Below, piece after piece: positions 1 through 64,000 of a DNA stretch of 64,000 bases (positions are counted from its first letter, which is position 1; every line of letters starts with the position of its first letter). The stretch is from an uncultured Chryseobacterium sp. (GTDB taxonomy: Bacteria > Bacteroidota > Bacteroidia > Flavobacteriales > Weeksellaceae). A program made the translations under genes and the position numbers. The notes below the pieces were generated by a model. It was given only the letters and a program-made list of their open reading frames with translations, had not been told where the DNA came from and ran no database searches. The stretch spans positions 161,032 to 225,031 of the forward strand of contig CAURNW010000007.1 of assembly GCA_963526305.1 (NCBI GenBank), read 5' to 3'.

Positions 1-549
1 TTCGTCATACATTTTTTTCTGCCTGTTAAATTGATCTTCGCTTAGTTTCAATTCGTTTTCTGCAGCGGAAAGTTCTGCTTCTTCACCTGTCAGTTTATTG
101 TTCAGCTGGCTGATTTTTATAGTAAGCTGATTCAGTTTCAGGTCCCTTGCCGTATTCAGTGCCTGAAACTGGCTGTTAACGGTACCGACTTTCGCTTCAT
201 AATAATCTCTGACTCCTTTCTTCGCATCCACCTGCTGCTCAGTCCTCTGTACCAAAAGAGGATCTAAATAATCATCTTTCACCTCAGACAGCTGAAGCAG
301 CGTATCTCCTTTTTTTACAAAATCTCCGTTTTTCACATTCCATTTGATAATTCTTCCTGGGATGGGTGAATTCAGCTGCTGTGGTCTCTGTTCCTGATAG
401 AGTGTACTCACATTACCCTTAACATGGATATTCTGTGTCCAGGGTAAAAAAAGCACTACGAAACCTGCCAGGAAAATGATTAAAAACCATCTTTTAACCT
501 TCGACTTTTCATTGATATGATATATATTTTCGAACGACTGCAATTTCAT
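1..549 (-). CDS. HlyD-family membrane-fusion/secretion protein, N-terminal part (3' end lies beyond the window)
   Basis: My own translation from the ATG at 549: MKLQSFENIYHINEKSKVKRWFLIIFLAGFVVLFLPW (single TM), then PIPGRIIKWNVKNGDFVKKGDTLLQL (lipoyl-like barrel-sandwich motif), then a coiled-coil. The frame stays open to position 1. Lies directly downstream of an ABC exporter. Confidence 0.7.
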   Translation of the reverse strand, partial: MKLQSFENIYHINEKSKVKRWFLIIFLAGFVVLFLPWTQNIHVKGNVSTLYQEQRPQQLNSPIPGRIIKWNVKNGDFVKKGDTLLQLSEVKDDYLDPLLVQRTEQQVDAKKGVRDYYEAKVGTVNSQFQALNTARDLKLNQLTIKISQLNNKLTGEEAELSAAENELKLSEDQFNRQKKMYDE

Positions 550-565
550 TTTTTAAAAATTTTTA

Positions 566-2227
566 TTAAACAATTTCCAGAGTACCGTGCTGCAGATGAA
601 GATGCTGATCAGCAAGCTGCGTTAGTGTTTGATTCTGAGAAACAATAATGATTGTTGTATTCCTTTTTATTTTATTGAGGTACAGCATCATTTTATTTTT
701 AAATTCATCATTCATACCGTCGAGAGGATCTTCCAGTACAAGAAGTCTTTTGTGCCCCAGTAATGATCTCAAAAGCAGTATTTTCTTTCTTGAGCTAAAG
801 GAAACTTCTGTATCTGTCTCACTTATTTCTGTATCAAATCCTGAGCTGAACTGGCTCGAAATATTATCGATACCGATTTCATCAGCGAGTTCTAAAATAC
901 TTTCGGGACTGATGTCTTTATTTCCGAGAATGATATTTTCCTGTACCGTTCCTTTAATGATCGTCATATCTTCCAGGTAAAGGCCTATCTGCGTTCTAAG
1001 CTCAGTTTTATTAATATTTTTCAGAGGGATCTTATCAAAAAGCACAGACCCGGAAGTCGGCTGGTAGAATCCTGCAATCATATTCAGCAACAGTGATTTC
1101 CCTGCCCCCAGTTTACCGGATATAACAGTAATTGTATTTTCGGGAATTTTAAAATTAACATTATTTAAGATGTTTTGATGTTCACTAAAAGAGAAACTTA
1201 CATTTTTAAACTCAATCTCCAGCCCTTCTTTGTATTCACCTAAAACAATTTCCCCATTGTGCTCCTCCGGCAGATCGGTTACTTTATTCAATTTGGCAAG
1301 GGAGGCAATAACATCATAATAACTTTCAAGGCTTACAATGAGTTTTTCCACTGCTGTCATGATGCTTAAGACAACAATCTCTGTGGCTATGAATGCTCCG
1401 ATGTTCAGTTTCTGATTAACCAAAAGATAGGTTCCGATAACGAGCATCGCTAAAGTAATGATGACTTTAAAAGCAATGATTGTTTTATACTGGATGACCA
1501 GAACGCGAAAATGGGAAGTCCTGAAATTAAGATAGCCAACCACCCGCTCATCAACTCCTGAAAGATGCACTTCACTTGTAGAATTGATTTTGAATGTTTT
1601 AACTGATGCTGCAATATCTTCAAGCCATGATGCAACCTGATATTTTTTCTCACTTTCTTCGATACTGGACTGGATTCCGCTGTCCATGGTAAATCTGAAA
1701 ATAATAATAACACAGATAATGACCAAAGCTCCGAAAATCAAAAACCAGGGATGGTAAAATGAGAGCAGCAGAATACCAAAAATAATCTGAATAATAGCTG
1801 TTGGAATTTCCAACAGAATTTTTGAAATTCCTTTCTGCAGATTCTGTGTATCAAAAAAACGGTTGACCAATTCCGGAAGATAGTATTTCCTTGTTTCACT
1901 GAGATTGACTTTCGGAAGTTTTTCTGCAAATGCAAGTGAAAACTCTACAAAAATTTTCTGCTGAATTTTCTCAATAATCTGCATTACTTTTAACCTGAAA
2001 TATCCTACAAGCCAGGTTCCTATTACAACAAAAATAATTAGAATGTAGATCGAAGTTGCCATCGTTGCTCCCATTACAAAACTTACAATCGACTGTATCC
2101 CCAAGGGTACACTCAACTGTACAAGACCATTCAGGATGGCATAAAAATAAATATTGGTAACATCTTTTTTCTCTTTTGTAACGTATTTAAAAAGGTTGTA
2201 ACCGTGTTCTTTAGAAGTTTTTTCCAT
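566..2227 (-). CDS. ABC transporter, fused permease/ATP-binding protein (bacteriocin/peptide-exporter-like) with atypical NBD motifs
   Basis: 553-aa ORF. The N-terminal half has about 5-6 hydrophobic helices. The C-terminal NBD has Walker A GKLGAGKS. Sits between TetR and HlyD genes. Confidence 0.85.
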   Translation of the reverse strand: MEKTSKEHGYNLFKYVTKEKKDVTNIYFYAILNGLVQLSVPLGIQSIVSFVMGATMATSIYILIIFVVIGTWLVGYFRLKVMQIIEKIQQKIFVEFSLAFAEKLPKVNLSETRKYYLPELVNRFFDTQNLQKGISKILLEIPTAIIQIIFGILLLSFYHPWFLIFGALVIICVIIIFRFTMDSGIQSSIEESEKKYQVASWLEDIAASVKTFKINSTSEVHLSGVDERVVGYLNFRTSHFRVLVIQYKTIIAFKVIITLAMLVIGTYLLVNQKLNIGAFIATEIVVLSIMTAVEKLIVSLESYYDVIASLAKLNKVTDLPEEHNGEIVLGEYKEGLEIEFKNVSFSFSEHQNILNNVNFKIPENTITVISGKLGAGKSLLLNMIAGFYQPTSGSVLFDKIPLKNINKTELRTQIGLYLEDMTIIKGTVQENIILGNKDISPESILELADEIGIDNISSQFSSGFDTEISETDTEVSFSSRKKILLLRSLLGHKRLLVLEDPLDGMNDEFKNKMMLYLNKIKRNTTIIIVSQNQTLTQLADQHLHLQHGTLEIV

Positions 2228-2235
2228 AGAATTAT

Positions 2236-2931
2236 TTATTTGAGTAAAGTAAAGGTAATGTGACGTAAATATTTCAGTACATATTTTTTGTGTTCCATCT
2301 TATCAATATAATTATCGGTAAGTTTTGGCAGATGTTCGCTGAAAAACTGCTGATTGTGAGCTGTCTCAAGTAAAGTACTGGCAAATGACAGAGGAAACTG
2401 AAAATCAGGCTTTGCTTCAGAAAGTACAGTACCGCAAAAACTGCAAAGACTTTTTAAAGGATTAAAAACCAATTCTCTGTTGATCTCGTCAACTTCTTTT
2501 ACCAGATAAGATTTGCTGCTTTCGGAGATCACGATAGCATGCAGTTTAGACAAATCATAATCCTCCAGCATACTCTCATAATTATCCTGATGAGTAATGA
2601 TACTGAGAAGTTTCTCGACTTTTTGCGATGGATCCTGAATCTCTAAAAGCCGAAATTTCGAAATCAGTTCCAGATACGACCAATACCAGTTCAGAATATA
2701 GGTGAGTAATTTGTATTTTGACGAAAAGTAGCGGTAAACTGTGGCCTCTGTCGAATTTATTTTATGAGCAAGTTTCCTGAAAGTAAAATTTTCAAAACCG
2801 GTCTCACTAATTAATTCTATTGAATTTTTAACAATCGCTTTACCGACATCGCTGCTTTCGGGATCCCGGAGGTACAGATTTTCACTTACCTTAAATTTGA
2901 TTTGAAATTCCATTATAAAAATTTGATTCAA
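2236..2931 (-). CDS. TetR/AcrR-family transcriptional regulator
   Basis: 231-aa ORF with an N-terminal HTH: FTFRKLAHKINSTEATVYRYFSSKYKLL. First gene of the TetR-ABC-HlyD string. The true start may be the M at 2913. Confidence 0.8.
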   Translation of the reverse strand: MNQIFIMEFQIKFKVSENLYLRDPESSDVGKAIVKNSIELISETGFENFTFRKLAHKINSTEATVYRYFSSKYKLLTYILNWYWSYLELISKFRLLEIQDPSQKVEKLLSIITHQDNYESMLEDYDLSKLHAIVISESSKSYLVKEVDEINRELVFNPLKSLCSFCGTVLSEAKPDFQFPLSFASTLLETAHNQQFFSEHLPKLTDNYIDKMEHKKYVLKYLRHITFTLLK

Positions 2932-2935
2932 AAAT

Positions 2936-2987
2936 TAGCAATACTAACAGCAAAGATATTAAAATTTTTTAATTAATAGCAATACTA
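2936..2987. promoter_or_regulatory. Two copies of TAGCAATACTA (2936-2946, 2977-2987) upstream of the TetR gene; candidate operator sites
   Basis: Exact 11-nt direct repeat, spaced 41 nt apart, each quasi-palindromic (8/11 self-complementary). Located in the TetR/sucC divergent intergenic region. Confidence 0.3.
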
Positions 2988-3166
2988 TCATTTATGATTG
3001 TTATGCAATTTTGATTTATTCATTAAGAAAACATTTTAACAATAAAGAATACTTCTGATATATGAAATCATAAAAGAAAATTATTAATAAATAGAACTGT
3101 TTTTTGAGATATGATGCAGAAAGATATATTTGAGTATCGCAATCCTTCAAAAGATAGATAAATTAC

Positions 3167-3197
3167 TTTCTAAATCTGTGGTTTTTTAGTAAATTTG
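3167..3197 (+). promoter_or_regulatory. Candidate Bacteroidota sigma-A promoter for sucC
   Basis: TAAATTTG (3190-3197) matches the -7 consensus TAnnTTTG. A TTTC (near TTTG) lies 19 nt upstream. The ATG is at 3236. Confidence 0.4.
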
Positions 3198-3235
3198 TCA
3201 ACCTTTAAATTTTAAAATAAAATAATAAAAATAAT

Positions 3236-4426
3236 ATGAATCTTCACGAGTATCAATCAAAAGAGATTTTATCAAAGTACGGAGTAGCAATACAACGTGG
3301 TTTCGTAGCGAATAATGTTGACGAAGCTGTAGCTGCTGCTGAAAAACTCACTGCAGAAACAGGAGCTCAGGCATGGGTAGTAAAAGCACAAATTCACGCA
3401 GGTGGCCGTGGTAAAGGAGGCGGTGTAAAGTTTTCTCCGAACATGGATAAACTGAAAGAAAACGCTCAGAACATCATCGGAATGCAGTTGATTACCCCTC
3501 AGACTTCTGCTGAAGGTAAATTGGTAAATTCCGTATTGGTAGCAGAGGATGTATATTATCCGGGAGAATCTGAAACCAAAGAATTCTATGTTTCTATTCT
3601 TTTAGACAGAGCTGAAGGTAAAAATACAATCGTATATTCTACTGAAGGAGGAATGGATATTGAGCACGTTGCTGAAGTAACTCCGCATTTGATCCACAAC
3701 GAACTGATCGATCCTACTTTGGGTCTTCAGGGTTTCCAGGCCAGAAAAATCGCTTTCAACTTAGGTCTTGAAGGAAATGCGTTCAAAGAATTTACAAAAT
3801 TCATCACTTCTTTATACAATGCTTATGTAGGAATTGATGCTTCTTTATTCGAAATCAATCCTGTATTAAAAACTTCTGATAACAAAATTATCGCTGTTGA
3901 TGCTAAAGTAACCCTGGATGGAAACTCACTGTTCCGTCACAAAGATTTAGCTGAATTGAGAGATACAAGAGAAGAAGATCCTTTAGATGTTGAAGCTGGT
4001 GAAGCTGGTCTTAACTTCGTAAAGCTTGATGGAAACGTTGCCTGTATGGTTAACGGAGCAGGTCTTGCAATGGCGACTATGGACATCATCAAATTGTCTG
4101 GTGGTAACCCGGCAAACTTCCTTGACGTTGGTGGTACTGCTGATGCTGCAAGGGTACAGACTGCTTTTGAAATTATCTTAAGAGATCAGAACGTAAAAGC
4201 GATCCTGATCAACATCTTCGGAGGTATTGTAAGATGTGACAGAGTTGCACAAGGTGTTGTAGATGCTTACCACGCTATGGGAAGCCTTCCTGTTCCGTTG
4301 ATCGTAAGATTACAGGGAACCAATGCTGTAGAAGCTAAAAAATTAATTGACGAGTCCGGACTTCCTGTACACTCTGCAATTACTTTAGAAGAAGCTGCCA
4401 ACAAAGTAAAAGAAGTTTTAGCTTAA
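3236..4426 (+). CDS. sucC: Succinate--CoA ligase (ADP-forming) beta subunit
   Basis: 396 aa. MNLHEYQSKEILSKYGV N-terminus, ATP-grasp region and C-terminal CoA-ligase GGIVRCD motif, all typical of SucC. Confidence 0.97.
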   Translation: MNLHEYQSKEILSKYGVAIQRGFVANNVDEAVAAAEKLTAETGAQAWVVKAQIHAGGRGKGGGVKFSPNMDKLKENAQNIIGMQLITPQTSAEGKLVNSVLVAEDVYYPGESETKEFYVSILLDRAEGKNTIVYSTEGGMDIEHVAEVTPHLIHNELIDPTLGLQGFQARKIAFNLGLEGNAFKEFTKFITSLYNAYVGIDASLFEINPVLKTSDNKIIAVDAKVTLDGNSLFRHKDLAELRDTREEDPLDVEAGEAGLNFVKLDGNVACMVNGAGLAMATMDIIKLSGGNPANFLDVGGTADAARVQTAFEIILRDQNVKAILINIFGGIVRCDRVAQGVVDAYHAMGSLPVPLIVRLQGTNAVEAKKLIDESGLPVHSAITLEEAANKVKEVLA

Positions 4427-4450
4427 TTTTTAAGTTATTTCATTTATATA

Positions 4451-4482
4451 AAATCCGTTTTCGATAGAAAGCGGATTTTTTT
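4451..4482 (+). terminator. Rho-independent terminator after sucC
   Basis: 12-bp stem aaatccgttttc/gaaagcggattt with a gata loop, followed by a T-run. Confidence 0.7.
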
Positions 4483-4536
4483 GTTAAAATATTTTTTCGT
4501 GTGGTATAAATTATTAATTTTATACTAAACATTCCG

Positions 4537-4995
4537 ATGAAAAGATATCTCTTGTATTTTTTAATTCCCATCCTTTACAACTGTCAGTCTCAGATGAGCA
4601 ATGGCGCCCACCTCAACCAAAGGGAAATTCAGTTTGAGGATAAAAACCATTATCCTTTTTCTTTGACGAAAGAAGCTTTTCTTGTCATCGATTCCCAGCA
4701 AAAAATGGATGATGTTTTTAAAATTATTCATCAGCACAGTATTGGAAAGAGACTCTCCCCTATTCCAACAGTTTCAGATAACGAGATCTATATCGTTATA
4801 CACCCCAAAGTAACAAATGATAATGACATTTCCATTGACTCAATAAGACTTCAGAAAAGCATTCTTTATGTGTATATCAAAGAATTTGACAATCCTAATG
4901 TCAGTCATCAAACAAAGGACTCAACTCATGTTCTTATAAAGCTGAACGAGAAAATAACTTTCAAAAACATCATCATCAAATATGATCATAAATAA
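4537..4995 (+). CDS. Hypothetical lipoprotein
   Basis: 152-aa ORF with an N-terminal hydrophobic signal ending ILYNC (lipobox-like Cys). No recognisable domain. Confidence 0.5.
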   Translation: MKRYLLYFLIPILYNCQSQMSNGAHLNQREIQFEDKNHYPFSLTKEAFLVIDSQQKMDDVFKIIHQHSIGKRLSPIPTVSDNEIYIVIHPKVTNDNDISIDSIRLQKSILYVYIKEFDNPNVSHQTKDSTHVLIKLNEKITFKNIIIKYDHK

Positions 4996-5002
4996 TAAAA
5001 TC

Positions 5003-7204
5003 ATGCAAAAAAAAACCTTTACACTCTCTTTTCTGCTGCTTGCTGTTCTGAGTTTTGCACAACATAACTACTGGACAAAGCTCAACCGGAATACCAATAC
5101 TACCGATGAACTAAGACCCAGATGGACCACTCCAACAACTTTTTCATTATATCAACTTGACATTGAGAAGATAAAAAATGATTTAAAAAAAGCCCCACAA
5201 CGTTTTTCAGGGAATGAAAACCTAGTCATTAAATTTCCTGATGCTGACGGTAATATGAGAAGCTATATTATTCAGGAAGCTTCGGTAATGGAACCTGCAT
5301 TACAGGCAAAATTTCAGGATATCCGATCATACATCGGCTGGGAGAAAGGAAATTCTTCCAATACCATCCGCTTCAGTGTAACACCGCAAAATGGGGTAAG
5401 CGTGATGTATTTTGACGGTTGGGAGGTAAGCTACATGGACAGTTACACGAAAGATAATTCTTCTTTTATTCTATACAGAAGAAAAGATTTGCCAAAGAAC
5501 GACAGACTCTTTAAATGTCATGTGGAAGACGCATTAGATCAAAAAAACATTTCGGGTACAGGGTCAGATCAAAAAGCTCCGTTAGTTACTGACGGACAGT
5601 TCAGAACATACAGACTGGCATTAGCCGCAACCGGGGAATACACGACATTTCATGGTGGAACGGTTGCAGGTGCGATGAGCGCAATGGCTGTCAGCATGAC
5701 ACGGGTAAATGGGGTCTATGAAAAAACAATATCATCAACCATGGTCATGGTCGCCAATAACGATCTTTTGGTATATACCAACGGAGCAACCGATCCTTAT
5801 ACCAATAACGATGGCTCTGCTATGTTAACTGAAAACCAGAATACCGTCGATGGTATCATAGGATCTTCAAACTATGACATCGGTCACGTGTTCAGCACAG
5901 GAGGTGGCGGAGTTGCTTATTTAGGTTCGATATGCACAAGCAGCAAAGCCGGAGGAGTAACAGGATCAGGTGCTCCGGTGGGAGACCCTTTTGATATTGA
6001 TTATGTAGCCCATGAAATCGGACATCAATTTGGAGGCAATCATACCTTCAGAGCAAATACAGGATCATGCAGCGGCAATGCAAATACCAATACCGCGTAT
6101 GAACCGGGAAGCGGAAGTACGATCATGGCATACGCTGGAATCTGCGGATCCAATAACAACGTTCAAAACAACAGTAACTCATATTTTCATGCAGCAAATG
6201 TTGCTGAAATGTATACTGTTATCAGAAGAAGTTCTGACTGCTCCGTTAAAACCCCTAATAACAATCTTGTTCCTACAGCCAACGCCGGAGCTGATTACAT
6301 CATTCCGAAGGGAACTGCATTTGCACTGACAGGGACCGGCACAGATCCTAATAATGATCCCATCACCTATTTATGGGAGCAGTACGACCGACAAAGCAAT
6401 ACACAGCCACCGGTTTCTACTGCTACGGCTGGGCCTGTTTACAGATCGGTGTTGCCAACGACTTCTCCGACCAGATATTTTCCAAACATGACTTCTGTAC
6501 TGGCCAATAATTTAGTCCCTAAGTGGGAAGTTACCCCGAGCGTTGCAAGAACATTAAATTTTTCACTGCTCGTTAATGACAACAAAGCGACAGGAAATCA
6601 GTCAGCCAATGATGCAATGATCGTAACAGTAACCAACGACGGCCCTTTCAACGTTACTTCTCAAACGACGAATACGGCATATAGTGCAGCTACACCTGTC
6701 ACCGTAACCTGGAACGTTGCAGGAACCAATACAGGAACCATCAATACCCAAAATGTTACCATACTGCTGTCTAAAGACAATGGAGCAACATTCAATACGG
6801 TTTTAGCTGCCAGTGTGCCGAATAACGGTTCTGCAACAGTCAATCTGCCTAATGAGAATATTGCATCTGCAAGAATTATGGTTAAAGCGCTTGGGAATAT
6901 CTATTTTGCACTGAACCCTTCTTACTTCTCAGTAACAGGTTTCTTAGCTACTTCTGAAGTTGACAAAAACATTTTTTCAATATTCCCGAACCCTGTTAAA
7001 GATGAGATCAATATCAGAATGAAAAATCAATCTGACTCCGGAAAATATTTAATATATGACCTGTCAGGAAAACTTGTGAAATCCGGAGAGATCAAAGGAA
7101 ATACCCAAATCAGAACAGATGGTTTCCAAACCGGGAATTATGTCATTACCGTACAGTTGGAGAATGGTAAAAGTTATAACGAAAAACTGATTATTCAAAA
7201 ATAA
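5003..7204 (+). CDS. Secreted reprolysin-like (M12B-type) zinc metalloprotease with a T9SS C-terminal sorting domain
   Basis: Signal peptide MQKKTFTLSFLLLAVLSFAQ. Zinc motif HEIGHQFGGNH. The C-terminal ~80 aa (FSIFPNPVKDEINI...YLIYDLSGKLV...GNYVITVQL...KLIIQK) match the Por/T9SS type-A CTD pattern. The ORF track starts at 4982; M at 5003 is preferred. Confidence 0.85.
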   Translation: MQKKTFTLSFLLLAVLSFAQHNYWTKLNRNTNTTDELRPRWTTPTTFSLYQLDIEKIKNDLKKAPQRFSGNENLVIKFPDADGNMRSYIIQEASVMEPALQAKFQDIRSYIGWEKGNSSNTIRFSVTPQNGVSVMYFDGWEVSYMDSYTKDNSSFILYRRKDLPKNDRLFKCHVEDALDQKNISGTGSDQKAPLVTDGQFRTYRLALAATGEYTTFHGGTVAGAMSAMAVSMTRVNGVYEKTISSTMVMVANNDLLVYTNGATDPYTNNDGSAMLTENQNTVDGIIGSSNYDIGHVFSTGGGGVAYLGSICTSSKAGGVTGSGAPVGDPFDIDYVAHEIGHQFGGNHTFRANTGSCSGNANTNTAYEPGSGSTIMAYAGICGSNNNVQNNSNSYFHAANVAEMYTVIRRSSDCSVKTPNNNLVPTANAGADYIIPKGTAFALTGTGTDPNNDPITYLWEQYDRQSNTQPPVSTATAGPVYRSVLPTTSPTRYFPNMTSVLANNLVPKWEVTPSVARTLNFSLLVNDNKATGNQSANDAMIVTVTNDGPFNVTSQTTNTAYSAATPVTVTWNVAGTNTGTINTQNVTILLSKDNGATFNTVLAASVPNNGSATVNLPNENIASARIMVKALGNIYFALNPSYFSVTGFLATSEVDKNIFSIFPNPVKDEINIRMKNQSDSGKYLIYDLSGKLVKSGEIKGNTQIRTDGFQTGNYVITVQLENGKSYNEKLIIQK

Positions 7205-7224
7205 AATTATTAATACCAAGTGGC

Positions 7225-7256
7225 AGAGGTCTGGAATTTCCAGACCTCTTTTTTTT
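7225..7256 (+). terminator. Rho-independent terminator
   Basis: agaggtctgg-aattt-ccagacctct stem followed by T8. Confidence 0.75.
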
Positions 7257-7326
7257 GATAAAAATCATAATTTTAATCCAGATTAAAAAAGATATTTACA
7301 TCCAGAATCCTTACTTTTATAACACT

Positions 7327-8523
7327 ATGGATAGGATCATTATGGAACCCAGATTTAAAGATTCACAACATTTCAAAGATTTTTGGAAAAACGGCAACGG
7401 AAAACAGCTGATTGATTTTTCCGGAGCACAGGTGAGTTTTACTGATTTTGAAAAATTTTCTAAGTACTTTCATCATGTAGATGTATTGGGTGATGCGGTT
7501 GTGAAAGATGTTTATTTTACTCAAAAATACAGCGAAGCTTCGCGGCAGATTGAGCATTATATCCGAAATGGGGTTTCAGAGAATGATGATGTTCCGGAGA
7601 GCGTAAAAAAACTTTTCAGTCAGACACAGGAAGTTCCTCACTGGCTTGATGACAGCCTTCTGAGGTGCGGTGCAGAACTCTGTATGAGAAGCAATATCGA
7701 TTCTCTCATTTCCCTGCGTGATTACTGCCTTATCGGCGGTTATGATTATGCATACCTCAACAAGCCGCTCATCGTGACAGAAGCCCTGAAAAAAGGGGCC
7801 GTAAAACGACTGTCGGAAACCTTGGATTTCTGGGTCAATGTGACCCGGTACGAAGCTTTGGAAATCCATAAAAAAGGGTATGAATTTGCTATAAAAACGC
7901 GACTGATCCACTCGTATGCCAGGCTGTCTGTCAAAAAACACTATAAAAGCTGGGATACAGAAAACTGGGGAGAGCCTATCAATTCATGGGATATGATGGC
8001 TACCTATATTGGCTTCAGTCTTGTATTTTTACACAGTCTCAAAAAATTGGGCAACACGATTTCTGATGAGGAAGAAAAAGGGCATTTTCATCTTTGGAAA
8101 TACATCGGTTACCTCTTGGGAATCCCTGAAGAACTTCTGCCAAACGATAAGAAGCAGGCAACAGAATATTTTTACCTCTGGACTTCCATACAGCCACCAG
8201 CCGATGAGGATTCGATCCTGCTTGCGCATTCTTTACTGAATGAATCTTTAGAAAATCCTATTTTGAAATATTCGTTTCAGAGAAAAAACCTCCGCTACCT
8301 GCACATCTGCTGTACATGGTTTCTGCTGGATCACGAAGTCTGCAAAAGACTCCGTATTCCCGATGTGCCATTTAAAAAAGGGTTTCCGATTACGAAAAGG
8401 ATCATCAACAAAATATATGATTCTACGGTCAGCCGTGAAGCGCGTATAAAAAAGGGCAACAAAGACCAGATAAAGGTTTTGGAAGATTACCTGCGGGTTA
8501 CCCAAAGTTCTAATTTTCATTAA
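7327..8523 (+). CDS. DUF2236/MpaB-like oxygenase-family protein (tentative)
   Basis: ORF 7255..8523, with a likely start at MDRIIMEP (7327). The segment TRLIHSYARL...WGEPINSWDMMATY resembles the RLxHAxVR / G.PINQ.D motifs of the family. By-eye call only. Confidence 0.5.
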   Translation: MDRIIMEPRFKDSQHFKDFWKNGNGKQLIDFSGAQVSFTDFEKFSKYFHHVDVLGDAVVKDVYFTQKYSEASRQIEHYIRNGVSENDDVPESVKKLFSQTQEVPHWLDDSLLRCGAELCMRSNIDSLISLRDYCLIGGYDYAYLNKPLIVTEALKKGAVKRLSETLDFWVNVTRYEALEIHKKGYEFAIKTRLIHSYARLSVKKHYKSWDTENWGEPINSWDMMATYIGFSLVFLHSLKKLGNTISDEEEKGHFHLWKYIGYLLGIPEELLPNDKKQATEYFYLWTSIQPPADEDSILLAHSLLNESLENPILKYSFQRKNLRYLHICCTWFLLDHEVCKRLRIPDVPFKKGFPITKRIINKIYDSTVSREARIKKGNKDQIKVLEDYLRVTQSSNFH

Positions 8524-8531
8524 ATTTTTCA

Positions 8532-8866
8532 GGAGCCTCATCCCGCTTTCACTACTCGCTTTTTCTTATTTCGCCGTGCGAAAATAAGAAAAGAGCTCAG
8601 ACATGCCGTTCAATCGGGGCTAAAAATCACCCGTCTTCGATGTCCGTTCGAATCTCCTCTCTTCACAAAGGGAATTACTGTCACAGATAATAGAACGATT
8701 CAAAAACAGTTCGGAAGCAGAATAAAATATTCAAAACATAAGCTTTTAAAAAACTTTTAAACGCAACAGATGATTAGCCCCGATTGACGCGGCATCCTTT
8801 TTCCGAAAGGGCTTTGCAAAAAGAAGGCGGAGGAAAAAGATACAGCAGAAAACGGGATTAAGCTCC
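8532..8866. repeat. Two inverted copies of a ~90-nt intergenic repeat element (8532-8621 and 8774-8866)
   Basis: The reverse complement of the right arm begins ggagcttaatcccgtttt and ends gccgcgtcaatcggggcta. The left arm begins ggagcctcatcccgcttt and ends gccgttcaatcggggcta. The left arm contains the internal hairpin cttatttcg/cgaaaataag. Confidence 0.6.
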
Positions 8867-9008
8867 TAAATATCAACGGTAAGCACTTGTCATTAAATAC
8901 TGGATCCCTCATCACTTTTTTATTTTGTATCGAAAAAATTTATCATTATTTAACGTTAAAAACGACTTCCGAAAATAAATAATATTAGCTTTTAAAATTT
9001 AAATTATG

Positions 9009-9016
9009 TATTTTTG
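9009..9016 (+). promoter_or_regulatory. Candidate -7 promoter element for recA
   Basis: TATTTTTG matches TAnnTTTG, 21 nt upstream of the recA ATG. Confidence 0.35.
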
Positions 9017-9036
9017 ATAAATTATTTTAATACGAT

Positions 9037-10044
9037 ATGAGCAACATAGATGATAAGAAAAAAGCGCTTGCATTGGTGCTTGACAAGCTAGATAAAACAT
9101 ACGGAAAAGGAACGGTCATGACACTTGGTGACAGTGCAATTGACACGACGATCGAAGTCATCCCTTCCGGGTCGCTGGGATTGGACATTGCATTGGGCGT
9201 TGGCGGATATCCGAGGGGAAGGATTATAGAGATCTACGGACCGGAATCTTCCGGTAAAACAACGTTAACCCTTCACGCAATAGCTGAAGCTCAGAAAGCA
9301 GGTGGAATTGCCGCTTTTATAGATGCTGAGCACGCTTTTGACAGAGGTTATGCAGGAAAATTAGGAATTGATCTTGAAAACCTGATTATTTCGCAGCCGG
9401 ACAATGGCGAGCAGGCTTTGGAAATTGCTGATAACCTGATCCGTTCAGGGGCAATTGACATCGTTGTGATTGACTCTGTGGCAGCACTGACTCCAAAAGC
9501 GGAGATCGAGGGGGAAATGGGAGATTCTAAAATGGGTCTTCATGCAAGACTGATGTCTCAGGCTTTAAGAAAACTGACGGCAACCATTTCAAGAACAAAA
9601 TGTACGGTTATTTTCATCAACCAGTTGAGAGAAAAAATCGGAGTAATGTTCGGAAATCCTGAAACCACTACCGGAGGTAATGCTTTGAAATTCTACGCGT
9701 CAGTAAGAGTAGATATCAGAAAAGCAAGTGCTCCGATCAAAAATGGTGATGAAGCTGTAGGAAGCCGTGTGAAAGTGAAGATTGTAAAAAACAAAGTAGC
9801 TCCACCGTTCAAAATGGCAGAATTTGACATTATGTACGGAGAAGGAGTTTCCAAAACAGGTGAAATCCTTGATACGGCCGTTGATTTGGGAATTGTAAAG
9901 AAAAGCGGTTCATGGTTCAGCTACGGTGAGACCAAATTAGGTCAGGGCCGTGACGGGGTGAGAGACCTTTTAAAGGACAACCCTGAATTAGCCGAAGAGC
10001 TTGAAGGAAAAGTAAAAGAAGAAATCATCAATAATAAAAAGTAA
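9037..10044 (+). CDS. recA: Recombinase RecA
   Basis: 335 aa. [10 protein letters not shown] Walker A, plus the FIDAEHA and [33 protein letters not shown] hallmark segments. Confidence 0.98.
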
Positions 10045-10066
10045 TTTTTTTATTGCTTTACAGATA

Positions 10067-10092
10067 AGACAGCCTCTCGGCTGTCTTTTTTT
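10067..10092 (+). terminator. Rho-independent terminator after recA
   Basis: agacagcc-tctc-ggctgtct stem followed by T7. Confidence 0.7.
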
Positions 10093-10255
10093 GTAGAGTC
10101 TAACCAGACCTGTAAAGATTACCACACAAAGTGAATAATTGTACAGAATTTCTTAATTTCCTGAAGAGAATCTGAAAATAAAATGCCAATCTGTCACTTT
10201 CTTTTCAATGGTATCTGTTTTGAGATTTTATAACCAAATTTAAAAATTCATAAAA

Positions 10256-12148
10256 ATGACAAAAGGAAATATCAATGTTTCGGTGGAAAATATTTTTCCG
10301 TTGATTAAAAAGTTTTTATACAGCGACCACGAAATATTTTTAAGAGAATTAATTTCCAACGCAACTGATGCGACTCTTAAACTAAAACACCTTACCAACA
10401 TCGGAGAGGCAAAGGTAGATTACGGAAACCCGAAAATCGAGGTGAAAATCGACAAAGAAAACAAAAAGCTTTACATCATCGACCAGGGATTGGGAATGAC
10501 TGCCGAAGAAGTTGAAAAGTACATCAACCAGGTTGCGTTTTCGGGAGCTGAAGAATTCTTAGACAAATATAAAGATTCAGCGAAAGATTCAGGAATTATC
10601 GGACACTTTGGTTTAGGGTTCTACTCTGCCTTTATGGTTGCAGAAAAAGTAGAAATTATTTCCAAATCTTTCAAAGACGAGCCTGCTGTTCACTGGATTT
10701 GTGACGGAAGCCCTGAGTTTACTTTGGAAGAAACAACTGCAAAAACTGATAGAGGGACAGAGATCATTCTTCACATTGCAGAAGATTCTACAGAATTCCT
10801 TGAAGAAGCGAAAATCCGTGAACTGTTGATGAAATACAACAAATTCATGCCTGTTCCTATTAAATTCGGAACAAAAACGGAAACACTTCCATTACCGGAA
10901 GACGCTGCTGAAGATGCAGTAGCAGAAACTGTTGAGATAGACAATATTGTCAACAACCCGACTCCGGCGTGGACTAAATCTCCAAGTGAACTAAAGGATG
11001 AGGATTATAAAGCTTTTTACCATGAATTGTATCCGATGCAGTTTGAGGAGCCTTTATTTAATATTCATCTGAATGTTGACTATCCCTTCAATTTAACGGG
11101 AGTTCTATATTTCCCAAAACTGGCGAATAATTTAAATATCGAAAAAGATAAAATTCAGTTATACCAGAATCAGGTTTTTGTAACTGATGAGGTGAAAGGA
11201 ATTGTTCCTGACTTCCTGATGTTACTAAGAGGAGTGATCGATTCTCCTGATATCCCTTTGAATGTATCCCGTTCTTATCTGCAGGCAGACGGTGCAGTAA
11301 AGAAGATTTCTTCTTACATCACCAAGAAAGTAGCCGATAAAATGGCTTCCCTGATCAACGAAAACCGTGAAGATTACGATAAGAAGTGGAACGACATCAA
11401 AATCGTTATCGAATACGGAATGATTTCTGAAGATAAATTCTTTGAAAAATCTGACAAATTTGCGCTGTACCCAACCACTGACGGAAAATATTTCCTTTGG
11501 AACGAATTGGAGGAAAAAATCAAACCAACTCAAACCGACAAAGACGGAAATCTGGTAATCCTCTATGCTACGAACGCTGACGAACAGCATTCTTACATCC
11601 AGTCTGCCAAGGATAAAGGCTACGAAGTTTTATTGTTGGATTCACCGATCGTTCCGCATCTGATTCAGAAATTGGAAACTTCAAAAGAAAAGATTTCTTT
11701 TGCGAGAGTGGATGCTGATCATATCAATAACCTGATCAAAAAAGACGAACCTGCAATCTCTAAACTTGATGAAACTGAAAAGGAGTCACTGAAGAAAAAT
11801 GTGGAAGAGTCTATTAAAGATACAAAATTCACCGTTCAGGTAGAAGATCTGGACAGCACAGACGCTCCATTCACGATTACCCAGCCTGAGTTTATGCGTA
11901 GAATGAAAGATATGCAGGCAACCGGAGGCGGTGGAATGTTCGGAATGGGAGGTTTCCCTGAGATGTATAATCTGGTTGTAAATTCCAACAGTGAATTTGC
12001 CAGTCAGATTCTGAAAATTGACGATACAGAAAGCAAGGAAGGCTTAATCAGGCACGCACTTGACCTGGCTAAACTCTCTCAGAATTTACTGAAAGGAAAA
12101 GACCTTACCGATTTTATCCAGAGAAGCTATAAGCAACTGGAGAAGTAG
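10256..12148 (+). CDS. htpG: Molecular chaperone HtpG (Hsp90)
   Basis: 630 aa. The N-terminal GHKL ATPase motifs LYSDHEIFLRELISNATDA and IGHFGLGFYSAFMVA are typical of HtpG. Confidence 0.97.
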   Translation: MTKGNINVSVENIFPLIKKFLYSDHEIFLRELISNATDATLKLKHLTNIGEAKVDYGNPKIEVKIDKENKKLYIIDQGLGMTAEEVEKYINQVAFSGAEEFLDKYKDSAKDSGIIGHFGLGFYSAFMVAEKVEIISKSFKDEPAVHWICDGSPEFTLEETTAKTDRGTEIILHIAEDSTEFLEEAKIRELLMKYNKFMPVPIKFGTKTETLPLPEDAAEDAVAETVEIDNIVNNPTPAWTKSPSELKDEDYKAFYHELYPMQFEEPLFNIHLNVDYPFNLTGVLYFPKLANNLNIEKDKIQLYQNQVFVTDEVKGIVPDFLMLLRGVIDSPDIPLNVSRSYLQADGAVKKISSYITKKVADKMASLINENREDYDKKWNDIKIVIEYGMISEDKFFEKSDKFALYPTTDGKYFLWNELEEKIKPTQTDKDGNLVILYATNADEQHSYIQSAKDKGYEVLLLDSPIVPHLIQKLETSKEKISFARVDADHINNLIKKDEPAISKLDETEKESLKKNVEESIKDTKFTVQVEDLDSTDAPFTITQPEFMRRMKDMQATGGGGMFGMGGFPEMYNLVVNSNSEFASQILKIDDTESKEGLIRHALDLAKLSQNLLKGKDLTDFIQRSYKQLEK

Positions 12149-12179
12149 ATTTCGATTTAACATTGAAAGTTTAAGCCTG

Positions 12180-12220
12180 ACAGAACCGGCGGAGCCCTTG
12201 GCTCCGCCGGTTCTGTTTTT
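12180..12220 (+). terminator. Rho-independent terminator after htpG
   Basis: 16-17 bp GC-rich stem acagaaccggcggagcc/gctccgccggttctgt followed by a T-run. Confidence 0.8.
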
Positions 12221-12438
12221 AAAATTACACTGTTCCTATTCAGAGAACTGACCATTCAATTTCAGACTGTTTTACAGTTGCCCATCCCTGACGGTCATTT
12301 ATAAACATTAAGATGTTACTGGTTCAGGCGGTTTTGTGTCTTTTTTCAGTATTCAGCACTCAAATAATTCTTATAACGCCGCTGACGAAACTTTTCACGT
12401 TTAATGGATTTTAGTATTTATCCTGTTCCTAAAAATCT

Positions 12439-12446
12439 TACATTTG
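12439..12446 (+). promoter_or_regulatory. Candidate -7 promoter element for the GIDE/LemA operon
   Basis: TACATTTG matches TAnnTTTG, 19 nt upstream of the ATG at 12465. Confidence 0.35.
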
Positions 12447-12464
12447 TAAATAAACCAAGTTCAA

Positions 12465-13544
12465 ATGTTTGAAATAACAATACAAATGCTTCCTTTTCTG
12501 ATGGTTTTTAGTCTGGGGATTGCACTTTTTCATACTTTCATTCTATCAGGCTTATTTGAAGTAAAACTCAAACCGGGCTGGATCATGTTCCTGGCAGATC
12601 CTGCTATTGTAGCTGCCGGATATTTTTTATTTCCGCAACAATCCGGATGGATATTTGCCGGACTTTTTATCTCTGTCTTTGTCCTTGCAATTATTGCCAT
12701 GATCACAAAAGGGATTCAGTCCGTTGCAGACAGTTTCAGAGAAGCGAGAGCCCAAAAAAAACCTGTCTGGAAAATCATACTGAGCGGCTTCGGAATTGTG
12801 TTTATCTACCTGGCTTTCTTTTATTTTGGAATTTATTCCATGTTCATCATTTTCTTCATCATTATCATCAGTTCAATTTTACCAAGTAACAAAAACCGTT
12901 TCTTTTTTTACCAGAGAAATCTTCCCACCTCAAAAATAAGAAGCGTCGCAATGGGAACGGCAGAAATTTGCGGCAGAGCAAAAGCTGTTACAAGCGTCGT
13001 TTCTCCTCTTTCTTCAACAACCTGTGTGGGTTATATCTATACAGTAGATGAGGTCAGTGAATCAACAGATGATGACGGGAGGACAAGCAGATCGTACAGA
13101 GAAATTAAAAGAAGACAGGAACTGCACCGGTTTCTGCTCCAGGATGACACCGGAAGCATCGAAGTGGAGCCTGAAAAGCTGGATTGGATCAGTTTTTCCC
13201 CGGCGACCGAAAGGGAAAGCAGCAGTGAACGCTGCCGGGAATTTATTCTTGATGAAAAAACGGAGATACTTATGATCGGACAGGCGTTCTATGAAGATGC
13301 AAAAACGATTTTCAGATATGATGAGCATAAAAAGCTTTTCGGAATGGCACCGCTGGAATTGGTTAATTTTGCGAATAAATGGAGACCTCTAAAACTGAGA
13401 TCTGTTATAACTTTATTATGTATTGCCTTAGTTTCAGCATTCATCATTATAGTGCCTGTCAGAATAAGCGGAACACGGCTCACGATAGAATCTGTTCACT
13501 GGAAAGAAAATTTCAGTAAAAACCCTTTCGATTTTTTCAATTAA
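12465..13544 (+). CDS. Membrane protein with a GIDE-like domain (tentative)
   Basis: 359 aa with multiple N-terminal TM helices. The segment GTAEICGRAKAV..VSPLSSTTCVGYIYTVDE...FLLQDDTGSIEVEP resembles the GIDE domain, which commonly neighbours LemA. One C-terminal TM. Confidence 0.55.
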   Translation: MFEITIQMLPFLMVFSLGIALFHTFILSGLFEVKLKPGWIMFLADPAIVAAGYFLFPQQSGWIFAGLFISVFVLAIIAMITKGIQSVADSFREARAQKKPVWKIILSGFGIVFIYLAFFYFGIYSMFIIFFIIIISSILPSNKNRFFFYQRNLPTSKIRSVAMGTAEICGRAKAVTSVVSPLSSTTCVGYIYTVDEVSESTDDDGRTSRSYREIKRRQELHRFLLQDDTGSIEVEPEKLDWISFSPATERESSSERCREFILDEKTEILMIGQAFYEDAKTIFRYDEHKKLFGMAPLELVNFANKWRPLKLRSVITLLCIALVSAFIIIVPVRISGTRLTIESVHWKENFSKNPFDFFN

Positions 13545-13555
13545 AATTAAACTGA

Positions 13556-14110
13556 ATGCTCATCTCACTTCTTATCTTTATCATCATCATTGTGGCACTG
13601 GTCACATTTCTGGTTAAAGCATACAACCAGATCGTTATCACAAGAAATAATGTGGATAAATCGTTTTCAAATATTGATGTTATATTAAAACAGCGCGCAG
13701 ACGAGATTCCCAATCTGGTAGAAGTGGTTAAGGCAACAGCGCTGTATGAAAATACGACACTTAAAGAACTGGTAGCTCTCCGGTCACGGTACAGGGAGGC
13801 AGGAAGCACCAATGAAAAAGTAAAATTAGCCGGGCAAATTGACGGTAATCTGAAATCTGTTTTTTTATCTATTGAAAATTATCCTGAGATAAAAGCTGCC
13901 TCTTCTTTTCTGAGCCTGCAGATGCGGCTGACCGATCTTGAAAATATGATTGCTGACCGGAGAGAATATTTCAATGAATCGGTTAATTTATACAATACGG
14001 GAATTCAGGTTTTCCCGGATTTCATCTTTGCAAAACTGATGAATTACAAAAAAATGGAAATGCTTCAGTTTTCAGAAGCTGAAAAAGAATTAAAAAAAAT
14101 CCAACTTTAA
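13556..14110 (+). CDS. lemA: LemA-family protein
   Basis: 184 aa. N-terminal TM, then YNQIVITRNNVDKSFSNIDVILKQRADEIPNLVEVVK, a typical LemA motif. Confidence 0.9.
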   Translation: MLISLLIFIIIIVALVTFLVKAYNQIVITRNNVDKSFSNIDVILKQRADEIPNLVEVVKATALYENTTLKELVALRSRYREAGSTNEKVKLAGQIDGNLKSVFLSIENYPEIKAASSFLSLQMRLTDLENMIADRREYFNESVNLYNTGIQVFPDFIFAKLMNYKKMEMLQFSEAEKELKKIQL

Positions 14111-14122
14111 AACAAAATTAAA

Positions 14123-14485
14123 ATGGTTATCGATTTAGGCATTTTTGGAGAATTTGTGAATTCCAGAAAATTCTGGGGCAGTATGGCGATAGGCTTTCCC
14201 GTATTTACGGTCGGAATCTTCGTCATTTACAGCCTTGTTAAAAAAATTCCATTTCTGAAAAATATTGTTCAGTACATTATTCTGACCTATGGACTTTCCA
14301 TCATCGTCTTCATGCCGGTTGTCTTTTTTTCAGCATTTATTGAAACAGAAAAGCTAAAACTGGCACTGATCTATCTTGTCATTCTATCGTTTGTTTCGGT
14401 ATTTGCACTGTTCAATCAGAAAGAAGTAATTAACTTTATGAAAGACGTTTCTCAGCTGAAGGATTTTAAAACTAAAAAGTCATAG
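14123..14485 (+). CDS. Hypothetical small membrane protein
   Basis: 120-aa ORF with 3-4 hydrophobic helices, tightly packed between lemA and the next ORF. Confidence 0.5.
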   Translation: MVIDLGIFGEFVNSRKFWGSMAIGFPVFTVGIFVIYSLVKKIPFLKNIVQYIILTYGLSIIVFMPVVFFSAFIETEKLKLALIYLVILSFVSVFALFNQKEVINFMKDVSQLKDFKTKKS

Positions 14486-14487
14486 CC

Positions 14488-15270
14488 ATGTACCCATTGA
14501 TTTTTACCCTGATCATTTTAGTATTGCTGTTTCTCAAGAAAAGAAGAAATGGAGAAAAAGTTTCAGTCGTCTATTTTATTTTACCGACATTGGTTGTTCT
14601 TCTTATTTCATCTATGTTCTTTTTCCTTGGTGACATAGTCGGTTCGACGGCATATTCTTATCTTTTCAGTAAAAAATACGAGGCTAAAGTAGTGAAGTAT
14701 GATTATACGGAAGGTGATGCAGATTCCGGGCCTAATGCTATTGCTGTTGTTGAATTTAAAAATGATCAGAATAAAACTATACAAAAATCTATTGGCTACG
14801 GTACAAGTACCCCTATTGAAATCGGAAAGACAATTAAAGTATCTTATCAGGAAGGTGAGAAAGAGGTGAGGAACCTGAGCTTTGGTGAACAGAAATTACT
14901 TACAGGAATTGTGCTGGTCTTTTTCCTTTTTTTTACTGTAGCTCTTGTTGCTGTTGTCTTCTACGCACTCGACCGGGATCTTGCCTGGATCTGGAAGCTG
15001 GTGGCAGGACTTATTACCTATATTGTTTTCCCTGGCGCAATGCTGTTCTTTATCGGCATCCTTTCATGGGTAATATGGGAATATTTTCAGGGCAGAAAAG
15101 ATGATATGCCGATATGGGCACTGGGAATCTGCAGTTTATTTGTAACCCTGCTCATCCCTGCACTGATCGGTTATTTCAAAATGCTTTTTACCCGGCCTTT
15201 ACCTATAAAGAAAGGAACTTCAAAAGAAAAAATCAGACTATCAAAGTTCAGTAAGCGGATTCCAAAATAA
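14488..15270 (+). CDS. Membrane protein, DUF3592-like (tentative)
   Basis: 260 aa. TM helices flank a soluble beta-rich segment (YEAKVVKYDYTEG...AVVEFKND...IGKTIKVSY). Starts 2 nt after the previous stop. Confidence 0.5.
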   Translation: MYPLIFTLIILVLLFLKKRRNGEKVSVVYFILPTLVVLLISSMFFFLGDIVGSTAYSYLFSKKYEAKVVKYDYTEGDADSGPNAIAVVEFKNDQNKTIQKSIGYGTSTPIEIGKTIKVSYQEGEKEVRNLSFGEQKLLTGIVLVFFLFFTVALVAVVFYALDRDLAWIWKLVAGLITYIVFPGAMLFFIGILSWVIWEYFQGRKDDMPIWALGICSLFVTLLIPALIGYFKMLFTRPLPIKKGTSKEKIRLSKFSKRIPK

Positions 15271-15558
15271 TTTTTTGAAATTCTTTATTCTGAAATTTTC
15301 CACTTCAATCCCTTCTGCTTCGAGCCTTTCCTGAAATTCAGGCACAGACAGGGTACCGGAGCTTGAAATTACGCGGTGTGCCGGAACATCTTTCGGGCAA
15401 CCGCCCATTGCTTTCCCTACGTGTCGGGAATGGTTGGGGAAACCTACAGCTTTGGCAATCGCTCCATAACTGGTCACTTTACCTTTAGGAACCAAACGGG
15501 TTATTTCCCAGACCTGCTGCCTGAATATTTCATTCATCCTTTTAGATTTGATCATCAA
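15241..15558 (-). CDS. MGMT-family DNA-binding protein, alkyltransferase-like (active-site Cys replaced by Ala)
   Basis: 105 aa. GKVTSYGAIAKAVG...HVGKAM...VPAHRVISSSG aligns to the PCHRV motif of O6-alkylguanine transferases but reads PAHRV. The likely true start is MNEIF at 15537. Confidence 0.8.
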   Translation of the reverse strand: MMIKSKRMNEIFRQQVWEITRLVPKGKVTSYGAIAKAVGFPNHSRHVGKAMGGCPKDVPAHRVISSSGTLSVPEFQERLEAEGIEVENFRIKNFKKLFWNPLTEL

Positions 15559-15726
15559 ATGTAAGAAATTAGCTCAGTTTCTGAAATAAAATAATGATTG
15601 AAAAATCTATTATTTAAAGATGGATGATACTATTGACGTTTTTAAGTTTAACAAAAACTTATCATATATTAAGATGAGCAGGGTATGATTGTTGTAAATT
15701 GAAGCAATGAAACCAATATCAAAATT

Positions 15727-16518
15727 ATGGCAAATTTAAAAGGAAAAGTAATTATTGTAACAGGAGCGGGAATGGGTCTTGGATTGGCCGCAGCAGATGT
15801 CTTAGCTTCTCAGGGAGCTGATCTTGCTTTGGTGGATTATAATGATGAAGCATTACATACAGCGAAATCGGAATTGCAGTCAAAGTATCCTGAAAGCAAA
15901 TTCTTAACGGTAACTGCAGATGTTTCTATAGAAGAAAATGTAAAAAATTATGTTGATCAGACTGTGAAAGAATTCGGTAAGGTTGACGGTCTTTACAATA
16001 ATGCAGGAATCGAAGGGAAACAGGCTCCACTGATTGAATATGATATCGATGTTTTCAAAAAAGTAATTGATATCAATCTCCTTGGAGTCTATTACGGAAT
16101 GAAATATGTCATTCCTGAACTACAGAAAAACGGAGGCGGAAGAATCGTCAATGTAGCTTCTGTAGGAGGCATCAGAGGGGTTATCAATCAAACCGCTTAT
16201 GTTGCCACGAAGCATGCGGTAGCAGGGATGACCAAAAACGCAGCTCTTGAATACGGAAAAGACAATATTTTAACCAACGCAATTGCTCCGGGAGCCATTT
16301 TAACGCCTATGGTTGCAGAGGCATTTAATCAGGTTAATCCATCTGACCCTAAAGCGGCTGAAACAGAATATGCATCAAGAAACCCTACCCGAAGGCTGGG
16401 TGATCCAAAAGACGTCGGAAGCCTTGTGGCTTATCTTCTAAGTGATGAAAACGGATATGTTTCAGGACAGGTGATCGCTATTGACGGCGGGGAATCGAAT
16501 ATGTATGGAAACTCATAG
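15727..16518 (+). CDS. SDR-family oxidoreductase
   Basis: 263 aa. TGAGMGLG cofactor motif, NNAG, and the catalytic YVATKHA (YxxxK). Confidence 0.9.
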   Translation: MANLKGKVIIVTGAGMGLGLAAADVLASQGADLALVDYNDEALHTAKSELQSKYPESKFLTVTADVSIEENVKNYVDQTVKEFGKVDGLYNNAGIEGKQAPLIEYDIDVFKKVIDINLLGVYYGMKYVIPELQKNGGGRIVNVASVGGIRGVINQTAYVATKHAVAGMTKNAALEYGKDNILTNAIAPGAILTPMVAEAFNQVNPSDPKAAETEYASRNPTRRLGDPKDVGSLVAYLLSDENGYVSGQVIAIDGGESNMYGNS

Positions 16519-16523
16519 ATATT

Positions 16524-16573
16524 GGTGATGGGTAATGAGTAATGAGTAATGAGTAATTGGTAATTGGTAATTG
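16524..16573. repeat. Heptanucleotide tandem repeat (GTAATGA/GTAATTG, about 7 units)
   Basis: Reads ggtgatg ggtaatg agtaatg agtaatg agtaatt ggtaatt ggtaatt, directly after the SDR stop codon. Confidence 0.85.
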
Positions 16574-16609
16574 TATATATATAATTAAGTATTTTAATGG
16601 TAAATTATG

Positions 16610-16638
16610 ATGTCTGCTTAAATGCAGGCATTTTTTTT
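16610..16638 (+). terminator. Rho-independent terminator
   Basis: atgtctgc-ttaaat-gcaggcat stem followed by T8. Confidence 0.6.
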
Positions 16639-16737
16639 ATTTAACATAGCTGAAATGTACTAAGACTGAGATTTAGATTTTCATTTTATTAAATGTTGCA
16701 TCATTTTTGAATGACTATACACCTAAATCCAAAGATT

Positions 16738-16884
16738 ATGAAAAAGTCCATTTTCAGAATGCTGAATAAGATCAACAAAGCAGTTTTACCTAAATTAAGT
16801 GATAAAGACCCTACAAAACTAACCAGATTACAGAAAGGTATTCTGGCATACCGTTATTTTGTACTGACCAATTCTCTGGATTGA
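16738..16884 (+). CDS. Possible small protein (48 aa), unassigned
   Basis: ATG-initiated ORF MKKSIFRMLNKINKAVLPKLSDKDPTKLTRLQKGILAYRYFVLTNSLD, below the ORF-track cutoff, in an otherwise empty 550-nt gap. No other support. Confidence 0.3.
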   Translation: MKKSIFRMLNKINKAVLPKLSDKDPTKLTRLQKGILAYRYFVLTNSLD

Positions 16885-17007
16885 AAAAGATGCGAGAATA
16901 TAAAACAGGTATATTCAGATTTCCCTTACTATAAAGATTTTATTAATCATCCGCCTGAGACAGCAAACCAATGAATTATTTTGATCATTAAACTCATCAT
17001 AAATAAA

Positions 17008-17040
17008 AAACGCTCCGAAATCCGGAACGCTTTTATCGAT
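17008..17040. terminator. Hairpin/terminator between convergent genes
   Basis: acgctccg-aaat-cggaacgc hairpin, flanked by an A-run upstream and a T-run downstream. Usable on both strands. Confidence 0.45.
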
Positions 17041-17068
17041 TTATCAGACTTTCGTCTTTCTTTTTTTA

Positions 17069-18040
17069 TTAATTTTCTAAGATATACGAAAACATCAACG
17101 GTGCACAAATGGTCGCATCACTTTCAACAATAAATTTCGGTGTTGTGATATCCAGTTTTCCCCATGTAATTTTCTCATTCGGCACAGCTCCGGAATATGA
17201 TCCGTATGAAGTAGTGGAATCTGAGATCTGGCAGAAGTAAGACCAGAATGGAATGTCATGCATTTCCATGTCCTGATACAGCATCGGCACCACACAGATC
17301 GGGAAATCGCCCGCAATACCTCCACCGATCTGGAAGAACCCTACGCCCTTCCCTGATGAGTTTTTAGTATACCAATCTGCTAAGTAGGTCATGTATTCGA
17401 TCCCTGATTTCATTGTGGTTGCTGTAAGCTCTCCTTTGATACAGTAGGATGCAAAAATATTCCCCATCGTAGAGTCTTCCCATCCCGGAACAACAATCGG
17501 AAGGTTTTTCTCGGCAGCAGCAATCATCCATGAATTTTCTCTCGGAATTTCATAATACTGCTCCAAAACTCCCGAAAGGATCATTTTATACATGAATTCA
17601 TGCGGAAAATATCTCTCCCCTTTTGCTTCAGCATCTTTCCAGATTTCTACAATATGCTTCTGCAGTCTTCTGAATGCTTCTTCTTCAGGAATACAGGTAT
17701 CGGTCACTCTGTTTAATCCTCTTTCCAACAGATCCCATTCATCCTGAGCGGTAAGATCTCTGTAATGCGGCACTCTTTCGTAGTGAGAATGCGCAACAAG
17801 ATTCATAAGGTCTTCTTCTAAGTTAGCACCGGTACATGAAATGAAATCCACTTTATCCTGACGGATCATTTCAGCTAAAATTTTACCTAATTCAGCAGTT
17901 GACATTGCTCCCGCCAAAGTAATCATCATTTTCCCTCCTTCTTTAAGGTGTGCCACATATCCTTTTGATGCGTCTACCAAAGCCGCTGCATTAAAATGCA
18001 GATAATATTTTTCTATGAACTCAGTAATCGGTTTGCTCAT
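17069..18040 (-). CDS. Deoxyhypusine synthase-family protein
   Basis: 323 aa. ITLAGAMSTAELGKILAEMIRQDKVDFISCTGANLEEDLMN and GGGIAGDFPI resemble the deoxyhypusine/homospermidine synthase fold family. Confidence 0.8.
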   Translation of the reverse strand: MSKPITEFIEKYYLHFNAAALVDASKGYVAHLKEGGKMMITLAGAMSTAELGKILAEMIRQDKVDFISCTGANLEEDLMNLVAHSHYERVPHYRDLTAQDEWDLLERGLNRVTDTCIPEEEAFRRLQKHIVEIWKDAEAKGERYFPHEFMYKMILSGVLEQYYEIPRENSWMIAAAEKNLPIVVPGWEDSTMGNIFASYCIKGELTATTMKSGIEYMTYLADWYTKNSSGKGVGFFQIGGGIAGDFPICVVPMLYQDMEMHDIPFWSYFCQISDSTTSYGSYSGAVPNEKITWGKLDITTPKFIVESDATICAPLMFSYILEN

Positions 18041-18067
18041 TATTTTATTTTTTTACAAAGATAAAAT

Positions 18068-18736
18068 TTAAAAACGGAAAGTTGCCGCTGCACTTAAAGA
18101 AAGTCTGCTTAGACCTTCTTTTTCGTCTTCGCCGAAATTCACTGTTGTACCATTACATTTCATCTTACTGAGTGTCCCGCCTGTCAGACCTAATTTTGGA
18201 CCTATAAAAACATGGTTGGTAATCGCATACTGATAGGCAAAATTAGCCTCTAAACCCAGATTGGAACCTGTCCCTTTTACAGAACCCGTTTTAGTAATAT
18301 ATGTAATGACTCCCAATGCAATATCATAAAACAGTTTGTGTTTTGTATCCTCTTTAAAATTAGAAAACATATAAGAAGGCCCGACAAAACTGATGTTATC
18401 TTTGGTCGTTACAGATGCAGAAACATTTTGTCCGTTAAAATCCTGAACAGTCAGCCTTCCGTCGCTCGAAGCCATGTAGTTTGAATATTTTATACCAACA
18501 GCACCATTTCCCCTGAGATGATAATAGGCAGAAACATCTACATTTACACCTGTTTTCAGACCTTTGATATAATCTCTGGTTTCTCTTGAAATTCCTGACG
18601 GCATTTTTGCAAGTCGCCAGGCATACCCAACAGAAGGAATGATCGAAATTCTGGGCTCTGATCTTAGAGTTCCTCCCTGTGCTGAAAATAAAAACGGGAT
18701 CATGAATACTCCAGAAAATAGTAGTTTTTTAAACAT
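18068..18736 (-). CDS. Outer-membrane beta-barrel (porin-family) protein
   Basis: 222 aa. Signal peptide ...FLFSAQ, alternating beta-strand pattern, C-terminal aromatic residue (..ATFRF). Confidence 0.6.
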   Translation of the reverse strand: MFKKLLFSGVFMIPFLFSAQGGTLRSEPRISIIPSVGYAWRLAKMPSGISRETRDYIKGLKTGVNVDVSAYYHLRGNGAVGIKYSNYMASSDGRLTVQDFNGQNVSASVTTKDNISFVGPSYMFSNFKEDTKHKLFYDIALGVITYITKTGSVKGTGSNLGLEANFAYQYAITNHVFIGPKLGLTGGTLSKMKCNGTTVNFGEDEKEGLSRLSLSAAATFRF

Positions 18737-18784
18737 TTTTATTAATTTCCGGCAAAAATACTATTTTTTTCCAAACACAGAGAA

Positions 18785-19177
18785 TTAAAACTTAAACCGC
18801 CTGTTTTCTTTTTTATCTGAATTCTGTTTTTTCTGCTGAATGCGTTTCTCGACTGAGGATCTTGTTGGCCTTGTCTTGGCTCTGAATTTTGGAATGATTA
18901 ACGCTTTATCTACCAAATCAAGAATTTTTTCGACTGCGATCTTTTTATTCTGAAGCTGTGTTCTGCTCTCAGAAACACTGAGAAAGAGAAACCCTTCAAG
19001 GTTGATCCTGTTTTTCAGTTTTTCAGAGATCATCTCTTTTTGTCTTTCATGAAAAAATCCGGAATCAGAAACTTTCCACGTAACGGTCACTGCAGTCTCC
19101 ACTTTATTCACGTTTTGTCCGCCTGCTCCACTGCTCCGGGAAGTTTTAAAATTCAGTTCTTTTGAGAAATCTTTCAT
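18785..19177 (-). CDS. arfB: Alternative ribosome-rescue factor ArfB (peptidyl-tRNA hydrolase, RF-1 domain)
   Basis: 130 aa. GGQ motif (SSGAGGQNVNKVETAV) and a basic C-terminal tail, as in E. coli YaeJ/ArfB. Confidence 0.9.
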   Translation of the reverse strand: MKDFSKELNFKTSRSSGAGGQNVNKVETAVTVTWKVSDSGFFHERQKEMISEKLKNRINLEGFLFLSVSESRTQLQNKKIAVEKILDLVDKALIIPKFRAKTRPTRSSVEKRIQQKKQNSDKKENRRFKF

Positions 19178-19267
19178 AGTGTGGCATTTTTAAATCCTTC
19201 TTCGAAGGGACAGTTTAATTTTGCAAAGAAAAACAGAAACATGGTGGGTGGTGAATTATACATTAAA

Positions 19268-20302
19268 TCAATCTTGAGTCTCCAGCCCTTTTCGCAGTTC
19301 GATCCTGTTCAGCTTTCCATTCGCCGTCCGTGGAATTTTATCGACAAAGATAATCTGTTTTGGCCTGTGAAAGTTTTTTTCAAAATGAATTTCGCTGATC
19401 TTTGTGAGAACGTTATCCGATTCTTTTCCTTCAATAACCGCAATCAGTTTCTGTCCAAGACTCTCATCCTCTATTCCCAGAAAAACAACCTCATTTGGAA
19501 TTTCTTTTTTTACAAGACTTTCAAGTTCTTCAGGAAATATTTTTGCTCCGCCGGAATTGATCACATGATCAATTCTTCCCAGAAACCTAAAAGTATTGAC
19601 CTTATTTATTTCAACCAGATCATTTGTCTGTAAAACATCATCATTCAGAGCGGGTGCAAAAATCTGCAGACAGCCTCTCTCATCTTTAGAAACCGAAACA
19701 TTTTCAAAAGCGGTAAAATACTTGTCATAATGAGGATAAATTTCTTTCAGAGCAATATGGGAAAGGGTCTCAGACATTCCGTATGTTTCATAGACTGTAG
19801 TTGAACCGCCGGAATTCTTCAGAGAATCATAGATTTTCAACTTGAGGGATTCTGAAACGGCAGCTCCGCCAATAATTAAATTTTTAACCAGAAAGATCCG
19901 GTCTAAAGAATTTTCAACCTGCAAAGGCGTCATCGCACAAAAACCGATTTCATCCTTTATATGTTCTATAGGCTTTAGCAATGGTTCAGAAACCGTAAGC
20001 TTCAGTTTACGTTCAAATGAACGTACGACCATCATTTTACCGGAAATATATTCGACCGGGAGGCAGACTAAAGCAGTATCACCGTTTTTGAGTCCTAAGA
20101 AATCACAGGTCATTTTCGCTGAATTGAGCATTTTGCTTTTCTCAATTTCAAATATTTTGGGCACGCCTGTGGAACCGGAGGTCTGTACCTGCACCTTTTC
20201 AGAATCCGAAAGCCATTCTTTAAGAAAAAAAATTATTTTTTTTTCAAATTCTGTTTGGGGATGTAAATTATTAATTTCGAGATTATTGAAGTTGAGCAGC
20301 AT
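19268..20302 (-). CDS. AMP-binding (adenylate-forming) enzyme, O-succinylbenzoate-CoA ligase-like
   Basis: Motifs TSGSTGVPK and YGMSET, plus a C-terminal GK. The ORF track extends to 20368, but M at 20302 (MLLNFNN) avoids overlap with the tRNA promoter. Confidence 0.75.
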   Translation of the reverse strand: MLLNFNNLEINNLHPQTEFEKKIIFFLKEWLSDSEKVQVQTSGSTGVPKIFEIEKSKMLNSAKMTCDFLGLKNGDTALVCLPVEYISGKMMVVRSFERKLKLTVSEPLLKPIEHIKDEIGFCAMTPLQVENSLDRIFLVKNLIIGGAAVSESLKLKIYDSLKNSGGSTTVYETYGMSETLSHIALKEIYPHYDKYFTAFENVSVSKDERGCLQIFAPALNDDVLQTNDLVEINKVNTFRFLGRIDHVINSGGAKIFPEELESLVKKEIPNEVVFLGIEDESLGQKLIAVIEGKESDNVLTKISEIHFEKNFHRPKQIIFVDKIPRTANGKLNRIELRKGLETQD

Positions 20303-20353
20303 ATTTCCGGCCATTGAATTGTCGTGTAAATGTAAAGAAAAATTAAAAAATGA

Positions 20354-20384
20354 TTTGCAAGTAAGCAAAAAAACTGTAAATTTG
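20354..20384 (+). promoter_or_regulatory. Bacteroidota-type promoter of tRNA-Gln copy 1
   Basis: TTTG (20354-20357), 19-nt spacer, TAAATTTG (20377-20384). The tRNA starts at 20401. Confidence 0.55.
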
Positions 20385-20400
20385 CATCACTAAATAATAC

Positions 20401-20471
20401 AGACCCATGGTGTAACGGTAGCACTCTGGTTTTTGGTACCATCAGTTGGGGTTCGAATCCCTGTGGGTCTA
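20401..20471 (+). tRNA. tRNA-Gln (anticodon UUG), copy 1
   Basis: Hand-folded cloverleaf. The 7-bp acceptor stem agaccca/tgggtct pairs fully. D-arm gtgt/gcac. Anticodon loop ttTTGgt. T-arm tgggg-ttcgaat-ccctg. No encoded CCA. Confidence 0.9.
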
Positions 20472-20479
20472 CATTTAAG

Positions 20480-20514
20480 GAGAAATGATCAGTTTGATCA
20501 TTTCTCTTTTTTTT
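20480..20514 (+). terminator. Rho-independent terminator of tRNA-Gln copy 1
   Basis: gagaaatgatc-agttt-gatcatttctc stem followed by T8. Confidence 0.75.
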
Positions 20515-20553
20515 AACATCTTCTAAATCACTGATAATCTAAAATGCAGTGAA

Positions 20554-21142
20554 TCAATACAAGCCAATAATTTTCACTGTTCCGTCAATTTCTATTCTTC
20601 GAAGGTTTACTTTTCCATCTAATCCCATTTTTTTTCATGTTTCAAAAAATAAAGTTTCTACTCCTAAATTGTTTATTTCACCATTGCTATCAATACATTT
20701 GGTTCCGTTTAAAATAGGTTCTTTTAAATCCTTTGAAGAATCTCTATATTTATCTGAAAACAAGTCTAATTGTTCCTGTGAAAATTCGTCAAAGCATCCT
20801 GGTAAGTCCCGTTAAACAAAATAACATAATGCATTCTATTTGGTGTGACCATTCCCATAAAAGCGTTATTTACATTTGCAGGATCAGAAGTAGGCTGCGC
20901 TCTTGCAAATCCTAATAATTGATCAATATCCGGAGGCGAGAGCATCGGAATACCTGTCGGAGTATGGTTGTGATATGCTCTCCTGTATATCCTGTTTTGT
21001 CACCAAAATTTACACTGTGGGCACCTCCTGTTATCGTAGCAGAAGGTGTGCCGTCTGTTTTAAACTTGACTCCTTTTTCACCACCGGCAGTAGATTGTGT
21101 TTTAAGTTCATTGATTTTTGCCTGAACTTTCAGATTTTCCAA
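20554..21142 (-). pseudogene. Orphan cassette 4: decayed JAB-like C-terminal module. It has the 2-nt insertion plus further frameshift and stop lesions, and no partner gene.
   Basis: The upstream 76-aa piece is identical to orphans 2 and 3. The downstream reading MLSPPDIDQLLGFARAQ...NFHRNN* breaks after 57 aa. Homology (..LFFET*KKMGLDGKVNLRRIEIDGTVKIIGLY*) can be followed in other frames down to 20554. Confidence 0.75.
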
Positions 21143-21288
21143 CGTTTTTTAGTTTATTAAAAGGTGTTTTTTTCTAATGCTAAATTTATATCCTGCACAA
21201 TCCTCACTATTCGTTTCTCAATTTAGAGAATTATTTTACTGTTTTGTAAAAATCAAATCTTTGGTTTCAGGAAGATAAATATTGATAT
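20809..21288. repeat. Direct repeat copy A (480 bp, identical by eye to 22118-22597)
   Basis: Base-by-base comparison of the two stretches. The block spans the conserved core of the toxin-like module, the 93-nt linker and the last ~17 codons of the upstream partner gene. Confidence 0.9.
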
Positions 21289-21820
21289 CAGTTCCATCTG
21301 GACATTTAGTACTATCAAGAATTATATCATTGGGGCGATATTCCCATGAAATTTGCGAAGTATTTATTTTTTTTAGAATAATTTTACCCCAACCAACACC
21401 ACAGTTTGTTCCGCCGTAGCTAAATGTAATGGCATTTAGACTTGGAAGAGTTCTCATACTAACAATTGTATGTTGTATCTGATTAGAATGAAAAGTCATG
21501 TTCTGAGTATTTTGGATAATTATTCCAGATAAATTCTGTACAATATATTTAATTAATAGTACATCTCTGTAAAATTCTTGATCACCTAAATCTACTAATG
21601 TATGTATTTCTTTTGTTATAAAAATTGTAATTTTTTTATCTTGAAAATCAGCTTTATAGGTGCCAACATATGGATCCAATTCATTATCTATATCTTTTAA
21701 ATATGCATTCGAAGTGGTGTTTTCCAACAAAGTGTTTAAAGGTAAAATCTGTGATTTACAGGATAATACATTCATTAAAAGAATGAAAATTACTATTGAT
21801 TTTGTATTTATTGATTTCAT
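21236..21820 (-). CDS. Partner (immunity-like) lipoprotein, paralogue 4
   Basis: 194 aa. Signal peptide plus lipobox (NVLSC|KSQ). Family motifs YGGTNCGVGWG and KCPDGTDINIYLPETKDLIFTKQ. Starts 17 nt after the orphan-3 stop. Confidence 0.8.
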   Translation of the reverse strand: MKSINTKSIVIFILLMNVLSCKSQILPLNTLLENTTSNAYLKDIDNELDPYVGTYKADFQDKKITIFITKEIHTLVDLGDQEFYRDVLLIKYIVQNLSGIIIQNTQNMTFHSNQIQHTIVSMRTLPSLNAITFSYGGTNCGVGWGKIILKKINTSQISWEYRPNDIILDSTKCPDGTDINIYLPETKDLIFTKQ

Positions 21821-21837
21821 ATTTTTATTTTAGTGTT

Positions 21838-22451
21838 TTACAAACAAGGGACAGGAATTGGATTGTTATTATTATCTAAATTTATTTTTATAATTGTTCC
21901 GGTGCTCTGTATGCGTTGAAGGTCTATCTTACCCTCTAAGCCCATATATTTAATAGTTTTAAAAAATAATTTTTCCACACCACTACTATTTAGCGGACCT
22001 CCTAAATAATTTGTGTACAATAAATTTAAAGATAACTCATCTTCTATTTCTCCATATTTCTTCACATATTTATCCAAATCATCTTGCGAAAAATTAGTCA
22101 ATGCATCCTGATAATTTCCGTTAAACAAAATAACATAATGCATTCTATTTGGTGTGACCATTCCCATAAAAGCGTTATTTACATTTGCAGGATCAGAAGT
22201 AGGCTGCGCTCTTGCAAATCCTAATAATTGATCAATATCCGGAGGCGAGAGCATCGGAATACCTGTCGGAGTATGGTTGTGATATGCTCTCCTGTATATC
22301 CTGTTTTGTCACCAAAATTTACACTGTGGGCACCTCCTGTTATCGTAGCAGAAGGTGTGCCGTCTGTTTTAAACTTGACTCCTTTTTCACCACCGGCAGT
22401 AGATTGTGTTTTAAGTTCATTGATTTTTGCCTGAACTTTCAGATTTTCCAA
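21838..22451 (-). pseudogene. Orphan cassette 3: JAB-like C-terminal module split by a 2-nt insertion
   Basis: A 76-aa piece (22221..22451) ends out of frame after GDKTGYTGE. The 138-aa piece (21838..22254) resumes at MLSPPDIDQLLGFARAQ and carries a unique variable segment plus a conserved tail (EKLFFKTIKYMGLEGKIDLQRIQSTG). Confidence 0.8.
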
Positions 22452-22597
22452 CGTTTTTTAGTTTATTAAAAGGTGTTTTTTTCTAATGCTAAATTTATAT
22501 CCTGCACAATCCTCACTATTCGTTTCTCAATTTAGAGAATTATTTTACTGTTTTGTAAAAATCAAATCTTTGGTTTCAGGAAGATAAATATTGATAT
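22118..22597. repeat. Direct repeat copy B (480 bp, identical to copy A)
   Basis: Same comparison as for copy A. The offset is exactly 1309 bp. Confidence 0.9.
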
Positions 22598-23111
22598 TTG
22601 TTCCTTGTGGGCATTTAGTATAATCAAGAATAATATCATTAGGTCGATATTCCCATGAGATTTGAGTGGAGCTAATTTTTTTTAATTCAATACCTCCAAA
22701 GCCTACACCACAATTTGTTCCACCATAATTAAACCATACGATGCCTTTACTAGGATAAGTTCCTCGACTATATATTGTGTGTAGAAGTTGATTAGGCTGA
22801 AAAATCATACTTTGTGTATCTTGAAGAATATTTCCTGCTGAATTTTTAACAATATATCTTATAGACAGTGCGTCCTGATAAATATTTAATGATTTAAAAA
22901 ATCTCATTGTTTCCTTGTTAATGAATAATTTTATTTCATTTCCTTGAAAATAAGCTTTATACTCTCCTACATAAGGACTTAATTCGTTATTTAAATCTTT
23001 TATATAAGAGCCTTGTGGAATTTCTTCAAAATCTGTATTAAGAGGATAGGTTTGTTGTGCTTTGCACGAAATTGAAATAACGAATAAAATTAAATATTTT
23101 ATATTTTTCAT
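22545..23111 (-). CDS. Partner (immunity-like) lipoprotein, paralogue 3
   Basis: 188 aa. Signal plus lipobox (VISISC|KAQ). YGGTNCGVGFG and KCPQGTNINIYLPETKDLIFTKQ. Confidence 0.8.
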   Translation of the reverse strand: MKNIKYLILFVISISCKAQQTYPLNTDFEEIPQGSYIKDLNNELSPYVGEYKAYFQGNEIKLFINKETMRFFKSLNIYQDALSIRYIVKNSAGNILQDTQSMIFQPNQLLHTIYSRGTYPSKGIVWFNYGGTNCGVGFGGIELKKISSTQISWEYRPNDIILDYTKCPQGTNINIYLPETKDLIFTKQ

Positions 23112-23130
23112 ATTTTTTCTTTTTAAGATA

Positions 23131-23723
23131 TTAAGGACAAGTCGTAGTGGTTGTTGTTCCGTCAGTATTTTTATTTATTGTTTTTATAGTTCCATCATTT
23201 TCTATTCTTTGTAAATTAACTTTACCATCTAATCCCATATCTTTAAGCGCTTTGAAAAAAAATCATTCGATTGCTTCATTACTTACATCGCCAGTAGAAG
23301 GTTTATACATATCATATCTAGTTTGATAATCTCTTCCAAAAGCATCTAAATCAGATTGTGAATATGTAGTTATAGCATCCTGATAGGTTCCGTTAAACCA
23401 AATAACATAATGCATTCCATTTGGTGCGACCATTCCCATAAAAGCGTTGTTTACATTTGCAGGATTAGAAGTAGGTTGCGCTCTTGCAAATCCTAATAAT
23501 TGATCAATATCCGGAGGCGAGAGCATCGGAATACCTGTCGGAGTATGGTTGTGATATGCTCTCCTGTATATCCTGTTTTGTCACCAAAATTTACACTGTG
23601 GGCACCTCCTGTTATCGTAGCAGAAGGTGTGCCGTCTGTTTTAAACTTGACTCCTTTTTCACCACCGGCAGTAGATTGTGTTTTAAGTTCATTGATTTTT
23701 GCCTGAACTTTCAGATTTTCCAA
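23131..23723 (-). pseudogene. Orphan cassette 2: JAB-like C-terminal module with the 2-nt insertion plus an in-frame TGA
   Basis: The 76-aa piece (23493..23723) is identical to those of orphans 3 and 4. The 87-aa piece (23263..23526) ends ..NEAIE-TGA. The same frame then continues FFFKALKDMGLDGKVNLQRIENDGTIKTINKNTDGTTTTTTCP to the TAA at 23131. Confidence 0.8.
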
Positions 23724-23866
23724 CGTTTTTTAGTTTATTAAAAGGTGTTTTTTTCTAATGCTAAATTTATATCCTGCACAACCCTCACTATTCGTTTCTC
23801 AATTTAGAGAATTATTTTACTGTTTAGTAAAAATCAAATCTTTGGTTTCAGGAAGATAAATATTAA
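23477..23866. repeat. Direct repeat copy C (305 bp perfect match to copies A and B at 23477-23781, then near-identical to ~23866)
   Basis: Base-by-base comparison. The first mismatch on the upper side is at 23782 (c vs t). Offset to copy A is 2581 bp. Confidence 0.85.
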
Positions 23867-24401
23867 TATCAGTTCCATTCGGACATTTACTACTATCAAG
23901 AATTGTATCATTTGGTTGATATTCCCAAGAGATTTGATTTGAGTTTAGTTTTTTTAAATATATACTTCCCCAGCCGACACCACAATTTGTACCTCCATAA
24001 GAAAACATTACTAAATTATGATAAGGATTAATCATTGTACTGAAAATAGTGTGTCGAATTTGATTAATATCAAAGTTCATATTTTGAGTGTCTTGGAGCA
24101 CATTTCCTGATAAATTTTTAACAATAAATTTTATAGATAAAACATCTTTATAGAATTTTTGACTTCCAAAATTTTTGAGCGTCTTTTCTTGTTTATTTAT
24201 ATAAATTATAATATTATTTCCATTGTATGTTGAAGTATATGTTCCAATATATGGGTTTAATTCATTGTTTAAGTCTTTTAAATAAGAATAATCAGGTATA
24301 TTTCTAAAATCTGTATTTAATGGATATTCTTGTGCTTTACAAGATAAAAAACTTATGAAAAGACTAAAAAGAATTATTGTTTTAATATTTATTGTTTTCA
24401 T
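23817..24401 (-). CDS. Partner (immunity-like) lipoprotein, paralogue 2
   Basis: The ORF track gives 23817..24428. The likely start is MKTINIKTIILFSLFISFLSC|KAQ at 24401. YGGTNCGVGWG and KCPNGTDINIYLPETKDLIFTKQ. Confidence 0.8.
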   Translation of the reverse strand: MKTINIKTIILFSLFISFLSCKAQEYPLNTDFRNIPDYSYLKDLNNELNPYIGTYTSTYNGNNIIIYINKQEKTLKNFGSQKFYKDVLSIKFIVKNLSGNVLQDTQNMNFDINQIRHTIFSTMINPYHNLVMFSYGGTNCGVGWGSIYLKKLNSNQISWEYQPNDTILDSSKCPNGTDINIYLPETKDLIFTKQ

Positions 24402-24415
24402 ATTGAATATTTTAA

Positions 24416-24967
24416 TTATTGTGAGCATGTTGATGAAGTTGGTTGATTGCTACTATTAAGACTTACTATTTTTACTGTGCCATCACTTTCGATTCTTTGT
24501 AAATTTACTTTACCTTCTAAACCCATATTTTTTAGTGTCTCAAAGAACAATTTTTCTAAACCGTTACTATTTAGATTTAAATGGTCACTTGAATAGAAGG
24601 GATTTAATAGAAAAAGGTCTTTGTAAGCTAGATAATTATCTGAAAATCCATCTAGCTGAACTTGTGAGAAATTCGTCAAAGCATCTTGATAATTTCCGCT
24701 AAACCAAATAACATAATGCATTCCATTTGGTGCAACCATTCCCATAAAAGCGTTATTTACATTTGCAGGATTAGAAGTAGGCTGCGCTCTTGCAAATCCT
24801 AATAATTGATCAATATCTGGAGGCGAGAGCATCGGAATACCTGTCGGAGTATGGTTGTGATCTGCTCGTGCATATCCTGTTTTGTCACCAAAATTTACAC
24901 TGTGAGCACCTCCTGTTATTGTAGCAGAAGATGTGCCGTCTGTTTTAAACTTGACTCCTTTCACCAC
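24416..24967 (-). CDS. Orphan cassette 1: 5'-truncated JAB-like C-terminal module with an intact HNH...S..D motif, no signal peptide, and probably silent
   Basis: 183-aa ORF from a GTG start. Upstream homology continues to the ATG at 25016 (MKVRKKINELKTQYTAGGE) but is out of frame because of a 2-nt deletion in an A-run (gaaaaagg to gaaagg). The C-terminal 47 aa are identical to the full-length gene. Confidence 0.6.
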   Translation of the reverse strand: MVKGVKFKTDGTSSATITGGAHSVNFGDKTGYARADHNHTPTGIPMLSPPDIDQLLGFARAQPTSNPANVNNAFMGMVAPNGMHYVIWFSGNYQDALTNFSQVQLDGFSDNYLAYKDLFLLNPFYSSDHLNLNSNGLEKLFFETLKNMGLEGKVNLQRIESDGTVKIVSLNSSNQPTSSTCSQ

Positions 24968-25119
24968 CGGCAGTATATTGTGTTTTAAGTTCGTTGATTT
25001 TTTTCCGAACTTTCATATTTTCTAATGTGTTTTCGTTTACTACAGGGTTGTTCGTTTCTAATACTAGATTTGTATTAGGACCAATTTTCACTATTCGTTT
25101 CTTGATTTAGAAAATTATT

Positions 25120-25692
25120 TTACTGTTTTGTAAAAAGCAAATCTTTGGTTTCAGGAAGGTAAATATTAATATCCGTTCCACTTGGGCATCTACTACTATC
25201 TATAATTATATCATCGGGGTGATATTCCCAAGATAATTGAGTTGTGCTTATTTTTTTTAAAATAATATCTCCCCAGCCTACGCGACAATTTGTTCCACTG
25301 TAATAGAAAATAATGGAATTTATATCAGGTCTTGGCTTAATACTAAATAATTTAATTTGAGAATTACTATTGTTTTTCGTGTCTTGAAGTACTTCTCCAG
25401 AAGAGTTTTTAACTATATATTGAATATCTAAAATATCCGAATAATAATTTTTTAAAGAACTTTTTTGTAAAACATTTTCAACTTTTGTAATATATAGTGT
25501 AATTTCTTTTCCATTAAAAGTAGCTTTGTAAATTCCTTCATATGGAGGTAATTCATTATTTAAATCTTTTTTATGTGCATTGGCTGGAATATCTTTCAAA
25601 GGTGTATTCAAAGGTATTGTCTGTGCTTTACAAGATAAAAAACTTATGAAAAAACTAAAAAGAATTATTGTTTTAATATTTATTGTTTTCAT
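25120..25692 (-). CDS. Partner (immunity-like) lipoprotein, paralogue 1 (cognate of the full-length gene)
   Basis: The ORF track gives 25120..25719. The likely start is MKTINIKTIILFSFFISFLSC|KAQ at 25692, 14 nt after the upstream stop. Family motifs SGTNCRVGWG and RCPSGTDINIYLPETKDLLFTKQ. Confidence 0.8.
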   Translation of the reverse strand: MKTINIKTIILFSFFISFLSCKAQTIPLNTPLKDIPANAHKKDLNNELPPYEGIYKATFNGKEITLYITKVENVLQKSSLKNYYSDILDIQYIVKNSSGEVLQDTKNNSNSQIKLFSIKPRPDINSIIFYYSGTNCRVGWGDIILKKISTTQLSWEYHPDDIIIDSSRCPSGTDINIYLPETKDLLFTKQ

Positions 25693-25706
25693 ATTGAATA
25701 TTTTAA

Positions 25707-27338
25707 TTATTGTGAGCATGTTGATGAAGTTGGTTGATTGCTACTATTAAGACTTACTATTTTTACTGTGCCATCACTTTCGATTCTTTGTAAATTTACT
25801 TTACCTTCTAAACCCATATTTTTTAGTGTCTCAAAGAACAATTTTTCAACACCTGCATTATTTATTAAACCATTACTATTAACATATGTAGTTCCATTTA
25901 AAATTGGTTCCACTAAATCATTCTTTAATATTCGATAATCAATATTAAAAGTATTCAATTGTTCTTGTGAGAAATTAGTCAAAGCATCCTGATAGGTTCC
26001 GTTAAACCAAATAACATAATGCATTCCATTTGGTGCGACCATTCCCATAAAAGCGTTGTTTACATTTGCAGGATTAGAAGTAGGCTGCGCTCTTGCAAAT
26101 CCTAATAATTGATCAATATCCGGAGGCGAAAGCATCGGAATACCTGTCGGAGTATGGTTGTGATATGCTCCTGCATATCCTGTTTTGTCACCAAAATTTA
26201 CACTGTGGGCACCTCCTGTTATCGTAGCAGAAGGTGTGCCGTCTGTTTTAAACTTGACTCCTTTTTCACCACCGGCAGTAGATTGTGTTTTAAGTTCATT
26301 GATTTTTGCCTGAACTTGCGGATTTGTTAAAATAGCTTTCGTTTTTGTACAGGGATTGTTAACAATTTGATCATAAAACTGCTCCCATGTCAGATTAGGG
26401 TTTTCCATAAAAACCTGTATCGCAAAATTAGCAAAATCTTGATAATAGCTATTTTGCGGAGGAGATAAAGGTGGGATATGGTCAAGATAATATTCTAAAA
26501 TGTTACAATAAATATCAGCATGCTCTACAGCCCAGGATTTCGCCTGATCGGTTTGTGAGTGGAAAAAGCTACCCGCTCTTGCTGCTCTTACGTAGGATGG
26601 TTCAATTGTGGGGGGAATATTAGGGTCAAAAGTGTAGCCGCTCGGGTCATACAATCCTGTTCCTCCACCGCCTCCGCCATTGTCACCACCTCCTGGGAAA
26701 CTTCCGCCTCCTCCTGTACTTCCGCCACCGCCACCTCCGCATTCATAAGAAGTATAGCCTGAACTGGTGAAAAGACATTGAGCGCACTTATCGCATTGTG
26801 ACCATGACTGCCCCTCTTTACAATGCCATATTTCTATGGAATAAAAATCTGAACATATTCTTGCTGTGGATGGATTATTTATTTTTGTTACAATGCCTTT
26901 CTGAGAATCATATACAGGAATTAGCTCGTTATCTAAAATCTTAACAATTGAAAATGCTACATCATTGGCATTTTTTCTATAAACAAGATTGTAAACGGTT
27001 TCCGGGTTTTCAAAAATATTATACGCTCGTAAAGCATAGGTCTGAGTGTTGTTGACATCCATTTTGTAAATGGAAGTCTCGTCAATAAAGAATCTTCTTA
27101 GATAATCAGTGTTCGCACTGCTTTTGCCAGATAAGGGATTATCTGTTCTTTTAAAGTCATTGACCCCACTCAAAAAAGTCTCTTTTTGAAAAATACCTGT
27201 ACTGATTTTTTGATGAATGTGTTCTCCTGATTTTTCTTCATTGTGTTTTACTATTGCTTCTAAATCAGTTCTACAGGAATGGAAAGTGATACTAATGGCT
27301 ATCAGTAAAGACAACCACAAAATAAATTTGTTTTTCAT
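25707..27338 (-). CDS. Full-length lipoprotein with a C-terminal JAB/JAMM-like module (putative polymorphic toxin)
   Basis: 543 aa. Signal plus lipobox (ISITFHS|C). Cys-rich block (CSDFYSIEIWHCKEGQSWSQCDKCAQCLF...YEC). Gly-rich linker GGGGGGSTGGGGSFPGGGDNGGGGGGTG. Core GGEKG-x-..GGAHSVNF..AYHNHTPTGIPMLSPPDIDQLL, i.e. E...HxH-x8-S-x2-D. Confidence 0.85.
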   Translation of the reverse strand: MKNKFILWLSLLIAISITFHSCRTDLEAIVKHNEEKSGEHIHQKISTGIFQKETFLSGVNDFKRTDNPLSGKSSANTDYLRRFFIDETSIYKMDVNNTQTYALRAYNIFENPETVYNLVYRKNANDVAFSIVKILDNELIPVYDSQKGIVTKINNPSTARICSDFYSIEIWHCKEGQSWSQCDKCAQCLFTSSGYTSYECGGGGGGSTGGGGSFPGGGDNGGGGGGTGLYDPSGYTFDPNIPPTIEPSYVRAARAGSFFHSQTDQAKSWAVEHADIYCNILEYYLDHIPPLSPPQNSYYQDFANFAIQVFMENPNLTWEQFYDQIVNNPCTKTKAILTNPQVQAKINELKTQSTAGGEKGVKFKTDGTPSATITGGAHSVNFGDKTGYAGAYHNHTPTGIPMLSPPDIDQLLGFARAQPTSNPANVNNAFMGMVAPNGMHYVIWFNGTYQDALTNFSQEQLNTFNIDYRILKNDLVEPILNGTTYVNSNGLINNAGVEKLFFETLKNMGLEGKVNLQRIESDGTVKIVSLNSSNQPTSSTCSQ

Positions 27339-27880
27339 TTGATTGTGTTATTTTGGTTGTAAAAATAATTCTTTTTATTAATTATTAAAATTTTCTTGAA
27401 AAAAAATCATTTCCCAATTGTCATTTTTCTGATATAAAGACAATCAGTGCTATGAAAAACCATTTCCTATTATATTTACTACTAAATTTTCTCTTTTAGA
27501 TTGATTAGACAGGAAGGTTTTAGAGTGATATCTATCTGATAAAAATTTCAATATATATTTCAGATTCTTTTTAACTCTTTCTATCTACAGGTGTTTTCAG
27601 CCATCAATCAATCCTGACCAAATATTTCAAGGCTCAACACTAATTGATTAATGAGTTAATGTCTTCCCTCATAAACACAGCACCATCTTATGCTACTTAG
27701 TTCACCACCACTTTTTAAAATCTGCTTTTTTCAGTAATTCTTAAAATTATTGTAAATTGTCATCAAGTTGCTGCATCAGTTGTAATATTCGGAGCTTCAA
27801 TGTTTTTAAAACCTTGTTTAGCTCTTCTTATTATCAAAAAATACAGCAAGAATTAGCGAACATAAAAAAAACATTTACTG

Positions 27881-28378
27881 ATGAAAAAGAATTACGAATC
27901 CCTACAACTTGTAAAATCAACACTGTTAGGAGGTTTCTTATCTGCAATTGTTAAATTTGGCTGGGAAGTTCCCTTTCCGCCAAGAACTCCTGTAAGAGAT
28001 GAGACCAATCCGCCACAAACTATTCTGGAACAGTTAGGTGTAAGTAAAGATATCTCTCATTTTTCTTACTATTTTAACGAAAACGCAAGACCCCTTTTCA
28101 GCATTATCGTTCACTTTGGATTTAGCTTTTTCTTTGCATGGCTGTATTATCGGATGAGTGAGCGTTTCAAATGGATCACCACCGGTTACGGTGCTCTGTA
28201 CGGTATTATTATTTACATCTTATTTCATGTGATCATTATGCCTGCTTTAGGAACGATACCATCTCCCGCAGACCAACCCTGGGAAGAGCACCTATCTGAG
28301 TTTTTCGGACATATCATTTGGGCATGGTCGATAGAAATCATCAGGATTTACAGTAAAAGTACTTCTAAAAACATCTAA
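27881..28378 (+). CDS. YagU-family (DUF1440) inner-membrane protein
   Basis: 165 aa. VKFGWEVPFPPRTP and SEFFGHIIWAWSIEIIRIY closely parallel E. coli YagU (VKWGAEVPLPPRSP, SEIFGHLVWFWSIEIIRR), as recalled from memory. Confidence 0.75.
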   Translation: MKKNYESLQLVKSTLLGGFLSAIVKFGWEVPFPPRTPVRDETNPPQTILEQLGVSKDISHFSYYFNENARPLFSIIVHFGFSFFFAWLYYRMSERFKWITTGYGALYGIIIYILFHVIIMPALGTIPSPADQPWEEHLSEFFGHIIWAWSIEIIRIYSKSTSKNI

Positions 28379-28762
28379 GCCAAGCTCCAAGAAGTATAAG
28401 GCAGATTGATAATTTTAAGATTTTGTGGTGCTGAAAATAAAGCAGTCAACAATTTTGTAGGTCAACTTCCTTTGTAATAAATTTATTTAAAGAAGAAACC
28501 TGTTTAAACTTTTAAAAGAAAGTTCAGAGATAAATATTGAACTTTTTTACAAAAAAGTTTAGACAGGTTTTAAGTATGCTCCTCAGGGAAAAGCTTAAGA
28601 ACCTTATCAATGAATAAAAATTACCTCATACAGGCATCAGCTGATTCACAGCATCAATATCACAATCTGGATTCTAGACCATCAGTCAGCAATCACTCTA
28701 AGTTAAAATTGCATTTTAAAAGGGAAAATACTGACGTAACAATATCTATTATTAATGTGGTA

Positions 28763-29722
28763 TCAGTTCAGATGATTATTCAGAACATTATTTTTAAGAT
28801 CTTCAATTCCCACCAGTTGTTTTAAAGGTTGGTGATAATAGGTCTTAATACGCTCAATAATTCCTGCGTCAACAGTATCATCAAATTTTCTGGCGAAAAG
28901 ATGCTGGCCTTCCAGAAGAAAGCCTAAATCTGTTTCTGTGAAAGTTTTTGGGCGCAGTTTAATATCGCCGTCAGGAATCCAGATTATGGCTCTTTTATCA
29001 TCATCCACCAGAGTTCCACTGAACGAGGTGTTCATCAGAACGGTTTGAAAAAAAGATTCGTCTGCAATTAATGTATTGAAATAATATTTTTCAAACTTTT
29101 TCACCTCTTCATCATTGATCAGAAATTCACAGCAATTTCTTGTGAGAATCATCCACTGTCCTCCGATATAAGGAATAACCCCTTCCATGAAATCTCGTTT
29201 ATGGGTTTTATCTGAAATCTCATTTTCTGATTCTTCAAAATAATTCTCAATCCGGTTCATGGTTTCGGGTCTGATCTTTTTCTGATCGGCAATTTTTATA
29301 TAGCTGTTACCGTAGTTTTCCGATAAGAAGTTTTTAATAATTTCCTGTGATTTTAAAGGAAAATCCTGACCGCTCAGGTTGATAAAGTAATCCCATTTTT
29401 CATTCATCTCCAGAAGATATTTCATTCCGTCCAGCTCTGCCTGAACCATACTGTAGCCGCCCCATATGACATTTTCGCTATCCAGGATATGTACGTTTGG
29501 GTACTCTTTAAGAAATACGCTGACTTCCTCCTCTATTTCACTGCCTGCTTTTTTGTCAATATGAATGAGATAGAAATTCGCTGAATCATAAATAGCGCTA
29601 AAAAGTTTTTTGAACTGGTCAGGTAAACGATGAACCAATACCAGATAGGCAATACTTATTGATTTTGTGGGTGCGCTGTTTTTAACAGGAGTACCATCTT
29701 CACTGATGCAAACATTTTTCAT
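28763..29722 (-). CDS. Glycosyltransferase family 14-like (core-2/I-branching beta-1,6-GlcNAc-transferase fold)
   Basis: 319 aa. IAYLVLVHRLPDQFKKLFSAIYDSANFYLIHIDKKA and later motifs resemble the Branch domain. By-eye call. Confidence 0.65.
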   Translation of the reverse strand: MKNVCISEDGTPVKNSAPTKSISIAYLVLVHRLPDQFKKLFSAIYDSANFYLIHIDKKAGSEIEEEVSVFLKEYPNVHILDSENVIWGGYSMVQAELDGMKYLLEMNEKWDYFINLSGQDFPLKSQEIIKNFLSENYGNSYIKIADQKKIRPETMNRIENYFEESENEISDKTHKRDFMEGVIPYIGGQWMILTRNCCEFLINDEEVKKFEKYYFNTLIADESFFQTVLMNTSFSGTLVDDDKRAIIWIPDGDIKLRPKTFTETDLGFLLEGQHLFARKFDDTVDAGIIERIKTYYHQPLKQLVGIEDLKNNVLNNHLN

Positions 29723-29890
29723 TTTATATTATTTTAAAATTATGAATGCTTACAACTTATTTTATAAAGTATTAATAGACATTTTTTTCAATTTACGATA
29801 ATAAAACAACAGTATGATGATGAGATTTGTAAAAGAACTACAGGATTATTTTTATGGATTAATTTTAATTTTAAAAAACTTCATATTTCT

Positions 29891-29921
29891 TTTGCGGTTT
29901 TAGAAAAATTTAATAGATTTG
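29891..29921 (+). promoter_or_regulatory. Bacteroidota-type promoter of tRNA-Gln copy 2
   Basis: TTTG (29891-29894), 19-nt spacer, TAGATTTG (29914-29921). Same geometry as copy 1. Confidence 0.55.
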
Positions 29922-29938
29922 CACCACTAAAATAAAAC

Positions 29939-30009
29939 AGACCCATGGTGTAACGGTAGCACTCTGGTTTTTGGTACCATCAGTTGGGGTTCGAATCCCT
30001 GTGGGTCTA
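29939..30009 (+). tRNA. tRNA-Gln (anticodon UUG), copy 2 (71/71 identical to copy 1)
   Basis: The sequence is identical to 20401-20471, so the cloverleaf is the same. Confidence 0.9.
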
Positions 30010-30014
30010 CTTAT

Positions 30015-30052
30015 CAGGAGAAATGATTATTATCGTTTCTCCTGTTTTTTTT
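30015..30052 (+). terminator. Rho-independent terminator of tRNA-Gln copy 2
   Basis: 13-bp stem caggagaaatgat/atcgtttctcctg followed by T8. Confidence 0.75.
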
Positions 30053-30312
30053 ATAAATCATTATTTTTTGAATTGAAGTATAGGGGTTTGTAATGATAAT
30101 GATTAGGCAGTACATTTATTTAACCATTCTTTTATCGCAGGTTAGACCATACTGAATCTGTTGCATTTATCTTTGCTTTTTTCTATTCCATCATGTTTTC
30201 TTAAAGAAGCGAGATCAAAAATGATATTTTACAGGATATTTTTTAACTTTACCTTTCAAAATTTTATCAACACAAATGGCTTAACCAAAAGCTTTCAGAA
30301 AATTGATTTATT

Positions 30313-30720
30313 ATGGAGCATAAAATACATCAGGGAAGAAATATCAAACGATTTAGAGAAATGCTGGGCATCAAACAGGAAGCTCTGGCTTTTGATCTGG
30401 GTGAAGAATGGAATCAAAAGAAAGTTTCTCTGTTGGAGCAGAAAGATATAATTGACGATACTTTACTTCAAAAAATATCTGAAGTTTTAAAGGTTCCCGT
30501 AGAAGCTATTCAGAACTTCGATGAGCAGTCAGCGATACATATTATTGCGAATACAATTACCAATCATGACAATGGATCTGTTTATAATAACCATCCGATA
30601 TTTCAGCCGATTGATAAACTGATACAACTTCATGAGGATAAAATTGCTCTCTATGAACGTATGCTGAAAGAGAAAGATGATATGATGGCAAGGTTTGAGA
30701 AGCTAATTAAAAATAACTGA
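30313..30720 (+). CDS. XRE-family helix-turn-helix transcriptional regulator
   Basis: 135 aa. GRNIKRFREMLGIKQEALAFDLG...VSLLEQ is a typical HTH_3 pattern. Confidence 0.75.
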   Translation: MEHKIHQGRNIKRFREMLGIKQEALAFDLGEEWNQKKVSLLEQKDIIDDTLLQKISEVLKVPVEAIQNFDEQSAIHIIANTITNHDNGSVYNNHPIFQPIDKLIQLHEDKIALYERMLKEKDDMMARFEKLIKNN

Positions 30721-30832
30721 CTTTTTTGTTATATTATTTAGTAAATGCAGTTTAATCTGATATTCAAATGTAAGCTATTTAATATACAGATTCTTATATT
30801 TCCTAAAAAATTTATCGACCTTTATATTAAGT

Positions 30833-31192
30833 TTAGTAAAATCCTTCTTTTTCTCTAAATTGCATTTTATCCATATATTTATCTATACAGTTAATATCTT
30901 CTTCCCATATATTAGAAAATTTGGACCATTTACCATCGGGATCGAAATCAATAGATAATTCATTAATAACATTTATAAACAGGTTATCATTGAAAGCTTG
31001 ACCACTACAATTAGCAATTCTCTCATTTATTAAGGTTAATACAATATGTTTAATATTCTTCACATTCTTGAACTTTAAAACTATATAAATTAATAGTATT
31101 AATACAAAATGATAATCAAGTATATTATTTTTTATTTTTTCATATTCAAAATCTAAAATTTTTTTAAAATCTAACTGAATTTTTTCTTCCAT
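30833..31192 (-). CDS. Hypothetical protein
   Basis: 119-aa ORF in very AT-rich DNA. No recognisable motif. Confidence 0.4.
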   Translation of the reverse strand: MEEKIQLDFKKILDFEYEKIKNNILDYHFVLILLIYIVLKFKNVKNIKHIVLTLINERIANCSGQAFNDNLFINVINELSIDFDPDGKWSKFSNIWEEDINCIDKYMDKMQFREKEGFY

Positions 31193-31361
31193 ATAATTTT
31201 ATTTAGGAAACTGTTCTACTGTCTGATATTTCTCCTATTATCAACAAAGAAAGAAAATCTAGCAACCTGAATTATCAAACAATTGAAGAATTTAACAATC
31301 AAAACAAAATTTATAAAATGTAGCTTAACTTACACTGGAATTTATTTGTATATCCAGGTAT

Positions 31362-32594
31362 TTATTTTTTATTTTTTATTTTTTCCCACTCTACAGCATA
31401 AGGGTATAAATATTTTAATTCCGGTTTTTTATATAATGAATCCTCTTTATATTTTTTAATAAAATAAGATAGATCAGGGTTTTTATTTAAAGGAGGAAAC
31501 ATCATATATCTGACACCTCCTTTAAAACCTTTTTCTTTAACAATATCCTCTCCTACTTTAGTCTGCTCTGTTATTTTAAATGCTGCAAAATATATTAATG
31601 GAAGTAAAAATGGGAGAAAAAAATAAATCTTTCTTGGAAAATAATCCATTCCTCTTCCTATAAATATTAAAAGAAAAACATATGGGACTAAATGAAAAAC
31701 GTATATATCCGAAACATTGTGTTTTATACAGAAAAACAGGAAAGGGGTAATTCCTACAGCTATGTAATCAATTCTTTCTTTATTTCTTAATCCTAAAAAA
31801 ATAAAGAAAACAAAAAAAAGAAAATTATATAATAAAAATCCTATATTCCTAACAATACTTTTGAAGATTATTTTAATATTAAAATTGAAAATAGAATCTT
31901 GATAAGCATTATCAGTAAAAATGGATAAAAGAGAATGATATCCTAGTGCCACTGGGATCAATAAAATTGAAAATATAATGATCAGAATCAATCCTCCGTA
32001 AATAATATGCTCCTTAAGGATTTTATAATTTTTAAAAATTAAGTAGAAGTAAATAGGAATAAAAAGTATTGACTGAATATGTATCAAAAAAAGAATACCA
32101 AAAATAATCGATAGATAATAAAAATACAAAGGCTTTCTTTCCTGAAGAAACTTAAAAATATTAATTAAAAATAAAATAACAAAAACTAAATAAAAAGTAT
32201 ATACCTCAGTTATTACGGACATCCTCCAGAAAGTAAATGAAAAACCAAAAAGCAGCAAACATATAAATGATGATCTACGTGAAATACCCACTATATATAA
32301 TAGTTTATTTAAATAGTAAAGTGAAAGTACTGACGAAATAATACTAATCCCTACGCATACAGAGTGTACATTTTGAAAAGGTAATATTTTGTAAATTAAT
32401 GAGAGGAAATTCGAATATAAAAAGTGGTTTGTAGCATTAGATTCGAAGACAAATCCATGATAAGCTTGAATGGTAAAAGGTAAACTGTCACCTAAAGAAG
32501 GATCTTTTGCTGATGAATACACATAAATTAATGCTAATAACACCAAGCAGATAATTATATAAAGGTCAAATCTCTTATTTGATAAAATATTCAT
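31362..32594 (-). CDS. Polytopic integral membrane protein, possibly a GT-C-type/DUF2723-like glycosyltransferase
   Basis: 410 aa with at least 10 hydrophobic helices. The N-terminal loop DPSLGDSLPFTIQAYHGF resembles the acidic first loop of GT-C enzymes. Weak, by-eye. Confidence 0.45.
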   Translation of the reverse strand: MNILSNKRFDLYIIICLVLLALIYVYSSAKDPSLGDSLPFTIQAYHGFVFESNATNHFLYSNFLSLIYKILPFQNVHSVCVGISIISSVLSLYYLNKLLYIVGISRRSSFICLLLFGFSFTFWRMSVITEVYTFYLVFVILFLINIFKFLQERKPLYFYYLSIIFGILFLIHIQSILFIPIYFYLIFKNYKILKEHIIYGGLILIIIFSILLIPVALGYHSLLSIFTDNAYQDSIFNFNIKIIFKSIVRNIGFLLYNFLFFVFFIFLGLRNKERIDYIAVGITPFLFFCIKHNVSDIYVFHLVPYVFLLIFIGRGMDYFPRKIYFFLPFLLPLIYFAAFKITEQTKVGEDIVKEKGFKGGVRYMMFPPLNKNPDLSYFIKKYKEDSLYKKPELKYLYPYAVEWEKIKNKK

Positions 32595-32901
32595 ATGTAG
32601 CTGATTTTGTGTTCATTTCGTTTCTCTAAAATTTTATATTTTATAAAATCTTAAAATAGATTGATTAATAACTAATTTTTAGCAATTAATTTAAAATAAT
32701 TTTTACAAATTTAAAACATTTGATATAGACTTATTAACACATATTATAATGACAATTATCCAAGTTGCCCGCAAAAATAGCCTTTAATATTAAAGCTTAT
32801 TCAATAGTACACTTTTGTATTTGAAAAATTTTACAGATTCTTATACACCCATTCAATAAAAACCTTATTGCTAATTTTATCACAATCAAACATACCAAAA
32901 A

Positions 32902-33453
32902 ATGAATTCAGTAACCATCCGTAAAGCTGAACCCAAAGATTACCCTGCCATTATACAGCTTCAGAATGCAAACACCCCTGAAAGATTAAGCGAAGAAGAG
33001 AAAAAACAGGGCTTTGTCGTTTCTGCAATGACCGAAAAAACAATTCACTTTATTAATGAAAATTTAGGTGTCTTGGTTACGGTAGAAAATAATCAGCTGG
33101 CTGGATTTGTATGCCTGGCATCTACCCATCCCCTCCCAGACCACCCTGTGGCGAAAGCCATGTATCATACTTTTCCCTATCAGAAATTCAACGGCAAATT
33201 ACTGACAGATTTCAATATCTTTATTTACGGTCCTGTTTTAATAGACCCGAAATACAGAGGCAGAGGAATTTTAAAAAGTCTTTTCAATGCCGTGAAAAAA
33301 TACACAGAGCATGATTATGATTTAGGAGCCGCATTTATTAATGACAAAAACCCGCATTCTCTCGCAGTTCACGTTGAAGGATTAGGGATGAGCTGCCTGC
33401 AGCCGTTTGAGTCAGGGGACGAAAAGTTTCACCTAGTTGTTTTTGAAGTTTAA
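32902..33453 (+). CDS. GNAT-family N-acetyltransferase
   Basis: 183 aa. IRKAEPKDYPAIIQL start and an acetyl-CoA-binding-like segment, IDPKYRGRGILKSLFNAV. Confidence 0.8.
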   Translation: MNSVTIRKAEPKDYPAIIQLQNANTPERLSEEEKKQGFVVSAMTEKTIHFINENLGVLVTVENNQLAGFVCLASTHPLPDHPVAKAMYHTFPYQKFNGKLLTDFNIFIYGPVLIDPKYRGRGILKSLFNAVKKYTEHDYDLGAAFINDKNPHSLAVHVEGLGMSCLQPFESGDEKFHLVVFEV

Positions 33454-33518
33454 CAGCAAGCTTTTACAGAACTCATACATAGAACCATGATTCGCCTGCG
33501 CGAAAATGAAGTTATAAA

Positions 33519-33812
33519 TCATTTGTAGTTCTCTGGAACCGAAATATTATTCTTCTTCATATATTCCAGTAAATCATTGAATTTATCTTCGTAATCACTG
33601 CCTGAACATTTGTGGGAAATACTGCAGATTTCGGAAGGTTTTATCGCAAGAATATCTGAAATTTTAGTAAGAATCTCAAGGTTGATTTTTACTTTTGAAT
33701 TTTCAATATCCGAATAGGCTTTCTGAGAAATTCCCATTTCAAAAGCCATATATTCCTGTGTGAAATCTTTTCCCCTCCTTATTTTCCTGATATTTTGTCC
33801 ACAGATTTTCAT
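33519..33812 (-). CDS. XRE-family helix-turn-helix transcriptional regulator
   Basis: 97 aa. GQNIRKIRRGKDFTQEYMAFEMGISQKAYSDIENSK. Confidence 0.8.
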   Translation of the reverse strand: MKICGQNIRKIRRGKDFTQEYMAFEMGISQKAYSDIENSKVKINLEILTKISDILAIKPSEICSISHKCSGSDYEDKFNDLLEYMKKNNISVPENYK

Positions 33813-33995
33813 CGCAATTGCTTTAGTAGTTTTCGGTATATTTTAGAAGTATATCTATTAGCCTGAAACAAAGTTACTAAATACCTTTGTCAAAACATTA
33901 GACATGTAGTATGATATTTATTTCTGTAAAAATGAATTGTCTTTTTTAAGAATTTCATCGAAATAAAAATCATTCTCTGCTACACAATTAGAATT

Positions 33996-36275
33996 ATGGA
34001 GACGCAAAAATTTCACTATGACAATACGATTGTCAGGGCATTCCTCTATGCCACGGTCGCATTCGGGATCATTGGTTTTATCTTAGGGCTCACTGCAGCT
34101 TTGATGCTTTTTTACCCTGAATTACCTGAATTTTTATTCGGTACCGATGATACCACAATTCAAAGTTTGAGAAGCGGAAATATCCAGGGTTTAATCAACT
34201 CTCAGGGGGCATTGGGATTTGGCAGAATCAGAATGCTGCATACCAGTGCCGTGATTTTTGCATTTGTCTGTAATTCATTTTTTTGTGGTGCGTACTACAG
34301 CCTTCAGAGACTTTTAAAAACACGCATGTACAGTGATACTCTTTCATGGATTCATTTCTGGACATGGCAAATCATGATTATTGCTGTCGTAATCACCTTT
34401 CTGATGGGAATCAACACCTCAAAAGAATACGCTGAACATGAATGGCCGATTGATATTTTAATCACATTCTCCTGGGTAATTTTCGGAATCAATCTGTTTG
34501 GAACAATAGCCAAAAGAAGAGTGCGTCATCTCTATGTTGCGATTTGGTTTTATATTGCCACGTGGATCGCTGTTGCCATGCTCCATATCTTTAATAATCT
34601 TGAAGTTCCCTTATCATTCACCGGATGGAAATCCTATTCTGCCTATGCAGGAGTGAAAGATGCTCTGGTGCAGTGGTGGTACGGTCACAATGCAGTTGCC
34701 TTTGTCCTGACAACACCTGTTTTGGGACTGATGTATTATTTCATGCCGAAAGCAGCAAACAGGCCTGTCTTTTCATATAAATTATCTATCATCCACTTCT
34801 GGTCTCTGATCTTTGTTTATCTCTGGGCAGGACCTCATCATCTTCAGTACACCGCTTTACCAGCGTGGGCTCAGGCAGTGGGTACGGGATTCTCCATCAT
34901 GCTGATCGCACCTTCATGGGGTGGAATGCTGAACGGTCTTTTAACCCTGAGAGGTGCCTGGGATAAAGTAAGAGAAAACCCTATCCTTAAATTTTTCGTT
35001 GTCGCCGTTACCTGTTATGGGATGGCCACTTTCGAAGGACCGCTTTTAGCAACCAAATCTTTAAATAAAATAGGGCATTATACCGACTGGGTAATCGGTC
35101 ACGTTCATTTAGGAGCCTTAGGATGGAATGGATTTATGGCTTTCGGAGTCGTTTATTATCTTGTTCCGATCATGTGGCGGACCGAACTCTGGTCAAAAAA
35201 ACTTGCCAACTGGCATTTCTGGCTGGGAACATTAGGAATTATTTTCTATGCCGTTCCAATGTATATCGCAGGATTTACGCAGGGTCTGATGTGGAAACAG
35301 TTCAATCCTGACGGAACGCTGCTCTGGAAAAACTGGCTGGATACCGTAACAGCAATCATTCCCTATTTTAAATTGAGGTTCTTAGGCGGATTATTTTATC
35401 TGGGCGGAGCAGTTCTAATGGTCGTTAACGTTTTCAAAACTATAAGATCAGGCTCTTTTCAGAAAGAAGTTTCTGCTGAAGCTCCTGCTCTTGCCAGGGT
35501 CGGAAGCAGCAGAAAAGAAGGTGAAGGCATACATCTCTGGCTGGAAAGAACTCCTCACCTCTTATCTGTCCTGGCTTTTGTAGCAATTGCCATTGGCGGA
35601 CTCGTAGAGATTGTTCCTACGCTGACAGTGAAAAGTAATCTGCCTCAGATATCTGCCGTAAAACCTTATTCTCCGCTTGAGCTGGAAGGCCGGGATCTTT
35701 ACATCAGGGAAGGCTGTAATGCGTGCCACTCACAGATGATCAGACCTTTCCGTGATGAGGTAACAAGATTTGACGGAAAAAACGGACAGTATTCCAAAGC
35801 AGGAGAATTCGTTTACGACAGACCGTTTTTATGGGGATCGAAAAGAACAGGTCCTGATCTTCACAGGGAAGGAGACAGAAATCCGGATTCGTGGCATTTC
35901 AAACACATGTACAATCCAAGAATTACTTCGGCGGGATCTATTATGCCCCGTTTCCCTTGGTTGATTACCAACAAGCTTGACCGTTCAAAAATGGTGGATA
36001 AGATAAAACTAATGAAAAATACTTTTGATATGCCTTACTCAAAAGCAGCAATAGATTCTGCAGATCAGTGGGCCGACCACCAGTCAGCAGCGATTGTTAA
36101 AAGGATTTATGCAGAGGCTGCAGACGTCCGAGATCAGATGGAAAAAGAAAAAACGGCAAGAGGAAACACATTTGTTCCTCTTGAACAGCGGGAAATCATC
36201 GCCATGATTGCCTACCTGCAAAGACTGGGAACAGACATTAAAACGACCGACATTAAAACAGCAGGCATCAAATAA
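33996..36275 (+). CDS. ccoNO: cbb3-type cytochrome c oxidase, fused subunits I and II (CcoN/CcoO)
   Basis: 759 aa. Twelve or more TM helices with heme-copper histidines (HFWSLIFVYLWAGPHH, GHVHLGALGW), then a C-terminal mono-heme CcoO part (CNACHSQMIRPF). Confidence 0.92.
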   Translation: METQKFHYDNTIVRAFLYATVAFGIIGFILGLTAALMLFYPELPEFLFGTDDTTIQSLRSGNIQGLINSQGALGFGRIRMLHTSAVIFAFVCNSFFCGAYYSLQRLLKTRMYSDTLSWIHFWTWQIMIIAVVITFLMGINTSKEYAEHEWPIDILITFSWVIFGINLFGTIAKRRVRHLYVAIWFYIATWIAVAMLHIFNNLEVPLSFTGWKSYSAYAGVKDALVQWWYGHNAVAFVLTTPVLGLMYYFMPKAANRPVFSYKLSIIHFWSLIFVYLWAGPHHLQYTALPAWAQAVGTGFSIMLIAPSWGGMLNGLLTLRGAWDKVRENPILKFFVVAVTCYGMATFEGPLLATKSLNKIGHYTDWVIGHVHLGALGWNGFMAFGVVYYLVPIMWRTELWSKKLANWHFWLGTLGIIFYAVPMYIAGFTQGLMWKQFNPDGTLLWKNWLDTVTAIIPYFKLRFLGGLFYLGGAVLMVVNVFKTIRSGSFQKEVSAEAPALARVGSSRKEGEGIHLWLERTPHLLSVLAFVAIAIGGLVEIVPTLTVKSNLPQISAVKPYSPLELEGRDLYIREGCNACHSQMIRPFRDEVTRFDGKNGQYSKAGEFVYDRPFLWGSKRTGPDLHREGDRNPDSWHFKHMYNPRITSAGSIMPRFPWLITNKLDRSKMVDKIKLMKNTFDMPYSKAAIDSADQWADHQSAAIVKRIYAEAADVRDQMEKEKTARGNTFVPLEQREIIAMIAYLQRLGTDIKTTDIKTAGIK

Positions 36276-36298
36276 TAAATTGTAAAATTTTTATTAAC

Positions 36299-37177
36299 AT
36301 GAAAACGAGAACACCAATATCAATATACATAGCAGCTACTGTAGGATTTACCCTGATGGCATTCGAAATGTTCGCTTCAGATTCCGGTTATTTTAATTCT
36401 CCTTTTTTCTGGGCTCTCCTGGTCATTGTCATCATTCTTCTGCTTATCATGAATTCAATAGGAGATCTGGTAGAAAACGAAAACTTCAGCAGATTGTCAG
36501 ATGAAGAAAAACAACAGTATCTTGCTGAAAAGTCGACTCCTTATTTTCAGAAACTGTGGAACTCAGCTTTTAAAAAACAGTCACAGACAGAAGAAAAAGA
36601 CATTCTCATCGATCATGGATTCGACGGAATTACGGAACTCGACAATTCTCTGCCAAAATGGTGGATCGGTCTTTTCTATTTCGGGGTCGTTTTCTGTGCC
36701 GTCTATATCATTGCATTTACATTCACCGATTACGCTCATCCGGAAGCAGAATATGACCGGGAGAACAAAATGATGCTCGCTTCAATCGCTGAATACGAAA
36801 AGACTGCCCCGCAAGTCACTATAGAATCTGCAGAATACAGCGCCGATAACATCTCTGAGGGAGAACAGATTTTCAAAACCAACTGTGTATCATGTCATTC
36901 GGAAGCAGGGAAAGGTGGAATCGGTCCTAACCTTACTGATCAGTACTGGATCAATATCAGGGAAAAAAGTCTTTTCAAAAATGTCTTCTGGATGCTCGAG
37001 AACGGCTCTCCCAACAATCCTGCGATGCGACCTTTCATTAAAGAAGGCACGATTACAGGGAGAGATGCAGAGAAGGTAGCCGCCTATATTTACCACATCA
37101 ATCAGGAGAAAACTCCGGTTACAGAAACTTTGGGTGGTGCAACTCCGCAGGGTGAAGTGACAAAATGGGACGAATAA
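36299..37177 (+). CDS. ccoP: cbb3-type cytochrome c oxidase subunit CcoP-like (FixP N-terminal domain plus one heme-c site)
   Basis: 292 aa. DHGFDGITELDNSLPKWW (FixP_N motif), CVSCHSEAGKGGIGPNLTD (CxxCH), and an extra N-terminal two-TM extension. Confidence 0.8.
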   Translation: MKTRTPISIYIAATVGFTLMAFEMFASDSGYFNSPFFWALLVIVIILLLIMNSIGDLVENENFSRLSDEEKQQYLAEKSTPYFQKLWNSAFKKQSQTEEKDILIDHGFDGITELDNSLPKWWIGLFYFGVVFCAVYIIAFTFTDYAHPEAEYDRENKMMLASIAEYEKTAPQVTIESAEYSADNISEGEQIFKTNCVSCHSEAGKGGIGPNLTDQYWINIREKSLFKNVFWMLENGSPNNPAMRPFIKEGTITGRDAEKVAAYIYHINQEKTPVTETLGGATPQGEVTKWDE

Positions 37178-37307
37178 CAATTAAATATATATAAAACTAT
37201 GATGTAAATTCCATTACATTATGTCCCTTCTGTTATCAACTAACATCTGAAACCTATTCACTTTTAAATATTCTCCGATATTTAATTACCGGTAGGGACA
37301 TAATTCA

Positions 37308-37343
37308 CAGAAACCTGTTCGCACTGAGCAGGCTTCTGTTTTT
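37308..37343 (+). terminator. Probable rho-independent terminator after ccoP
   Basis: cagaaacctg/caggcttctg stem (9 of 10 bp), 11-nt loop, T5. Confidence 0.5.
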
Positions 37344-37578
37344 AAAAACCGTACCACATTTACTGTAAATTAATATGAAAATGACGGGTTGGCAAACATA
37401 TTGCTCATAAAAATTAACAAAAAATCTGTTAATAGACCATAACAAACAAAATTATCATGCTAACTATTATTAAGTTGCAGGTTTTCAAGATATAAGATTT
37501 ATACAATACACTAAACATCGGTAAAAACTAAAGTTTGCCATCCTTAAAATATTATCTATTGGTATAAATCACACAATT

Positions 37579-40500
37579 TTGAAACTGAAATTCAACAAAA
37601 GAAAAATCATAAGAGGTATTGTTATTACGATAACCTCTATAATCGTTTTGATCATACTGCTAATCCTGAGTTTACGTCTTCCTGCGGTGCAGAACTATGT
37701 AAAAGATAAACTGATTGTCTATCTGGAGAAAAAGATCAAAACCAAAGTCAGTCTTGACAGAGTTTATATAGGTTTCCCCAACAGCCTTGTCATGGAAAAT
37801 CTATATCTTAAAGGTCAGAATATTGACACATTACTCTCTGCAAGAAAATTGGATGTAGGGCTTGATATGTGGCAACTGATGAATTCAAAAGCTGATCTTA
37901 CCTCGATCGATCTTGAAGGTGTTCGGGCTAATGTTGTAAGAAATCCACAAGGCAAATTCAATTTTGATTATATTATTGACGCATTTGCAACTTCCGAAAA
38001 ACAAGAAAGCACTTCAAAACCATTTATCATTTCTCTGGATAAAATCAAGCTGAAGGATATCGGACTGACATTTAATGACCAGCAGTCTAAAAATGATATT
38101 AAAGTATATTTTAATTCTTTTGATACCAGGGTAAAAACGTTTGACCTTCAAAACAATTCTTACGCCGTCAATGATATCAATCTTGACGGGTTAAAATTAA
38201 AACTGAAACAGGATTTTGTAGAAGAAGTTTCTAAAAACGTAGAAAAGAAAGTAGATTCCCTGAATCAGAAGAAGCCTATGAAACTTGGTTTAAGTGGCAT
38301 CAGACTGACCAATTTCAATATTGATTATGGTGATGACAATTCCAGAACTTTTGCGAAAGTCCTTTTTAAAGAATTAAGCACAAAAGTCAACAGCATTGAT
38401 CTTGAAAACAAAGATTATAATGTGGGAAATGTATATCTTACGGGAGCTGCTATCAATGCCAATTTATTTCTCCCTACAGAAAATGCAGACCCGAAGAAAA
38501 ATAGCGATCCTGCTGTTTCAACTGTTTCAGCGAAGGAGAAAGCAATGAAAGTTCTATTGGGCAAACTGATATTGGATGATGTAAAAGTTGCCTATAACAA
38601 TACAGCTGTTGCCCCGGCCAAAAGCGGAATGGATTTTAACCATCTTAATTTCGGTCAGTTAAACCTTGACGTCAGAAATTTTAAAATGGAAAACAATGGT
38701 TTTGCAGGAAGTGTAAAGTCAGCGGAAATCCGGGAGTCAAAAGGTCTGAATGTACAGAAGTTCAATACTGATTTTGTGTATTCAGATAAAGAAGCATACC
38801 TGAAGAACCTTTACCTGCAGACACCTAAAACAATACTGAGGGATGAGATCATCTTAAACTATAACTCAGTTGAACAGCTGTCAGCAAATCCGGGGGCTGT
38901 TAAAATATCTGCAGACATCCGTGACTCAAAAATCGGGTTTTCAGATATCCTGAATATAGTACCTACGCTTAGAAATACCGCCCCATTTAATAAGTATCCT
39001 AATGCTATTTTAAATGTCAATGCCAATATAAAAGGGAACGTCAATGATCTTGACATCCAGAATCTGAAAGTTTCAGGATTGGACCAACTTAAGGTTGCCG
39101 CATCAGGTAGGATAAAGAATGCAATGAATCCTGATCAGTTATATTATGATCTGAAAATTGCAGAAGTTTCTTCTTCATCCAAAACGATTTACAACTTAGT
39201 TCCTAAAAATACAATTCCGAATACGGTTTCGTTACCGTCATTCTTCACTATTCGCGGAACAGCGAAAGGTACTACCAAGATTGTTGACACCAATCTACGT
39301 TTGACATCAACTTTGGGAAATGCGGCCGTCATCGCAAAAGCTGATCTAAGAAGAAAAAACAGAGAGATTTTTGATGTAAAAGCCAATCTGCAGAATCTTC
39401 AGATCGGAAAACTTATCAAAAATAAAGATCTTGGAAGCATTACCGCACAAATCTCTGCAAAAGGACAGGGTTTTGATCCTAAAATTATGTCAGCCCAGAT
39501 GACAGGAGATGTGAAATCTGCAACGTACAACGGTTACACCTACCAGAATATGTATCTGAAAGGAAAAATCAACCGTGGAGCGTATAATATCGACCTAAAT
39601 TCTAAAGATCCGAATGCAAATTTACATTTAGCTGCTTCAGGCATTTACAATGAAAAAAATCCTACCGTAAAAGTTAACGGAAACATCAATAAATTAGATC
39701 TTAATAAATTAGGATTTTACAGTTCTCCTATGATTATTGCAGGTGCAATTGACGGTGATTTTAAAAGCCTGGACCCTGATAACCTGAACGGCTATCTGAA
39801 TCTTAAAGATTTTGCCATTTCAGATACAAAAGAAGTCTATCCTATTCAGGAAGTCAATCTTTTAGCCGTTTCAACAGCAGAAGCAACGCAGATTAAATTC
39901 AATTCCCAGATTGCCGATGTCGAACTGAACGGAAAATACAAGCTGACCCAAATCTTCGGAGCATTACAGCAAACGGTAAATCAGTATTATCAGTTTCAAA
40001 AACCCGGAAAAACTCAGAAAATTGACGCAGGACAGTTTTTTACCGTCAATGCATCGATTAAAAATGATGACCTCATCAGAAAATTTGTTCCCGAACTGAA
40101 AAGCTTTGAGACCATCAATATTACCGGAAACTATAATGCAGATTCTCAGAAAATAGAACTTGATGCAAAAATACCTCAGGTCCTGTATGGCGAAAATACA
40201 CTTGAAAATACAAACTTAAAAATCACTAACGAAAACCAGGCACTGCAGTACAGTCTTGATGTAGCCGCATTGAAAAGTGAAAGTTTTGCTCTGAATAAAG
40301 TCAATATCAACGGGGACGTTGCCCAGAATATTATCAATTACAATATTACCACGAAAGATGACAAAGATCAGACGCAGTTCCTGATCGCAGGTAATGCAAA
40401 ATCAATGAATGATATTACCGAAATTTCCTTAAATCCAAACGGTTTAAAATTAAATTACATGGACTGGACCGTTGCCGAAGGTAATAAAATTCAAATAGGA

Positions 40501-42615
40501 AGTCAGGGAATTCTGGCGGATAATTTCAGATTATCCAATTCAGGAAGTGAAATTTTGCTTCAGTCTGAAACTGCTGTACCGGGAAGCCCTTTAAATGTTT
40601 CTCTGAAAGATTTCAAAATAGAAACAATCACGGAAATCATTAAAAAAGATTCACTCCTGGCGAAAGGGACTATCAACGGGACTGCTCAGTTACGGGATCT
40701 GACTAAAAATATGACGTTTACTTCAGACATCAATGTAAGTAATCTGATTGTTTATGGAAGTCCGGTTGGAAATTTAGCCATTAAGGTAAATAATCAGTCT
40801 GCCAATCTTCTGAATGCGGATATTGCACTTTCCGGAAATAACAATGATGTGAAGATCCTTGGAAATTACAATACTTCGTCAAGCACATTTGATCTCAATT
40901 TGGATATGAATCAGCTTCAGATGAAAACGCTTCAGGGCTTTTCTATGAATGCGATTACCAATACTGAGGGCTATCTTTCCGGAGATCTGAAAATTACCGG
41001 AACGACAGCGGCACCGAAAATTTTGGGTGATCTCAAAATGAACAACGTAGGTCTTATGATTTCACAGACGGGAAGTGATTTCAGAAATATCAATGATAAA
41101 ATAGGCTTTACAAGCCGTGGAATTGAATTTGACGATTTTAAAATCAAAGATAAAGACGGAAACTCCCTGAATATCGATGGTCAGGTTCTTACCAAGACTT
41201 ACAGAGATTTTGCATTTAATCTTGATCTGAACGCCAAAGACTTTAAAGTAGTGAATTCTGAAAAATCAAACGATGCCATGATGTACGGAATCTTAGCAAT
41301 TGATGCCGCCCTGAAAGTCAGAGGAAACTTAGATTTACCAAAGGTTGACGGAAGGCTTGCCGTTTCAAAAACGACAGATTTCACTTTTGTACTTCCACAG
41401 TCGAGCCCTTCTTTACAGGAGAGAAATGGTATTGTTGAATTTATTGACCAGGATCAGATTGCTTTAAATAAAACTGTCAAAGCAGATTCTATAGATACCC
41501 AAAGTCCGATCAAAGGAATGGATCTGAGCGTCAATATTGAAGTGGATAAAGAGGCGAAAATGTCAATTGTTATTGATAAAGCTGCCGGAGACTTTGTAAA
41601 GCTTCAGGGTGAAGCAGATTTAACGGGAGGAATTGACCCGTCAGGAAAGACTACTTTGGTTGGGGTCTATTCTGTTGAAAAGGGAAGTTATGAGATGTCT
41701 GTAAGTGTCCTGAAAAGAAAATTTGACATTCAGAAAGGAAGCACGATCACCTGGACAGGAGAACCTACGACCGCCAATCTTGATATAACAGCTATTTACA
41801 AAACTGAAACCGCACCCATTGACCTGGTAGAACAACAGGTAGGTGATGCTGATCTGAACCAATACAAACAAAGAATTCCCTTTAATACACTGTTGATTCT
41901 GAAAGGTGAACTGTTGAAGCCGCAGATATCATTTGACATTACGACTGATGAAAAAAACAATGCTGTCTCATCTGCAGTGACAGAAACTATTGACGGAAAA
42001 CTTGCCCAGTTGAGACAGGATGAAAATGAAATGAACAAGCAGGTTTTTGCACTGCTTTTACTGAACCGTTTTATTGGTGAAAATCCGTTCCAGAGTAATT
42101 CCGGAGTGTCAGCCGAAACTATGGCAAGGCAGAGTGTAAGTAAGATCCTCTCCCAGCAGCTGAATAATCTTGCTTCAGATCTGATCAAAGGAGTGGATTT
42201 AAATTTTGATCTGGAATCTACCGAAGATTACTCTACCGGAACGCAGAATACAAGAACAGATCTGAATATCGGCCTGAGTAAAAAATTGCTGAATGACCGT
42301 CTTAAAGTTTCGGTAGGAAGTAATTTCGGACTGGAAGGTGAAGCAAGACAAAACGAAAATACAACCAATATTGCCGGTGATGTGACAGTGGATTACAGTC
42401 TTTCAAGAGACGGAAGATATATGCTTCGTGCCTACCGTAAAAATGATTATCAGGTTGCACTGCAGGGACAGATTGTAGAAACCGGTGTCGGATTTATTAT
42501 TACTTTGGATTATAACCAGTTCAGAGATATTTTCCGGAAATCAAGAAATAACCGAAACAGGGAAAACAGACAGATAAAGAAAAAACAGGAAAACCAAGTC
42601 GTAGAATTTAAATAA
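37579..42615 (+). CDS. tamB: Translocation/assembly module TamB-like protein (AsmA/DUF490 family)
   Basis: 1678 aa. N-terminal TM anchor and a long beta-rich repetitive body. The C-terminal segment ..NIGLSKKLLNDRLKVSVGSNFG...YMLRAYRKNDY.. is typical of the TamB C-domain. TTG start. Confidence 0.8.
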   Translation: MKLKFNKRKIIRGIVITITSIIVLIILLILSLRLPAVQNYVKDKLIVYLEKKIKTKVSLDRVYIGFPNSLVMENLYLKGQNIDTLLSARKLDVGLDMWQLMNSKADLTSIDLEGVRANVVRNPQGKFNFDYIIDAFATSEKQESTSKPFIISLDKIKLKDIGLTFNDQQSKNDIKVYFNSFDTRVKTFDLQNNSYAVNDINLDGLKLKLKQDFVEEVSKNVEKKVDSLNQKKPMKLGLSGIRLTNFNIDYGDDNSRTFAKVLFKELSTKVNSIDLENKDYNVGNVYLTGAAINANLFLPTENADPKKNSDPAVSTVSAKEKAMKVLLGKLILDDVKVAYNNTAVAPAKSGMDFNHLNFGQLNLDVRNFKMENNGFAGSVKSAEIRESKGLNVQKFNTDFVYSDKEAYLKNLYLQTPKTILRDEIILNYNSVEQLSANPGAVKISADIRDSKIGFSDILNIVPTLRNTAPFNKYPNAILNVNANIKGNVNDLDIQNLKVSGLDQLKVAASGRIKNAMNPDQLYYDLKIAEVSSSSKTIYNLVPKNTIPNTVSLPSFFTIRGTAKGTTKIVDTNLRLTSTLGNAAVIAKADLRRKNREIFDVKANLQNLQIGKLIKNKDLGSITAQISAKGQGFDPKIMSAQMTGDVKSATYNGYTYQNMYLKGKINRGAYNIDLNSKDPNANLHLAASGIYNEKNPTVKVNGNINKLDLNKLGFYSSPMIIAGAIDGDFKSLDPDNLNGYLNLKDFAISDTKEVYPIQEVNLLAVSTAEATQIKFNSQIADVELNGKYKLTQIFGALQQTVNQYYQFQKPGKTQKIDAGQFFTVNASIKNDDLIRKFVPELKSFETINITGNYNADSQKIELDAKIPQVLYGENTLENTNLKITNENQALQYSLDVAALKSESFALNKVNINGDVAQNIINYNITTKDDKDQTQFLIAGNAKSMNDITEISLNPNGLKLNYMDWTVAEGNKIQIGSQGILADNFRLSNSGSEILLQSETAVPGSPLNVSLKDFKIETITEIIKKDSLLAKGTINGTAQLRDLTKNMTFTSDINVSNLIVYGSPVGNLAIKVNNQSANLLNADIALSGNNNDVKILGNYNTSSSTFDLNLDMNQLQMKTLQGFSMNAITNTEGYLSGDLKITGTTAAPKILGDLKMNNVGLMISQTGSDFRNINDKIGFTSRGIEFDDFKIKDKDGNSLNIDGQVLTKTYRDFAFNLDLNAKDFKVVNSEKSNDAMMYGILAIDAALKVRGNLDLPKVDGRLAVSKTTDFTFVLPQSSPSLQERNGIVEFIDQDQIALNKTVKADSIDTQSPIKGMDLSVNIEVDKEAKMSIVIDKAAGDFVKLQGEADLTGGIDPSGKTTLVGVYSVEKGSYEMSVSVLKRKFDIQKGSTITWTGEPTTANLDITAIYKTETAPIDLVEQQVGDADLNQYKQRIPFNTLLILKGELLKPQISFDITTDEKNNAVSSAVTETIDGKLAQLRQDENEMNKQVFALLLLNRFIGENPFQSNSGVSAETMARQSVSKILSQQLNNLASDLIKGVDLNFDLESTEDYSTGTQNTRTDLNIGLSKKLLNDRLKVSVGSNFGLEGEARQNENTTNIAGDVTVDYSLSRDGRYMLRAYRKNDYQVALQGQIVETGVGFIITLDYNQFRDIFRKSRNNRNRENRQIKKKQENQVVEFK

Positions 42616-44963
42616 TGAAGAATAAGATTAACCTATATTGTAAATATTTTGTAGCATCAGGAATGACTGCGGCTGTTGTTTCTTGCAGCAATACAAAGTT
42701 TCTGAAGGAAGGCCAGATGCTCTATACCGGAGCAGAAGTGAAAATTGAAAATGACACCCTTCCCAAAAAGAAAAAAAATGAACTCAAGGCTGCTCTCGAA
42801 GAAAATCTAACCCCAAAGCCCAACTCTTCATTTTTTGGATTGCGGCCGAAACTTTATGCCTATAATGCGACAAAAGAGCCCAAAAAAGAAAAAGGTTTAA
42901 GATACTGGCTGAAATATAAATTTGGTGAAGAGCCTGTTTTATTAGGTGACGTAGACCGTGAATTCAATAAAGACATCATTGTCAATTATTCTGAGAACAA
43001 AGGATACTTCAATGCAAAAGCGAAGTATGATACGGTCTCAAAAAACCGAAAAGCCCAGGTTATCTACACTCTGAATCCCGGGGCACAGTACCTGATCAGT
43101 AATGTAAAATTTCCAGAAGATTCTACATTAATCAATCGTGAAATTCAAAGTTTTAAAGATAAAACTTTACTGAAGCCCGGCAACCCTTTTGACCTGGATG
43201 TCATTAAGTCTGAAAGACAGCGTATCGATGACGGTCTGAAAGATAAAGGTTTCTACTATTTTAACCCTGATAATATTATCGTTCAGGCGGACAGTACCGT
43301 CAGCAAAAATCATAAAGTTGAGATGATTGTCAAGCTGAAAGACAATACTCCGAAATTAGCAACGGAACAGTTTACCATTGATAAAGTGGTTGTCTTTCCA
43401 AATTATAACCTTCGGGATGCTAAAAAAGGGCTTTACAATATTCCTATGAATCCTGATTCTCTGAAAGGTTACGAATACAATGACATCTACGTGGTGGATC
43501 CGGGAAAGAAATTTAAACCAAGGATTTTTGACCGTGCACTGTATTTCGACAAAGGAGATATTTACAACAGAAAAGACCACAACTTATCACTGAACAGACT
43601 GATCAGCCTGGGTGTTTTTAAATTTGTAAAAAATGAATTTGTCGTTTCAGATTCCCTGAATCATAAATTTGATGCTTACTATGTTCTGACTCCCAGAGAG
43701 CTTCAGTCCTTACGCCTGGAAGCTTTAGGAAGAACCAATTCTGCGAATTATGCAGGAAGTGAATTAAATCTTAACTGGACTCAGAGAAATTTCTTCCGTG
43801 GTGCAGAACAGTTTAAGGCCTCTGTATATGGTGCTTTTGACGTTCAGATCGGCGGACCTTCTGATGCGGAAAATATTTTCAGAGCCGGTGCGAATGCTCA
43901 GTTATCAATTCCGAGAATTGTTGCACCGTTTAATTTTAATTCATCAAGTGCTTTTGTTCCGCGAACCAATATTCAGCTGGGTTACGAGTTCCAAAACCGT
44001 ACGACTTTATACACATTAAATACATTTAACGCATCTTTCGGATATCAGTGGAAAGAAAATGTGAGAAAAGAGCATGAATTAAAACTGATTGACGTATCCC
44101 TTATTGCGCCTGCTAACATTACTCCGAAATTTGATTCTCTGGCTCAAAATAATCCATACCTTAGAAGGGTTACCGATAGGCAACTGATCTTCGGACCTAC
44201 TTATTCATACACCTATTCAACAACGATGCTTCCGAGAAAAAATACCTTCTACTATAAAGGTATGCTTGATCTGGCCGGAAACATTACAGGTCTCGTAACA
44301 GGTGCGAATGCAAAAGAAGGAAAAGAAAAAACTATATTCGGAGTTCCCTTCAGCCAATATGCAAAAATTGAAAACGACGTTAGATTCTACCATAAGTTTA
44401 CCGAAAAAACATCATTCGCTTCCAGGTTCATTGCCGGAGTCGCCATTCCTTACGGAAATTCAGAGCATATCCCGTTTTCAAGACAGTTTTTTGTAGGAGG
44501 AAGTAACAGCATCAGAGCATTCCGGGCGAGAACTTTAGGACCAGGAAGCTATGATCCGAGGGGAGAAAACAATAACAGAGCAGTTTTTGATCAGGCAGGA
44601 GATATAAAACTCGAACTGAATGCAGAATACCGCGCAAATATCTATAAATTTCTGAACGTTGCCGTTTTTGCTGATGCCGGGAATATCTGGCTGATTAACA
44701 ACGAACTTGATCAGAATGGAGTCGATACAAGACCCGGAGGCAAATTTTCCAAAGATTTCTTAAGCGAAGTTGCTGTAGGTGCGGGTGTGGGTCTGAGACT
44801 TGATTTTTCTATTCTGGTTTTAAGACTCGATCTTGCCATGCCACTGCGTGTTCCCTATTATGAAGAAGGTGACCGTTGGGCTTTTAACAGGATTAATTTT
44901 GGAGATTCAAGCTGGAGACGTGACAACCTGATTTTAAATATAGCTATCGGATATCCTTTTTAA
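42615..44963 (+). CDS. BamA/TamA-family (Omp85) outer-membrane protein
   Basis: 782 aa. Lipoprotein-type signal (AAVVSC|SN), POTRA-like region, and a C-terminal barrel with FFVGGSNSIRAFRARTLGPG and a terminal aromatic residue (..IGYPF). Its ATG overlaps the tamB stop (TAATG). Confidence 0.85.
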   Translation: MKNKINLYCKYFVASGMTAAVVSCSNTKFLKEGQMLYTGAEVKIENDTLPKKKKNELKAALEENLTPKPNSSFFGLRPKLYAYNATKEPKKEKGLRYWLKYKFGEEPVLLGDVDREFNKDIIVNYSENKGYFNAKAKYDTVSKNRKAQVIYTLNPGAQYLISNVKFPEDSTLINREIQSFKDKTLLKPGNPFDLDVIKSERQRIDDGLKDKGFYYFNPDNIIVQADSTVSKNHKVEMIVKLKDNTPKLATEQFTIDKVVVFPNYNLRDAKKGLYNIPMNPDSLKGYEYNDIYVVDPGKKFKPRIFDRALYFDKGDIYNRKDHNLSLNRLISLGVFKFVKNEFVVSDSLNHKFDAYYVLTPRELQSLRLEALGRTNSANYAGSELNLNWTQRNFFRGAEQFKASVYGAFDVQIGGPSDAENIFRAGANAQLSIPRIVAPFNFNSSSAFVPRTNIQLGYEFQNRTTLYTLNTFNASFGYQWKENVRKEHELKLIDVSLIAPANITPKFDSLAQNNPYLRRVTDRQLIFGPTYSYTYSTTMLPRKNTFYYKGMLDLAGNITGLVTGANAKEGKEKTIFGVPFSQYAKIENDVRFYHKFTEKTSFASRFIAGVAIPYGNSEHIPFSRQFFVGGSNSIRAFRARTLGPGSYDPRGENNNRAVFDQAGDIKLELNAEYRANIYKFLNVAVFADAGNIWLINNELDQNGVDTRPGGKFSKDFLSEVAVGAGVGLRLDFSILVLRLDLAMPLRVPYYEEGDRWAFNRINFGDSSWRRDNLILNIAIGYPF

Positions 44964-45043
44964 ATAGATTAAGACTTAAAGCTCAGTTGCCCTGCCAAAA
45001 ACATTTTATATTAAAAATTTTCAATATTATTATCAATCAAACT

Positions 45044-45982
45044 ATGCTAAAAGAACTTAAATTTTTCTGGGAAACCGTTAAAGAAACATTTGCAGAATGG
45101 AATAATTCATCTGCCTCCAATGATTCGGCGAGTTTGGCCTACTATGCTATATTTTCAATTCCCGGTCTTCTTATCATCATTATATGGCTGGCAGGGTATT
45201 TCTTCGGTGAAGATGCCATCCGTGGTCAGATCAGTAACCAGATCAGCGGTATGATGGGAACGGATGCAGCAAAAAGTGTTGAAGAAATGATCGCAGGTGC
45301 CCTCATCGACAGGGAAAATATTTTTATGAAAATTGTAGGAATCGGATCGCTTATTTTTGGTTCCACAACATTATTCTTTCAATTACAGAAATCTCTAAAC
45401 AACCTTTGGGATGTGGAAGCCGCCCCTAAAAAAGCTCTGGTGAAATTTCTCTTAGACCGTGCCAATTCTTTAGGAATGATTTTGATTCTGGGTTTTTTAC
45501 TGATGATTACCATGGTTTTATCAATAATCATCAGCTTACTCAACAATTTTATCACCGGATCTTTAGGTCTGGAAACCTATTACATCGTTGAAATAATTAA
45601 TTTCTCAGTAGGTTTTGCCATCACTGTTTTACTTTTTGCACTGATGTTTAAAGTGCTGCCTGATGTAGAAATCAGTTGGAGATCGGTATGGAAAGGAGCT
45701 TTACTGACCTCAACTCTTTTTACTTTAGGTAAATTTTTATTAAGCCTTTACTTCAGTGAATTTAAACCAACTTCAGCTTTCGGAACCGCAGGTACAATTA
45801 TTCTGGTTATGCTGTGGATCAATTATTCCTGCCTGATGATTTTTTTCGGAGCGGAATTCACAAAGGTATATACCTATAAGAGGGGATTGAGAATAACACC
45901 TTCAAAACATGCGAAATGGAGCAGTGCTAAACTGTACAAAGAAAGTCAGAAAAAAAACAATGATTCTCCAACTATAGTTTAA
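45044..45982 (+). CDS. YihY/BrkB-family membrane protein
   Basis: MLKELKFFWETVKETFAEWNNSSASNDSASLAYYAIFSIPGLL is the typical YihY N-terminus, with 6 TM helices. The ORF track starts at 44987 with a non-ATG codon. Confidence 0.85.
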   Translation: MLKELKFFWETVKETFAEWNNSSASNDSASLAYYAIFSIPGLLIIIIWLAGYFFGEDAIRGQISNQISGMMGTDAAKSVEEMIAGALIDRENIFMKIVGIGSLIFGSTTLFFQLQKSLNNLWDVEAAPKKALVKFLLDRANSLGMILILGFLLMITMVLSIIISLLNNFITGSLGLETYYIVEIINFSVGFAITVLLFALMFKVLPDVEISWRSVWKGALLTSTLFTLGKFLLSLYFSEFKPTSAFGTAGTIILVMLWINYSCLMIFFGAEFTKVYTYKRGLRITPSKHAKWSSAKLYKESQKKNNDSPTIV

Positions 45983-45984
45983 TC

Positions 45985-46021
45985 ATAAAAAAACCTCCTG
46001 AACATTCAGGAGGTTTACTTT
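45985..46021. terminator. Bidirectional terminator between yihY-like and argS
   Basis: aacctcctgaa-cat-tcaggaggtt stem flanked by A7 and a T-run. Confidence 0.7.
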
Positions 46022-47782
46022 TTACATTCTGTTTACAGTACTTATTCCAAGCAATGCAAGCGATTTCTGTATCGTTTTTGCCGTTAGATCAGAAACATTT
46101 AAACGGAACTGTTTTAGATTTTCATCTTCACTTTTTAAAATAGGATTGCTCTGGTAAAATGAATTATAAGACTTCACGAGATCATACAGATAATTAGCGA
46201 CCAGTGCAGGACTCAGAGATTCTGCAGCTTTCTGAACAACCGATTTATAATTAGATAAAAGCATGATCAATTCTATCTCGTTTTGATTATAACCGATGCT
46301 TTCAGTTTCTCTATATTCATAATTTGCTTTTGCTAACAGTGACTGGGTTCTTGCATAAGTATATAGAATGAAAGGACCTGTATTTCCATTAAAATCAATA
46401 CTTTCCGAAGGATTGAACAACATTTTTTTCTTAGGATCAACCTTCAGCATAAAATACTTCAGGGCAGCCTGTCCGATGATTTCATACGAAGCTGCTTTTT
46501 CTTCCTCCGAAAGACCTTCGAGTTTCCCCAGTTCTTCAGTTTTTGATTTTGCCGTTTCATACATTTCCTGCATCAGATCGTCTGCATCCACTACAGTTCC
46601 TTCACGCGACTTCATTTTGCCTTCCGGAAGTTCAACCATTCCATAAGAAAGATGGAACAATTGATCTGCCCATGAATATCCAAGCTTTGCCAGAACTTTA
46701 AATAACACCTGAAAGTGATAATCCTGTTCGTTGCCTACGGTATAAATTAATTTCTGAATATCATTCTCTTTAAAGCGTTCTACAGCTGTTCCCAGATCCT
46801 GTGTCATGTACACGGATGTTCCGTCTGAACGAAGCAGAAGCTTCTCATCCAAACCTTCGTCTGTGAGATCACACCATACGGAACCATCCTCCTTTTTATA
46901 CAGCACTCCCTTGTTCAGGCCTTCATGAATAAGATCTTTCCCTAAAATATAGGTATTGCTTTCATATTGAACCTGATCGAAGTCTACTCCAAGTCTACTG
47001 TACGTTTCATTGAAACCTTCATAAACCCATGAGTTCATTTCTTTCCAGAGATTTCTCACTTTTTCATCACCATTTTCCCAGTCAAGAAGCATTTTCTGAG
47101 CTTCTTTCATTAACGGAGCATCTTTTTTAGCCTGCTCTTCCGTACTTCCCTTTTCTACCAGTTCAGTGATTTCTTTTTTGTAGTTTTTATCAAATTCAAC
47201 ATAATAATTCCCTACAAATTTATCGCCTTTTATATGGTCTGTTGCAGGAGTTTCCCCCTTACCGAATTTCTCCCAGGCCAACATTGATTTACAGATATGA
47301 ATGCCTCTGTCATTGATAATCTGACTTTTGATTACTCCGTATCCTGCCTCTTTAAGAATCTGGGCAACAGAAAAACCTAACAGATTATTTCTGATATGTC
47401 CGAGGTGCAATGGTTTATTGGTGTTTGGTGAAGAATATTCCACCATTACCGTTTTATTTTTCTTTTCAATATCTGAAAATTGTTCAGTAACCGTTTTGAA
47501 CTGATCGACAAAAAACTGATTCTGAACTTTTACATTCAAAAATCCCTTAACAACGTTGAAGCTCTCAAGCAATTCTGTCTGCTCCGTCAGTGCCTGTCCC
47601 AGTTCAACCCCTATACTTTCCGGATTTTTCTTCAGCTGTTTCACCAGTGGAAAAGTAACGATGGTAAAATCACCTTCAAACTCAGTTTTATTTTCCTGAA
47701 TTTCGAGCTTTATATCTTTCAGCTGATAGACATTAAGGATTACCTCCGCCAGCTTTTGTTCTATGATATCTTTAATATTCAT
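46022..47782 (-). CDS. argS: Arginine--tRNA ligase
   Basis: 586 aa. SSPNTNKPLHLGHIRNN (HIGH region), the DALR anticodon-binding tail, and a C-terminal ..NRM. Confidence 0.97.
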   Translation of the reverse strand: MNIKDIIEQKLAEVILNVYQLKDIKLEIQENKTEFEGDFTIVTFPLVKQLKKNPESIGVELGQALTEQTELLESFNVVKGFLNVKVQNQFFVDQFKTVTEQFSDIEKKNKTVMVEYSSPNTNKPLHLGHIRNNLLGFSVAQILKEAGYGVIKSQIINDRGIHICKSMLAWEKFGKGETPATDHIKGDKFVGNYYVEFDKNYKKEITELVEKGSTEEQAKKDAPLMKEAQKMLLDWENGDEKVRNLWKEMNSWVYEGFNETYSRLGVDFDQVQYESNTYILGKDLIHEGLNKGVLYKKEDGSVWCDLTDEGLDEKLLLRSDGTSVYMTQDLGTAVERFKENDIQKLIYTVGNEQDYHFQVLFKVLAKLGYSWADQLFHLSYGMVELPEGKMKSREGTVVDADDLMQEMYETAKSKTEELGKLEGLSEEEKAASYEIIGQAALKYFMLKVDPKKKMLFNPSESIDFNGNTGPFILYTYARTQSLLAKANYEYRETESIGYNQNEIELIMLLSNYKSVVQKAAESLSPALVANYLYDLVKSYNSFYQSNPILKSEDENLKQFRLNVSDLTAKTIQKSLALLGISTVNRM

Positions 47783-47822
47783 TATTCTAATTTGAGATAC
47801 AAATATACGGAAATAAAAAAAC

Positions 47823-47848
47823 CGCCCGAAGGCGGTTTAATTGTATTA
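47823..47848 (-). terminator. Rho-independent terminator after the susD-like gene
   Basis: On the minus strand: aaaccgcc-ttcg-ggcggttt followed by T7. Confidence 0.7.
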
Positions 47849-47862
47849 AAACTATTTTATGT

Positions 47863-49311
47863 TTAATTCTTATCCCAGAAAATCTTTGTTGTTAACAAAT
47901 CTCCCCCGATCGCTGAAGATGCTGCAGAAACATTTGCACTGTTTGTCTGATATTCAATTACAGGATAACTCATACGTACAGGAACACTGGAAATGGTAGC
48001 TGCACTTGCTGGCTGCAGAACCGGATAATCTAATCTTCTCCAGAAATTCCATGAAGTTAACGGTTGATTATACATTGCAACCCATGCCTGCTGCCCTACA
48101 GACTGCTTCCAGTTTGCTGCATTGTAGGGATGCGCTGCGATATATGCAGCGGCATCTGATTCAACTCCCCATTCAGCAAATGATGAGGTGACAGCATTGG
48201 TATAATTGGTTGCAGCAGAACCTCCAATCCCCCATCGGGCACTGGCTTCGGTTAAATAAAAAGCAACTTCGGTATAGTTTAAAATAATCCCGGGTGTTGT
48301 TGGTGAATATGCAAAATCACCAGGTGCTGAAAACTGTGAAAAAGAGGCACCGGTTCCAATGATCTGTCCTATGTAATTTCCGGAAGTTCCAACTGTTTGG
48401 TAATATTTTGAAATTCTTGCATCATTGTTACTGTTCATGTAATCAACCAGCGTTTTACCGCCCACAAAATCATTTCTGTTACTAGCTACTACGTTATCAA
48501 AAATCGGATTCCTGTTTGGAGATGCTGACAAATACTGAAGTTTACAGTTTTCTGCAGACGATGCAATTACTCCACTATTAATAGCAGCTGCAACTGTCTG
48601 CTGCGCTAATGTCGGATTAGAATCTGCAATAGCAATTCCTAATTTAAGCATAAGCGAATTACCAAACTTCTTCCATGAATTAAGATTTCCTCCATAAAAC
48701 AGATCAGCTTTTGAAAAAACATCTGAATTTGAATCTACTCCTACACTCGTATCAATACTGGTAATATCAGCCTGCAGTCGTGTTATTAAATTAGCATAAA
48801 CAGTTGCTCCGTCATCATAAACAGGAGAATTGATTGTGGACAGTTGATTTGATTGTGTATATGGTACATTACCAAACGTATCTACCAGACTTTGGTAAGT
48901 ATATACCTGCATCATGTCGATAATTGCCAACTGATTTTGTCTGATTTTTGGCCAAGCTGATGCTTCTGCAGGAATGGGAATATAATCATTTATCAATTCT
49001 TTTGATTTCACTAAACTGTTAAGAACATTTACATAGGTATTCAGAAAAATCTGATTAGAAACATTCCTATTGGTGAAATTATAATTGCTTTCTTCAACAT
49101 ACGTTGTTTCCTGCCAATACTGCATTGTTAATCTGAAATTATTTTCATTTACACTACAAGTATTAACATAATCACTTAATTCTTTCTGTGCATTGGTGAC
49201 TAATGTTGATGGAATAGTTGTGTAAGCTGAGTGAGAATCTGTATTTATATCATCTGTTGAACAGCTGATAAACTGCATTCCTATAAATATAGATATTATA
49301 ATTTTTTTCAT
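47863..49311 (-). CDS. SusD/RagB-family nutrient-binding outer-membrane lipoprotein
   Basis: 482 aa. Lipobox (QFISC|ST). Lies immediately downstream of a SusC-type receptor. TPR-like composition typical of SusD-like_2. Confidence 0.85.
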   Translation of the reverse strand: MKKIIISIFIGMQFISCSTDDINTDSHSAYTTIPSTLVTNAQKELSDYVNTCSVNENNFRLTMQYWQETTYVEESNYNFTNRNVSNQIFLNTYVNVLNSLVKSKELINDYIPIPAEASAWPKIRQNQLAIIDMMQVYTYQSLVDTFGNVPYTQSNQLSTINSPVYDDGATVYANLITRLQADITSIDTSVGVDSNSDVFSKADLFYGGNLNSWKKFGNSLMLKLGIAIADSNPTLAQQTVAAAINSGVIASSAENCKLQYLSASPNRNPIFDNVVASNRNDFVGGKTLVDYMNSNNDARISKYYQTVGTSGNYIGQIIGTGASFSQFSAPGDFAYSPTTPGIILNYTEVAFYLTEASARWGIGGSAATNYTNAVTSSFAEWGVESDAAAYIAAHPYNAANWKQSVGQQAWVAMYNQPLTSWNFWRRLDYPVLQPASAATISSVPVRMSYPVIEYQTNSANVSAASSAIGGDLLTTKIFWDKN

Positions 49312-49321
49312 TTTTACTTTT

Positions 49322-52300
49322 TTAAAAATTAACTTTTACATTGAATGAGAAATTTCTGGTCGTAGGCATAACTCCTGATTGATACCCCTGTAAATTTCCT
49401 GAAGACAGACCTGCTTCCGGATCTGCATAGGGTAGATTTTTATGGATGATCCAAAGGTTACTTCCAATAACACTAAACGACATGCCTTGTATAAATTTGG
49501 AGCCTAAAGCTTCCTTTGAGATTTTGTATGTAATTGATGCTTCTCTAAGTTTCACATAACTGGCATCGTAAACAAATGCAGCTGAAGGTGGATCAGTATT
49601 CAATACCTGACTTGACTGAGATTTATCTAATCTTACATTATTTTGCGAGTAACTTCCGTCAGCATTTTGTATTACTCCCTGCTGTATAATTCCTCCTCCA
49701 TTTTCTAAAGTATTTCTTATCGGATTTCCCAAGTCATTAAATCCTACAGAATTAGCATATATACCTGTTCCATAACCATAAGATTGATCTAAAGAAAAGA
49801 CTTTGCCTCCATGCTTCATATCAACTAAGAAACTCAGAGATAGGTTTTTATAGTTTATCGTATTTCTAATACCTCCAAACCAATCAGCCTGGTAACTACC
49901 GAGATTATTATTAGTGCTTGTTGTTTTTAAATATGCTCCTGTATTGGAATCAATCACTTTTTGTCCGTCAGGTGCATAGATGTAATCAGATCCATAGATT
50001 GTCCCATACAAACTTCCGAGTGGAGCGTTAAGGGTAACGCCTCCTTGCGAACCGTTAGATTGCAAAGCTAAATTATTTACCCCATCTTTCAATGCCGTAA
50101 CCGTAGTTTTAGGATTAGACCAGTTTGCAGTTAGATTCCATGAAAAACTTTCAGATTTTATCGGAACTAACTTTAATGAAAGTTCAAACGCCTCAGTTCT
50201 TAAATTTCCGATATTCTGCTTTTGCAATGTAGAACCTGTAGAATAAGCTACACTAACATTTGATATCAAATTTTCTGAATTATTTCTATACCAAGAAGCA
50301 TCCAAACCGATTCTATTTTTTAGAAAAGAAGTTTCCAGACCAAATTCCATACTCTTTAATTTTTCAGCTACCAGATCCGGGTTTTTTGCTATTGCATTAA
50401 AAGAATAAATAGGAAGGACTCCATATGGAGCTGCAGCTAAATAAGTATCTATCAATTGATTCGCATCTGTATCATTTCCTACAATTGAATAATTGGCTCT
50501 TATCTTACCAAAACTCATCCATGGAGCTTTTATTAAATTTGAGAAAACAATACTTCCGGAAACCGAAGGGTACCAATAGACATCATTACCTTTTGCTAAC
50601 GCAGTCGTCTGATCTCTACGTACTGTACCCTCTAAATAATAGGTACTCTTATATCCCAAACTTGCCTGAGCAAAAACTCCTACGACTTGTTTACTTGTAT
50701 CGCTGGTCTGCGATAAAGGTCTGCTTACAGAATTAGAAATATCAAAATAATTAGGCACACTTAAACCACCCACCGTCGAATGCTGATCAGAATAGGCAGA
50801 ATTATATCTTATATTAGTCCCCAAAACTGCATTCAAATTCAAATCTTCAGTCAGGTCTTTTTTATAGGTACCTATAAAATCATAGTTTCTTTCAGCAAAT
50901 CTGTAATTACCTAACGCATAACCCGAAGGTTGAGAATCATTTATGTTTAACCCAAAAATATTTGGAACAGAGCCATTCGCTTTTCTTTCTTCTGTGGTCA
51001 TACTGTAACTGTCGTTACTTAATCTTACCAAAAAGTTTAGGTCATTGCTTACGTCATAACTTAATGCAACATTTCCATTAAATCGCTCTCTTGTATCATT
51101 CTGATAATTCTGATAACGCTGAAAATAAATATTGTCCCAATACTGTGGTGTAAGAGTTTTTGGCGTAATATTACCTGCATCATCAAGTCCTGTGATATTC
51201 CATGAATAATTCTGATGGGCAATTTCATACAGGTCCTGTTGTTGCTTCAAATCAATATTCGTTGGCCACCATTGTCTAAAGCCCGCCATTAAATTGCCGT
51301 TATATCCGGTATCATTTCTACCTCTTGTATTCTGGGTAATATAATTGGCATATAAAGATGCAGTTAATTTCTCCGTAACTTTATAGGTCATATTACCCCC
51401 AAAGTTATTTTTTGTCAAAGAACTGTTTGGCATAATATCCGTTGCATCCAGATTACTGTAACTCAATCTGTATGTAGCAACATCATTTCCTCCGTTTAAA
51501 GAGACACTGTTGGTAAAATTTGTTCCGTTCTGGAAAAATGAAAGTGGTCCATTTTTAGCCATGACCCAAGGAGTAGCCTGTCCAAAATTAGAAGCACCTG
51601 GTGTCAAAGCTCCATATTGATAGACCATTAAGTTGGGGTCATATCTTGGACCATAAGAGGCATCATCTCCGAAATTTGCAGTTAGTCCACCATTATAAGA
51701 TCCGTAACCATTAAAGTTATCACCATAGTATCCCTGTCCGTATTCAGTCTGATATTCTGGAAAAGTCTTTTTGTCGATAGAAGAAATTGTAACTGAACTC
51801 GAAAATTCCAAACCAATTCCTTTCTGATTCTTTTTTCCCTTTTTTGTTGTGATAATAATAGCACCATTTGCAGCACGGGAACCATATAATGCTGCGGCAG
51901 TAGCTCCTTTCAAAACGTTAATTGTTTCTACATCGTTAGGATTTATATCTGATGCAGCATTACCATAATCAACGCCGTAACGTCCTGTATTTTGGCTTGA
52001 AGAATTTATATTATTATTGATTATTGGAACTCCGTCGACAACGAATAACGGTTGATTCGTTCCTGAAAAGGATTTAAATCCTCTTAACACTACGTTAATA
52101 GATCCTCCAAAGTTTGTACTCTGTTTAATATCCATACCTGCAACCTGCCCGGATAGGTTGTTTAAAAAGTTAGGAGTAGGGTTTTTATTAACATCTTCCC
52201 CTTTAACTTCCTGAGTAGCATAACCTAAAGATTTTTTTTCTCTTTTAATTCCGAATGCAGTCATAACTACACCTTCGATTTCTTGTGTTTTTAAGGTGTC

Positions 52301-52384
52301 GCTCGGTTTTGTTTGTTGTGCATTAGCAACGACAAAAGACGAGGATAATACTACAAGTAGTACACCTGCTGTTAATTTCTTCAT
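49322..52384 (-). CDS. SusC/RagA-family TonB-linked outer-membrane receptor
   Basis: 1020 aa. Signal peptide, plug-region motifs (INVLKGATAAALYGSRAANGAIIITTKKG) and a C-terminal barrel ending ..NVKVNF. Confidence 0.93.
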   Translation of the reverse strand: MKKLTAGVLLVVLSSSFVVANAQQTKPSDTLKTQEIEGVVMTAFGIKREKKSLGYATQEVKGEDVNKNPTPNFLNNLSGQVAGMDIKQSTNFGGSINVVLRGFKSFSGTNQPLFVVDGVPIINNNINSSSQNTGRYGVDYGNAASDINPNDVETINVLKGATAAALYGSRAANGAIIITTKKGKKNQKGIGLEFSSSVTISSIDKKTFPEYQTEYGQGYYGDNFNGYGSYNGGLTANFGDDASYGPRYDPNLMVYQYGALTPGASNFGQATPWVMAKNGPLSFFQNGTNFTNSVSLNGGNDVATYRLSYSNLDATDIMPNSSLTKNNFGGNMTYKVTEKLTASLYANYITQNTRGRNDTGYNGNLMAGFRQWWPTNIDLKQQQDLYEIAHQNYSWNITGLDDAGNITPKTLTPQYWDNIYFQRYQNYQNDTRERFNGNVALSYDVSNDLNFLVRLSNDSYSMTTEERKANGSVPNIFGLNINDSQPSGYALGNYRFAERNYDFIGTYKKDLTEDLNLNAVLGTNIRYNSAYSDQHSTVGGLSVPNYFDISNSVSRPLSQTSDTSKQVVGVFAQASLGYKSTYYLEGTVRRDQTTALAKGNDVYWYPSVSGSIVFSNLIKAPWMSFGKIRANYSIVGNDTDANQLIDTYLAAAPYGVLPIYSFNAIAKNPDLVAEKLKSMEFGLETSFLKNRIGLDASWYRNNSENLISNVSVAYSTGSTLQKQNIGNLRTEAFELSLKLVPIKSESFSWNLTANWSNPKTTVTALKDGVNNLALQSNGSQGGVTLNAPLGSLYGTIYGSDYIYAPDGQKVIDSNTGAYLKTTSTNNNLGSYQADWFGGIRNTINYKNLSLSFLVDMKHGGKVFSLDQSYGYGTGIYANSVGFNDLGNPIRNTLENGGGIIQQGVIQNADGSYSQNNVRLDKSQSSQVLNTDPPSAAFVYDASYVKLREASITYKISKEALGSKFIQGMSFSVIGSNLWIIHKNLPYADPEAGLSSGNLQGYQSGVMPTTRNFSFNVKVNF

Positions 52385-52519
52385 ATTAATACATTAATTT
52401 TGTGGCAACAAAGTTGTGAAACTTTTCCTTAAAAAACTGTTAAAAAGTGAAAAAATTGTTATTTAATTCATAACATTTTTATTTTTTATAAATTTACAGA
52501 TCTAAAATGTTAAAATTTT

Positions 52520-53104
52520 ATGGAATTATTAAAAAAATGGTCGAAAATTTACATTGAAGCAGGATGTGATGAAGTAGGTAGAGGATGTCTGTGCGGTCCG
52601 GTCGTAGCAGCAGCTGTCATTCTTGATGAAAAATTTGAACAGAATTTAGTAAATGACTCAAAAAAGTTAACTTTTAAAACCAGAATGGAACTTGATATTT
52701 ACATCAAAGATCATGTAAAAAGTTATGCTATTGCCGAACTTCCCCCTGCGTTTATTGACGAACATAATATCCTGAACGCCAGTATTCACGCAATGCATCG
52801 TGCATTAGATCTGCTGACAATAAGACCAGAATTGATTTTAGTAGATGGAAATAAGTTTCACCCCTATAATTTTATCCCTCATCAATGCATTATTAAAGGG
52901 GATTCAAAAATCTTGTCAATTGCAGCTGCATCAATTCTGGCAAAAAATTACAGAGACAGGTTGATGATTGAACTGCATAATGAACATCCTGAATATGGAT
53001 GGAACACAAACTTTGGATATGCCACAAAAAAGCATCAGGAAGCTCTTGTAAAGCATGGTCCAACAAAACATCACCGCCAGTCTTTCAGATTGAAATATGA
53101 CTAA
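52520..53104 (+). CDS. rnhB: Ribonuclease HII
   Basis: 194 aa. AGCDEVGRGCLCGPVVAAAV (DEVGRG active-site motif), DSKKL, and a C-terminal GPTKHHRQSF. Confidence 0.95.
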   Translation: MELLKKWSKIYIEAGCDEVGRGCLCGPVVAAAVILDEKFEQNLVNDSKKLTFKTRMELDIYIKDHVKSYAIAELPPAFIDEHNILNASIHAMHRALDLLTIRPELILVDGNKFHPYNFIPHQCIIKGDSKILSIAAASILAKNYRDRLMIELHNEHPEYGWNTNFGYATKKHQEALVKHGPTKHHRQSFRLKYD

Positions 53105-53216
53105 GTAAACTGGTGTGTGAATTATTATATTAAAAATTTCAACCGGTTAAATTTAAAATGATTCTAAATAAAAAAAGGAAAGCAGTAATTGCTTCCCTTT
53201 TATGTTATGTTATATT

Positions 53217-55037
53217 TTATTTCTTTTTACCTCTTGGCTCCTGGGTCTTCTGCTGTTCCTGAGCCTTTTCCATCATCTCTCTCATTCGCTTCTGAAATTT
53301 ACCTTCTGTTTTTGGTTTCTCCTTATTGGCCTGAATCTGTGCATGAATTTTCTTTTCATCAAGAATCACATATTTTATAACCAGAATGATCAGGATATTA
53401 ATCGCGTTTGAAACAAAATAGTACCATGACAGACCTGATGCTGAAGTATTCAGGAAGAATAAGAATGTGATCGGGAAAATATACATCAACACTTTCATAT
53501 TCGGCATTCCTTCCTGCTGTGGCTGCTGCATATTTCCTGAAGTCATTACAGTATAAATCAAAATAACAATGGTACATGCAATGGCAAAAACACTTAAATG
53601 ATCTCCCAAGAAAGGAATCTTAAATGGCAGTCTGATCAGATCATCATAAGCCGTAAGGTCTTTAGCAAACCAAAAGCCCTGACCTCTTAAGTCAATAAAG
53701 TTCGGGAAGAAACGGAACAAAGCATAGAAGATGGGAATCTGAACCAAAGCCGGTAAACATCCTGCCATCTGGTTAACGCCAGCTTTTCTGTAGATCTCCA
53801 TAGTAGCCTGTTGCTTTTTCATCGGATCTGCATCTTTGAATTTTGCGTTGGCTTCATCAATTTCCGGACGGATTACCTTCATCATTGCACTCAGTTTATG
53901 CTGCTTATACATAATAGGTGATAAGATCAATTTCACAATAATCGTCATTAAGAAAATAACCCATCCTGCCGATATTCCCCAGCTAGCAATAACACTGTAC
54001 AGCCACATAAAGAAATAACGGTTCATTGCGCCGATGAATGACCATCCTAATGGTAAAATTTCATCAAAGTTTTTATCGTAAGAATTCAACAGCTTTAAAT
54101 CTAACGGCATAAAATACCAGGTGAAATCCTGGTTCAGCTCACCTCCCTGCATCTGAACAAATCCTTCGAAATTGAGTTTTTTCAGATATTCTCCCTCTTC
54201 AATAGATTCCTGATTTCCTTTACTGTGTGTGAAACCGTTCTTTGCTTCAATTACAGAAGAGAAAAACTGCTGTTTTACACCAATCCAGTTAAGTGTCTCA
54301 TCAGGCTCTTCCATTGTAGTTCTTCCGTCATAATCATAGTCTTTATAATTATTGAATGCATACGAGAATTCAGAATGGGTCTGTTCCTGAGCCCTCCCCT
54401 TCTCAAGATTTCTTACACTGTAATTCCATAGAAAATCTGCTTTATTCTCAGAAGTCACATTGGCAAGCCCCTGAGTTCTGACTTTAAAATCCAAAGTATA
54501 CTGATCTTTCAATTCAGCAGTAGGATTATTGTTTATGGTATAAACAAACTGAATCGCTGCTCCGCTGTAATTGGCAGTTAAAGTAACGGCGTTTCCGTTA
54601 ACAACAGGTGTAAATACCAAATCTCTGGTATTTACAATTTTACCGGATTTATCCTTAAACTGAAATCCGTAGCTCGAATTATTTTTAGTAATCAGGTTGA
54701 GCGGAAGATCAGCCTTATCGGTTTTATGATCATATGCCTTATATTGTAAAAGCTCAACTTTAGAGACCTGCCCTCCTAAGCTTGAAAATTCAAGTTTCAG
54801 CTGTTTGTTTTCCAAATTTGAAACCTTAATAGCATTCGGAGTTACATTGGGATTGATATTGGCCGCCGGAGTTGGTTTTACGGGATTTTTTGCCTGTTCT
54901 GTTTTCTGTTGTTCAGCTTTCAGTTTTTCTTCTTCCTGTTGATTATTCTGAAAATAAAACATGAATCCGAAAAGGACTAAACATAAAACCGCAAAACTAA
55001 TGATCTGACTTTTATCGAGTCCGTTGTTCTGTTGCAT
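53217..55037 (-). CDS. yidC: Membrane protein insertase YidC
   Basis: 606 aa. N-terminal TM, large periplasmic domain, and a C-terminal 5-TM core with MKVIRPEIDE...GVNQMAGCLPALVQIPIFYALF. Confidence 0.95.
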   Translation of the reverse strand: MQQNNGLDKSQIISFAVLCLVLFGFMFYFQNNQQEEEKLKAEQQKTEQAKNPVKPTPAANINPNVTPNAIKVSNLENKQLKLEFSSLGGQVSKVELLQYKAYDHKTDKADLPLNLITKNNSSYGFQFKDKSGKIVNTRDLVFTPVVNGNAVTLTANYSGAAIQFVYTINNNPTAELKDQYTLDFKVRTQGLANVTSENKADFLWNYSVRNLEKGRAQEQTHSEFSYAFNNYKDYDYDGRTTMEEPDETLNWIGVKQQFFSSVIEAKNGFTHSKGNQESIEEGEYLKKLNFEGFVQMQGGELNQDFTWYFMPLDLKLLNSYDKNFDEILPLGWSFIGAMNRYFFMWLYSVIASWGISAGWVIFLMTIIVKLILSPIMYKQHKLSAMMKVIRPEIDEANAKFKDADPMKKQQATMEIYRKAGVNQMAGCLPALVQIPIFYALFRFFPNFIDLRGQGFWFAKDLTAYDDLIRLPFKIPFLGDHLSVFAIACTIVILIYTVMTSGNMQQPQQEGMPNMKVLMYIFPITFLFFLNTSASGLSWYYFVSNAINILIILVIKYVILDEKKIHAQIQANKEKPKTEGKFQKRMREMMEKAQEQQKTQEPRGKKK

Positions 55038-55283
55038 TTTATTTTTATTAAAATTTTAAATTTAAATAAGCATCGCTGTGCTATACTTTTAGAGTCGACA
55101 AAAATACTGTTTTTTTATCAAAAACTCTAAGCTATAATCTATTACTATATAATAAACTCAGACTGATAAAAATCAACCTGAGTTTAATTATTAGATATGA
55201 CGTCTGTAATTTTGCAATTACTTTAATTTTTTTCGTAGGATCATCAACTTGGACATCTTTTAGAATGCAACGCTCTATTGATC

Positions 55284-56897
55284 TTATATAGACGTTTTTT
55301 CACACGCTTTAATAAACGCTCTGAATAAAGGATGTGGTGTTGCCACTGTACTTTTGTATTCAGGATGGTACTGTACTCCTACATAGAAAGGATGATCCGG
55401 CATTTCAAGAGCTTCAACCAAGCCCGTCTCCGGATTGGTCCCTGTTGCCAGGAAGCCGTTTTTCTCAAATTCCTGGATGTATTCACTGTTGAATTCATAA
55501 CGGTGACGGTGTCTTTCCGAGATATGCTTGCTTCCGTAAATTTCATTTAATTTTGAACCGTTTTTCAAAGCACATTTCCATGCACCCAGACGCATTGTAC
55601 CGCCTTTATCCACGACATTTTTCTGTTCTTCCATTAATGAGATCACAGGATGTTCTGTAGAAGTGTCAAATTCCATCGAGTTGGCTTTAGGATAACCTAA
55701 AACATTTCTTGCAAATTCTACGGTCATGATCTGCATTCCCAGACAAATTCCCAACATCGGTATTTTGTTTTCTCTGGCATATTGAGCTGTAAGAATTTTA
55801 CCTTCAATCCCTCTGTCGCCAAAACCTGGAGCAACCAGGATCCCACAAACCCCTTCTAAACTTTCTTTGATATTCTCCTTGGTTAAATCACCGCTGTATA
55901 CCCATCTGATTTTCACCTCTGTCTCAATATCTGCACCGGCATGTTTGAAAGCCTCAGCAATTGAGATATAAGAATCCTGAAGAGAGATATATTTTCCTAC
56001 CAAAGCGATCTCAACAGTTCTCTTTGGATTTTGGAATTTCTTTACGAAAGTTTTCCAGTCTTTAAGATCAGCTTCTTTATCACTTTTCAGGTCCAATCCC
56101 TTAAGAACTACATCATCAAAGTTTTGTTTCTGAAGATACATCGGAACTTCATAGATCGTTTCGAGATCTTTACACTCAATGACATTATCTAAAGAAACAT
56201 TACAGAATTGAGCCAGTTTTGCTCTCTGATCTTTAGGAATTTTATGTTCTGTTCTGCACACCAATACATCAGCCATGATTCCGCTTTCCATCAGTTGACG
56301 TACAGAATGCTGAGAAGGTTTAGTCTTTAATTCGCCGCTTGATGCAAGATATGGAAGCAATGTCAGGTGAATAACCATAGAATTTTTCTCTCCCAATTCC
56401 CATTTCAACTGGCGGACAGTCTCAATGTACGGTAATGATTCGATATCCCCTACCGTTCCTCCGATTTCAGTAATGATGATATCATAGTTCTGTTTGGAAA
56501 GAATCTTGATTCTGCGCTTAATTTCGTTTGTAATATGAGGAATTACCTGAACCGTTTTTCCAAGAAAGTCTCCTTTTCTTTCTTTTTCGATGACCGTCTG
56601 GTAGATTTTTCCTGTCGTAACGTTGTTATTTTGAGAAGTCGGAGCATCAAGGTAACGCTCGTAATGTCCTAAATCCAGATCTGTCTCTGCACCATCTTCG
56701 GTTACATAACATTCTCCGTGCTCATAAGGGTTTAATGTTCCCGGGTCGATATTGATGTAAGGATCCAGTTTTTGTATCGTTACATTAAATCCGCGTGATT
56801 TTAGCAATAGTCCCAGAGAAGCAGAAACGATTCCCTTTCCCAAAGATGAAGTTACACCTCCTGTCACAAAGATGTACTTTGTATTCTTTTTACTCAT
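55284..56897 (-). CDS. pyrG: CTP synthase
   Basis: KYIFVTGGVTSSLGKG N-terminus and a GATase domain with GICLGMQ. The ORF track extends to 56915; M at 56897 (MSKKNTKY) is preferred. Confidence 0.97.
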   Translation of the reverse strand: MSKKNTKYIFVTGGVTSSLGKGIVSASLGLLLKSRGFNVTIQKLDPYINIDPGTLNPYEHGECYVTEDGAETDLDLGHYERYLDAPTSQNNNVTTGKIYQTVIEKERKGDFLGKTVQVIPHITNEIKRRIKILSKQNYDIIITEIGGTVGDIESLPYIETVRQLKWELGEKNSMVIHLTLLPYLASSGELKTKPSQHSVRQLMESGIMADVLVCRTEHKIPKDQRAKLAQFCNVSLDNVIECKDLETIYEVPMYLQKQNFDDVVLKGLDLKSDKEADLKDWKTFVKKFQNPKRTVEIALVGKYISLQDSYISIAEAFKHAGADIETEVKIRWVYSGDLTKENIKESLEGVCGILVAPGFGDRGIEGKILTAQYARENKIPMLGICLGMQIMTVEFARNVLGYPKANSMEFDTSTEHPVISLMEEQKNVVDKGGTMRLGAWKCALKNGSKLNEIYGSKHISERHRHRYEFNSEYIQEFEKNGFLATGTNPETGLVEALEMPDHPFYVGVQYHPEYKSTVATPHPLFRAFIKACEKTSI

Positions 56898-57037
56898 TAG
56901 ATTAGGTTTGTGCAAAGTTAGGGGAAAAAGAAAAGCAAAGCAATTTTGTAGTGATTTTTAATTGTACTTAATGACTGATATGACTTTTCTGCTTATCAAA
57001 ATATTCTAGAATCATTACTTATAAAAAACTTGATTCA

Positions 57038-57076
57038 TAAAAAAAGGTTTCTCAAAAGTGTTTTTGAGAAACCTTT
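57038..57076 (-). terminator. Rho-independent terminator after yceI
   Basis: On the minus strand: aaggtttctcaaaa/ttttgagaaacctt stem followed by a T-run. Confidence 0.75.
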
Positions 57077-57101
57077 ACCTAAACCAAATTATATATTTGA
57101 A

Positions 57102-57671
57102 TTATTGTTTTGCCAATTCAAAAAACAGAGTAACATCTACATCTTTTGCAACACCTGCTCCTGTAGGATCGTATTTAATGTTATAATCTAAACGGTTTAC
57201 TGTAAATTTTGCCTGTAATCCAAGTACCTCTTTCCCCTGCTGGTTTTTGGCAATACCTCCGAAAGTCAAAGGAATACTCACTTCTTTAGAAATATCTTTA
57301 ATTGTCAGTTTACCTTTAAGAGTATAATTATTACCTTTTCCCTGTAAGACAGAAATTCCTTCAAACTTCATTTCAGGAAATTTTTCTGCTTCAAAGAAAT
57401 CTGCACTTTTCAAATGCTTATCTCTAGGCTCAACCCCTGTATTTATTGTTTCTGTATAAGCAGTAAAGTTAAACCTTGCGTTATTTAAATTTGATCCTTC
57501 TGTAGAAACAGATCCGTCAAATTTATCAAATTTACCCTGCACGAAGCTGATTCCCATGTGCTTGATATTGAAATTAACAGATGAATGCATTGGATCTACA
57601 TTCCATGTCGTCTGTGCAAATGTAAACATGCTTACTAAAGCAAATACGAAGCTTAAAAATATTTTTTTCAT
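57102..57671 (-). CDS. yceI: YceI-family periplasmic protein
   Basis: 189 aa. Signal peptide, then W.VDP.HS.V.F.IKHMGIS.V.G.F, the canonical YceI start. Confidence 0.9.
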   Translation of the reverse strand: MKKIFLSFVFALVSMFTFAQTTWNVDPMHSSVNFNIKHMGISFVQGKFDKFDGSVSTEGSNLNNARFNFTAYTETINTGVEPRDKHLKSADFFEAEKFPEMKFEGISVLQGKGNNYTLKGKLTIKDISKEVSIPLTFGGIAKNQQGKEVLGLQAKFTVNRLDYNIKYDPTGAGVAKDVDVTLFFELAKQ

Positions 57672-57788
57672 TTTCTAAAATTTATGAAGCAAATGTACAT
57701 CAGAAAAACCAAAACATTCATTGATGTATGATAAGATTAAATAATCTTTCATAAAAAATCTGATTAAGTTTTTTCATAATTTTACAGA

Positions 57789-59138
57789 ATGGCAAAACTG
57801 AGAACAGCGTATTTCTGTCAAAACTGCGGATCACAGTATTCCCAGTGGATGGGACAGTGTAAAAACTGTGGGGAATGGAATACTTTGGTAGAAGAAATTG
57901 TAGAAAAAACTCCGCAAAAAAGTTTAACCTCTTCAAAAAGCAAACAAAGTGTCATCAACATTATCGAAGTTGAGGCGATTGAAGAGCCCAGAATAAAGAC
58001 ACCCTCAGATGAACTCAATAGGGTTTTGGGAGGGGGAATCGTTTTAGGCTCTGTTACATTGATCGGCGGAGAGCCCGGAATAGGAAAGTCTACCCTCCTT
58101 CTGCAGCTGGCATTGAAAATGAAGAAAAAAATATTTTATGTTTCAGGAGAAGAAAGTGCTTCTCAGATTAAAATGAGGGCTGACCGCCTAGCAGAAGTGA
58201 AAAACCCAAACTGTTTTTTATATACAGAAACGTCATTGGAAAAAATACTTCACGAAGCTAAAAAACTGGAGCCTGATTTTGTGATTATCGATTCTATTCA
58301 GACCCTGCAGTCACAGCTGATTGAGAGTTCCCCTGGAACAGTCTCTCAGATCCGTGAATGCTCGAACGAGATTATCAAATATGCTAAAGAAAACAATGTT
58401 CCCGTATTTCTCGTAGGTCACATTACCAAAGACGGCCAGATAGCCGGTCCTAAAGTTCTGGAACATATGGTAGATGTTGTATTAAATTTTGACGGCGACA
58501 GAAATCATCTTTTCAGATTATTAAGAGCTAATAAGAACCGTTTTGGATCGACTGCAGAAATCGGTATTTATGAAATGGTTTCACAAGGTCTAAAAGAAAT
58601 AAAGAATCCGTCAGAAATTCTTATCACTAAAAAATTTGAAGAACTCTCGGGAAATTCTGTAGCCGTAACTTTGGAGGGAAACCGCCCGATGCTTCTTGAA
58701 ATTCAGGCATTGGTAAGTACCGCTGTTTACGGAACTCCACAAAGGAGCTGTACTGGGTTTGATTCTAAAAGACTGAATATGCTGCTGGCCGTTTTAGAAA
58801 AAAGAGCAGGCTTTCAGCTGGGGGCAAAGGATGTCTTCTTAAACATAACCGGCGGCATTAAAACCGACGATCCCGCTTTAGATTTAGCTGTTGTAGCCTC
58901 GATTCTTTCCTCCAATGAAGATATAGCAATTTCCGAACATTTCTGTTTTGCAGGGGAGATCGGTTTAAGCGGAGAGATCCGTCCTATTGCCCAGGTCGAA
59001 CAGAGAATCACAGAAGCTGAAAAACTAGGCTATGAAAAGATTTTTGTTTCCAATCTGAATAAAATTCCGAAACGTAAATTCGGAATTAAAATTGAGGAAG
59101 TGAGCAAGGTTGAGGATTTTCATGAAAGGCTGTTTTGA
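57789..59138 (+). CDS. radA: DNA repair protein RadA
   Basis: 449 aa. N-terminal zinc finger CQNCGSQYSQWMGQCKNCGEWNT, Walker A GEPGIGKST, a KNRFG motif and a Lon-like C-domain. Confidence 0.97.
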   Translation: MAKLRTAYFCQNCGSQYSQWMGQCKNCGEWNTLVEEIVEKTPQKSLTSSKSKQSVINIIEVEAIEEPRIKTPSDELNRVLGGGIVLGSVTLIGGEPGIGKSTLLLQLALKMKKKIFYVSGEESASQIKMRADRLAEVKNPNCFLYTETSLEKILHEAKKLEPDFVIIDSIQTLQSQLIESSPGTVSQIRECSNEIIKYAKENNVPVFLVGHITKDGQIAGPKVLEHMVDVVLNFDGDRNHLFRLLRANKNRFGSTAEIGIYEMVSQGLKEIKNPSEILITKKFEELSGNSVAVTLEGNRPMLLEIQALVSTAVYGTPQRSCTGFDSKRLNMLLAVLEKRAGFQLGAKDVFLNITGGIKTDDPALDLAVVASILSSNEDIAISEHFCFAGEIGLSGEIRPIAQVEQRITEAEKLGYEKIFVSNLNKIPKRKFGIKIEEVSKVEDFHERLF

Positions 59139-59172
59139 CCCTTAAACAAGTGAATTTTAACAGGTAATCTAT

Positions 59173-59216
59173 AAAAAAGAGTCTGTATTCAAATGGTGAA
59201 TACAGACTCTTTTTTT
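59173..59216. terminator. Bidirectional terminator between radA and sprA
   Basis: 13-bp stem agagtctgtattc/gaatacagactct flanked by A6 and T6. Confidence 0.8.
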
Positions 59217-59235
59217 GCCTTATTTACTTTATTAG

Positions 59236-62200
59236 TTAAAACCCTCCGGAATCACCAAAAGTAAATGTTGCTGAGATTCCGGCTCTGATGGTAGATAACG
59301 GGAATGCTGTTGATATTTTATACCTTGAGGTCATCTGCTCATAGAATAATCTCAGGTTTAAGTTTTCTGAAACATTGTAGTCAGCAGACAATTTTATATT
59401 CATCAATCTCTGACCACCGGTTACCTGCGAGTCATCCAGTAAAATATTCATAATGCTTGTACGGCTGTCACGAAGTGAAATATCTCCTCTGATGTTAAGA
59501 TCACTTCCTCTGCCTCTTCCTCCTCTTCCACCACGGGTATTACCCATGTTTCCCAATCTGAAGTTTCTGACGATGTACCCTAATCTTACAACATATTCTG
59601 TATTTGAATCTTCAGTTAAGGTATGATTGACCAGCCCTAGTAAGAGTGTTCTCATTCTGTTATACTGCAGCCCAAACTGCAGGTTGTTTCTCATCGTAAC
59701 ATCGATTCCGATCAAGGGTGCAAAAGCTTCTACATACCCCACCTGAGCAAATGTATATGGATTTATTTTATCCCCGTCATTGATATTACCTGATAAATCT
59801 GAAGTCTGATAAAAACCTCCCGGATTGTTAAAATAATCAACATTACTTTGAATACCGGTTGCTGTATAGGTCGCATTATAGCTGTGTAAAAGATCAAACT
59901 TTGTAAACTGCCCACTGATTATCGGGATATTTTTCAGTCCTGAGTAAATAATCCTCCAGTTAGGTATCGGCAGCCCTGATTTTTTGGCATCCCCTAATCT
60001 TTCAGGATTTTTACCCTCTACCGCTGCACGGAATGCAGGAATCAAAACATAGGCATTGGCAATACTATACCCATTTGTAAATCCATCTGTTCCCTGAACC
60101 GTTCCCAGCTGCTGCGAAATCTGTCTGGCATTCTGCCTGATCGATTCATACACTGCCTGTCCTGTCTGGAAAGAGCTGTTGACAAGCACTACAGAATTTG
60201 AATAACTTACCATATCACTAGCAAACGTAAGATTCGGGTTTGAGAAACCGCTGTCGTCCCGGAAGTTGAAACCGGTCTGAGAGAAATTTCTGTTGTAGGT
60301 CTGCAGCACATTAAAATCTATTCTGAAATCATTGACCGGCATCATTTGCAGGTTTGCCCTGAGTTCCCTTGTTGACATTTTCACATACGGATCAATCATA
60401 AATTCAGAAGAACTTACCCACCCGTTTTCGATAACCGTTCGTCTTATATCTGCCTGAGATCCTAAAAGGAAGCCAGCAGTCGGACCTCCTAAAGTCTGTC
60501 CGTAACCATATCCGTTAGGTGCTGATAATAAACCTGGAAGTACAGTTCCATTATTTTCGGAATAATTAACATCCAGTTGTTTGAATGAGGTCAGTAAAAA
60601 CGCTGCACTCTGTAAAACCGACAGTTTATTTTTAAACTTATAGCTTTTAAATTTATATCTTCTTTTATCCCAGGCCTGCGTATAAACATTATTTAAGGAA
60701 TCCATTTCCTGCTTCCGTTTCTGAAGAGTCGTTGACATCTTTTTGAAATAACCGAACTGACCAAAGAACTTCGGAATGTCAGCAGTTGCAGTTGCCTGGA
60801 TAATATTGGTATTCTGACCTATGGATCCCAGACTTCCATCCGGACTTGATAATAAAGCAGTAGATCTTGCATTCCAGTTGTAGGTGAAACCATACTGAAG
60901 TTCTGCATCAATAAAGTCTAAATAAGGAAGCAGCTGGAATGGCAATTTATAATTCAACTGCACTCTGTGATTATAAAGTACCGGTCTTCCGGATCTGAAC
61001 ATATTCCCAAAAATGGAAGAATTATCCATTGTATTTACATCAACATTGTCATTCAGCGTTCTTGTTGCAGAGTTGATCTCCAGTTTTAAAGATTTAGTAA
61101 AATTAAATCCTAGACCATACTGCCATCCGAAATAGAAATTCCTGTTTTTGATAGCTGCAAAATCATCTCCTAAGTTTCCACTTAAAACAGCGTCAATATT
61201 TCTGAATTCAAGTTCGTTATAATTTCTGTCCAATTCAGTTCTGAAAGACAATCTTGTAGGTATCGGATTAAAATTAAATTCTTTTACCCATCGCAGATAT
61301 TTCGTCGACTTTGCAGTATCACTGATCATTTTATTAAATGGCTTGATAACCCACGGTTTAAAAGTGTAGTTATAATCTACGTATCCTCTAAAATACTGTC
61401 TGTAATTTCTTTTCGTGTAAATATCTCTATAGAAGTCATCATTATAGACAGCAGTCACAGCAAGGTTTTCTACATCATAGAATTTAGGTTTACTGTTTTC
61501 TTTCACCCTTTCTTTTCGCATATTGACCACTCCAAGGCTTCTTTGCTGAGTATAGGTTCTCGCCACTTTTTTCAGTTCTTCTCTATTGGCAGCTTTACTG
61601 AATTCAACATCGGTATCCAGAGGGTTGTATTTTGGATCTTCAATAGTTTGTGAATAAGAATAATTCAGAGGAATTTTCACTCCCGTTTTTTCAGGTAAGA
61701 ATTTATCTACATTCACCTGTGTATTCACACTGAATGCTGACTGTGTAGACTGGTTTCTTTCGGCAGGTTTGGAATCAATATTTCCAAAACCGACTGAAGT
61801 ATAAGAGCCGCTTGCGTTGACCACTGCAAAATCACCCAGGTTGAAATTTAAACTTGCATTTCCTGCATACCCTCCATCATTTTCAATTTCTGAAAGACGG
61901 ATCTCGTTGACCCAAAGAACTCTACCATTAGCACCTATTCCACCCCGTTGATTATTTCTGATACCAATCATAATTGTAGTAACATTCCCCAACGAAGGTC
62001 TTCCTTTTATATATATTCTTTTGTTGCTATCACCAAAAGTTAAATCTTCAGTTCTGTTAATTATTGGAATCGATGAGTTTCTATCCCGTCTTAATTTCGC
62101 GTCTACAAAATCCTGAATATTAAAATCTACATCATTTTCAACCGGCCAGATATCCAAAGGTGAAGTTGCAGTATTTGACGTATATTTTAGGGAAGCTTCA

Positions 62201-64000
62201 TATTCATAATAATTATCCGTCGCATCATTACCAAAACGTATAAAGAATTTGACGTCCGGATCCAAATTTGAAGCTGTTGGTACATCTAAATTTTGTCCAT
62301 GCACAAAAAGCTTCAGTTTTTTGTATCGTCTCATGTCCAGAGCAACATTTTTAAAAACACCTCTTGCTTCCTCGCTCATGCTTCTCACTTTCATATACAA
62401 TGAAGCTTCATTTTGTCTTTGTGCACCAGCATTTCCACTTAAGACCTGTCTGTCAATTCCAGGAGGCAAAACATAAGGTGGCTGATTTAATGCATTTTCT
62501 TCGATATTTACACTGCCAACTTCAAAATTGTCATTCAATGTTATCAATCCGGGAGTTCCTTCTGTAGGAGAATCAACTGTCGGACTGAAAATTTTATTCG
62601 GATACCTTCTCCAGTCTGATCTTACAAGATCCATGGTACCAAATCTTAAGGTAGAGGTCTGCTCAAATCCCGTCATCAACAATCTTGCGAATCTCACATT
62701 ATTAAGTACCGAAGGATCTTTATCTCCTCCTACCCCTGCTTCAGCATATTTTGAAACCGGAATTCTGAATAGATACCATTTTACATCATCACTTTGTCCA
62801 TTCTGGAAAGTGGCAGTAACTGTTTTCACATCAACGATGTTATTCTGACCTAACGTTAAATTTGCCTGGGCAAGACTGACTACATATTCATTGTAATTTT
62901 CACTCTGATCTAAGTTGTAATCCTTGTTGATATCTTCTGCATCAGGAGTTTGAGATGCCACTTCAAGAGAATTACTCTGAGAGTTGCCTTCCGGGCCTCT
63001 GAAATATTTATAACGCTGAGTGATTGAAGCTGCCTGACTTCCTGTGAATCTCTCAGACATATAAAATACAAAATCATCCACTGCAGGGTCAGAAAGATTA
63101 AGAACTGGGTTGATAAATGTACTGGTAGGAAATTTCAATCCTTCCTGATCTGAATTTAAACCGTCATATCCTGCATCCTGAATTCTACGGTCATCCCCTT
63201 CACTTGAAAATGCATAAAGGATCGGCGGCTGTTTTGGCTGAGTTCCCCAGTTTGAACTGGAGGTTGATGAAGTTTGTCCAGGCGTTGGCAAACCGTTTTC
63301 ATACTGCATCAATCCGTCTTTCAGAATATCTTCACTCACGTTTCCTAAATGAAGTAAAAGCTTTGGATCCGTTCCCAGGTTATTTCCGTCAGCGTAAGGA
63401 TCCATCATCCAAAATTCTACATATTCGATGTTTGAATTGACAAAGTTGGAAACCTGGATAGGCCTCATAATTCCTGCCCATCTCTGCTGTACGGTTTCTG
63501 AATTAGGATTGACATTGTAAGGACCTTTCTCTGCCGGATAATAGGAAATATCAAAAGTATTGGTAAACGTCTGCTCGCCCGCTACAAAATCCCTGTTGTT
63601 AAAAATCTCTGAAAACTGAACCCTTCTGGAGGCGTGATTGGAAACTGACTGCGCAGTAATTCCAGCGGGAGCTCTTCCTCCCACTCCCCAAAACCTCGGG
63701 TCAATATTATACCAGGATAACAGTCCTCTTCCATAACCATTTGTAACATTATCATTTACACCTGCTCCACTGAAAATCGGATAATTCTGGTTTTTTTCAG
63801 GTTTTGAAGCCAAACTCCAGGCTGCAGGTTCTTTTAATGAAATCTTTGAAGTTGTCTGTTCAAAATCATCGATGTATGACTGATCATTCGTTCCTTTATT
63901 AAGACCGGGAAGTAAGTAAGCCCCTTCCATTTTGAAGTTCAGATTAGATGGTGCTTCAGTATTGATTCCCGGAATTTTGTCAGTTAACCGCGTCAGGAAA
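59236..64000 (-). CDS. sprA: Cell-surface protein SprA (T9SS translocon), C-terminal ~1590 aa; the 5' end lies beyond the window
   Basis: The frame stays open upstream of the track's M at 63930, out to position 64000. A giant beta-rich protein of SprA type in a T9SS-bearing Bacteroidota context. Assigned by size, composition and context. Confidence 0.75.
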   Translation of the reverse strand, partial: FLTRLTDKIPGINTEAPSNLNFKMEGAYLLPGLNKGTNDQSYIDDFEQTTSKISLKEPAAWSLASKPEKNQNYPIFSGAGVNDNVTNGYGRGLLSWYNIDPRFWGVGGRAPAGITAQSVSNHASRRVQFSEIFNNRDFVAGEQTFTNTFDISYYPAEKGPYNVNPNSETVQQRWAGIMRPIQVSNFVNSNIEYVEFWMMDPYADGNNLGTDPKLLLHLGNVSEDILKDGLMQYENGLPTPGQTSSTSSSNWGTQPKQPPILYAFSSEGDDRRIQDAGYDGLNSDQEGLKFPTSTFINPVLNLSDPAVDDFVFYMSERFTGSQAASITQRYKYFRGPEGNSQSNSLEVASQTPDAEDINKDYNLDQSENYNEYVVSLAQANLTLGQNNIVDVKTVTATFQNGQSDDVKWYLFRIPVSKYAEAGVGGDKDPSVLNNVRFARLLMTGFEQTSTLRFGTMDLVRSDWRRYPNKIFSPTVDSPTEGTPGLITLNDNFEVGSVNIEENALNQPPYVLPPGIDRQVLSGNAGAQRQNEASLYMKVRSMSEEARGVFKNVALDMRRYKKLKLFVHGQNLDVPTASNLDPDVKFFIRFGNDATDNYYEYEASLKYTSNTATSPLDIWPVENDVDFNIQDFVDAKLRRDRNSSIPIINRTEDLTFGDSNKRIYIKGRPSLGNVTTIMIGIRNNQRGGIGANGRVLWVNEIRLSEIENDGGYAGNASLNFNLGDFAVVNASGSYTSVGFGNIDSKPAERNQSTQSAFSVNTQVNVDKFLPEKTGVKIPLNYSYSQTIEDPKYNPLDTDVEFSKAANREELKKVARTYTQQRSLGVVNMRKERVKENSKPKFYDVENLAVTAVYNDDFYRDIYTKRNYRQYFRGYVDYNYTFKPWVIKPFNKMISDTAKSTKYLRWVKEFNFNPIPTRLSFRTELDRNYNELEFRNIDAVLSGNLGDDFAAIKNRNFYFGWQYGLGFNFTKSLKLEINSATRTLNDNVDVNTMDNSSIFGNMFRSGRPVLYNHRVQLNYKLPFQLLPYLDFIDAELQYGFTYNWNARSTALLSSPDGSLGSIGQNTNIIQATATADIPKFFGQFGYFKKMSTTLQKRKQEMDSLNNVYTQAWDKRRYKFKSYKFKNKLSVLQSAAFLLTSFKQLDVNYSENNGTVLPGLLSAPNGYGYGQTLGGPTAGFLLGSQADIRRTVIENGWVSSSEFMIDPYVKMSTRELRANLQMMPVNDFRIDFNVLQTYNRNFSQTGFNFRDDSGFSNPNLTFASDMVSYSNSVVLVNSSFQTGQAVYESIRQNARQISQQLGTVQGTDGFTNGYSIANAYVLIPAFRAAVEGKNPERLGDAKKSGLPIPNWRIIYSGLKNIPIISGQFTKFDLLHSYNATYTATGIQSNVDYFNNPGGFYQTSDLSGNINDGDKINPYTFAQVGYVEAFAPLIGIDVTMRNNLQFGLQYNRMRTLLLGLVNHTLTEDSNTEYVVRLGYIVRNFRLGNMGNTRGGRGGRGRGSDLNIRGDISLRDSRTSIMNILLDDSQVTGGQRLMNIKLSADYNVSENLNLRLFYEQMTSRYKISTAFPLSTIRAGISATFTFGDSGGF

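Follow-up and report, generated by a model that had tools for sequence, protein, structure and literature searches.

What is the function of an array in which a long lipoprotein gene and its small lipoprotein partner are followed by four shorter versions of the same unit? The array lies on the minus strand of a 64,000-nt stretch of DNA (the window) from a metagenome-assembled genome of an uncultured Chryseobacterium, and an earlier note had read it as a polymorphic toxin/partner locus. We assign a probability of about 0.72 to the view that the locus is a polymorphic interbacterial toxin–immunity system of a Chryseobacterium-centred family.

Organization of the array

The first gene (25707..27338) encodes a 543-residue lipoprotein with the Cys-rich block (residues 162–200) and Gly linker (residues 201–228) described earlier; its open reading frame, lipobox and residue blocks could all be located. 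The signal peptide with the lipobox FHSC (Cys22; 27273..27338) is followed by an N-terminal domain, the Cys-rich block, the Gly linker, a helical pre-toxin region and the C-terminal module (residues 328–543; 25710..26357), which is bounded by Cys330, in the junction NNPC, and Cys541. By sequence and by comparison, the protein can be divided into an N-terminal part of delivery type, the Gly-rich linker and the C-terminal module of ~215 residues. The gene for the 190-residue partner lipoprotein I0, the proposed immunity protein (25120..25692), begins 14 nt past the toxin stop codon, as the earlier note had stated. The small lipoproteins, for which a check against DUF families had been suggested, all fall into Pfam family DUF6705, with a β-barrel as their predicted fold, and invariant extra cysteines occur in toxin and partner alike. 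Three orphan DUF6705 genes are intact, i.e., I1 (23817..24401; 194 residues), I2 (22545..23111; 188 residues) and I3 (21236..21820; 194 residues), and their products are 60, 55 and 55% identical to I0, in agreement with the 50–60% estimated by eye.

A block of ~300 nt recurs in five copies with start-to-start spacings of 1303, 1306, 1272 and 1309 bp; the four further units are real, the 1306-bp period having been omitted from the earlier list. A partner gene is lacking in the last cassette, as had been recognized, and the module there adjoins the tRNA-Gln(ttg) gene that borders the array (20401..20472, plus strand) and is followed by a hairpin (20477–20509). The array DNA has a GC content of ~30% and is surrounded by housekeeping genes, with no secretion or conflict genes among them. 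Neither T5SS/T6SS genes nor FHA or RHS repeats were found in the locus and its neighbours, and the reported lack of Rhs, CdiA, PAAR, VgrG, LXG and T9SS-CTD elements holds for both. Repeat assembly is not fully vouched for, because the source is a metagenome-assembled genome; the array architecture is also present in an isolate genome (L032). The missing TAnnTTTG promoter of the orphan modules, to which attention had been drawn, is uninformative because the strict motif is equally absent upstream of the main gene.

The downstream units had been described as cassettes carrying the C-terminal module only. Such fragments are present, but none is an intact reading frame, a point missed earlier: frameshifts or stop codons interrupt every one of the four modules, and three of the four units keep an intact DUF6705 gene. 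Orphan module 1 (24416..25052) is disabled by a 2-nt deletion in GGEKG (~24960), past which the frame is open up to the stop codon. Module 2 (23134..23723) carries a 2-nt insertion before HNH (~23560) and a TGA at 23263–23265, and module 3 (21838..22451) a 2-nt insertion before HNH (~22290), followed by a frame open up to the stop codon. The partnerless module 4 (20554..21142) combines a 2-nt insertion (~20981), a 1-nt deletion (~20781), a TGA (20635–20637) and a truncated end. The insertion just ahead of HNH is identical in cassettes 2, 3 and 4. Lesion types differ among the four disrupted modules, while none of the three orphan DUF6705 genes is damaged. The toxin parts of these units are pseudogenised remnants rather than intact modules kept silent.

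The five units are mosaics of conserved and variable blocks. A 5′ homology block covering the catalytic core (25995..26331) is 93–99% identical at the nucleotide level in all five units and is a likely recombination substrate. A 3′ homology block, formed by the end of the DUF6705 gene (IYLPETKDLIFTKQ) and the spacer (25050..25199), is 82–96% identical between units and recurs after I1, I2 and I3. Identity is 55–79% in the toxin tail and 63–69% in the 5′ part of the immunity gene, and the mean protein distances across the genus follow the same pattern (core 0.33, tail 0.52, immunity 5′ part 0.48, 3′ end 0.21). Variability is confined to the C-terminal ~90 residues of the module and the leading two-thirds of the partner gene. 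Against the toxin–immunity reading, the toxin tail co-varies with immunity (r = 0.45) hardly more strongly than the core does (r = 0.39). A 194-nt stretch of orphan module 1 is identical to the main unit (25654–25847), which points to recent conversion.

The C-terminal module and localisation signals

The E...HxH-x8-S-x2-D core named in the earlier note is present as described, in the form GGEKG (E358) ... H393-N-H395-x8-S404-x2-D407, providing the catalytic-type residues E358, H393, H395, S404 and D407. Across 29 diverse family sequences the series C, E, H, H, S, D, C is invariant, and alternative C-termini keep E-x-G / H[NST]H / S-x2-D inside a PC...PC cysteine pair. The proposed profile check gave no JAB-family match: the module has no match in Pfam, NCBIfam or PDB sequences, JAB-clan Pfam profiles match none of more than 70 family members, and an hhalign comparison with one RadC-like protein found nothing. 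The AlphaFold2 model of the module is confident (pLDDT 93.7), and its best PDB fold matches are BRCC36, PfJAMM1 and Prp8-Jab1, with probabilities up to 0.96; the matches are weak by E-value (0.02–0.2) and TM-score (0.3–0.5). A search of the viral library BFVD gave nine matches at E ≤ 1e-3; proteins named as MPN or JAB stand lower in the list. The JAB-like assignment thus stands on the invariant motif and the JAMM/MPN fold matches, without any sequence-profile support, and we infer a Zn-dependent hydrolase of JAB/JAMM-like type, held together by a disulfide between Cys330 and Cys541. Module identity across the genus is 50–80%, unusually conserved for a polymorphic toxin, which counts against the toxin reading.

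The experimentally defined lipoprotein export signal is C-X-K-(D/E)2-X (PMC5080379). An acidic pair at +4/+5 is present in most toxins; at least two acidic residues at positions +2 to +6 are found in 121 of 172 toxins and in none of 93 DUF6705 proteins. The 543-residue protein matches the signal in part: its lipobox cysteine begins the sequence C-R-T-D-L-E, in which the acidic residues, D at +4 and E at +6, do not form an adjacent pair, a point against the reading. Judged by these sequence features, the toxin is probably surface-anchored.

Partner linkage, module exchange and proposed function

In related genomes, a DUF6705 gene lies ~10–70 nt downstream of the module in 35/35 loci, and 17 of the 35 contain extra DUF6705 matches beyond the first (L003, L006-L010, L019, L021, L023, L024, L026, L028-L030, L032-L034). 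Cassettes of truncated module plus DUF6705 occur in L024, L029 and L032, and L038 has four DUF6705 genes. N-termini that are 85–90% identical (P0002-P0008) carry C-termini whose identity ranges from undetectable to 47%; in the reverse case, C-termini 70–80% identical sit on N-termini only ~25% identical. Sequence comparison thus reveals an exchange of modules between unrelated N-termini at the fixed 'PC' junction. Where the C-terminus is not JAB-like (P0009), the place of DUF6705 behind it is taken by a gene for a multi-pass membrane protein. The pair is found beside integrases at different chromosomal sites. The invariable adjacency, module swapping, poly-DUF6705 arrays and change of partner favour the polymorphic toxin/partner reading; what has to be given up is the idea of intact orphan modules, and the variable part is narrower than supposed.

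The toxin may be flipped to the cell surface by the acidic export-signal-like sequence past its lipid-anchor cysteine, could also be packed into vesicles, and would act on neighbouring cells from within their periplasm. DUF6705 most likely protects against the adjacent toxin, as a β-barrel outer-membrane lipoprotein that would bind and block it; having no export signal, it is expected to face the periplasm. The four downstream units may be former modules that were displaced, with their toxin parts inactivated and three immunity genes kept, and the spare immunity genes would widen protection against toxins of neighbours. Since the units are flanked by near-identical core (5′) and immunity-end/spacer (3′) blocks, recombination between them and the expressed gene is possible. 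It would exchange the variable toxin tail along with the matching immunity, and an active product would arise only from a crossover located downstream of the frameshifts.

The well conserved module (50–80% identity), the predicted small β-barrel partner and the housekeeping neighbourhood, free of secretion and conflict genes, would also suit a surface or secreted metallopeptidase that serves nutrition or envelope remodelling, not the killing of neighbours, and is paired with an inhibitor or chaperone of its own in the periplasm, the downstream units being decaying tandem duplications. Serralysin and its periplasmic β-barrel inhibitor follow a comparable logic. We nevertheless consider this unlikely: the sharp swapping that involves unrelated N-termini as well as divergent C-termini, the extra DUF6705 arrays without enzymes, the decay of enzyme fragments next to intact partner genes and the integrases adjoining the pair at different chromosomal sites fit conflict systems, not housekeeping enzyme–inhibitor pairs. 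Still less probable is a system of surface-lipoprotein variation with no toxin function, in which gene conversion from silent cassettes would alter the exposed tail against phage or predators. The cassettes are indeed silent, promoter-less and frameshifted between near-identical blocks, the 194-nt tract shared with cassette 1 indicates recent conversion, and the large lipoprotein has a surface-export-like signal. However, the cassettes hold a complete separate gene that has its own signal peptide and is kept intact, the enzyme-type motif is invariant family-wide, the partner is obligatory (35/35 loci), and its type changes with that of the C-terminus. That the array is functionless debris or mis-assembled repeats with sequencing errors as frameshifts is very improbable despite its origin in an uncultured Chryseobacterium genome and two lesions within short repeats (A-run, GAGA), as the variable parts are only 55–79% identical between units and thus not collapsed copies, two nonsense substitutions and a truncation occur among the lesions besides indels, and isolate genomes share the architecture of truncated modules and intact DUF6705 genes.

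Relation to described systems

The layout is not unprecedented in Bacteroidota: Zhang et al. 2012 described Tox-JAB-1 with the lipoprotein immunity protein Imm65, the sole lipoprotein immunity protein in their survey, in Bacteroidetes (PMC3482391). The toxin–DUF6705 system is a new family of an already known type of interbacterial conflict system, and Tox-JAB-1/Imm65 is its closest described precedent. Both have a JAB-type domain with E, HxH, S and D, Sec-type export, lipoprotein immunity and a Bacteroidetes host. They differ in that Tox-JAB-1 occurs in RHS-repeat proteins, whereas no RHS repeats are present here; in that its NxxxE is not retained, position E-4 being T in the window protein and the family consensus; and in that the partner is DUF6705, not Imm65. 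No family member matches Pfam Toxin-JAB1 or Imm65. Resemblance to Tox-JAB-2 is seen in the H[ST]H of divergent alleles on the same N-terminus and in the top viral-library fold matches, which are phage and giant-virus proteins, both sources being listed for Tox-JAB-2 (PMC3482391). The homologue P0029 is named 'DUF4329 domain-containing' in UniProt, the current Pfam DUF4329 model matching neither it nor other members. Immunity in Tox-JAB-2/DUF4329 is NTF2-like, in contrast to the lipoprotein β-barrel here. The acidic residues at +4/+5 past the lipobox cysteine of most members are shared with Bacteroidota surface lipoproteins (Lauber et al. 2016, PMC5080379), whose known cargo consists largely of Sus-like nutrient-capture proteins and not of toxins; that the present family is exposed at the surface is deduced from sequence.

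The JAMM/MPN+ isopeptidases (BRCC36, Pyrococcus JAMM1, Rpn11 type) share E...HxH...S-x2-D with the module and supply its best PDB fold matches, with no detectable sequence-profile similarity. The module differs in its x8 spacing (x7 in JAMM), an additional C-terminal subdomain of ~90 residues, and its extracytoplasmic, cysteine-bounded nature.

In CdiA-CT/CdiI and Rhs-CT/RhsI arrays, a full-length gene is followed by 5′-truncated toxin fragments with immunity genes, and common homology allows recombination and switching. The present array has the same layout, but the VENN or DPxGL junction is replaced by the 'PC' cysteine, and the homology block sits within the toxin domain, so that only the C-terminal third swaps along with the immunity gene.

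The JAB-like module and its lipoprotein partner

The 543-aa lipoprotein, which is the putative toxin of the locus, is encoded by an ORF on the minus strand (25707–27338) and comprises a signal peptide with the lipobox FHSC (Cys22), a Cys-rich block (residues 162–200), a Gly-rich linker (residues 201–228) and a C-terminal module that extends from an NNPC junction (Cys330) to two residues past Cys541. The module carries Glu358 in GGEKG and the motif H393-N-H395-x8-S404-x2-D407. The gene for the 190-aa lipoprotein, the candidate immunity protein (25120–25692, minus strand), starts 14 nt past the stop codon of the 543-aa gene; both genes and five repeat copies are present as the earlier note had described, and the locus itself is thus real.

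A Pfam scan assigns all four small lipoproteins of the window to DUF6705 (PF20448), with 32.9–41.2 bits against a gathering cut-off of 24.4 and E-values of 7e-8 to 2e-10, which answers the question of their DUF family; their database homologues carry the same annotation. In the DUF6705 partners the lipobox cysteine is invariant, as are two further cysteines, and the predicted structure (pLDDT 88) is an all-β barrel similar to small barrels of the calycin type and to the Treponema lipoprotein Tp17. A literature search found no description of DUF6705 or of the toxin family of the module.

The JAB assignment of the module, proposed originally from its motif, finds no support from Pfam profiles. 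Pfam/NCBIfam scans covered the 543-aa protein together with more than 70 homologues, down to the most distant ones with HSH, HTH, HVH or HCH; they gave no hit at E ≤ 10 to a JAB-clan family (JAB, Prok-JAB, RadC, DUF4329, Toxin-JAB1) and none to any other toxin family. There was no significant match for the 543-aa protein itself, and Pfam detected no repeats in it or in its homologues. Sequence searches of the PDB (single-sequence and two profile searches) returned solely Gly-linker and His-tag artefacts, and hhalign found no relation between the module profile and the RadC-like JAB protein YeeS from E. coli, a comparison that is weakly informative with a single-sequence target.

In an alignment of 29 diverse modules, the cysteines at either end of the module and the Glu, His, His, Ser and Asp of the motif are among the invariant residues. 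The JAMM motif E...HxH-x7-S-x2-D is present in the module family, with a spacing of x8 in the clade represented here and with HxH realized as HNH, HSH, HTH, HVH or HCH. The AlphaFold2 model of the module (pLDDT 93.7, pTM 0.90) has its best PDB fold matches in BRCC36, Pyrococcus JAMM1 (PfJAMM1) and the Prp8 Jab1 domain, all of them weak (E 0.02–0.2, probability ≤0.96, TM 0.3–0.5). In the viral structure library BFVD, nine matches at E ≤ 1e-3, reaching 2e-6, are stronger but mostly unnamed, and include uncharacterized phage proteins and "minor capsid proteins"; MPN or JAB names, and proteins of giant viruses, occur lower down the list. Since no JAB-clan profile matches in more than 70 members, the module is JAB-like by motif and, more tentatively, by predicted fold, yet belongs to no described JAB family.

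Several of the best BFVD fold matches are siphovirus "minor capsid proteins" of 500–600 aa, a lead toward a related domain that may ride on phage MuF-type polymorphic toxins; JAB domains are not mentioned in the MuF phage toxin paper.

Mosaic structure and decay of the orphan cassettes

A block of ~300 nt was detected by repeat search in five in-register copies with spacings of 1303, 1306, 1272 and 1309 bp, corresponding to the main unit (the 543-aa gene with its partner) and four orphan cassettes downstream. The five units were aligned with MAFFT and their identities quantified, which resolves a four-part mosaic. The 5' block of ~340 nt, encoding the catalytic core, is 93–99% identical between units, the final ~285 nt of the module 55–79%, the initial ~490 nt of the small lipoprotein gene 63–69%, and the final ~80 nt of that gene, encoding IYLPETKDLIFTKQ, together with a spacer of ~70 nt, 82–96%. 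In the orphan units, similarity decays on the left exactly at the position of the NNPC junction. A 194-nt tract (25654–25847), covering the 3' end of the module and the signal-peptide part of the partner gene at its start, does not differ at a single position between the main unit and cassette 1, although its surroundings are only 69–79% identical, and is probably the result of recent gene conversion.

The earlier note overlooked that frameshifts or stops interrupt all four orphan modules, whereas partner genes remain intact in three cassettes. Cassette 1 has a 2-nt deletion within GGEKG (~24960), and cassettes 2, 3 and 4 share a 2-nt insertion right before HNH (~23560, 22290 and 20981); an additional in-frame TGA is found in cassette 2 (23263–23265), and an additional 1-nt deletion, a TGA (20635–20637) and a truncated end in cassette 4. 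The tails of cassettes 1 and 3 are open, and cassettes 2 and 4 are dead. The orphan DUF6705 genes are all intact (23817–24401, 22545–23111 and 21236–21820) in DNA of ~30% GC; cassette 4 is without a partner gene and adjoins tRNA-Gln (20401–20472, plus strand). An assembly artefact was rejected as unlikely, because the lesions are heterogeneous and comprise substitutions too, the units diverge in their variable parts, and the isolate genome of C. gossypii has the same layout, in which a single complete gene is accompanied by three truncated modules and by partner genes that are intact.

As for transcription, the earlier note had found no TAnnTTTG promoter for the orphan modules. The strict motif is indeed absent there, however, it is also absent upstream of the main gene and all others, and therefore nothing is concluded from it. 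Within the array, the minus strand shows no terminator-like site in a scan that has no statistical power here, and the counts in promoter and terminator scans equal the shuffled expectation.

The cassette array stops at the tRNA gene, with no integrase nearby, and a hairpin with a 15-bp stem and a T-run (20477–20509) lies directly after tRNA-Gln at the array end. G+C is 0.27–0.32 over the cassette array (21000–26000) vs 0.36–0.40 in the flanks, and 0.23–0.26 over 31000–33000, around a PMT_2-type glycosyltransferase gene (31362–32594); both low-G+C regions may be acquired DNA, judging by composition. Identical plus-strand ORFs of 85 and 68 aa, which occur three times opposite the conserved core block (20903–21160, 22212–22469 and 23484–23741), were rejected as genes and regarded as by-products of the repeated DNA.

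Module exchange and partner linkage among relatives

The 543-aa protein is 100% identical to one from an uncultured Chryseobacterium sp., which places the window in this genus. A database search retrieved 166 relatives of the 543-aa protein, almost all from Chryseobacterium and nearly all lipoproteins, and a profile search against 1.84 billion cluster representatives yielded at least 857 at E ≤ 1e-3. Among the matches listed, the module sits C-terminally in the full-length proteins, and many shorter matches are fragments. The N-terminal 327 residues of some relatives are 85–90% identical to the query, whereas identity of their C-termini drops to 47%, 45% or 24%, or no match is seen by BLAST; the reverse case, N-termini of ~25% and modules of 70–80% identity, is found as well. 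The exchange junction lies at residues ~327–330 (NNPC), and the alternative C-termini retain E-x-G, H[ST]H and S-x2-D within the PC...PC pair.

A DUF6705 gene follows the module after ~10–70 nt in all 35 related genome loci. HSH and HTH variants have DUF6705 behind them as well. Comparison of these loci, as the earlier note had proposed, uncovered DUF6705 matches beyond the first in 17 of the 35 and truncated module–DUF6705 cassettes in three. Arrays similar to that of the window are found in L024, L029, L032 (the C. gossypii genome) and L038, the last with four copies. The homologue P0009 combines the same N-terminal scaffold with an unrelated non-JAB C-terminus, and here the next gene encodes a multi-pass membrane protein of 139 aa instead of DUF6705. 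Close relatives occupy different chromosomal sites, and two adjoin integrase genes.

These observations include three features of polymorphic toxin systems as defined by Zhang et al. (2012), namely module exchange, a downstream partner that switches with module type, and orphan or poly-immunity arrays. The locus is thus largely readable, from sequence comparison, as a polymorphic toxin–immunity system, on the grounds of module exchange, an obligatory partner, partner switching, mobility and differential decay in the window. The toxin/partner locus with orphan cassettes originally described is largely upheld, apart from the pseudogenization of the orphan modules. In a Mantel test, immunity protein distances correlate with those of the toxin tail at r = 0.45 and of the core at r = 0.39, the tail being not clearly higher.

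In two loci with the same N-terminal scaffold, L036 (P0004) and L041 (P0002), the toxin–DUF6705 pair adjoins genes for a phage-type integrase, a primase (D5_N/Pox_D5) and SocA_Panacea, and from this gene context the pair appears to travel on integrative elements in some genomes. In L037 (2511–2876) and L038 (3568–3936) the toxin gene has a divergent XRE-family HTH gene immediately upstream, which could be its regulator; the nearest HTH_3 gene of the window is 3 kb off (30313–30720, plus strand).

Relation to known systems and possible mode of action

The nearest described system, similar in its presumed workings, is Tox-JAB-1/Imm65 of Bacteroidetes, in which Imm65 was the sole lipoprotein immunity protein of the 2012 survey (Zhang et al. 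2012, PMC3482391). The partners in the window are likewise lipoproteins, however, they match DUF6705 and not Imm65, and Tox-JAB-1 has NxxxE and an RHS-repeat N-terminus, whereas the window protein has T-A-G-G-E and no RHS repeats; the Tox-JAB-1 profile has no match in the window family. Divergent alleles of the family share H[ST]H with Tox-JAB-2/DUF4329. One homologue (P0029, Chryseobacterium glaciei A0O34_15600) bears the UniProt name "DUF4329 domain-containing protein", although it has no hit to the current Pfam model, and two others go under the names "YHYH domain-containing" and "Baseplate wedge subunit", neither of which is reproduced by the Pfam scan.

Orphan arrays are known from CdiA-CT/CdiI and Rhs systems. 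The logic of the array in the window would parallel theirs, but FHA and RHS repeats, a VENN or DPxGL junction and the secretion genes of those systems are missing, the junction is NNPC, and the block for recombination is internal to the toxin domain. The finding is best described as a predicted new family with a new delivery scaffold in an already known kind of system, whose general architecture was predicted computationally in 2012, and no current concept is overturned.

The lipoprotein export signal of Bacteroidota has been defined experimentally as a polar or basic residue plus two acidic residues (~+4/+5), with the optimum C-X-K-(D/E)2-X (PMC5080379). The residues that follow the lipid-anchor cysteine have the consensus R-x-(D/E)-(D/E) in the toxin family and K-A-Q-T-L-P in DUF6705; at least two acidic residues at +2 to +6 are found in 121 of 172 toxin-family members vs 0 of 93 DUF6705 proteins. 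The 543-aa protein itself (C-R-T-D-L-E, acidic at +4 and +6) fits the signal only partly. Together with the conserved cysteines in both proteins, these export-signal-like residues suggest that the toxin is surface-exposed and the immunity protein periplasm-facing, which would imply a periplasmic target. JAB-type toxins have been suggested as possible nucleases (Zhang et al. 2012, PMC3482391); because the immunity protein is a lipoprotein, we speculate that the module acts on an envelope substrate rather than on nucleic acid.

With respect to the cassettes, the orphan units would be displaced earlier modules, whose intact immunity genes might protect against neighbors bearing the matching toxin tails. 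Recombination with the expressed gene could draw on two stretches of homology, the core block on the 5' side and the immunity-gene end plus spacer on the 3' side. Since the frameshifts sit inside the core block, an active chimera would arise solely from crossovers downstream of them, where ~190 nt of near-identical sequence remain before the variable tail.

A fuller scheme is possible, but we consider it rather unlikely to hold in its entirety: delivery would require no dedicated secretion system, and surface-flipped, possibly vesicle-borne lipoproteins specific to Flavobacteriia would carry a JAB-type (iso)peptidase, stapled by a disulfide, into the periplasm of neighbors, where a periplasm-facing β-barrel lipoprotein would neutralize it, and recombination inside the enzyme domain would vary the immunity-recognition tail alone, with no change to the catalytic core. 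If true, it would represent the first JAB toxin that acts in the periplasm, and DUF6705 would gain a function.

Confirmation of the toxin–immunity reading would make the uncharacterized DUF6705 a family of immunity lipoproteins, define an unmodelled toxin family (the ≥857 cluster representatives at E ≤ 1e-3) and imply that, in Chryseobacterium and its relatives, exchangeable toxin modules are mounted on ordinary surface lipoproteins. It would also provide a tractable case both for the target of JAB-type toxins, peptide bonds or nucleic acid, and for the route by which a lipid-anchored protein enters the periplasm of a neighbor. Elsewhere in the window, two unrelated housekeeping genes are of note, a fused cbb3-type oxidase gene that combines COX1 and FixO domains in one ORF of 759 aa (33996–36275) and the gene for a TamB/DUF748 protein of 1678 aa (37579–42615).

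Follow-up and report, generated by a model that had tools for sequence, protein, structure and literature searches.

Orphan cassettes together with a tract of homology represent a principle established for the Rhs, CDI and MafB systems. In Rhs and CDI loci, a main gene is followed by C-terminal fragments that lack a start and are accompanied by their own immunity genes, a tract of near-identity lies upstream of the variable part, and recombination within this tract can produce a fusion of main gene and orphan (Poole et al. 2011, PMC3150448; Koskiniemi et al. 2014, PMC3967940). For the main and orphan rhs of Salmonella, the orphan Rhs toxin becomes active after recombination within a stretch of 522 bp that is 95% identical (PMC3967940). 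Among the toxins of Bacteroidetes, Tox-JAB-1 is strictly paired with the lipoprotein Imm65, which is described as unique among immunity proteins in having a signal peptide and a lipobox, and Tox-JAB-2 (DUF4329) is found in phages and giant viruses (Zhang et al. 2012, PMC3482391). Kirchberger et al. (2017, PMC5361080) describe arrays of immunity genes in Vibrio cholerae T6SS clusters that result from sequential effector displacement, and Vassallo et al. (2017, PMC5562445) describe SitA, the lipoprotein polymorphic toxins of myxobacteria.

We analysed a stretch of 64,000 nucleotides from an uncultured Chryseobacterium sp., hereafter the window, which probably contains a polymorphic toxin/immunity-type locus with orphan cassettes that undergo concerted evolution, and which would belong to a family of Chryseobacterium and its relatives. 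Cassettes arranged in this way are familiar from Rhs and CDI loci, but the protein family is uncharacterised. As in these loci, the main gene is followed by start-less C-terminal fragments with their own immunity-like genes, and a tract of near-identity (about 365 bp at about 96%) precedes the variable part, within which recombination could fuse the main gene to an orphan. In contrast to Rhs and CDI, the Chryseobacterium locus exhibits no RHS/YD repeats, no CdiA/CdiB and no VENN or DPxGL boundary motif. Its carrier is a lipoprotein of 440-600 aa, and what varies is a segment of about 45 residues inside one fold; unrelated toxin domains are not exchanged. Like the carrier, the immunity-like protein is a lipoprotein. 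The heads of the orphans contain frameshifts, and the cassette is bordered by homology at its 3' end too, formed by a DUF6705 tail and a spacer.

Organisation of the cassette array

According to the open reading frames and translations of the 20.4-27.4 kb region, all genes of the array lie on the minus strand. The following features were assigned:

25707-27338, minus strand, main gene, full-length, 543 aa (open reading frame and translation)
25710-26357, minus strand, C-terminal module (CT) of the main gene, plausibly JAMM/JAB-like, variable segment at about residues 126-172, type A
25120-25719, minus strand, IM0, DUF6705 lipoprotein gene (Pfam DUF6705, E=9e-8)
24416-25048, minus strand, orphan cassette C1, module head from residue ~10, variable segment of type B
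23817-24428, minus strand, IM1, intact DUF6705 gene (Pfam and open reading frame)
23137-23746, minus strand, orphan cassette C2, variable segment of type C
22545-23111, minus strand, IM2, intact DUF6705 gene (Pfam and open reading frame)
21838-22474, minus strand, orphan cassette C3, variable segment of type D
21236-21820, minus strand, IM3, intact DUF6705 gene (Pfam and open reading frame)
20560-21165, minus strand, orphan cassette C4, decayed tail resembling type A
20401-20472, plus strand, tRNA-Gln(ttg), adjoined by C4 at the distal end of the array

The product of the main gene carries a lipoprotein signal peptide (..ITFHSC), followed by an N-terminal domain, a Gly-rich linker and a middle region, and ends in the C-terminal module of 216 aa; it is 100% identical to P0001 from an uncultured Chryseobacterium sp. 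The stop codon of the main gene is overlapped by IM0, its presumed cognate immunity partner. In each of the units of C1 to C3, a 93-nt spacer precedes the conserved head of a module, and a type-specific segment leads on to a matching DUF6705 gene. The orphans have no N-terminal domain, no start and no signal peptide, and all of them begin at module residue ~10. None is expressible as it stands. C1 carries a 2-bp deletion near residue 32 (~24957-24967), the remainder being in frame, and a 2-bp insertion is present in the heads of C2 (~23562-23567), C3 (~22290-22295) and C4 (~20981-20986). C2 exhibits in addition a TGA nonsense codon at 23263-23265; the tail of C3 is intact; that of C4 contains further stops and frameshifts and is followed by no DUF6705 gene.

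A second, identical copy of the tRNA-Gln gene is located at 29939-30010. An integrative element between the two copies was considered and rejected, as there is no integrase between them; the genes found there include a DUF1440 gene and a Branch-type glycosyltransferase gene.

Exact repeats at the cassette junctions

Two kinds of exact repeats are observed in the array:

20809-21288, 480 bp, copy 1: tail of IM3, 93-nt spacer and head of C4
22118-22597, 480 bp, copy 2: tail of IM2, spacer and head of C3
23477-23781, 305 bp common to all three copies, copy 3: spacer and head of C2
24363-24556, identical to 25654-25847, 194 bp, second kind, shared by C1 and the main pair: module end and first ~20 DUF6705 codons (signal peptide)

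The initial annotation had reported perfect repeats of the first kind, spaced by about 1.3 kb and straddling gene boundaries, with strongly diverged sequence between them and more diverged copies further along the array. This description was reproduced in all its parts. Copies 1 and 2 are identical over exactly 480 bp, the match ending on both sides, and the identity of 305 bp extends to all three copies (20896-21200 = 22205-22509 = 23477-23781). Beyond it, the third copy remains near-identical, with one mismatch followed by 43 exact bp (21202-21244 = 23783-23825). The measured spacings are 1309 and 1272 bp, pairwise identity between the blocks is 31-70%, and the diverged copies at 24661-25052 and 25964-26360 are 91% identical to each other. 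The content of the block was also as annotated, namely the tail of a partner gene, a spacer and the conserved core of a toxin-like module: on the minus strand, it comprises the last ~17 codons and the stop of the DUF6705 gene, the 93-nt spacer, and the module head down to ..MHYVILFN. The perfect repeats are conserved cassette junctions, and an exact repeat of 480 bp cannot arise by chance in 64 kb.

The spacer is non-coding and identical in the three copies. Sigma-70-type and terminator-like sites are no more frequent in it than in shuffled sequence, and no Bacteroidetes-type TAnnTTTG motif is found within its 93 nt. The frameshifting 2-bp insertion, located just before the HxH motif, is common to the three perfect copies. 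Compared with the main gene, the orphan heads are 95.6-96.7% identical over 364-365 bp, and ~205 bp of this ~365-bp homology between main gene and orphans lies downstream of the frameshift.

Homogenisation of the junctions

Synonymous differences among the five heads, including that of the main gene, amount to 0-6 of ~80 identical-residue codons (0-7%), while the module tails and DUF6705 bodies within the array differ synonymously by 28-48% in 12 of 13 comparisons. Constraint at the protein level was rejected as the cause of the identity, because the same head codons differ synonymously between species, with a median of 44% against 20 other genomes. A GENECONV-like permutation test on the polymorphic sites of the array units, of the type proposed in the initial annotation, gave p<=1e-4 for the four pairs U1-U2, U1-U3, U2-U3 and U3-U4. 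Separate exact tracts of 480, 305, 194 and 143 bp are present within the array. Judging from these patterns, non-reciprocal recombination, by gene conversion or by unequal crossing-over, has evidently homogenised several separate tracts at the array junctions. The earlier proposal of recent gene conversion or duplication limited to the blocks is borne out by the synonymous contrasts, the identical non-coding spacer and the permutation test. The variable segments evidently represent old allelic types, which are common to several species. The locus provides a compact case of concerted evolution at cassette junctions, in which old, horizontally shared specificity types lie between junctions homogenised within one genome.

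In the arrays of relatives, the corresponding blocks are mostly 60-98% identical, which is ordinary divergence, so that perfect identity is not family-wide. Such divergence is part of the pattern that had been named beforehand as arguing against a maintained recombination substrate, and it leans to episodic events over permanently maintained homogenisation.

That a decaying locus underwent a single recent segmental duplication, which left a graveyard without a continuing role in recombination, is an unlikely explanation. Such a duplication would copy whole units, whereas the identity is limited to the junction blocks, and the segments between them, at 31-70% identity, belong to different old types. 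The tracts (480, 305, 194 and 143 bp) number at least four and end at different points, which requires several events, and all five heads, including that of the functional main gene, are almost without synonymous divergence. A 232-bp tract shared by main gene and orphan at 97.8% identity in an unrelated genome (L035) also argues against it. A single duplication would nevertheless be in line with the inactivating 2-bp insertion common to three perfect heads, with the nonsense codon of C2, with the decayed and partnerless C4, with the ordinary divergence in the arrays of relatives, and with the main gene of L036, whose head is also broken.

An artefact of assembly or polishing, by which near-identical repeats were collapsed or over-polished or cassettes were misjoined, is very unlikely. 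The source name, "uncultured Chryseobacterium sp.", suggests that the genome is probably metagenome-assembled, and assembly or polishing could have inflated the identity. The exact main protein is recorded only from an uncultured Chryseobacterium sp., on one contig (228,131 bp). Exact-protein look-ups with the main protein and IM2 returned no second strain or assembly with the array, and a second copy was likewise missing from the results of two DNA scans of metagenomes, the first of which spanned the frameshift allele, the other being partly degenerate; these searches gave neither the array nor the frameshifted allele from an independent source. However, the block boundaries are sharp and differ from one another, their unique flanks encode intact and distinct DUF6705 genes, and isolate genomes exhibit the same architecture, with tracts at 92-98% identity. 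An artefact could alter the exact identity of the repeats, but not the existence of the cassette array.

Pairing with DUF6705 proteins across genomes

The assignment of a toxin/immunity-type locus is consistent with the distribution of the module and its partner, which co-occur in Chryseobacterium, Epilithonimonas and Pseudopedobacter. A DUF6705 gene is located directly 3' of the module in all related genome loci (33/33). Many of these loci carry extra copies, with 2-4 DUF6705 genes each, and in L022, L028, L031 and L035 there are orphan module fragments, with a DUF6705 gene after each of them. Other genomes exhibit runs of DUF6705 genes without module fragments. This pairing, the orphan fragments and extra copies elsewhere, and the JAMM-like residues fit the earlier description of a toxin-like module with a partner. 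In L036, the main gene is itself broken in the head region. The closest full-length homologue of the main protein, P0002 (71% identity), lies in a different context, as a single pair.

The variable segment of the module sorts into discrete types, and the DUF6705 proteins of the window are closest to the partners of the same module type in other genomes (partial correlation 0.56). IM2 is 84-86% identical to the DUF6705 partners of type C modules in four other genomes, and the nearest homologues of IM1 elsewhere have partner modules that are mostly of type B. The DUF6705 proteins have a signal peptide with ..LSCKAQ, as a lipoprotein partner in Bacteroidetes, and the AlphaFold2 model of IM0 is a small beta-barrel (pLDDT 87).

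Silent-cassette antigenic variation of a surface lipoprotein, of the pilE/pilS kind, with an epitope diversified against phages or predators, would account for one expressed lipoprotein gene with start-less partial copies, for a short variable segment between conserved flanks and for the signatures of gene conversion, but it is the least probable explanation: the silent copies are not variant segments only, as in pilE/pilS, since every cassette also carries a complete, co-varying second gene with its own signal peptide; DUF6705 runs without module fragments elsewhere are the pattern of an immunity array; the module retains an invariant catalytic-type motif; and several of the silent copies are dead, a condition incompatible with a working variation system.

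Proposed function of the array

In a polymorphic toxin/immunity-type locus, the module would be toxic, the DUF6705 proteins would confer immunity, and switching may be ongoing. The junction homology (~365 bp, ~96%) would permit recombination between the main gene and an orphan, which would change the type of both toxin and immunity protein and would parallel the Salmonella rhs experiments. An in-frame fusion could only result from a crossover in the last ~205 bp of the homology between main gene and orphan, and the same homology could lead to gain, loss or conversion of cassettes. Given the head frameshifts, the nonsense codon of C2 and the decay of C4, part of the array resembles a graveyard whose only intact genes seem to be the immunity-like ones. 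The intact DUF6705 genes are probably kept as protection against the toxin types of other strains, with several orphan toxin parts decaying.

In this respect the array resembles the V. cholerae T6SS arrays, where old immunity genes also remain intact downstream of the current effector, with remnants between them. In the Chryseobacterium array, by contrast, the remnants share their start (module residue ~10) and their spacer, and are mutually homogenised, which points to propagation and conversion within the array over simple serial displacement. No T6SS genes were seen nearby.

Combining these elements, one may tentatively envisage an undescribed antibacterial toxin family of Flavobacteriia, comprising the module and DUF6705, with a working type-switching array, although this full picture is rather doubtful. 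A lipoprotein-borne JAB-like enzyme would act in the cell envelope of the target, and the beta-barrel lipoprotein would neutralise it, with specificity residing in the exchangeable segment of ~45 residues. Copy-and-paste conversion into the expression site would be possible through the homogenised junctions that flank each variable unit, and translation of the silent copies would be blocked by their frameshifted heads. Should the toxin/immunity function be confirmed, the known interbacterial toxins would gain an uncharacterised family of several hundred sequence clusters, a lipoprotein toxin of Chryseobacterium and related Flavobacteriia whose immunity partner is a lipoprotein as well, and DUF6705 would be assigned a role.

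Structure and family of the C-terminal module

In an alignment of 66 module sequences (A1), E31, H66, H68 and D80 are invariant and S77 is nearly so. The canonical metal-binding motif of JAMM/MPN+ proteins is E..HxHx7SxxD; the module has 8 residues between HxH and S, versus 7 in this motif. In its AlphaFold2 model (pLDDT 96), a strand ends at HxH and a helix begins at S..D. Foldseek searches against the PDB gave weak matches, none below E=1e-3, the plausible best being JAMM/MPN proteins: PfJAMM1 (5ld9; probability 0.91, TM-score 0.49 on the target), BRCC36 and the Jab1 domain of Prp8. Against a viral library, 10 matches at E<1e-3 were obtained. The best of them (E down to 3.5e-7) are uncharacterised phage proteins, and weaker ones (E 6.9e-3 to 0.35) comprise MPN- or JAB-named proteins, p25 of Xanthomonas phage Xop411 and giant-virus proteins. 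Pfam searches returned only noise for all 66 alignment members at E<=10; Pfam, on the window proteins and ten homologues, and NCBIfam yielded no family for the module, and a sequence search of the PDB matched only the Gly-rich linker. From the conserved residues and the predicted fold, a JAMM/JAB-like module is plausible.

The module shares with Tox-JAB-1 its occurrence in Bacteroidetes and the E, HxH, S and D residues of what is plausibly a JAB-like domain; its DUF6705 partner has a signal peptide and a lipobox, like Imm65; and, as with Tox-JAB-2, structural matches are found in phages (a Xanthomonas phage related to OP1) and giant viruses. It differs from the Tox-JAB domains in that no Pfam model covers it and its partner matches DUF6705 only, in the lack of RHS repeats, in the absence of the NxxxE motif (T27 is at that position), and in the 8-residue spacing from HxH to S. 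Like the putative toxin described here, SitA has a lipoprotein carrier with a C-terminal toxin, but it belongs to an unrelated taxon and has an unrelated sequence; outer-membrane exchange is not a known delivery route in Flavobacteriia.

Among the matches to the window protein and the best 150 of 765 profile matches (E<=1e-3), the module is C-terminal throughout. One protein, P0250 (1630 aa, 22 repeats), was set aside, as it looks like a spurious repeat protein. The carriers (400-600 aa) gave no matches to RHS repeats. They exhibit varied N-terminal regions and lipoprotein signal peptides, a lipobox being present in 154 of the 185 full-size members of the family.

Organisation of the cassette array

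The perfect direct repeats are the junctions between the cassettes of an array in which every gene lies on the minus strand. The main gene and its DUF6705 gene (unit C0) are followed by four orphan cassettes (C1-C4), each comprising a 93-nt spacer and then a copy of the C-terminal module of the main gene, starting from residue ~10. An intact DUF6705 gene follows three of these four cassettes, and the four DUF6705 genes of the array are all intact.

Features of the array
27338-25707, minus strand: main gene, 543 aa, with a lipoprotein signal peptide, an N-terminal domain, a Gly-rich linker and a 216-residue C-terminal module (residues 328-543)
25719-25120, minus strand: IM0, DUF6705 gene of the main pair, 199 aa, with a Pfam DUF6705 match, overlapping the main-gene stop codon
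24428-23817, minus strand: IM1, DUF6705 gene of C1, intact
23111-22545, minus strand: IM2, DUF6705 gene of C2, intact
21820-21236, minus strand: IM3, DUF6705 gene of C3, intact
21165-~20560, minus strand: C4, fourth orphan cassette, with extra stops and frameshifts and without a partner, ending at the tRNA-Gln gene (20401-20472)
21143-21235, 22452-22544 and 23724-23816: copies of the 93-nt spacer, with a short inverted repeat (TTCTC TAAAT TGAGAA) directly after the DUF6705 stop codon

The repeats described in the initial annotation were recovered as claimed. The segments 20809-21288 and 22118-22597 are identical over 480 bp, with the identity stopping on either side, and the three-way identity covers 305 bp (20896-21200, 22205-22509 and 23477-23781), beyond which a single mismatch is followed by 43 bp more of exact match. 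The repeat family comprises five copies, with spacings of 1309, 1272, 1306 and 1303 bp. The two distal copies, reported as diverged, show 72-77% identity in an ungapped comparison of 300 nt and 91-97% by BLAST over the conserved ~365-400 bp, while the sequence between blocks, also reported as diverged, exhibits pairwise identities of only ~31-70%. The content of each block was likewise correctly described: it comprises the final ~17 codons of a DUF6705 gene, followed by the spacer and by the module head as far as ..MHYVILFN. An additional exact direct repeat of 194 bp (24363-24556 and 25654-25847), absent from that list, spans the module end and the codons for the DUF6705 signal peptide, and occurs once in the main pair and once in orphan cassette C1.

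The spacer showed no prominent promoter-like signals and no match to a promoter or terminator consensus. A 2-bp (GA) insertion at residue ~63, just 5' of the HNH motif, is common to the three perfect heads; C1 has its own 2-bp deletion at residue ~32, and C2 an additional TGA at 23263-23265.

The module and its carrier proteins

A database protein from an "uncultured Chryseobacterium sp." matches the main protein with 100% identity. Well in excess of 100 Chryseobacterium/Epilithonimonas proteins, whose N-terminal regions differ, end in a region that is 50-80% identical to the last ~215 residues of the main protein. A module profile gave 765 matches at E<=1e-3 among 1.84 billion cluster representatives; among the best 150 of these, the full-size proteins have 400-600 aa and carry the module at the C-terminus. 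A recognisable lipobox is present in 154 of 185 full-size family members, many of the remainder being truncated gene calls.

None of the Pfam and NCBIfam models matches the module, and the sole match in a PDB sequence search is to the Gly-rich linker. The invariant columns are C3, E31, H66, H68, D80, Y114, G120 and E171, with S77 nearly so. Judging by sequence, the module residues form a putative JAMM-type E..HxH..S..D pattern, in which the spacing from H to S is longer by one residue. The AlphaFold2 model of the module is confident (pLDDT 96, pTM 0.92) and shows a strand ending at HxH and a helix beginning at S77/D80. Foldseek gave no match in the PDB with E<1e-3; the plausible top matches, all weaker than this, are the JAMM/MPN proteins PfJAMM1, BRCC36 and Prp8 Jab1. 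Among predicted viral structures, 10 matches were below 1e-3, each to an uncharacterised protein or to one named as a minor capsid protein, and weaker matches (E 6.9e-3 to 0.35) comprise proteins named MPN/JAB, Xanthomonas phage Xop411 p25, and algal-virus and pithovirus proteins. For the DUF6705 protein, the model (pLDDT 87) shows a lipoprotein signal peptide followed by a small beta-barrel, with no significant match in the PDB.

Polymorphic toxins include two JAB clades (Zhang et al. 2012, PMC3482391). Tox-JAB-1 is Bacteroidetes-specific and its partner, Imm65, is the sole lipoprotein immunity protein of that survey, while Tox-JAB-2 (DUF4329) is known from giant viruses and from phages, OP1 among them (PMC3482391). 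The module/DUF6705 pair is similar to Tox-JAB-1/Imm65 and Tox-JAB-2, yet falls outside their sequence definitions.

Pairing of the module with DUF6705

The module profile recovered 33 genome loci, and in every one of them a DUF6705 gene lies directly 3' of the module. Many related loci exhibit runs of two to four DUF6705 genes, and four of them (L022, L028, L031 and L035) contain module fragments, each followed by a DUF6705 gene. The variable segment of the module (residues ~126-172) has a mean identity of 37%, versus 71% for the head, and sorts into discrete types that are common to several species. The window contains types A (main gene, the expressed one), B (C1), C (C2) and D (C3), as well as a decayed A-like copy. 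For each DUF6705 protein of the window, the nearest relatives are the partners of the same module type in other genomes; IM2, for instance, shows 84-86% identity to the DUF6705 proteins paired with type C modules in four genomes, versus ~55% to its array neighbours. With head identity controlled for, DUF6705 identity and variable-segment identity show a partial correlation of 0.56. From this pairing pattern, we infer that the module and DUF6705 constitute a toxin/immunity-type pair, in which the module would be toxic and DUF6705 would neutralise it.

Origin of the block identity

The five heads of the array differ synonymously at just 0-6 of ~80 identical-residue codons. In contrast, the module tails and DUF6705 bodies exhibit 28-48% synonymous differences in 12 of 13 comparisons; only C0-C1 deviates, its tails containing the 194-bp exact repeat. 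The same head codons are, at the median, 44% synonymously different from those of 20 other genomes. Three copies of the non-coding spacer are identical, the frameshifting insertion is likewise the same in three copies, and several exact tracts with differing end points are present (480, 305, 194 and 143 bp). A permutation test on polymorphic sites was significant for four cassette pairs, although uneven constraint along the unit can inflate it. The best reading is repeated non-reciprocal recombination inside the array, by gene conversion or unequal crossing-over. Given the synonymous contrasts, the identical spacer and the permutation test, the earlier proposal of recent gene conversion or duplication was essentially right.

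The exact identity, or the cassette order, may owe something to assembly or polishing: the name of the source record suggests a metagenome-assembled genome, and exact-protein look-ups of the main protein and IM2, together with two metagenome DNA scans, turned up no second, independent occurrence of the array. The segments between blocks belong to different old types, which excludes whole-unit duplication, and protein-level constraint is ruled out by the synonymous contrasts, the identical spacer and the shared insertion.

The initial annotation had counted ordinary divergence in relatives' arrays among the signs against a maintained recombination substrate; the corresponding blocks in other genomes mostly do show such divergence (60-91% identity), with occasional tracts at 97-98%. 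Homogenisation therefore looks episodic rather than a constant property of the family.

Possible role of the junction homology

Conserved DNA on either side of each variable unit could allow conversion, deletion, duplication or fusion to the main gene. In Salmonella, main and orphan rhs genes recombine across 522 bp at 95% identity, which deploys the orphan toxin (PMC3967940); the orphan heads of the Chryseobacterium array match the main gene over 364-365 bp, at 95.6-96.7%. Because of the 2-bp insertion, in-frame crossovers would be limited to the ~205 bp downstream of it, and would be expected between ~26170 and ~25965. Active products could not arise in any case from C2, which has a nonsense codon, or from C4, which is decayed. 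Thus, some of the array, at least, looks like a relic whose immunity-like genes alone were probably maintained by selection. The locus is probably a polymorphic toxin-type system with orphan cassettes and a recombination tract, of a well-known kind, comprising here uncharacterised JAB-like lipoproteins and DUF6705.

Genomic neighbourhood and related loci

Two identical tRNA-Gln(ttg) genes on the plus strand (20401-20472 and 29939-30010), which with their flanks form ~141 bp at 90% identity, bracket a 9.5-kb segment. Besides the cassette array, this segment encodes a DUF1440 protein and a Branch-type glycosyltransferase, and no integrase. The module/DUF6705 pair is located ~2 kb or less from tRNA genes (Gln, Val, Ala, Glu, Cys, Asn, Arg) in 8 of 31 related loci, which suggests tRNA-adjacent hotspots. 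The loci entered for tRNA neighbourhood are L003, L005, L010, L012, L013, L025, L028, L031 and L033. The last of these has an AMP-binding gene and a tRNA-Gln flank as in the window; its family member shows 45% identity only, and lies in the opposite orientation ~4 kb from the tRNA gene.

In another related locus (L036, 6838-8432; GCA_000282115.1), the main gene is broken in the module head, at residues ~41-51, and the downstream DUF6705 gene is intact. The remainder is called as an ORF from Met75, the same result that the gene caller gave for the orphans of the window.

The region ~30500-32500 of the window is very AT-rich (GC 0.23-0.25, versus ~0.35 around it) and carries a PMT_2/TMEM260-like membrane glycosyltransferase gene (31362-32594, minus strand).

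Follow-up and report, generated by a model that had tools for sequence, protein, structure and literature searches.

Three of the four orphan toxin cassettes in a 64,000-nucleotide stretch of Chryseobacterium DNA (the window) share one 2-nt insertion, which we read, with a probability of roughly 0.7, as a single recent dead allele spread among these copies by gene conversion—ordinary decay, not a conserved silencing device.

The insertions lie in a minus-strand array of polymorphic-toxin-like layout: one full-length gene, a DUF6705 gene and four downstream orphan copies of the toxin C terminus. The full-length gene (25707–27338, from the ORF list) encodes a 543-residue lipoprotein, ordered as a signal peptide with lipobox (...FHSC), a Gly-rich linker and a C-terminal JAB/MPN-like domain that includes a variable sub-region. 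The conserved core of this domain (residues 1–136; 25929–26336, minus strand), defined by homologue alignment, AF2 and Foldseek, has its HNH codons at 26154–26162. DUF6705 gene 1 (25120–25719; Pfam DUF6705 E = 9e-8), whose start overlaps the toxin gene end, encodes a lipoprotein presumed to be the cognate immunity protein. Further along the same strand follow orphan 1 (24416–25048), DUF6705 gene 2 (23817–24428; E = 3.6e-10), orphan 2 (23134–23726), DUF6705 gene 3 (22545–23111; E = 2.1e-10), orphan 3 (21838–22454), DUF6705 gene 4 (21236–21820; E = 5.2e-9) and orphan 4 (20560–21145). Orphans 1–3 are each paired with their own downstream DUF6705 gene; orphan 4 is a terminal remnant with none. All four DUF6705 genes are intact.

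Orphan homology to the main gene starts at VQAKINELK, preceded by an intergenic spacer devoid of ATG, and the orphans possess neither a signal peptide nor the N-terminal domain. Upstream of the orphans, a relaxed TAAATTTA is the only counterpart of the Bacteroidetes −7 box, whose strict form (TAnnTTTG) does not occur there, and predicted sigma-70 sites were no more numerous than in shuffled controls. Four random-primed RNA runs sharing the organism labels, of very low bacterial depth, gave zero reads; the poly-A libraries and this low depth indicate that the labels probably refer to host organisms and not to the bacterium. Searching public assemblies for an exact copy of the window protein returned no record.

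The insertion-bearing 23-mer GTGATATGCTCTCCTGTATATCC was found exactly three times, at 20970, 22279 and 23551 (chance expectation 0), bearing out the original prediction of an insertion common to three orphans. CTCTCC stands in place of CTCC at 20978–20983 (orphan 4), 22287–22292 (orphan 3) and 23559–23564 (orphan 2), a TC duplication on the plus strand and thus GA on the coding strand. Alignment of all five copies agrees: the full gene reads GGATATGCAG--GAGCATATCAC, orphan 1 reads GGATATGCAC--GAGCAGATCAC, likewise without the insertion, and orphans 2–4 read GGATATACAGGAGAGCATATCAC. Five nucleotides from the insertion, the same three orphans carry a G>A change that converts Ala55 to Thr (ACA). 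The duplication does lie 5′ of the HxH codons as first described, but two codons from His59 rather than immediately adjoining, and the shifted frame continues for 22 codons (EHITTILRQVFRCSRLRILINY) before its stop, not 16. The conserved frame restarts only at the Met of IPMLSPPD, as had been stated, because a TGA lies in that frame 11 codons upstream of HNH; the HNH motif is therefore translated in neither ORF.

The lesion sits within a perfectly homogenized repeat, also as anticipated. Over 305 nt, orphans 2, 3 and 4 match one another at 100% (23477–23781, 22205–22509 and 20896–21200, respectively); the tract begins in the spacer just past the stop of the preceding DUF6705 gene and reaches the codons encoding DIDQLLGFARAQ. 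Orphans 3 and 4 have 480 identical nt in common. The flanks of these tracts are at 50–75% identity only, which excludes a recent whole-unit duplication. We infer that the GA duplication arose once, recently, on the Thr55 (ACA) allele, and that it was then copied among orphans 2, 3 and 4 within the 305–480-nt homogenized tract, probably by gene conversion.

The insertion is lineage-specific. Strain comparisons used short Logan contigs, with copy linkage and exact copy numbers elsewhere inferred from depth. Insertion-bearing 31-mers are present in run X17 (2020) and in a freshwater metagenome, X25 (2025), whose contigs otherwise match the window with at most one mismatch per contig; the X17 repeat contig has a depth of 6.7, against 2–3.7 for single-copy pieces. 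Four related strains with the same cassettes (X1, X2, X5 and X9) lack the 2 nt in every contig spanning the site. The site-spanning contigs of X4 lack it too, with one partial contig ending at the site, and X4 carries the ACA allele without the insertion. Orphans 2–4 of the sister strain X1 have no indel at this position or elsewhere in their 5′ halves. Its absence from near relatives that have the same cassettes leads us to read the insertion as ordinary decay and not as built-in silencing. Of the two readings offered originally, that of a dead copy having spread very recently accords with this absence and with the sharply bounded tract; deliberately non-expressible cassettes do not, as the lesion is not conserved and the X1 copies are free of it. 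Separately, X5 and X3 have a contig in which a variable end of the orphan-2 type adjoins conserved sequence whose best match is the full gene; it may represent a chimeric expressed gene, the overlap being just 48–75 nt of repeat.

The same data bear on the concern, raised with the original prediction, that one polishing or collapse error was written into three repeat copies. Their 305-nt identity is indeed the setting in which consensus errors propagate, but the insertion words recur in X17 and X25, from different years and studies, the adjoining Thr55 polymorphism exists without the insertion in X4, and the full gene and orphan 1 of the same assembly are unaffected. We consider such an artefact very improbable.

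The insertion is one of several unrelated disabling mutations in the window orphans. It is the sole lesion of orphan 3, which is otherwise intact up to its stop codon. Orphan 2 has in addition an in-frame TGA (23263–23265) derived from CGA; TGA is also found in X1, and CGA in X5. Orphan 4 carries a further frameshift and stop codons. Orphan 1 retains HNH in frame, with an A5>A3 contraction (T-run 24959–24961, plus strand) that separates the E24 codon from the remainder, plus G56R at an invariant position and Y58D at a nearly invariant one; its lesion is common to X1 and X2 (contig over 24875–25651 without gaps). The orphan 1 contraction and the orphan 2 TGA are older and different lesions. Under the decay reading, the insertion would be neutral or close to neutral, a scar in toxin remnants that are not translated, the immunity genes linked to them remaining intact.

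Orphans elsewhere give a wider view. Most in other genomes are 5′-truncated at residues 45–180. Three orphans in a second genome, L061 (A–C), span the whole domain; one of them is in frame, another has lost 1 nt at H44 and the third combines a deletion with a TAA at E24. Whole-domain orphans of the two genomes hold four independent disabling events between E24 and Met68 (~195 nt)—window orphan 1, window orphans 2–4, L061 B and L061 C—and, the terminal remnant aside, one in the remaining ~426 nt (binomial P ~0.04, post hoc and from a small sample). This clustering could reflect selection rather than neutrality.

Such selection is the core of a ‘safety catch’ explanation, in which whole-domain orphans damaged between the catalytic Glu and Met68 would be favoured and homogenization would spread the damage. 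Its logic is that the orphans are transcribed with the immunity genes, so that their translation would yield a signal-less cytoplasmic toxin beyond the reach of a lipoprotein immunity protein, while their 3′ variable part remains a usable recombination donor. The four clustered events agree with this, as do 3′ halves free of damage in orphans 1 and 3 and in L061 A–C, the lack of any start codon before E24 in the undamaged L061-A, and the lipoboxes of the presumed immunity proteins, a property that Zhang et al. noted for Imm65 (PMC3482391). Yet the X1 orphans 2–4 do without any such indel, and P0124, P0166, P0172 and P0198 of other genomes are intact standalone whole-domain ORFs. Moreover, the orphans' longest perfect match to the expressed gene, 143 nt in length, is situated 5′ of the lesion, and many crossovers would thus bring the frameshift into the expressed gene; this also tells against the earlier proposal of silent donors usable 3′ of the lesion. 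Cytoplasmic toxicity is itself hypothetical. We regard selected silencing as unlikely.

A reversible device, in which a complete orphan product is regained by GA-repeat slippage or programmed ribosomal frameshifting, has far less in its favour. The sequence context does lend itself to slippage: the full gene has a 7-bp inverted repeat here (GATATGC-AGGA-GCATATC), with the dinucleotide duplication falling in its loop. However, there are only 2–3 GA units, with no homopolymer or slippery heptamer, and each run has a single form at the site, rare variants being hidden in Logan contigs; the number of units and the single form likewise set the site apart from phase-variable simple-sequence contingency loci. 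Since the orphans are without a signal peptide or N-terminal domain, read-through would still give no exportable protein. Restoration by either route therefore seems highly improbable, and decay of a converted null allele is the reading that we retain.

What the orphans are remnants of can be approached through their homologues. E24, H59, H61 and D73 are invariant in 61 homologues, at least 90% of which have S70; the whole HNH triplet is invariant and H44 also belongs to the conserved core. His-to-Ser spacing is 8 residues, versus 7 in the JAMM motif (E...HxH-x7-S-xx-D). The AF2 model of the domain (pLDDT 94) has as its best Foldseek match in the PDB the JAMM1 protein of P. furiosus (5ld9_B; probability 0.97, E = 0.02, TM 0.50 on target), followed by Prp8 Jab1 and BRCC36, with none of these, JAMM1 included, at E ≤ 0.001. 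Viral structures match down to E = 4.5e-6, with an ‘MPN family protein’ among the lower-ranked ones. From this model, the C-terminal domain is predicted to adopt a JAB/MPN-like fold, which fits the early assignment of E...HxH...SxxD as a JAB-type metal site. An HNH (beta-beta-alpha-Me) endonuclease was rejected: H-N-H is consecutive rather than spaced, there is no HNH-family match and the structural matches are of JAB type.

Placement within named JAB families was less straightforward. Pfam and NCBIfam gave no match for the toxin, the orphans, selected homologues or the 61 alignment members, and a PDB sequence search returned only Gly-linker noise. In a profile search of 1.84 billion proteins the best 150 were all same-family members, with no bridge to Tox-JAB-1 or Tox-JAB-2. 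Tox-JAB-2 (DUF4329) was rejected, the invariant motif being HNH and not H[ST]H; P0029, named DUF4329 in UniRef, has no Pfam match at E ≤ 10. The NxxxE motif and RHS repeats of Tox-JAB-1 are likewise absent: the consensus is QSTxGGEKG, and the N terminus is that of a lipoprotein with a Gly-rich linker. The family comprises about 1,970 clusters at 50% identity. Homologues of the 543-residue protein are all Chryseobacterium or Epilithonimonas lipoproteins, and named family matches are all Chryseobacterium, Epilithonimonas, Weeksellaceae or Bacteroidota.

The N terminus MRNKFILWLSLLIAFS... is joined to different C termini in P0004–P0008, and one C-terminal domain is carried on many different N termini among the homologues. 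Judged by these arrangements, the family combines a modular N-terminal delivery part with an exchangeable C-terminal part, as polymorphic toxins do. A DUF6705-like gene is located directly 3′ of the toxin domain in 84 of the 84 loci with room for one (counted when its start falls within −60 to +400 nt of the domain end). Arrays contain up to eight DUF6705 genes, which outnumber toxin copies in many loci. A signal peptide and lipobox (FLSC, VLSC, SISC) mark the encoded proteins as lipoproteins; our literature search found DUF6705 mentioned in no paper. Toxin and immunity functions for the pair are what this organization suggests.

Orphan toxin C-terminus/immunity modules are known from Rhs and CDI systems (Poole 2011, PMC3150448; Koskiniemi 2014, PMC3967940). 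In those systems, the orphans are fragments 3′ of the main gene that share 5′ homology and are without translation-initiation or export signals, each with a linked immunity gene, and activation by main–orphan recombination is possible in principle. To that extent the window copies are alike, lying 3′ of the main gene with shared 5′ homology, no start or export signals and, for orphans 1–3, an immunity gene of their own; by sequence they class as orphan cassettes. They differ in that the delivery part is a lipoprotein N terminus instead of Rhs/YD repeats or CdiA, that the orphans hold the whole catalytic domain with ~45 residues variable, and that three share a frameshift within the recombination homology.

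A second parallel is the orphan immunity array built up as effectors are displaced one after another, described for the V. cholerae T6SS (PMC5361080) and for Bacteroidales AID clusters (bioRxiv 10.1101/471110). Shared features are immunity genes kept intact, displaced effectors that are truncated or decaying, and mosaic structure from homologous recombination. The intact DUF6705 genes, their strict pairing and their arrays match the displacement model (PMC5361080). Here, however, the effector has a Sec/lipoprotein signal, its presumed immunity partners are lipoproteins too, and inspection of the ORF list showed no T6SS genes beside the array.

The survey of Zhang et al. (2012; PMC3482391) places Tox-JAB-1 in Bacteroidetes only and has a single lipoprotein among its immunity proteins, the Tox-JAB-1 partner Imm65. 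The present family resembles this pair in its predicted JAB-superfamily domain with E, HxH, S and D, its Bacteroidetes-restricted distribution and its presumed lipoprotein immunity partner, and resembles Tox-JAB-2 in having structural relatives in phages and giant viruses. Points of difference are the lack of RHS repeats, QSTxGGE not NxxxE, HNH not H[ST]H, and no Pfam JAB-type match. The myxobacterial SitA proteins (PMC5562445) are similarly outer-membrane lipoproteins with a polymorphic C-terminal toxin domain and an immunity gene downstream. The SitA sequences are unrelated to those of the present family. To our knowledge, delivery by outer-membrane exchange is found in myxobacteria only.

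The shared frameshift is ordinary, but it provides a clean, datable case in which concerted evolution has carried a null allele across tandem orphan cassettes. More useful than the frameshift is the family itself, a JAB/MPN-like, toxin-like group of ~1,970 clusters beyond the Pfam and NCBIfam models searched. Strict pairing of these toxin-like lipoproteins with DUF6705 gives the latter a testable role in immunity. A target outside the cytoplasm is suggested by the lipoprotein nature of the immunity partner, in contrast to the nuclease activity that Zhang et al. proposed for JAB toxins (PMC3482391), and the toxin–DUF6705 family could decide between the two.

The array runs along the minus strand. 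It opens with the gene for a 543-aa lipoprotein (27338–25707; the full gene), followed by a DUF6705 lipoprotein gene (25719–25120) encoding the presumed immunity protein, and then by four partial copies (orphans 1–4), each covering the final ~200 codons of the full gene. An intact DUF6705 gene of its own comes after each of orphans 1–3, and the array ends with orphan 4, a decayed remnant. All homologues of the 543-aa lipoprotein come from Chryseobacterium and close relatives, where one N-terminus is found with different C-termini and one C-terminal domain on many N-termini. A DUF6705-like gene follows the toxin domain in 84 of 84 loci, with up to eight DUF6705 genes in some. Judged from sequence, this modularity and pairing are the signature of a putative polymorphic toxin and immunity system. 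Some loci from other genomes (L046, L027, L061 and L093) contain 6–8 DUF6705-like genes but hardly any toxin copies or none at all, and resemble orphan immunity gene arrays. Residues after the lipobox cysteine bear on surface exposure in Bacteroidota lipoprotein export. Toxin-family lipoproteins have acidic residues there (SCRTDLE, SCVHDE, SCRSED; 27270–27338 for the full gene), unlike DUF6705 proteins (CKAQ or CKSQ), which would fit a surface-exposed toxin with a periplasm-facing partner. The Gly-rich linker of the full gene is polymorphic in length, with an 18-nt indel (related strains X1, X2) and a 3-nt indel (X1, X2, X4, part of X3) relative to the window, in or near it at about 26700 and 26873.

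Structure prediction of the C-terminal 209 residues gave a confident model (pLDDT 94), whose best PDB matches in a fold search are JAB/MPN proteins: P. furiosus JAMM1 (probability 0.97, E = 0.02), Prp8 Jab1 and BRCC36. Stronger matches (down to E = 4.5e-6) are to uncharacterised phage and giant-virus proteins; these closest structural relatives include phage proteins labelled 'minor capsid protein' and proteins of Pithovirus and Heterosigma akashiwo virus. Numbering within the domain, E24, H44, H59, N60, H61 and D73 are invariant in 61 homologues and S70 is nearly so. A JAMM site places Glu before a strand, HxH at a strand end and SxxD at a helix start, and the positions of the conserved residues in the predicted secondary structure resemble this layout. 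Fold matches, conserved residues and layout together mark 'HNH' as the HxH of a predicted JAB-type site rather than the motif of an HNH nuclease. Scans of all 61 members against Pfam and NCBIfam returned no model for this domain, although the family numbers 1,974 representatives at 50% clustering.

Searching the window with the 23-mer GTGATATGCTCTCCTGTATATCC returned three exact occurrences (20970, 22279 and 23551; none expected by chance). On the coding (minus) strand, a five-copy alignment reads GGA TAT GCA G--GA GCA TAT CAC AAC CAT in the full gene and GGA TAT ACA GGA GAG CAT ATC ACA ACC in orphans 2–4. Search and alignment thus bear out the original prediction of a 2-nt insertion (a GA duplication, TC on the plus strand) in these orphans, coordinates included; the adjacent G>A substitution (Ala55>Thr) had gone unmentioned. 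The insertion had been placed immediately 5′ of HxH, with 16 shifted codons before the stop; it lies two codons upstream of His59, and the shifted frame runs for 22. As anticipated, the conserved frame restarts only at the Met of IPMLSPPD: in that frame a TGA precedes HNH by 11 codons, and the next start codon is that Met, so HNH is translated in neither ORF. The upstream ORF retains E24 and H44 and the downstream ORF S70 and D73, the predicted separation of the putative catalytic Glu from HxH/S..D. The insertion falls within a 4-nt loop flanked by the arms of a perfect 7-bp inverted repeat, GATATGC-AGGA-GCATATC (26162–26179 in the full gene, with equivalent orphan sites), encoding YAGAY; in the orphans the G>A substitution sits in the stem and the loop has gained 2 nt. 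This hairpin context may have favoured the slippage that made the insertion.

An error in collapsed repeats had been flagged as a possible source. Two independent public data sets, run X17 and the freshwater metagenome X25, contain words spanning the insertion; their contigs differ from the window by at most one mismatch each. The X17 repeat contig consists of exactly the 480-nt block common to orphans 3 and 4, at a depth of 6.7 versus 2–3.7 for single-copy pieces. The insertion is therefore real and not an assembly artefact. The same cassettes occur in five related strains (X1, X2, X4, X5 and X9), many pieces being mismatch-free. The two bases, suggested as something to seek in orthologous cassettes, are absent from every site-spanning contig of these strains; one partial X4 contig stops at the site. 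X4 carries the Thr55 (ACA) allele without the insertion, a likely precursor of the lesion allele. Together, the insertion-free strains and the X4 allele point to a lesion that is recent and specific to the window's lineage.

Orphans 2–4 are 100% identical over 305 nt around the lesion, the perfectly homogenised repeat originally described; between orphans 3 and 4 the identity extends to 480 nt. In the flanks, made up of the variable toxin part and the greater part of each DUF6705 gene, identity is just 50–75%. Sister strains have the same divergent cassettes without the insertion, so the array is older than the lesion; with the divergent flanks, this excludes recent duplication of whole units. 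The simplest mechanism is gene conversion within the conserved segment, which would have copied the lesion among the three orphans. Mosaicism occurs elsewhere: the full gene and orphan 1 have an identical 3′ end reaching into the start of their DUF6705 genes. Cassette order differs in related strains (joints 26325>25030 and 23304/23325>25954). One related-strain contig joins an orphan-2-type variable end to conserved sequence best matching the full gene, and in X5 the variable end found in the main gene of the window is missing, as is the bulk of DUF6705 gene 1; a natural cassette swap may account for both.

Other disabling mutations are varied. In orphan 1 an A run directly following the E24 codon has contracted (A5>A3; 24959–24961; common to X1 and X2), and there are G56R and Y58D at invariant and nearly invariant positions beside HNH (about 24850–24870). 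Through this contraction and the insertion in orphans 2–4, two unrelated mutations, Glu is therefore uncoupled from HxH in all four window orphans. Orphan 2 also has a CGA>TGA nonsense codon (23263–23265) where homologues have Arg (…NEAIERFFF…); X5 reads CGA and X1, like the window, TGA. Orphan 4 carries further frameshifts. Genome L061 has one orphan lacking 1 nt at H44 and a second in which a deletion is accompanied by TAA at E24, and orphans in other genomes are truncated at residues 45–180. On a contig from a metagenome (L062:1385–1810), a full-length member of the family carries a pair of compensating frameshifts in the stretch from E24 to HNH, another break in this interval, here in a main gene.

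The original prediction offered two readings, deliberately silent donors or the very recent spread of a dead copy. Against the donors, the lesion is not conserved, X1 is intact at the site (its orphans 2–4 yielded no indel there or elsewhere in their 5′ halves), the other lesions are varied, and intact standalone whole-domain ORFs exist in other genomes. Perfect homology of orphans 2–4 to the full gene is longest (143 nt) 5′ of the lesion, with runs of 40, 44–54 and 21–102 nt on the 3′ side; many crossovers would thus bring the frameshift along into the expressed gene, which suits a donor badly. Selection for breaking the catalytic half of whole-domain orphans seems improbable to us. It would make sense if, for example, a lipoprotein immunity protein were unable to neutralise a signal-less toxin. 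A hint of it comes from seven whole-domain orphans in two genomes: four independent disabling events lie in the roughly 195 nt from E24 to Met68 and, leaving the terminal remnant aside, just one in the other ~426 nt. However, the sample is small, the binomial P of about 0.04 is post hoc (our own arithmetic), and strong selection sits poorly with the undisturbed orphans of X1. Recent spread of a dead copy is supported by the lesion's absence from related strains and its presence in the window, X17 and X25 within an identical tract: the feature is a commonplace pseudogenising mutation that has been homogenised across the orphan cassettes.

Among described systems, the nearest in kind is that of Tox-JAB-1, a Bacteroidetes-only JAB toxin whose partner, Imm65, is the sole lipoprotein immunity protein in the survey of Zhang et al. 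(PMC3482391); the window locus likewise pairs a predicted JAB-type domain with a lipoprotein. Because the defining NxxxE motif and RHS repeats of Tox-JAB-1 are missing from the window family, we do not place it there, and membership is not established. Intact DUF6705 genes beside decaying toxin remnants fit the effector-displacement model of orphan immunity arrays (PMC5361080). In Salmonella, recombination can activate orphan Rhs fragments (PMC3967940), and by analogy crossovers 3′ of the lesion could activate the window orphans. The system is of a known kind, and this member of it is uncharacterised.
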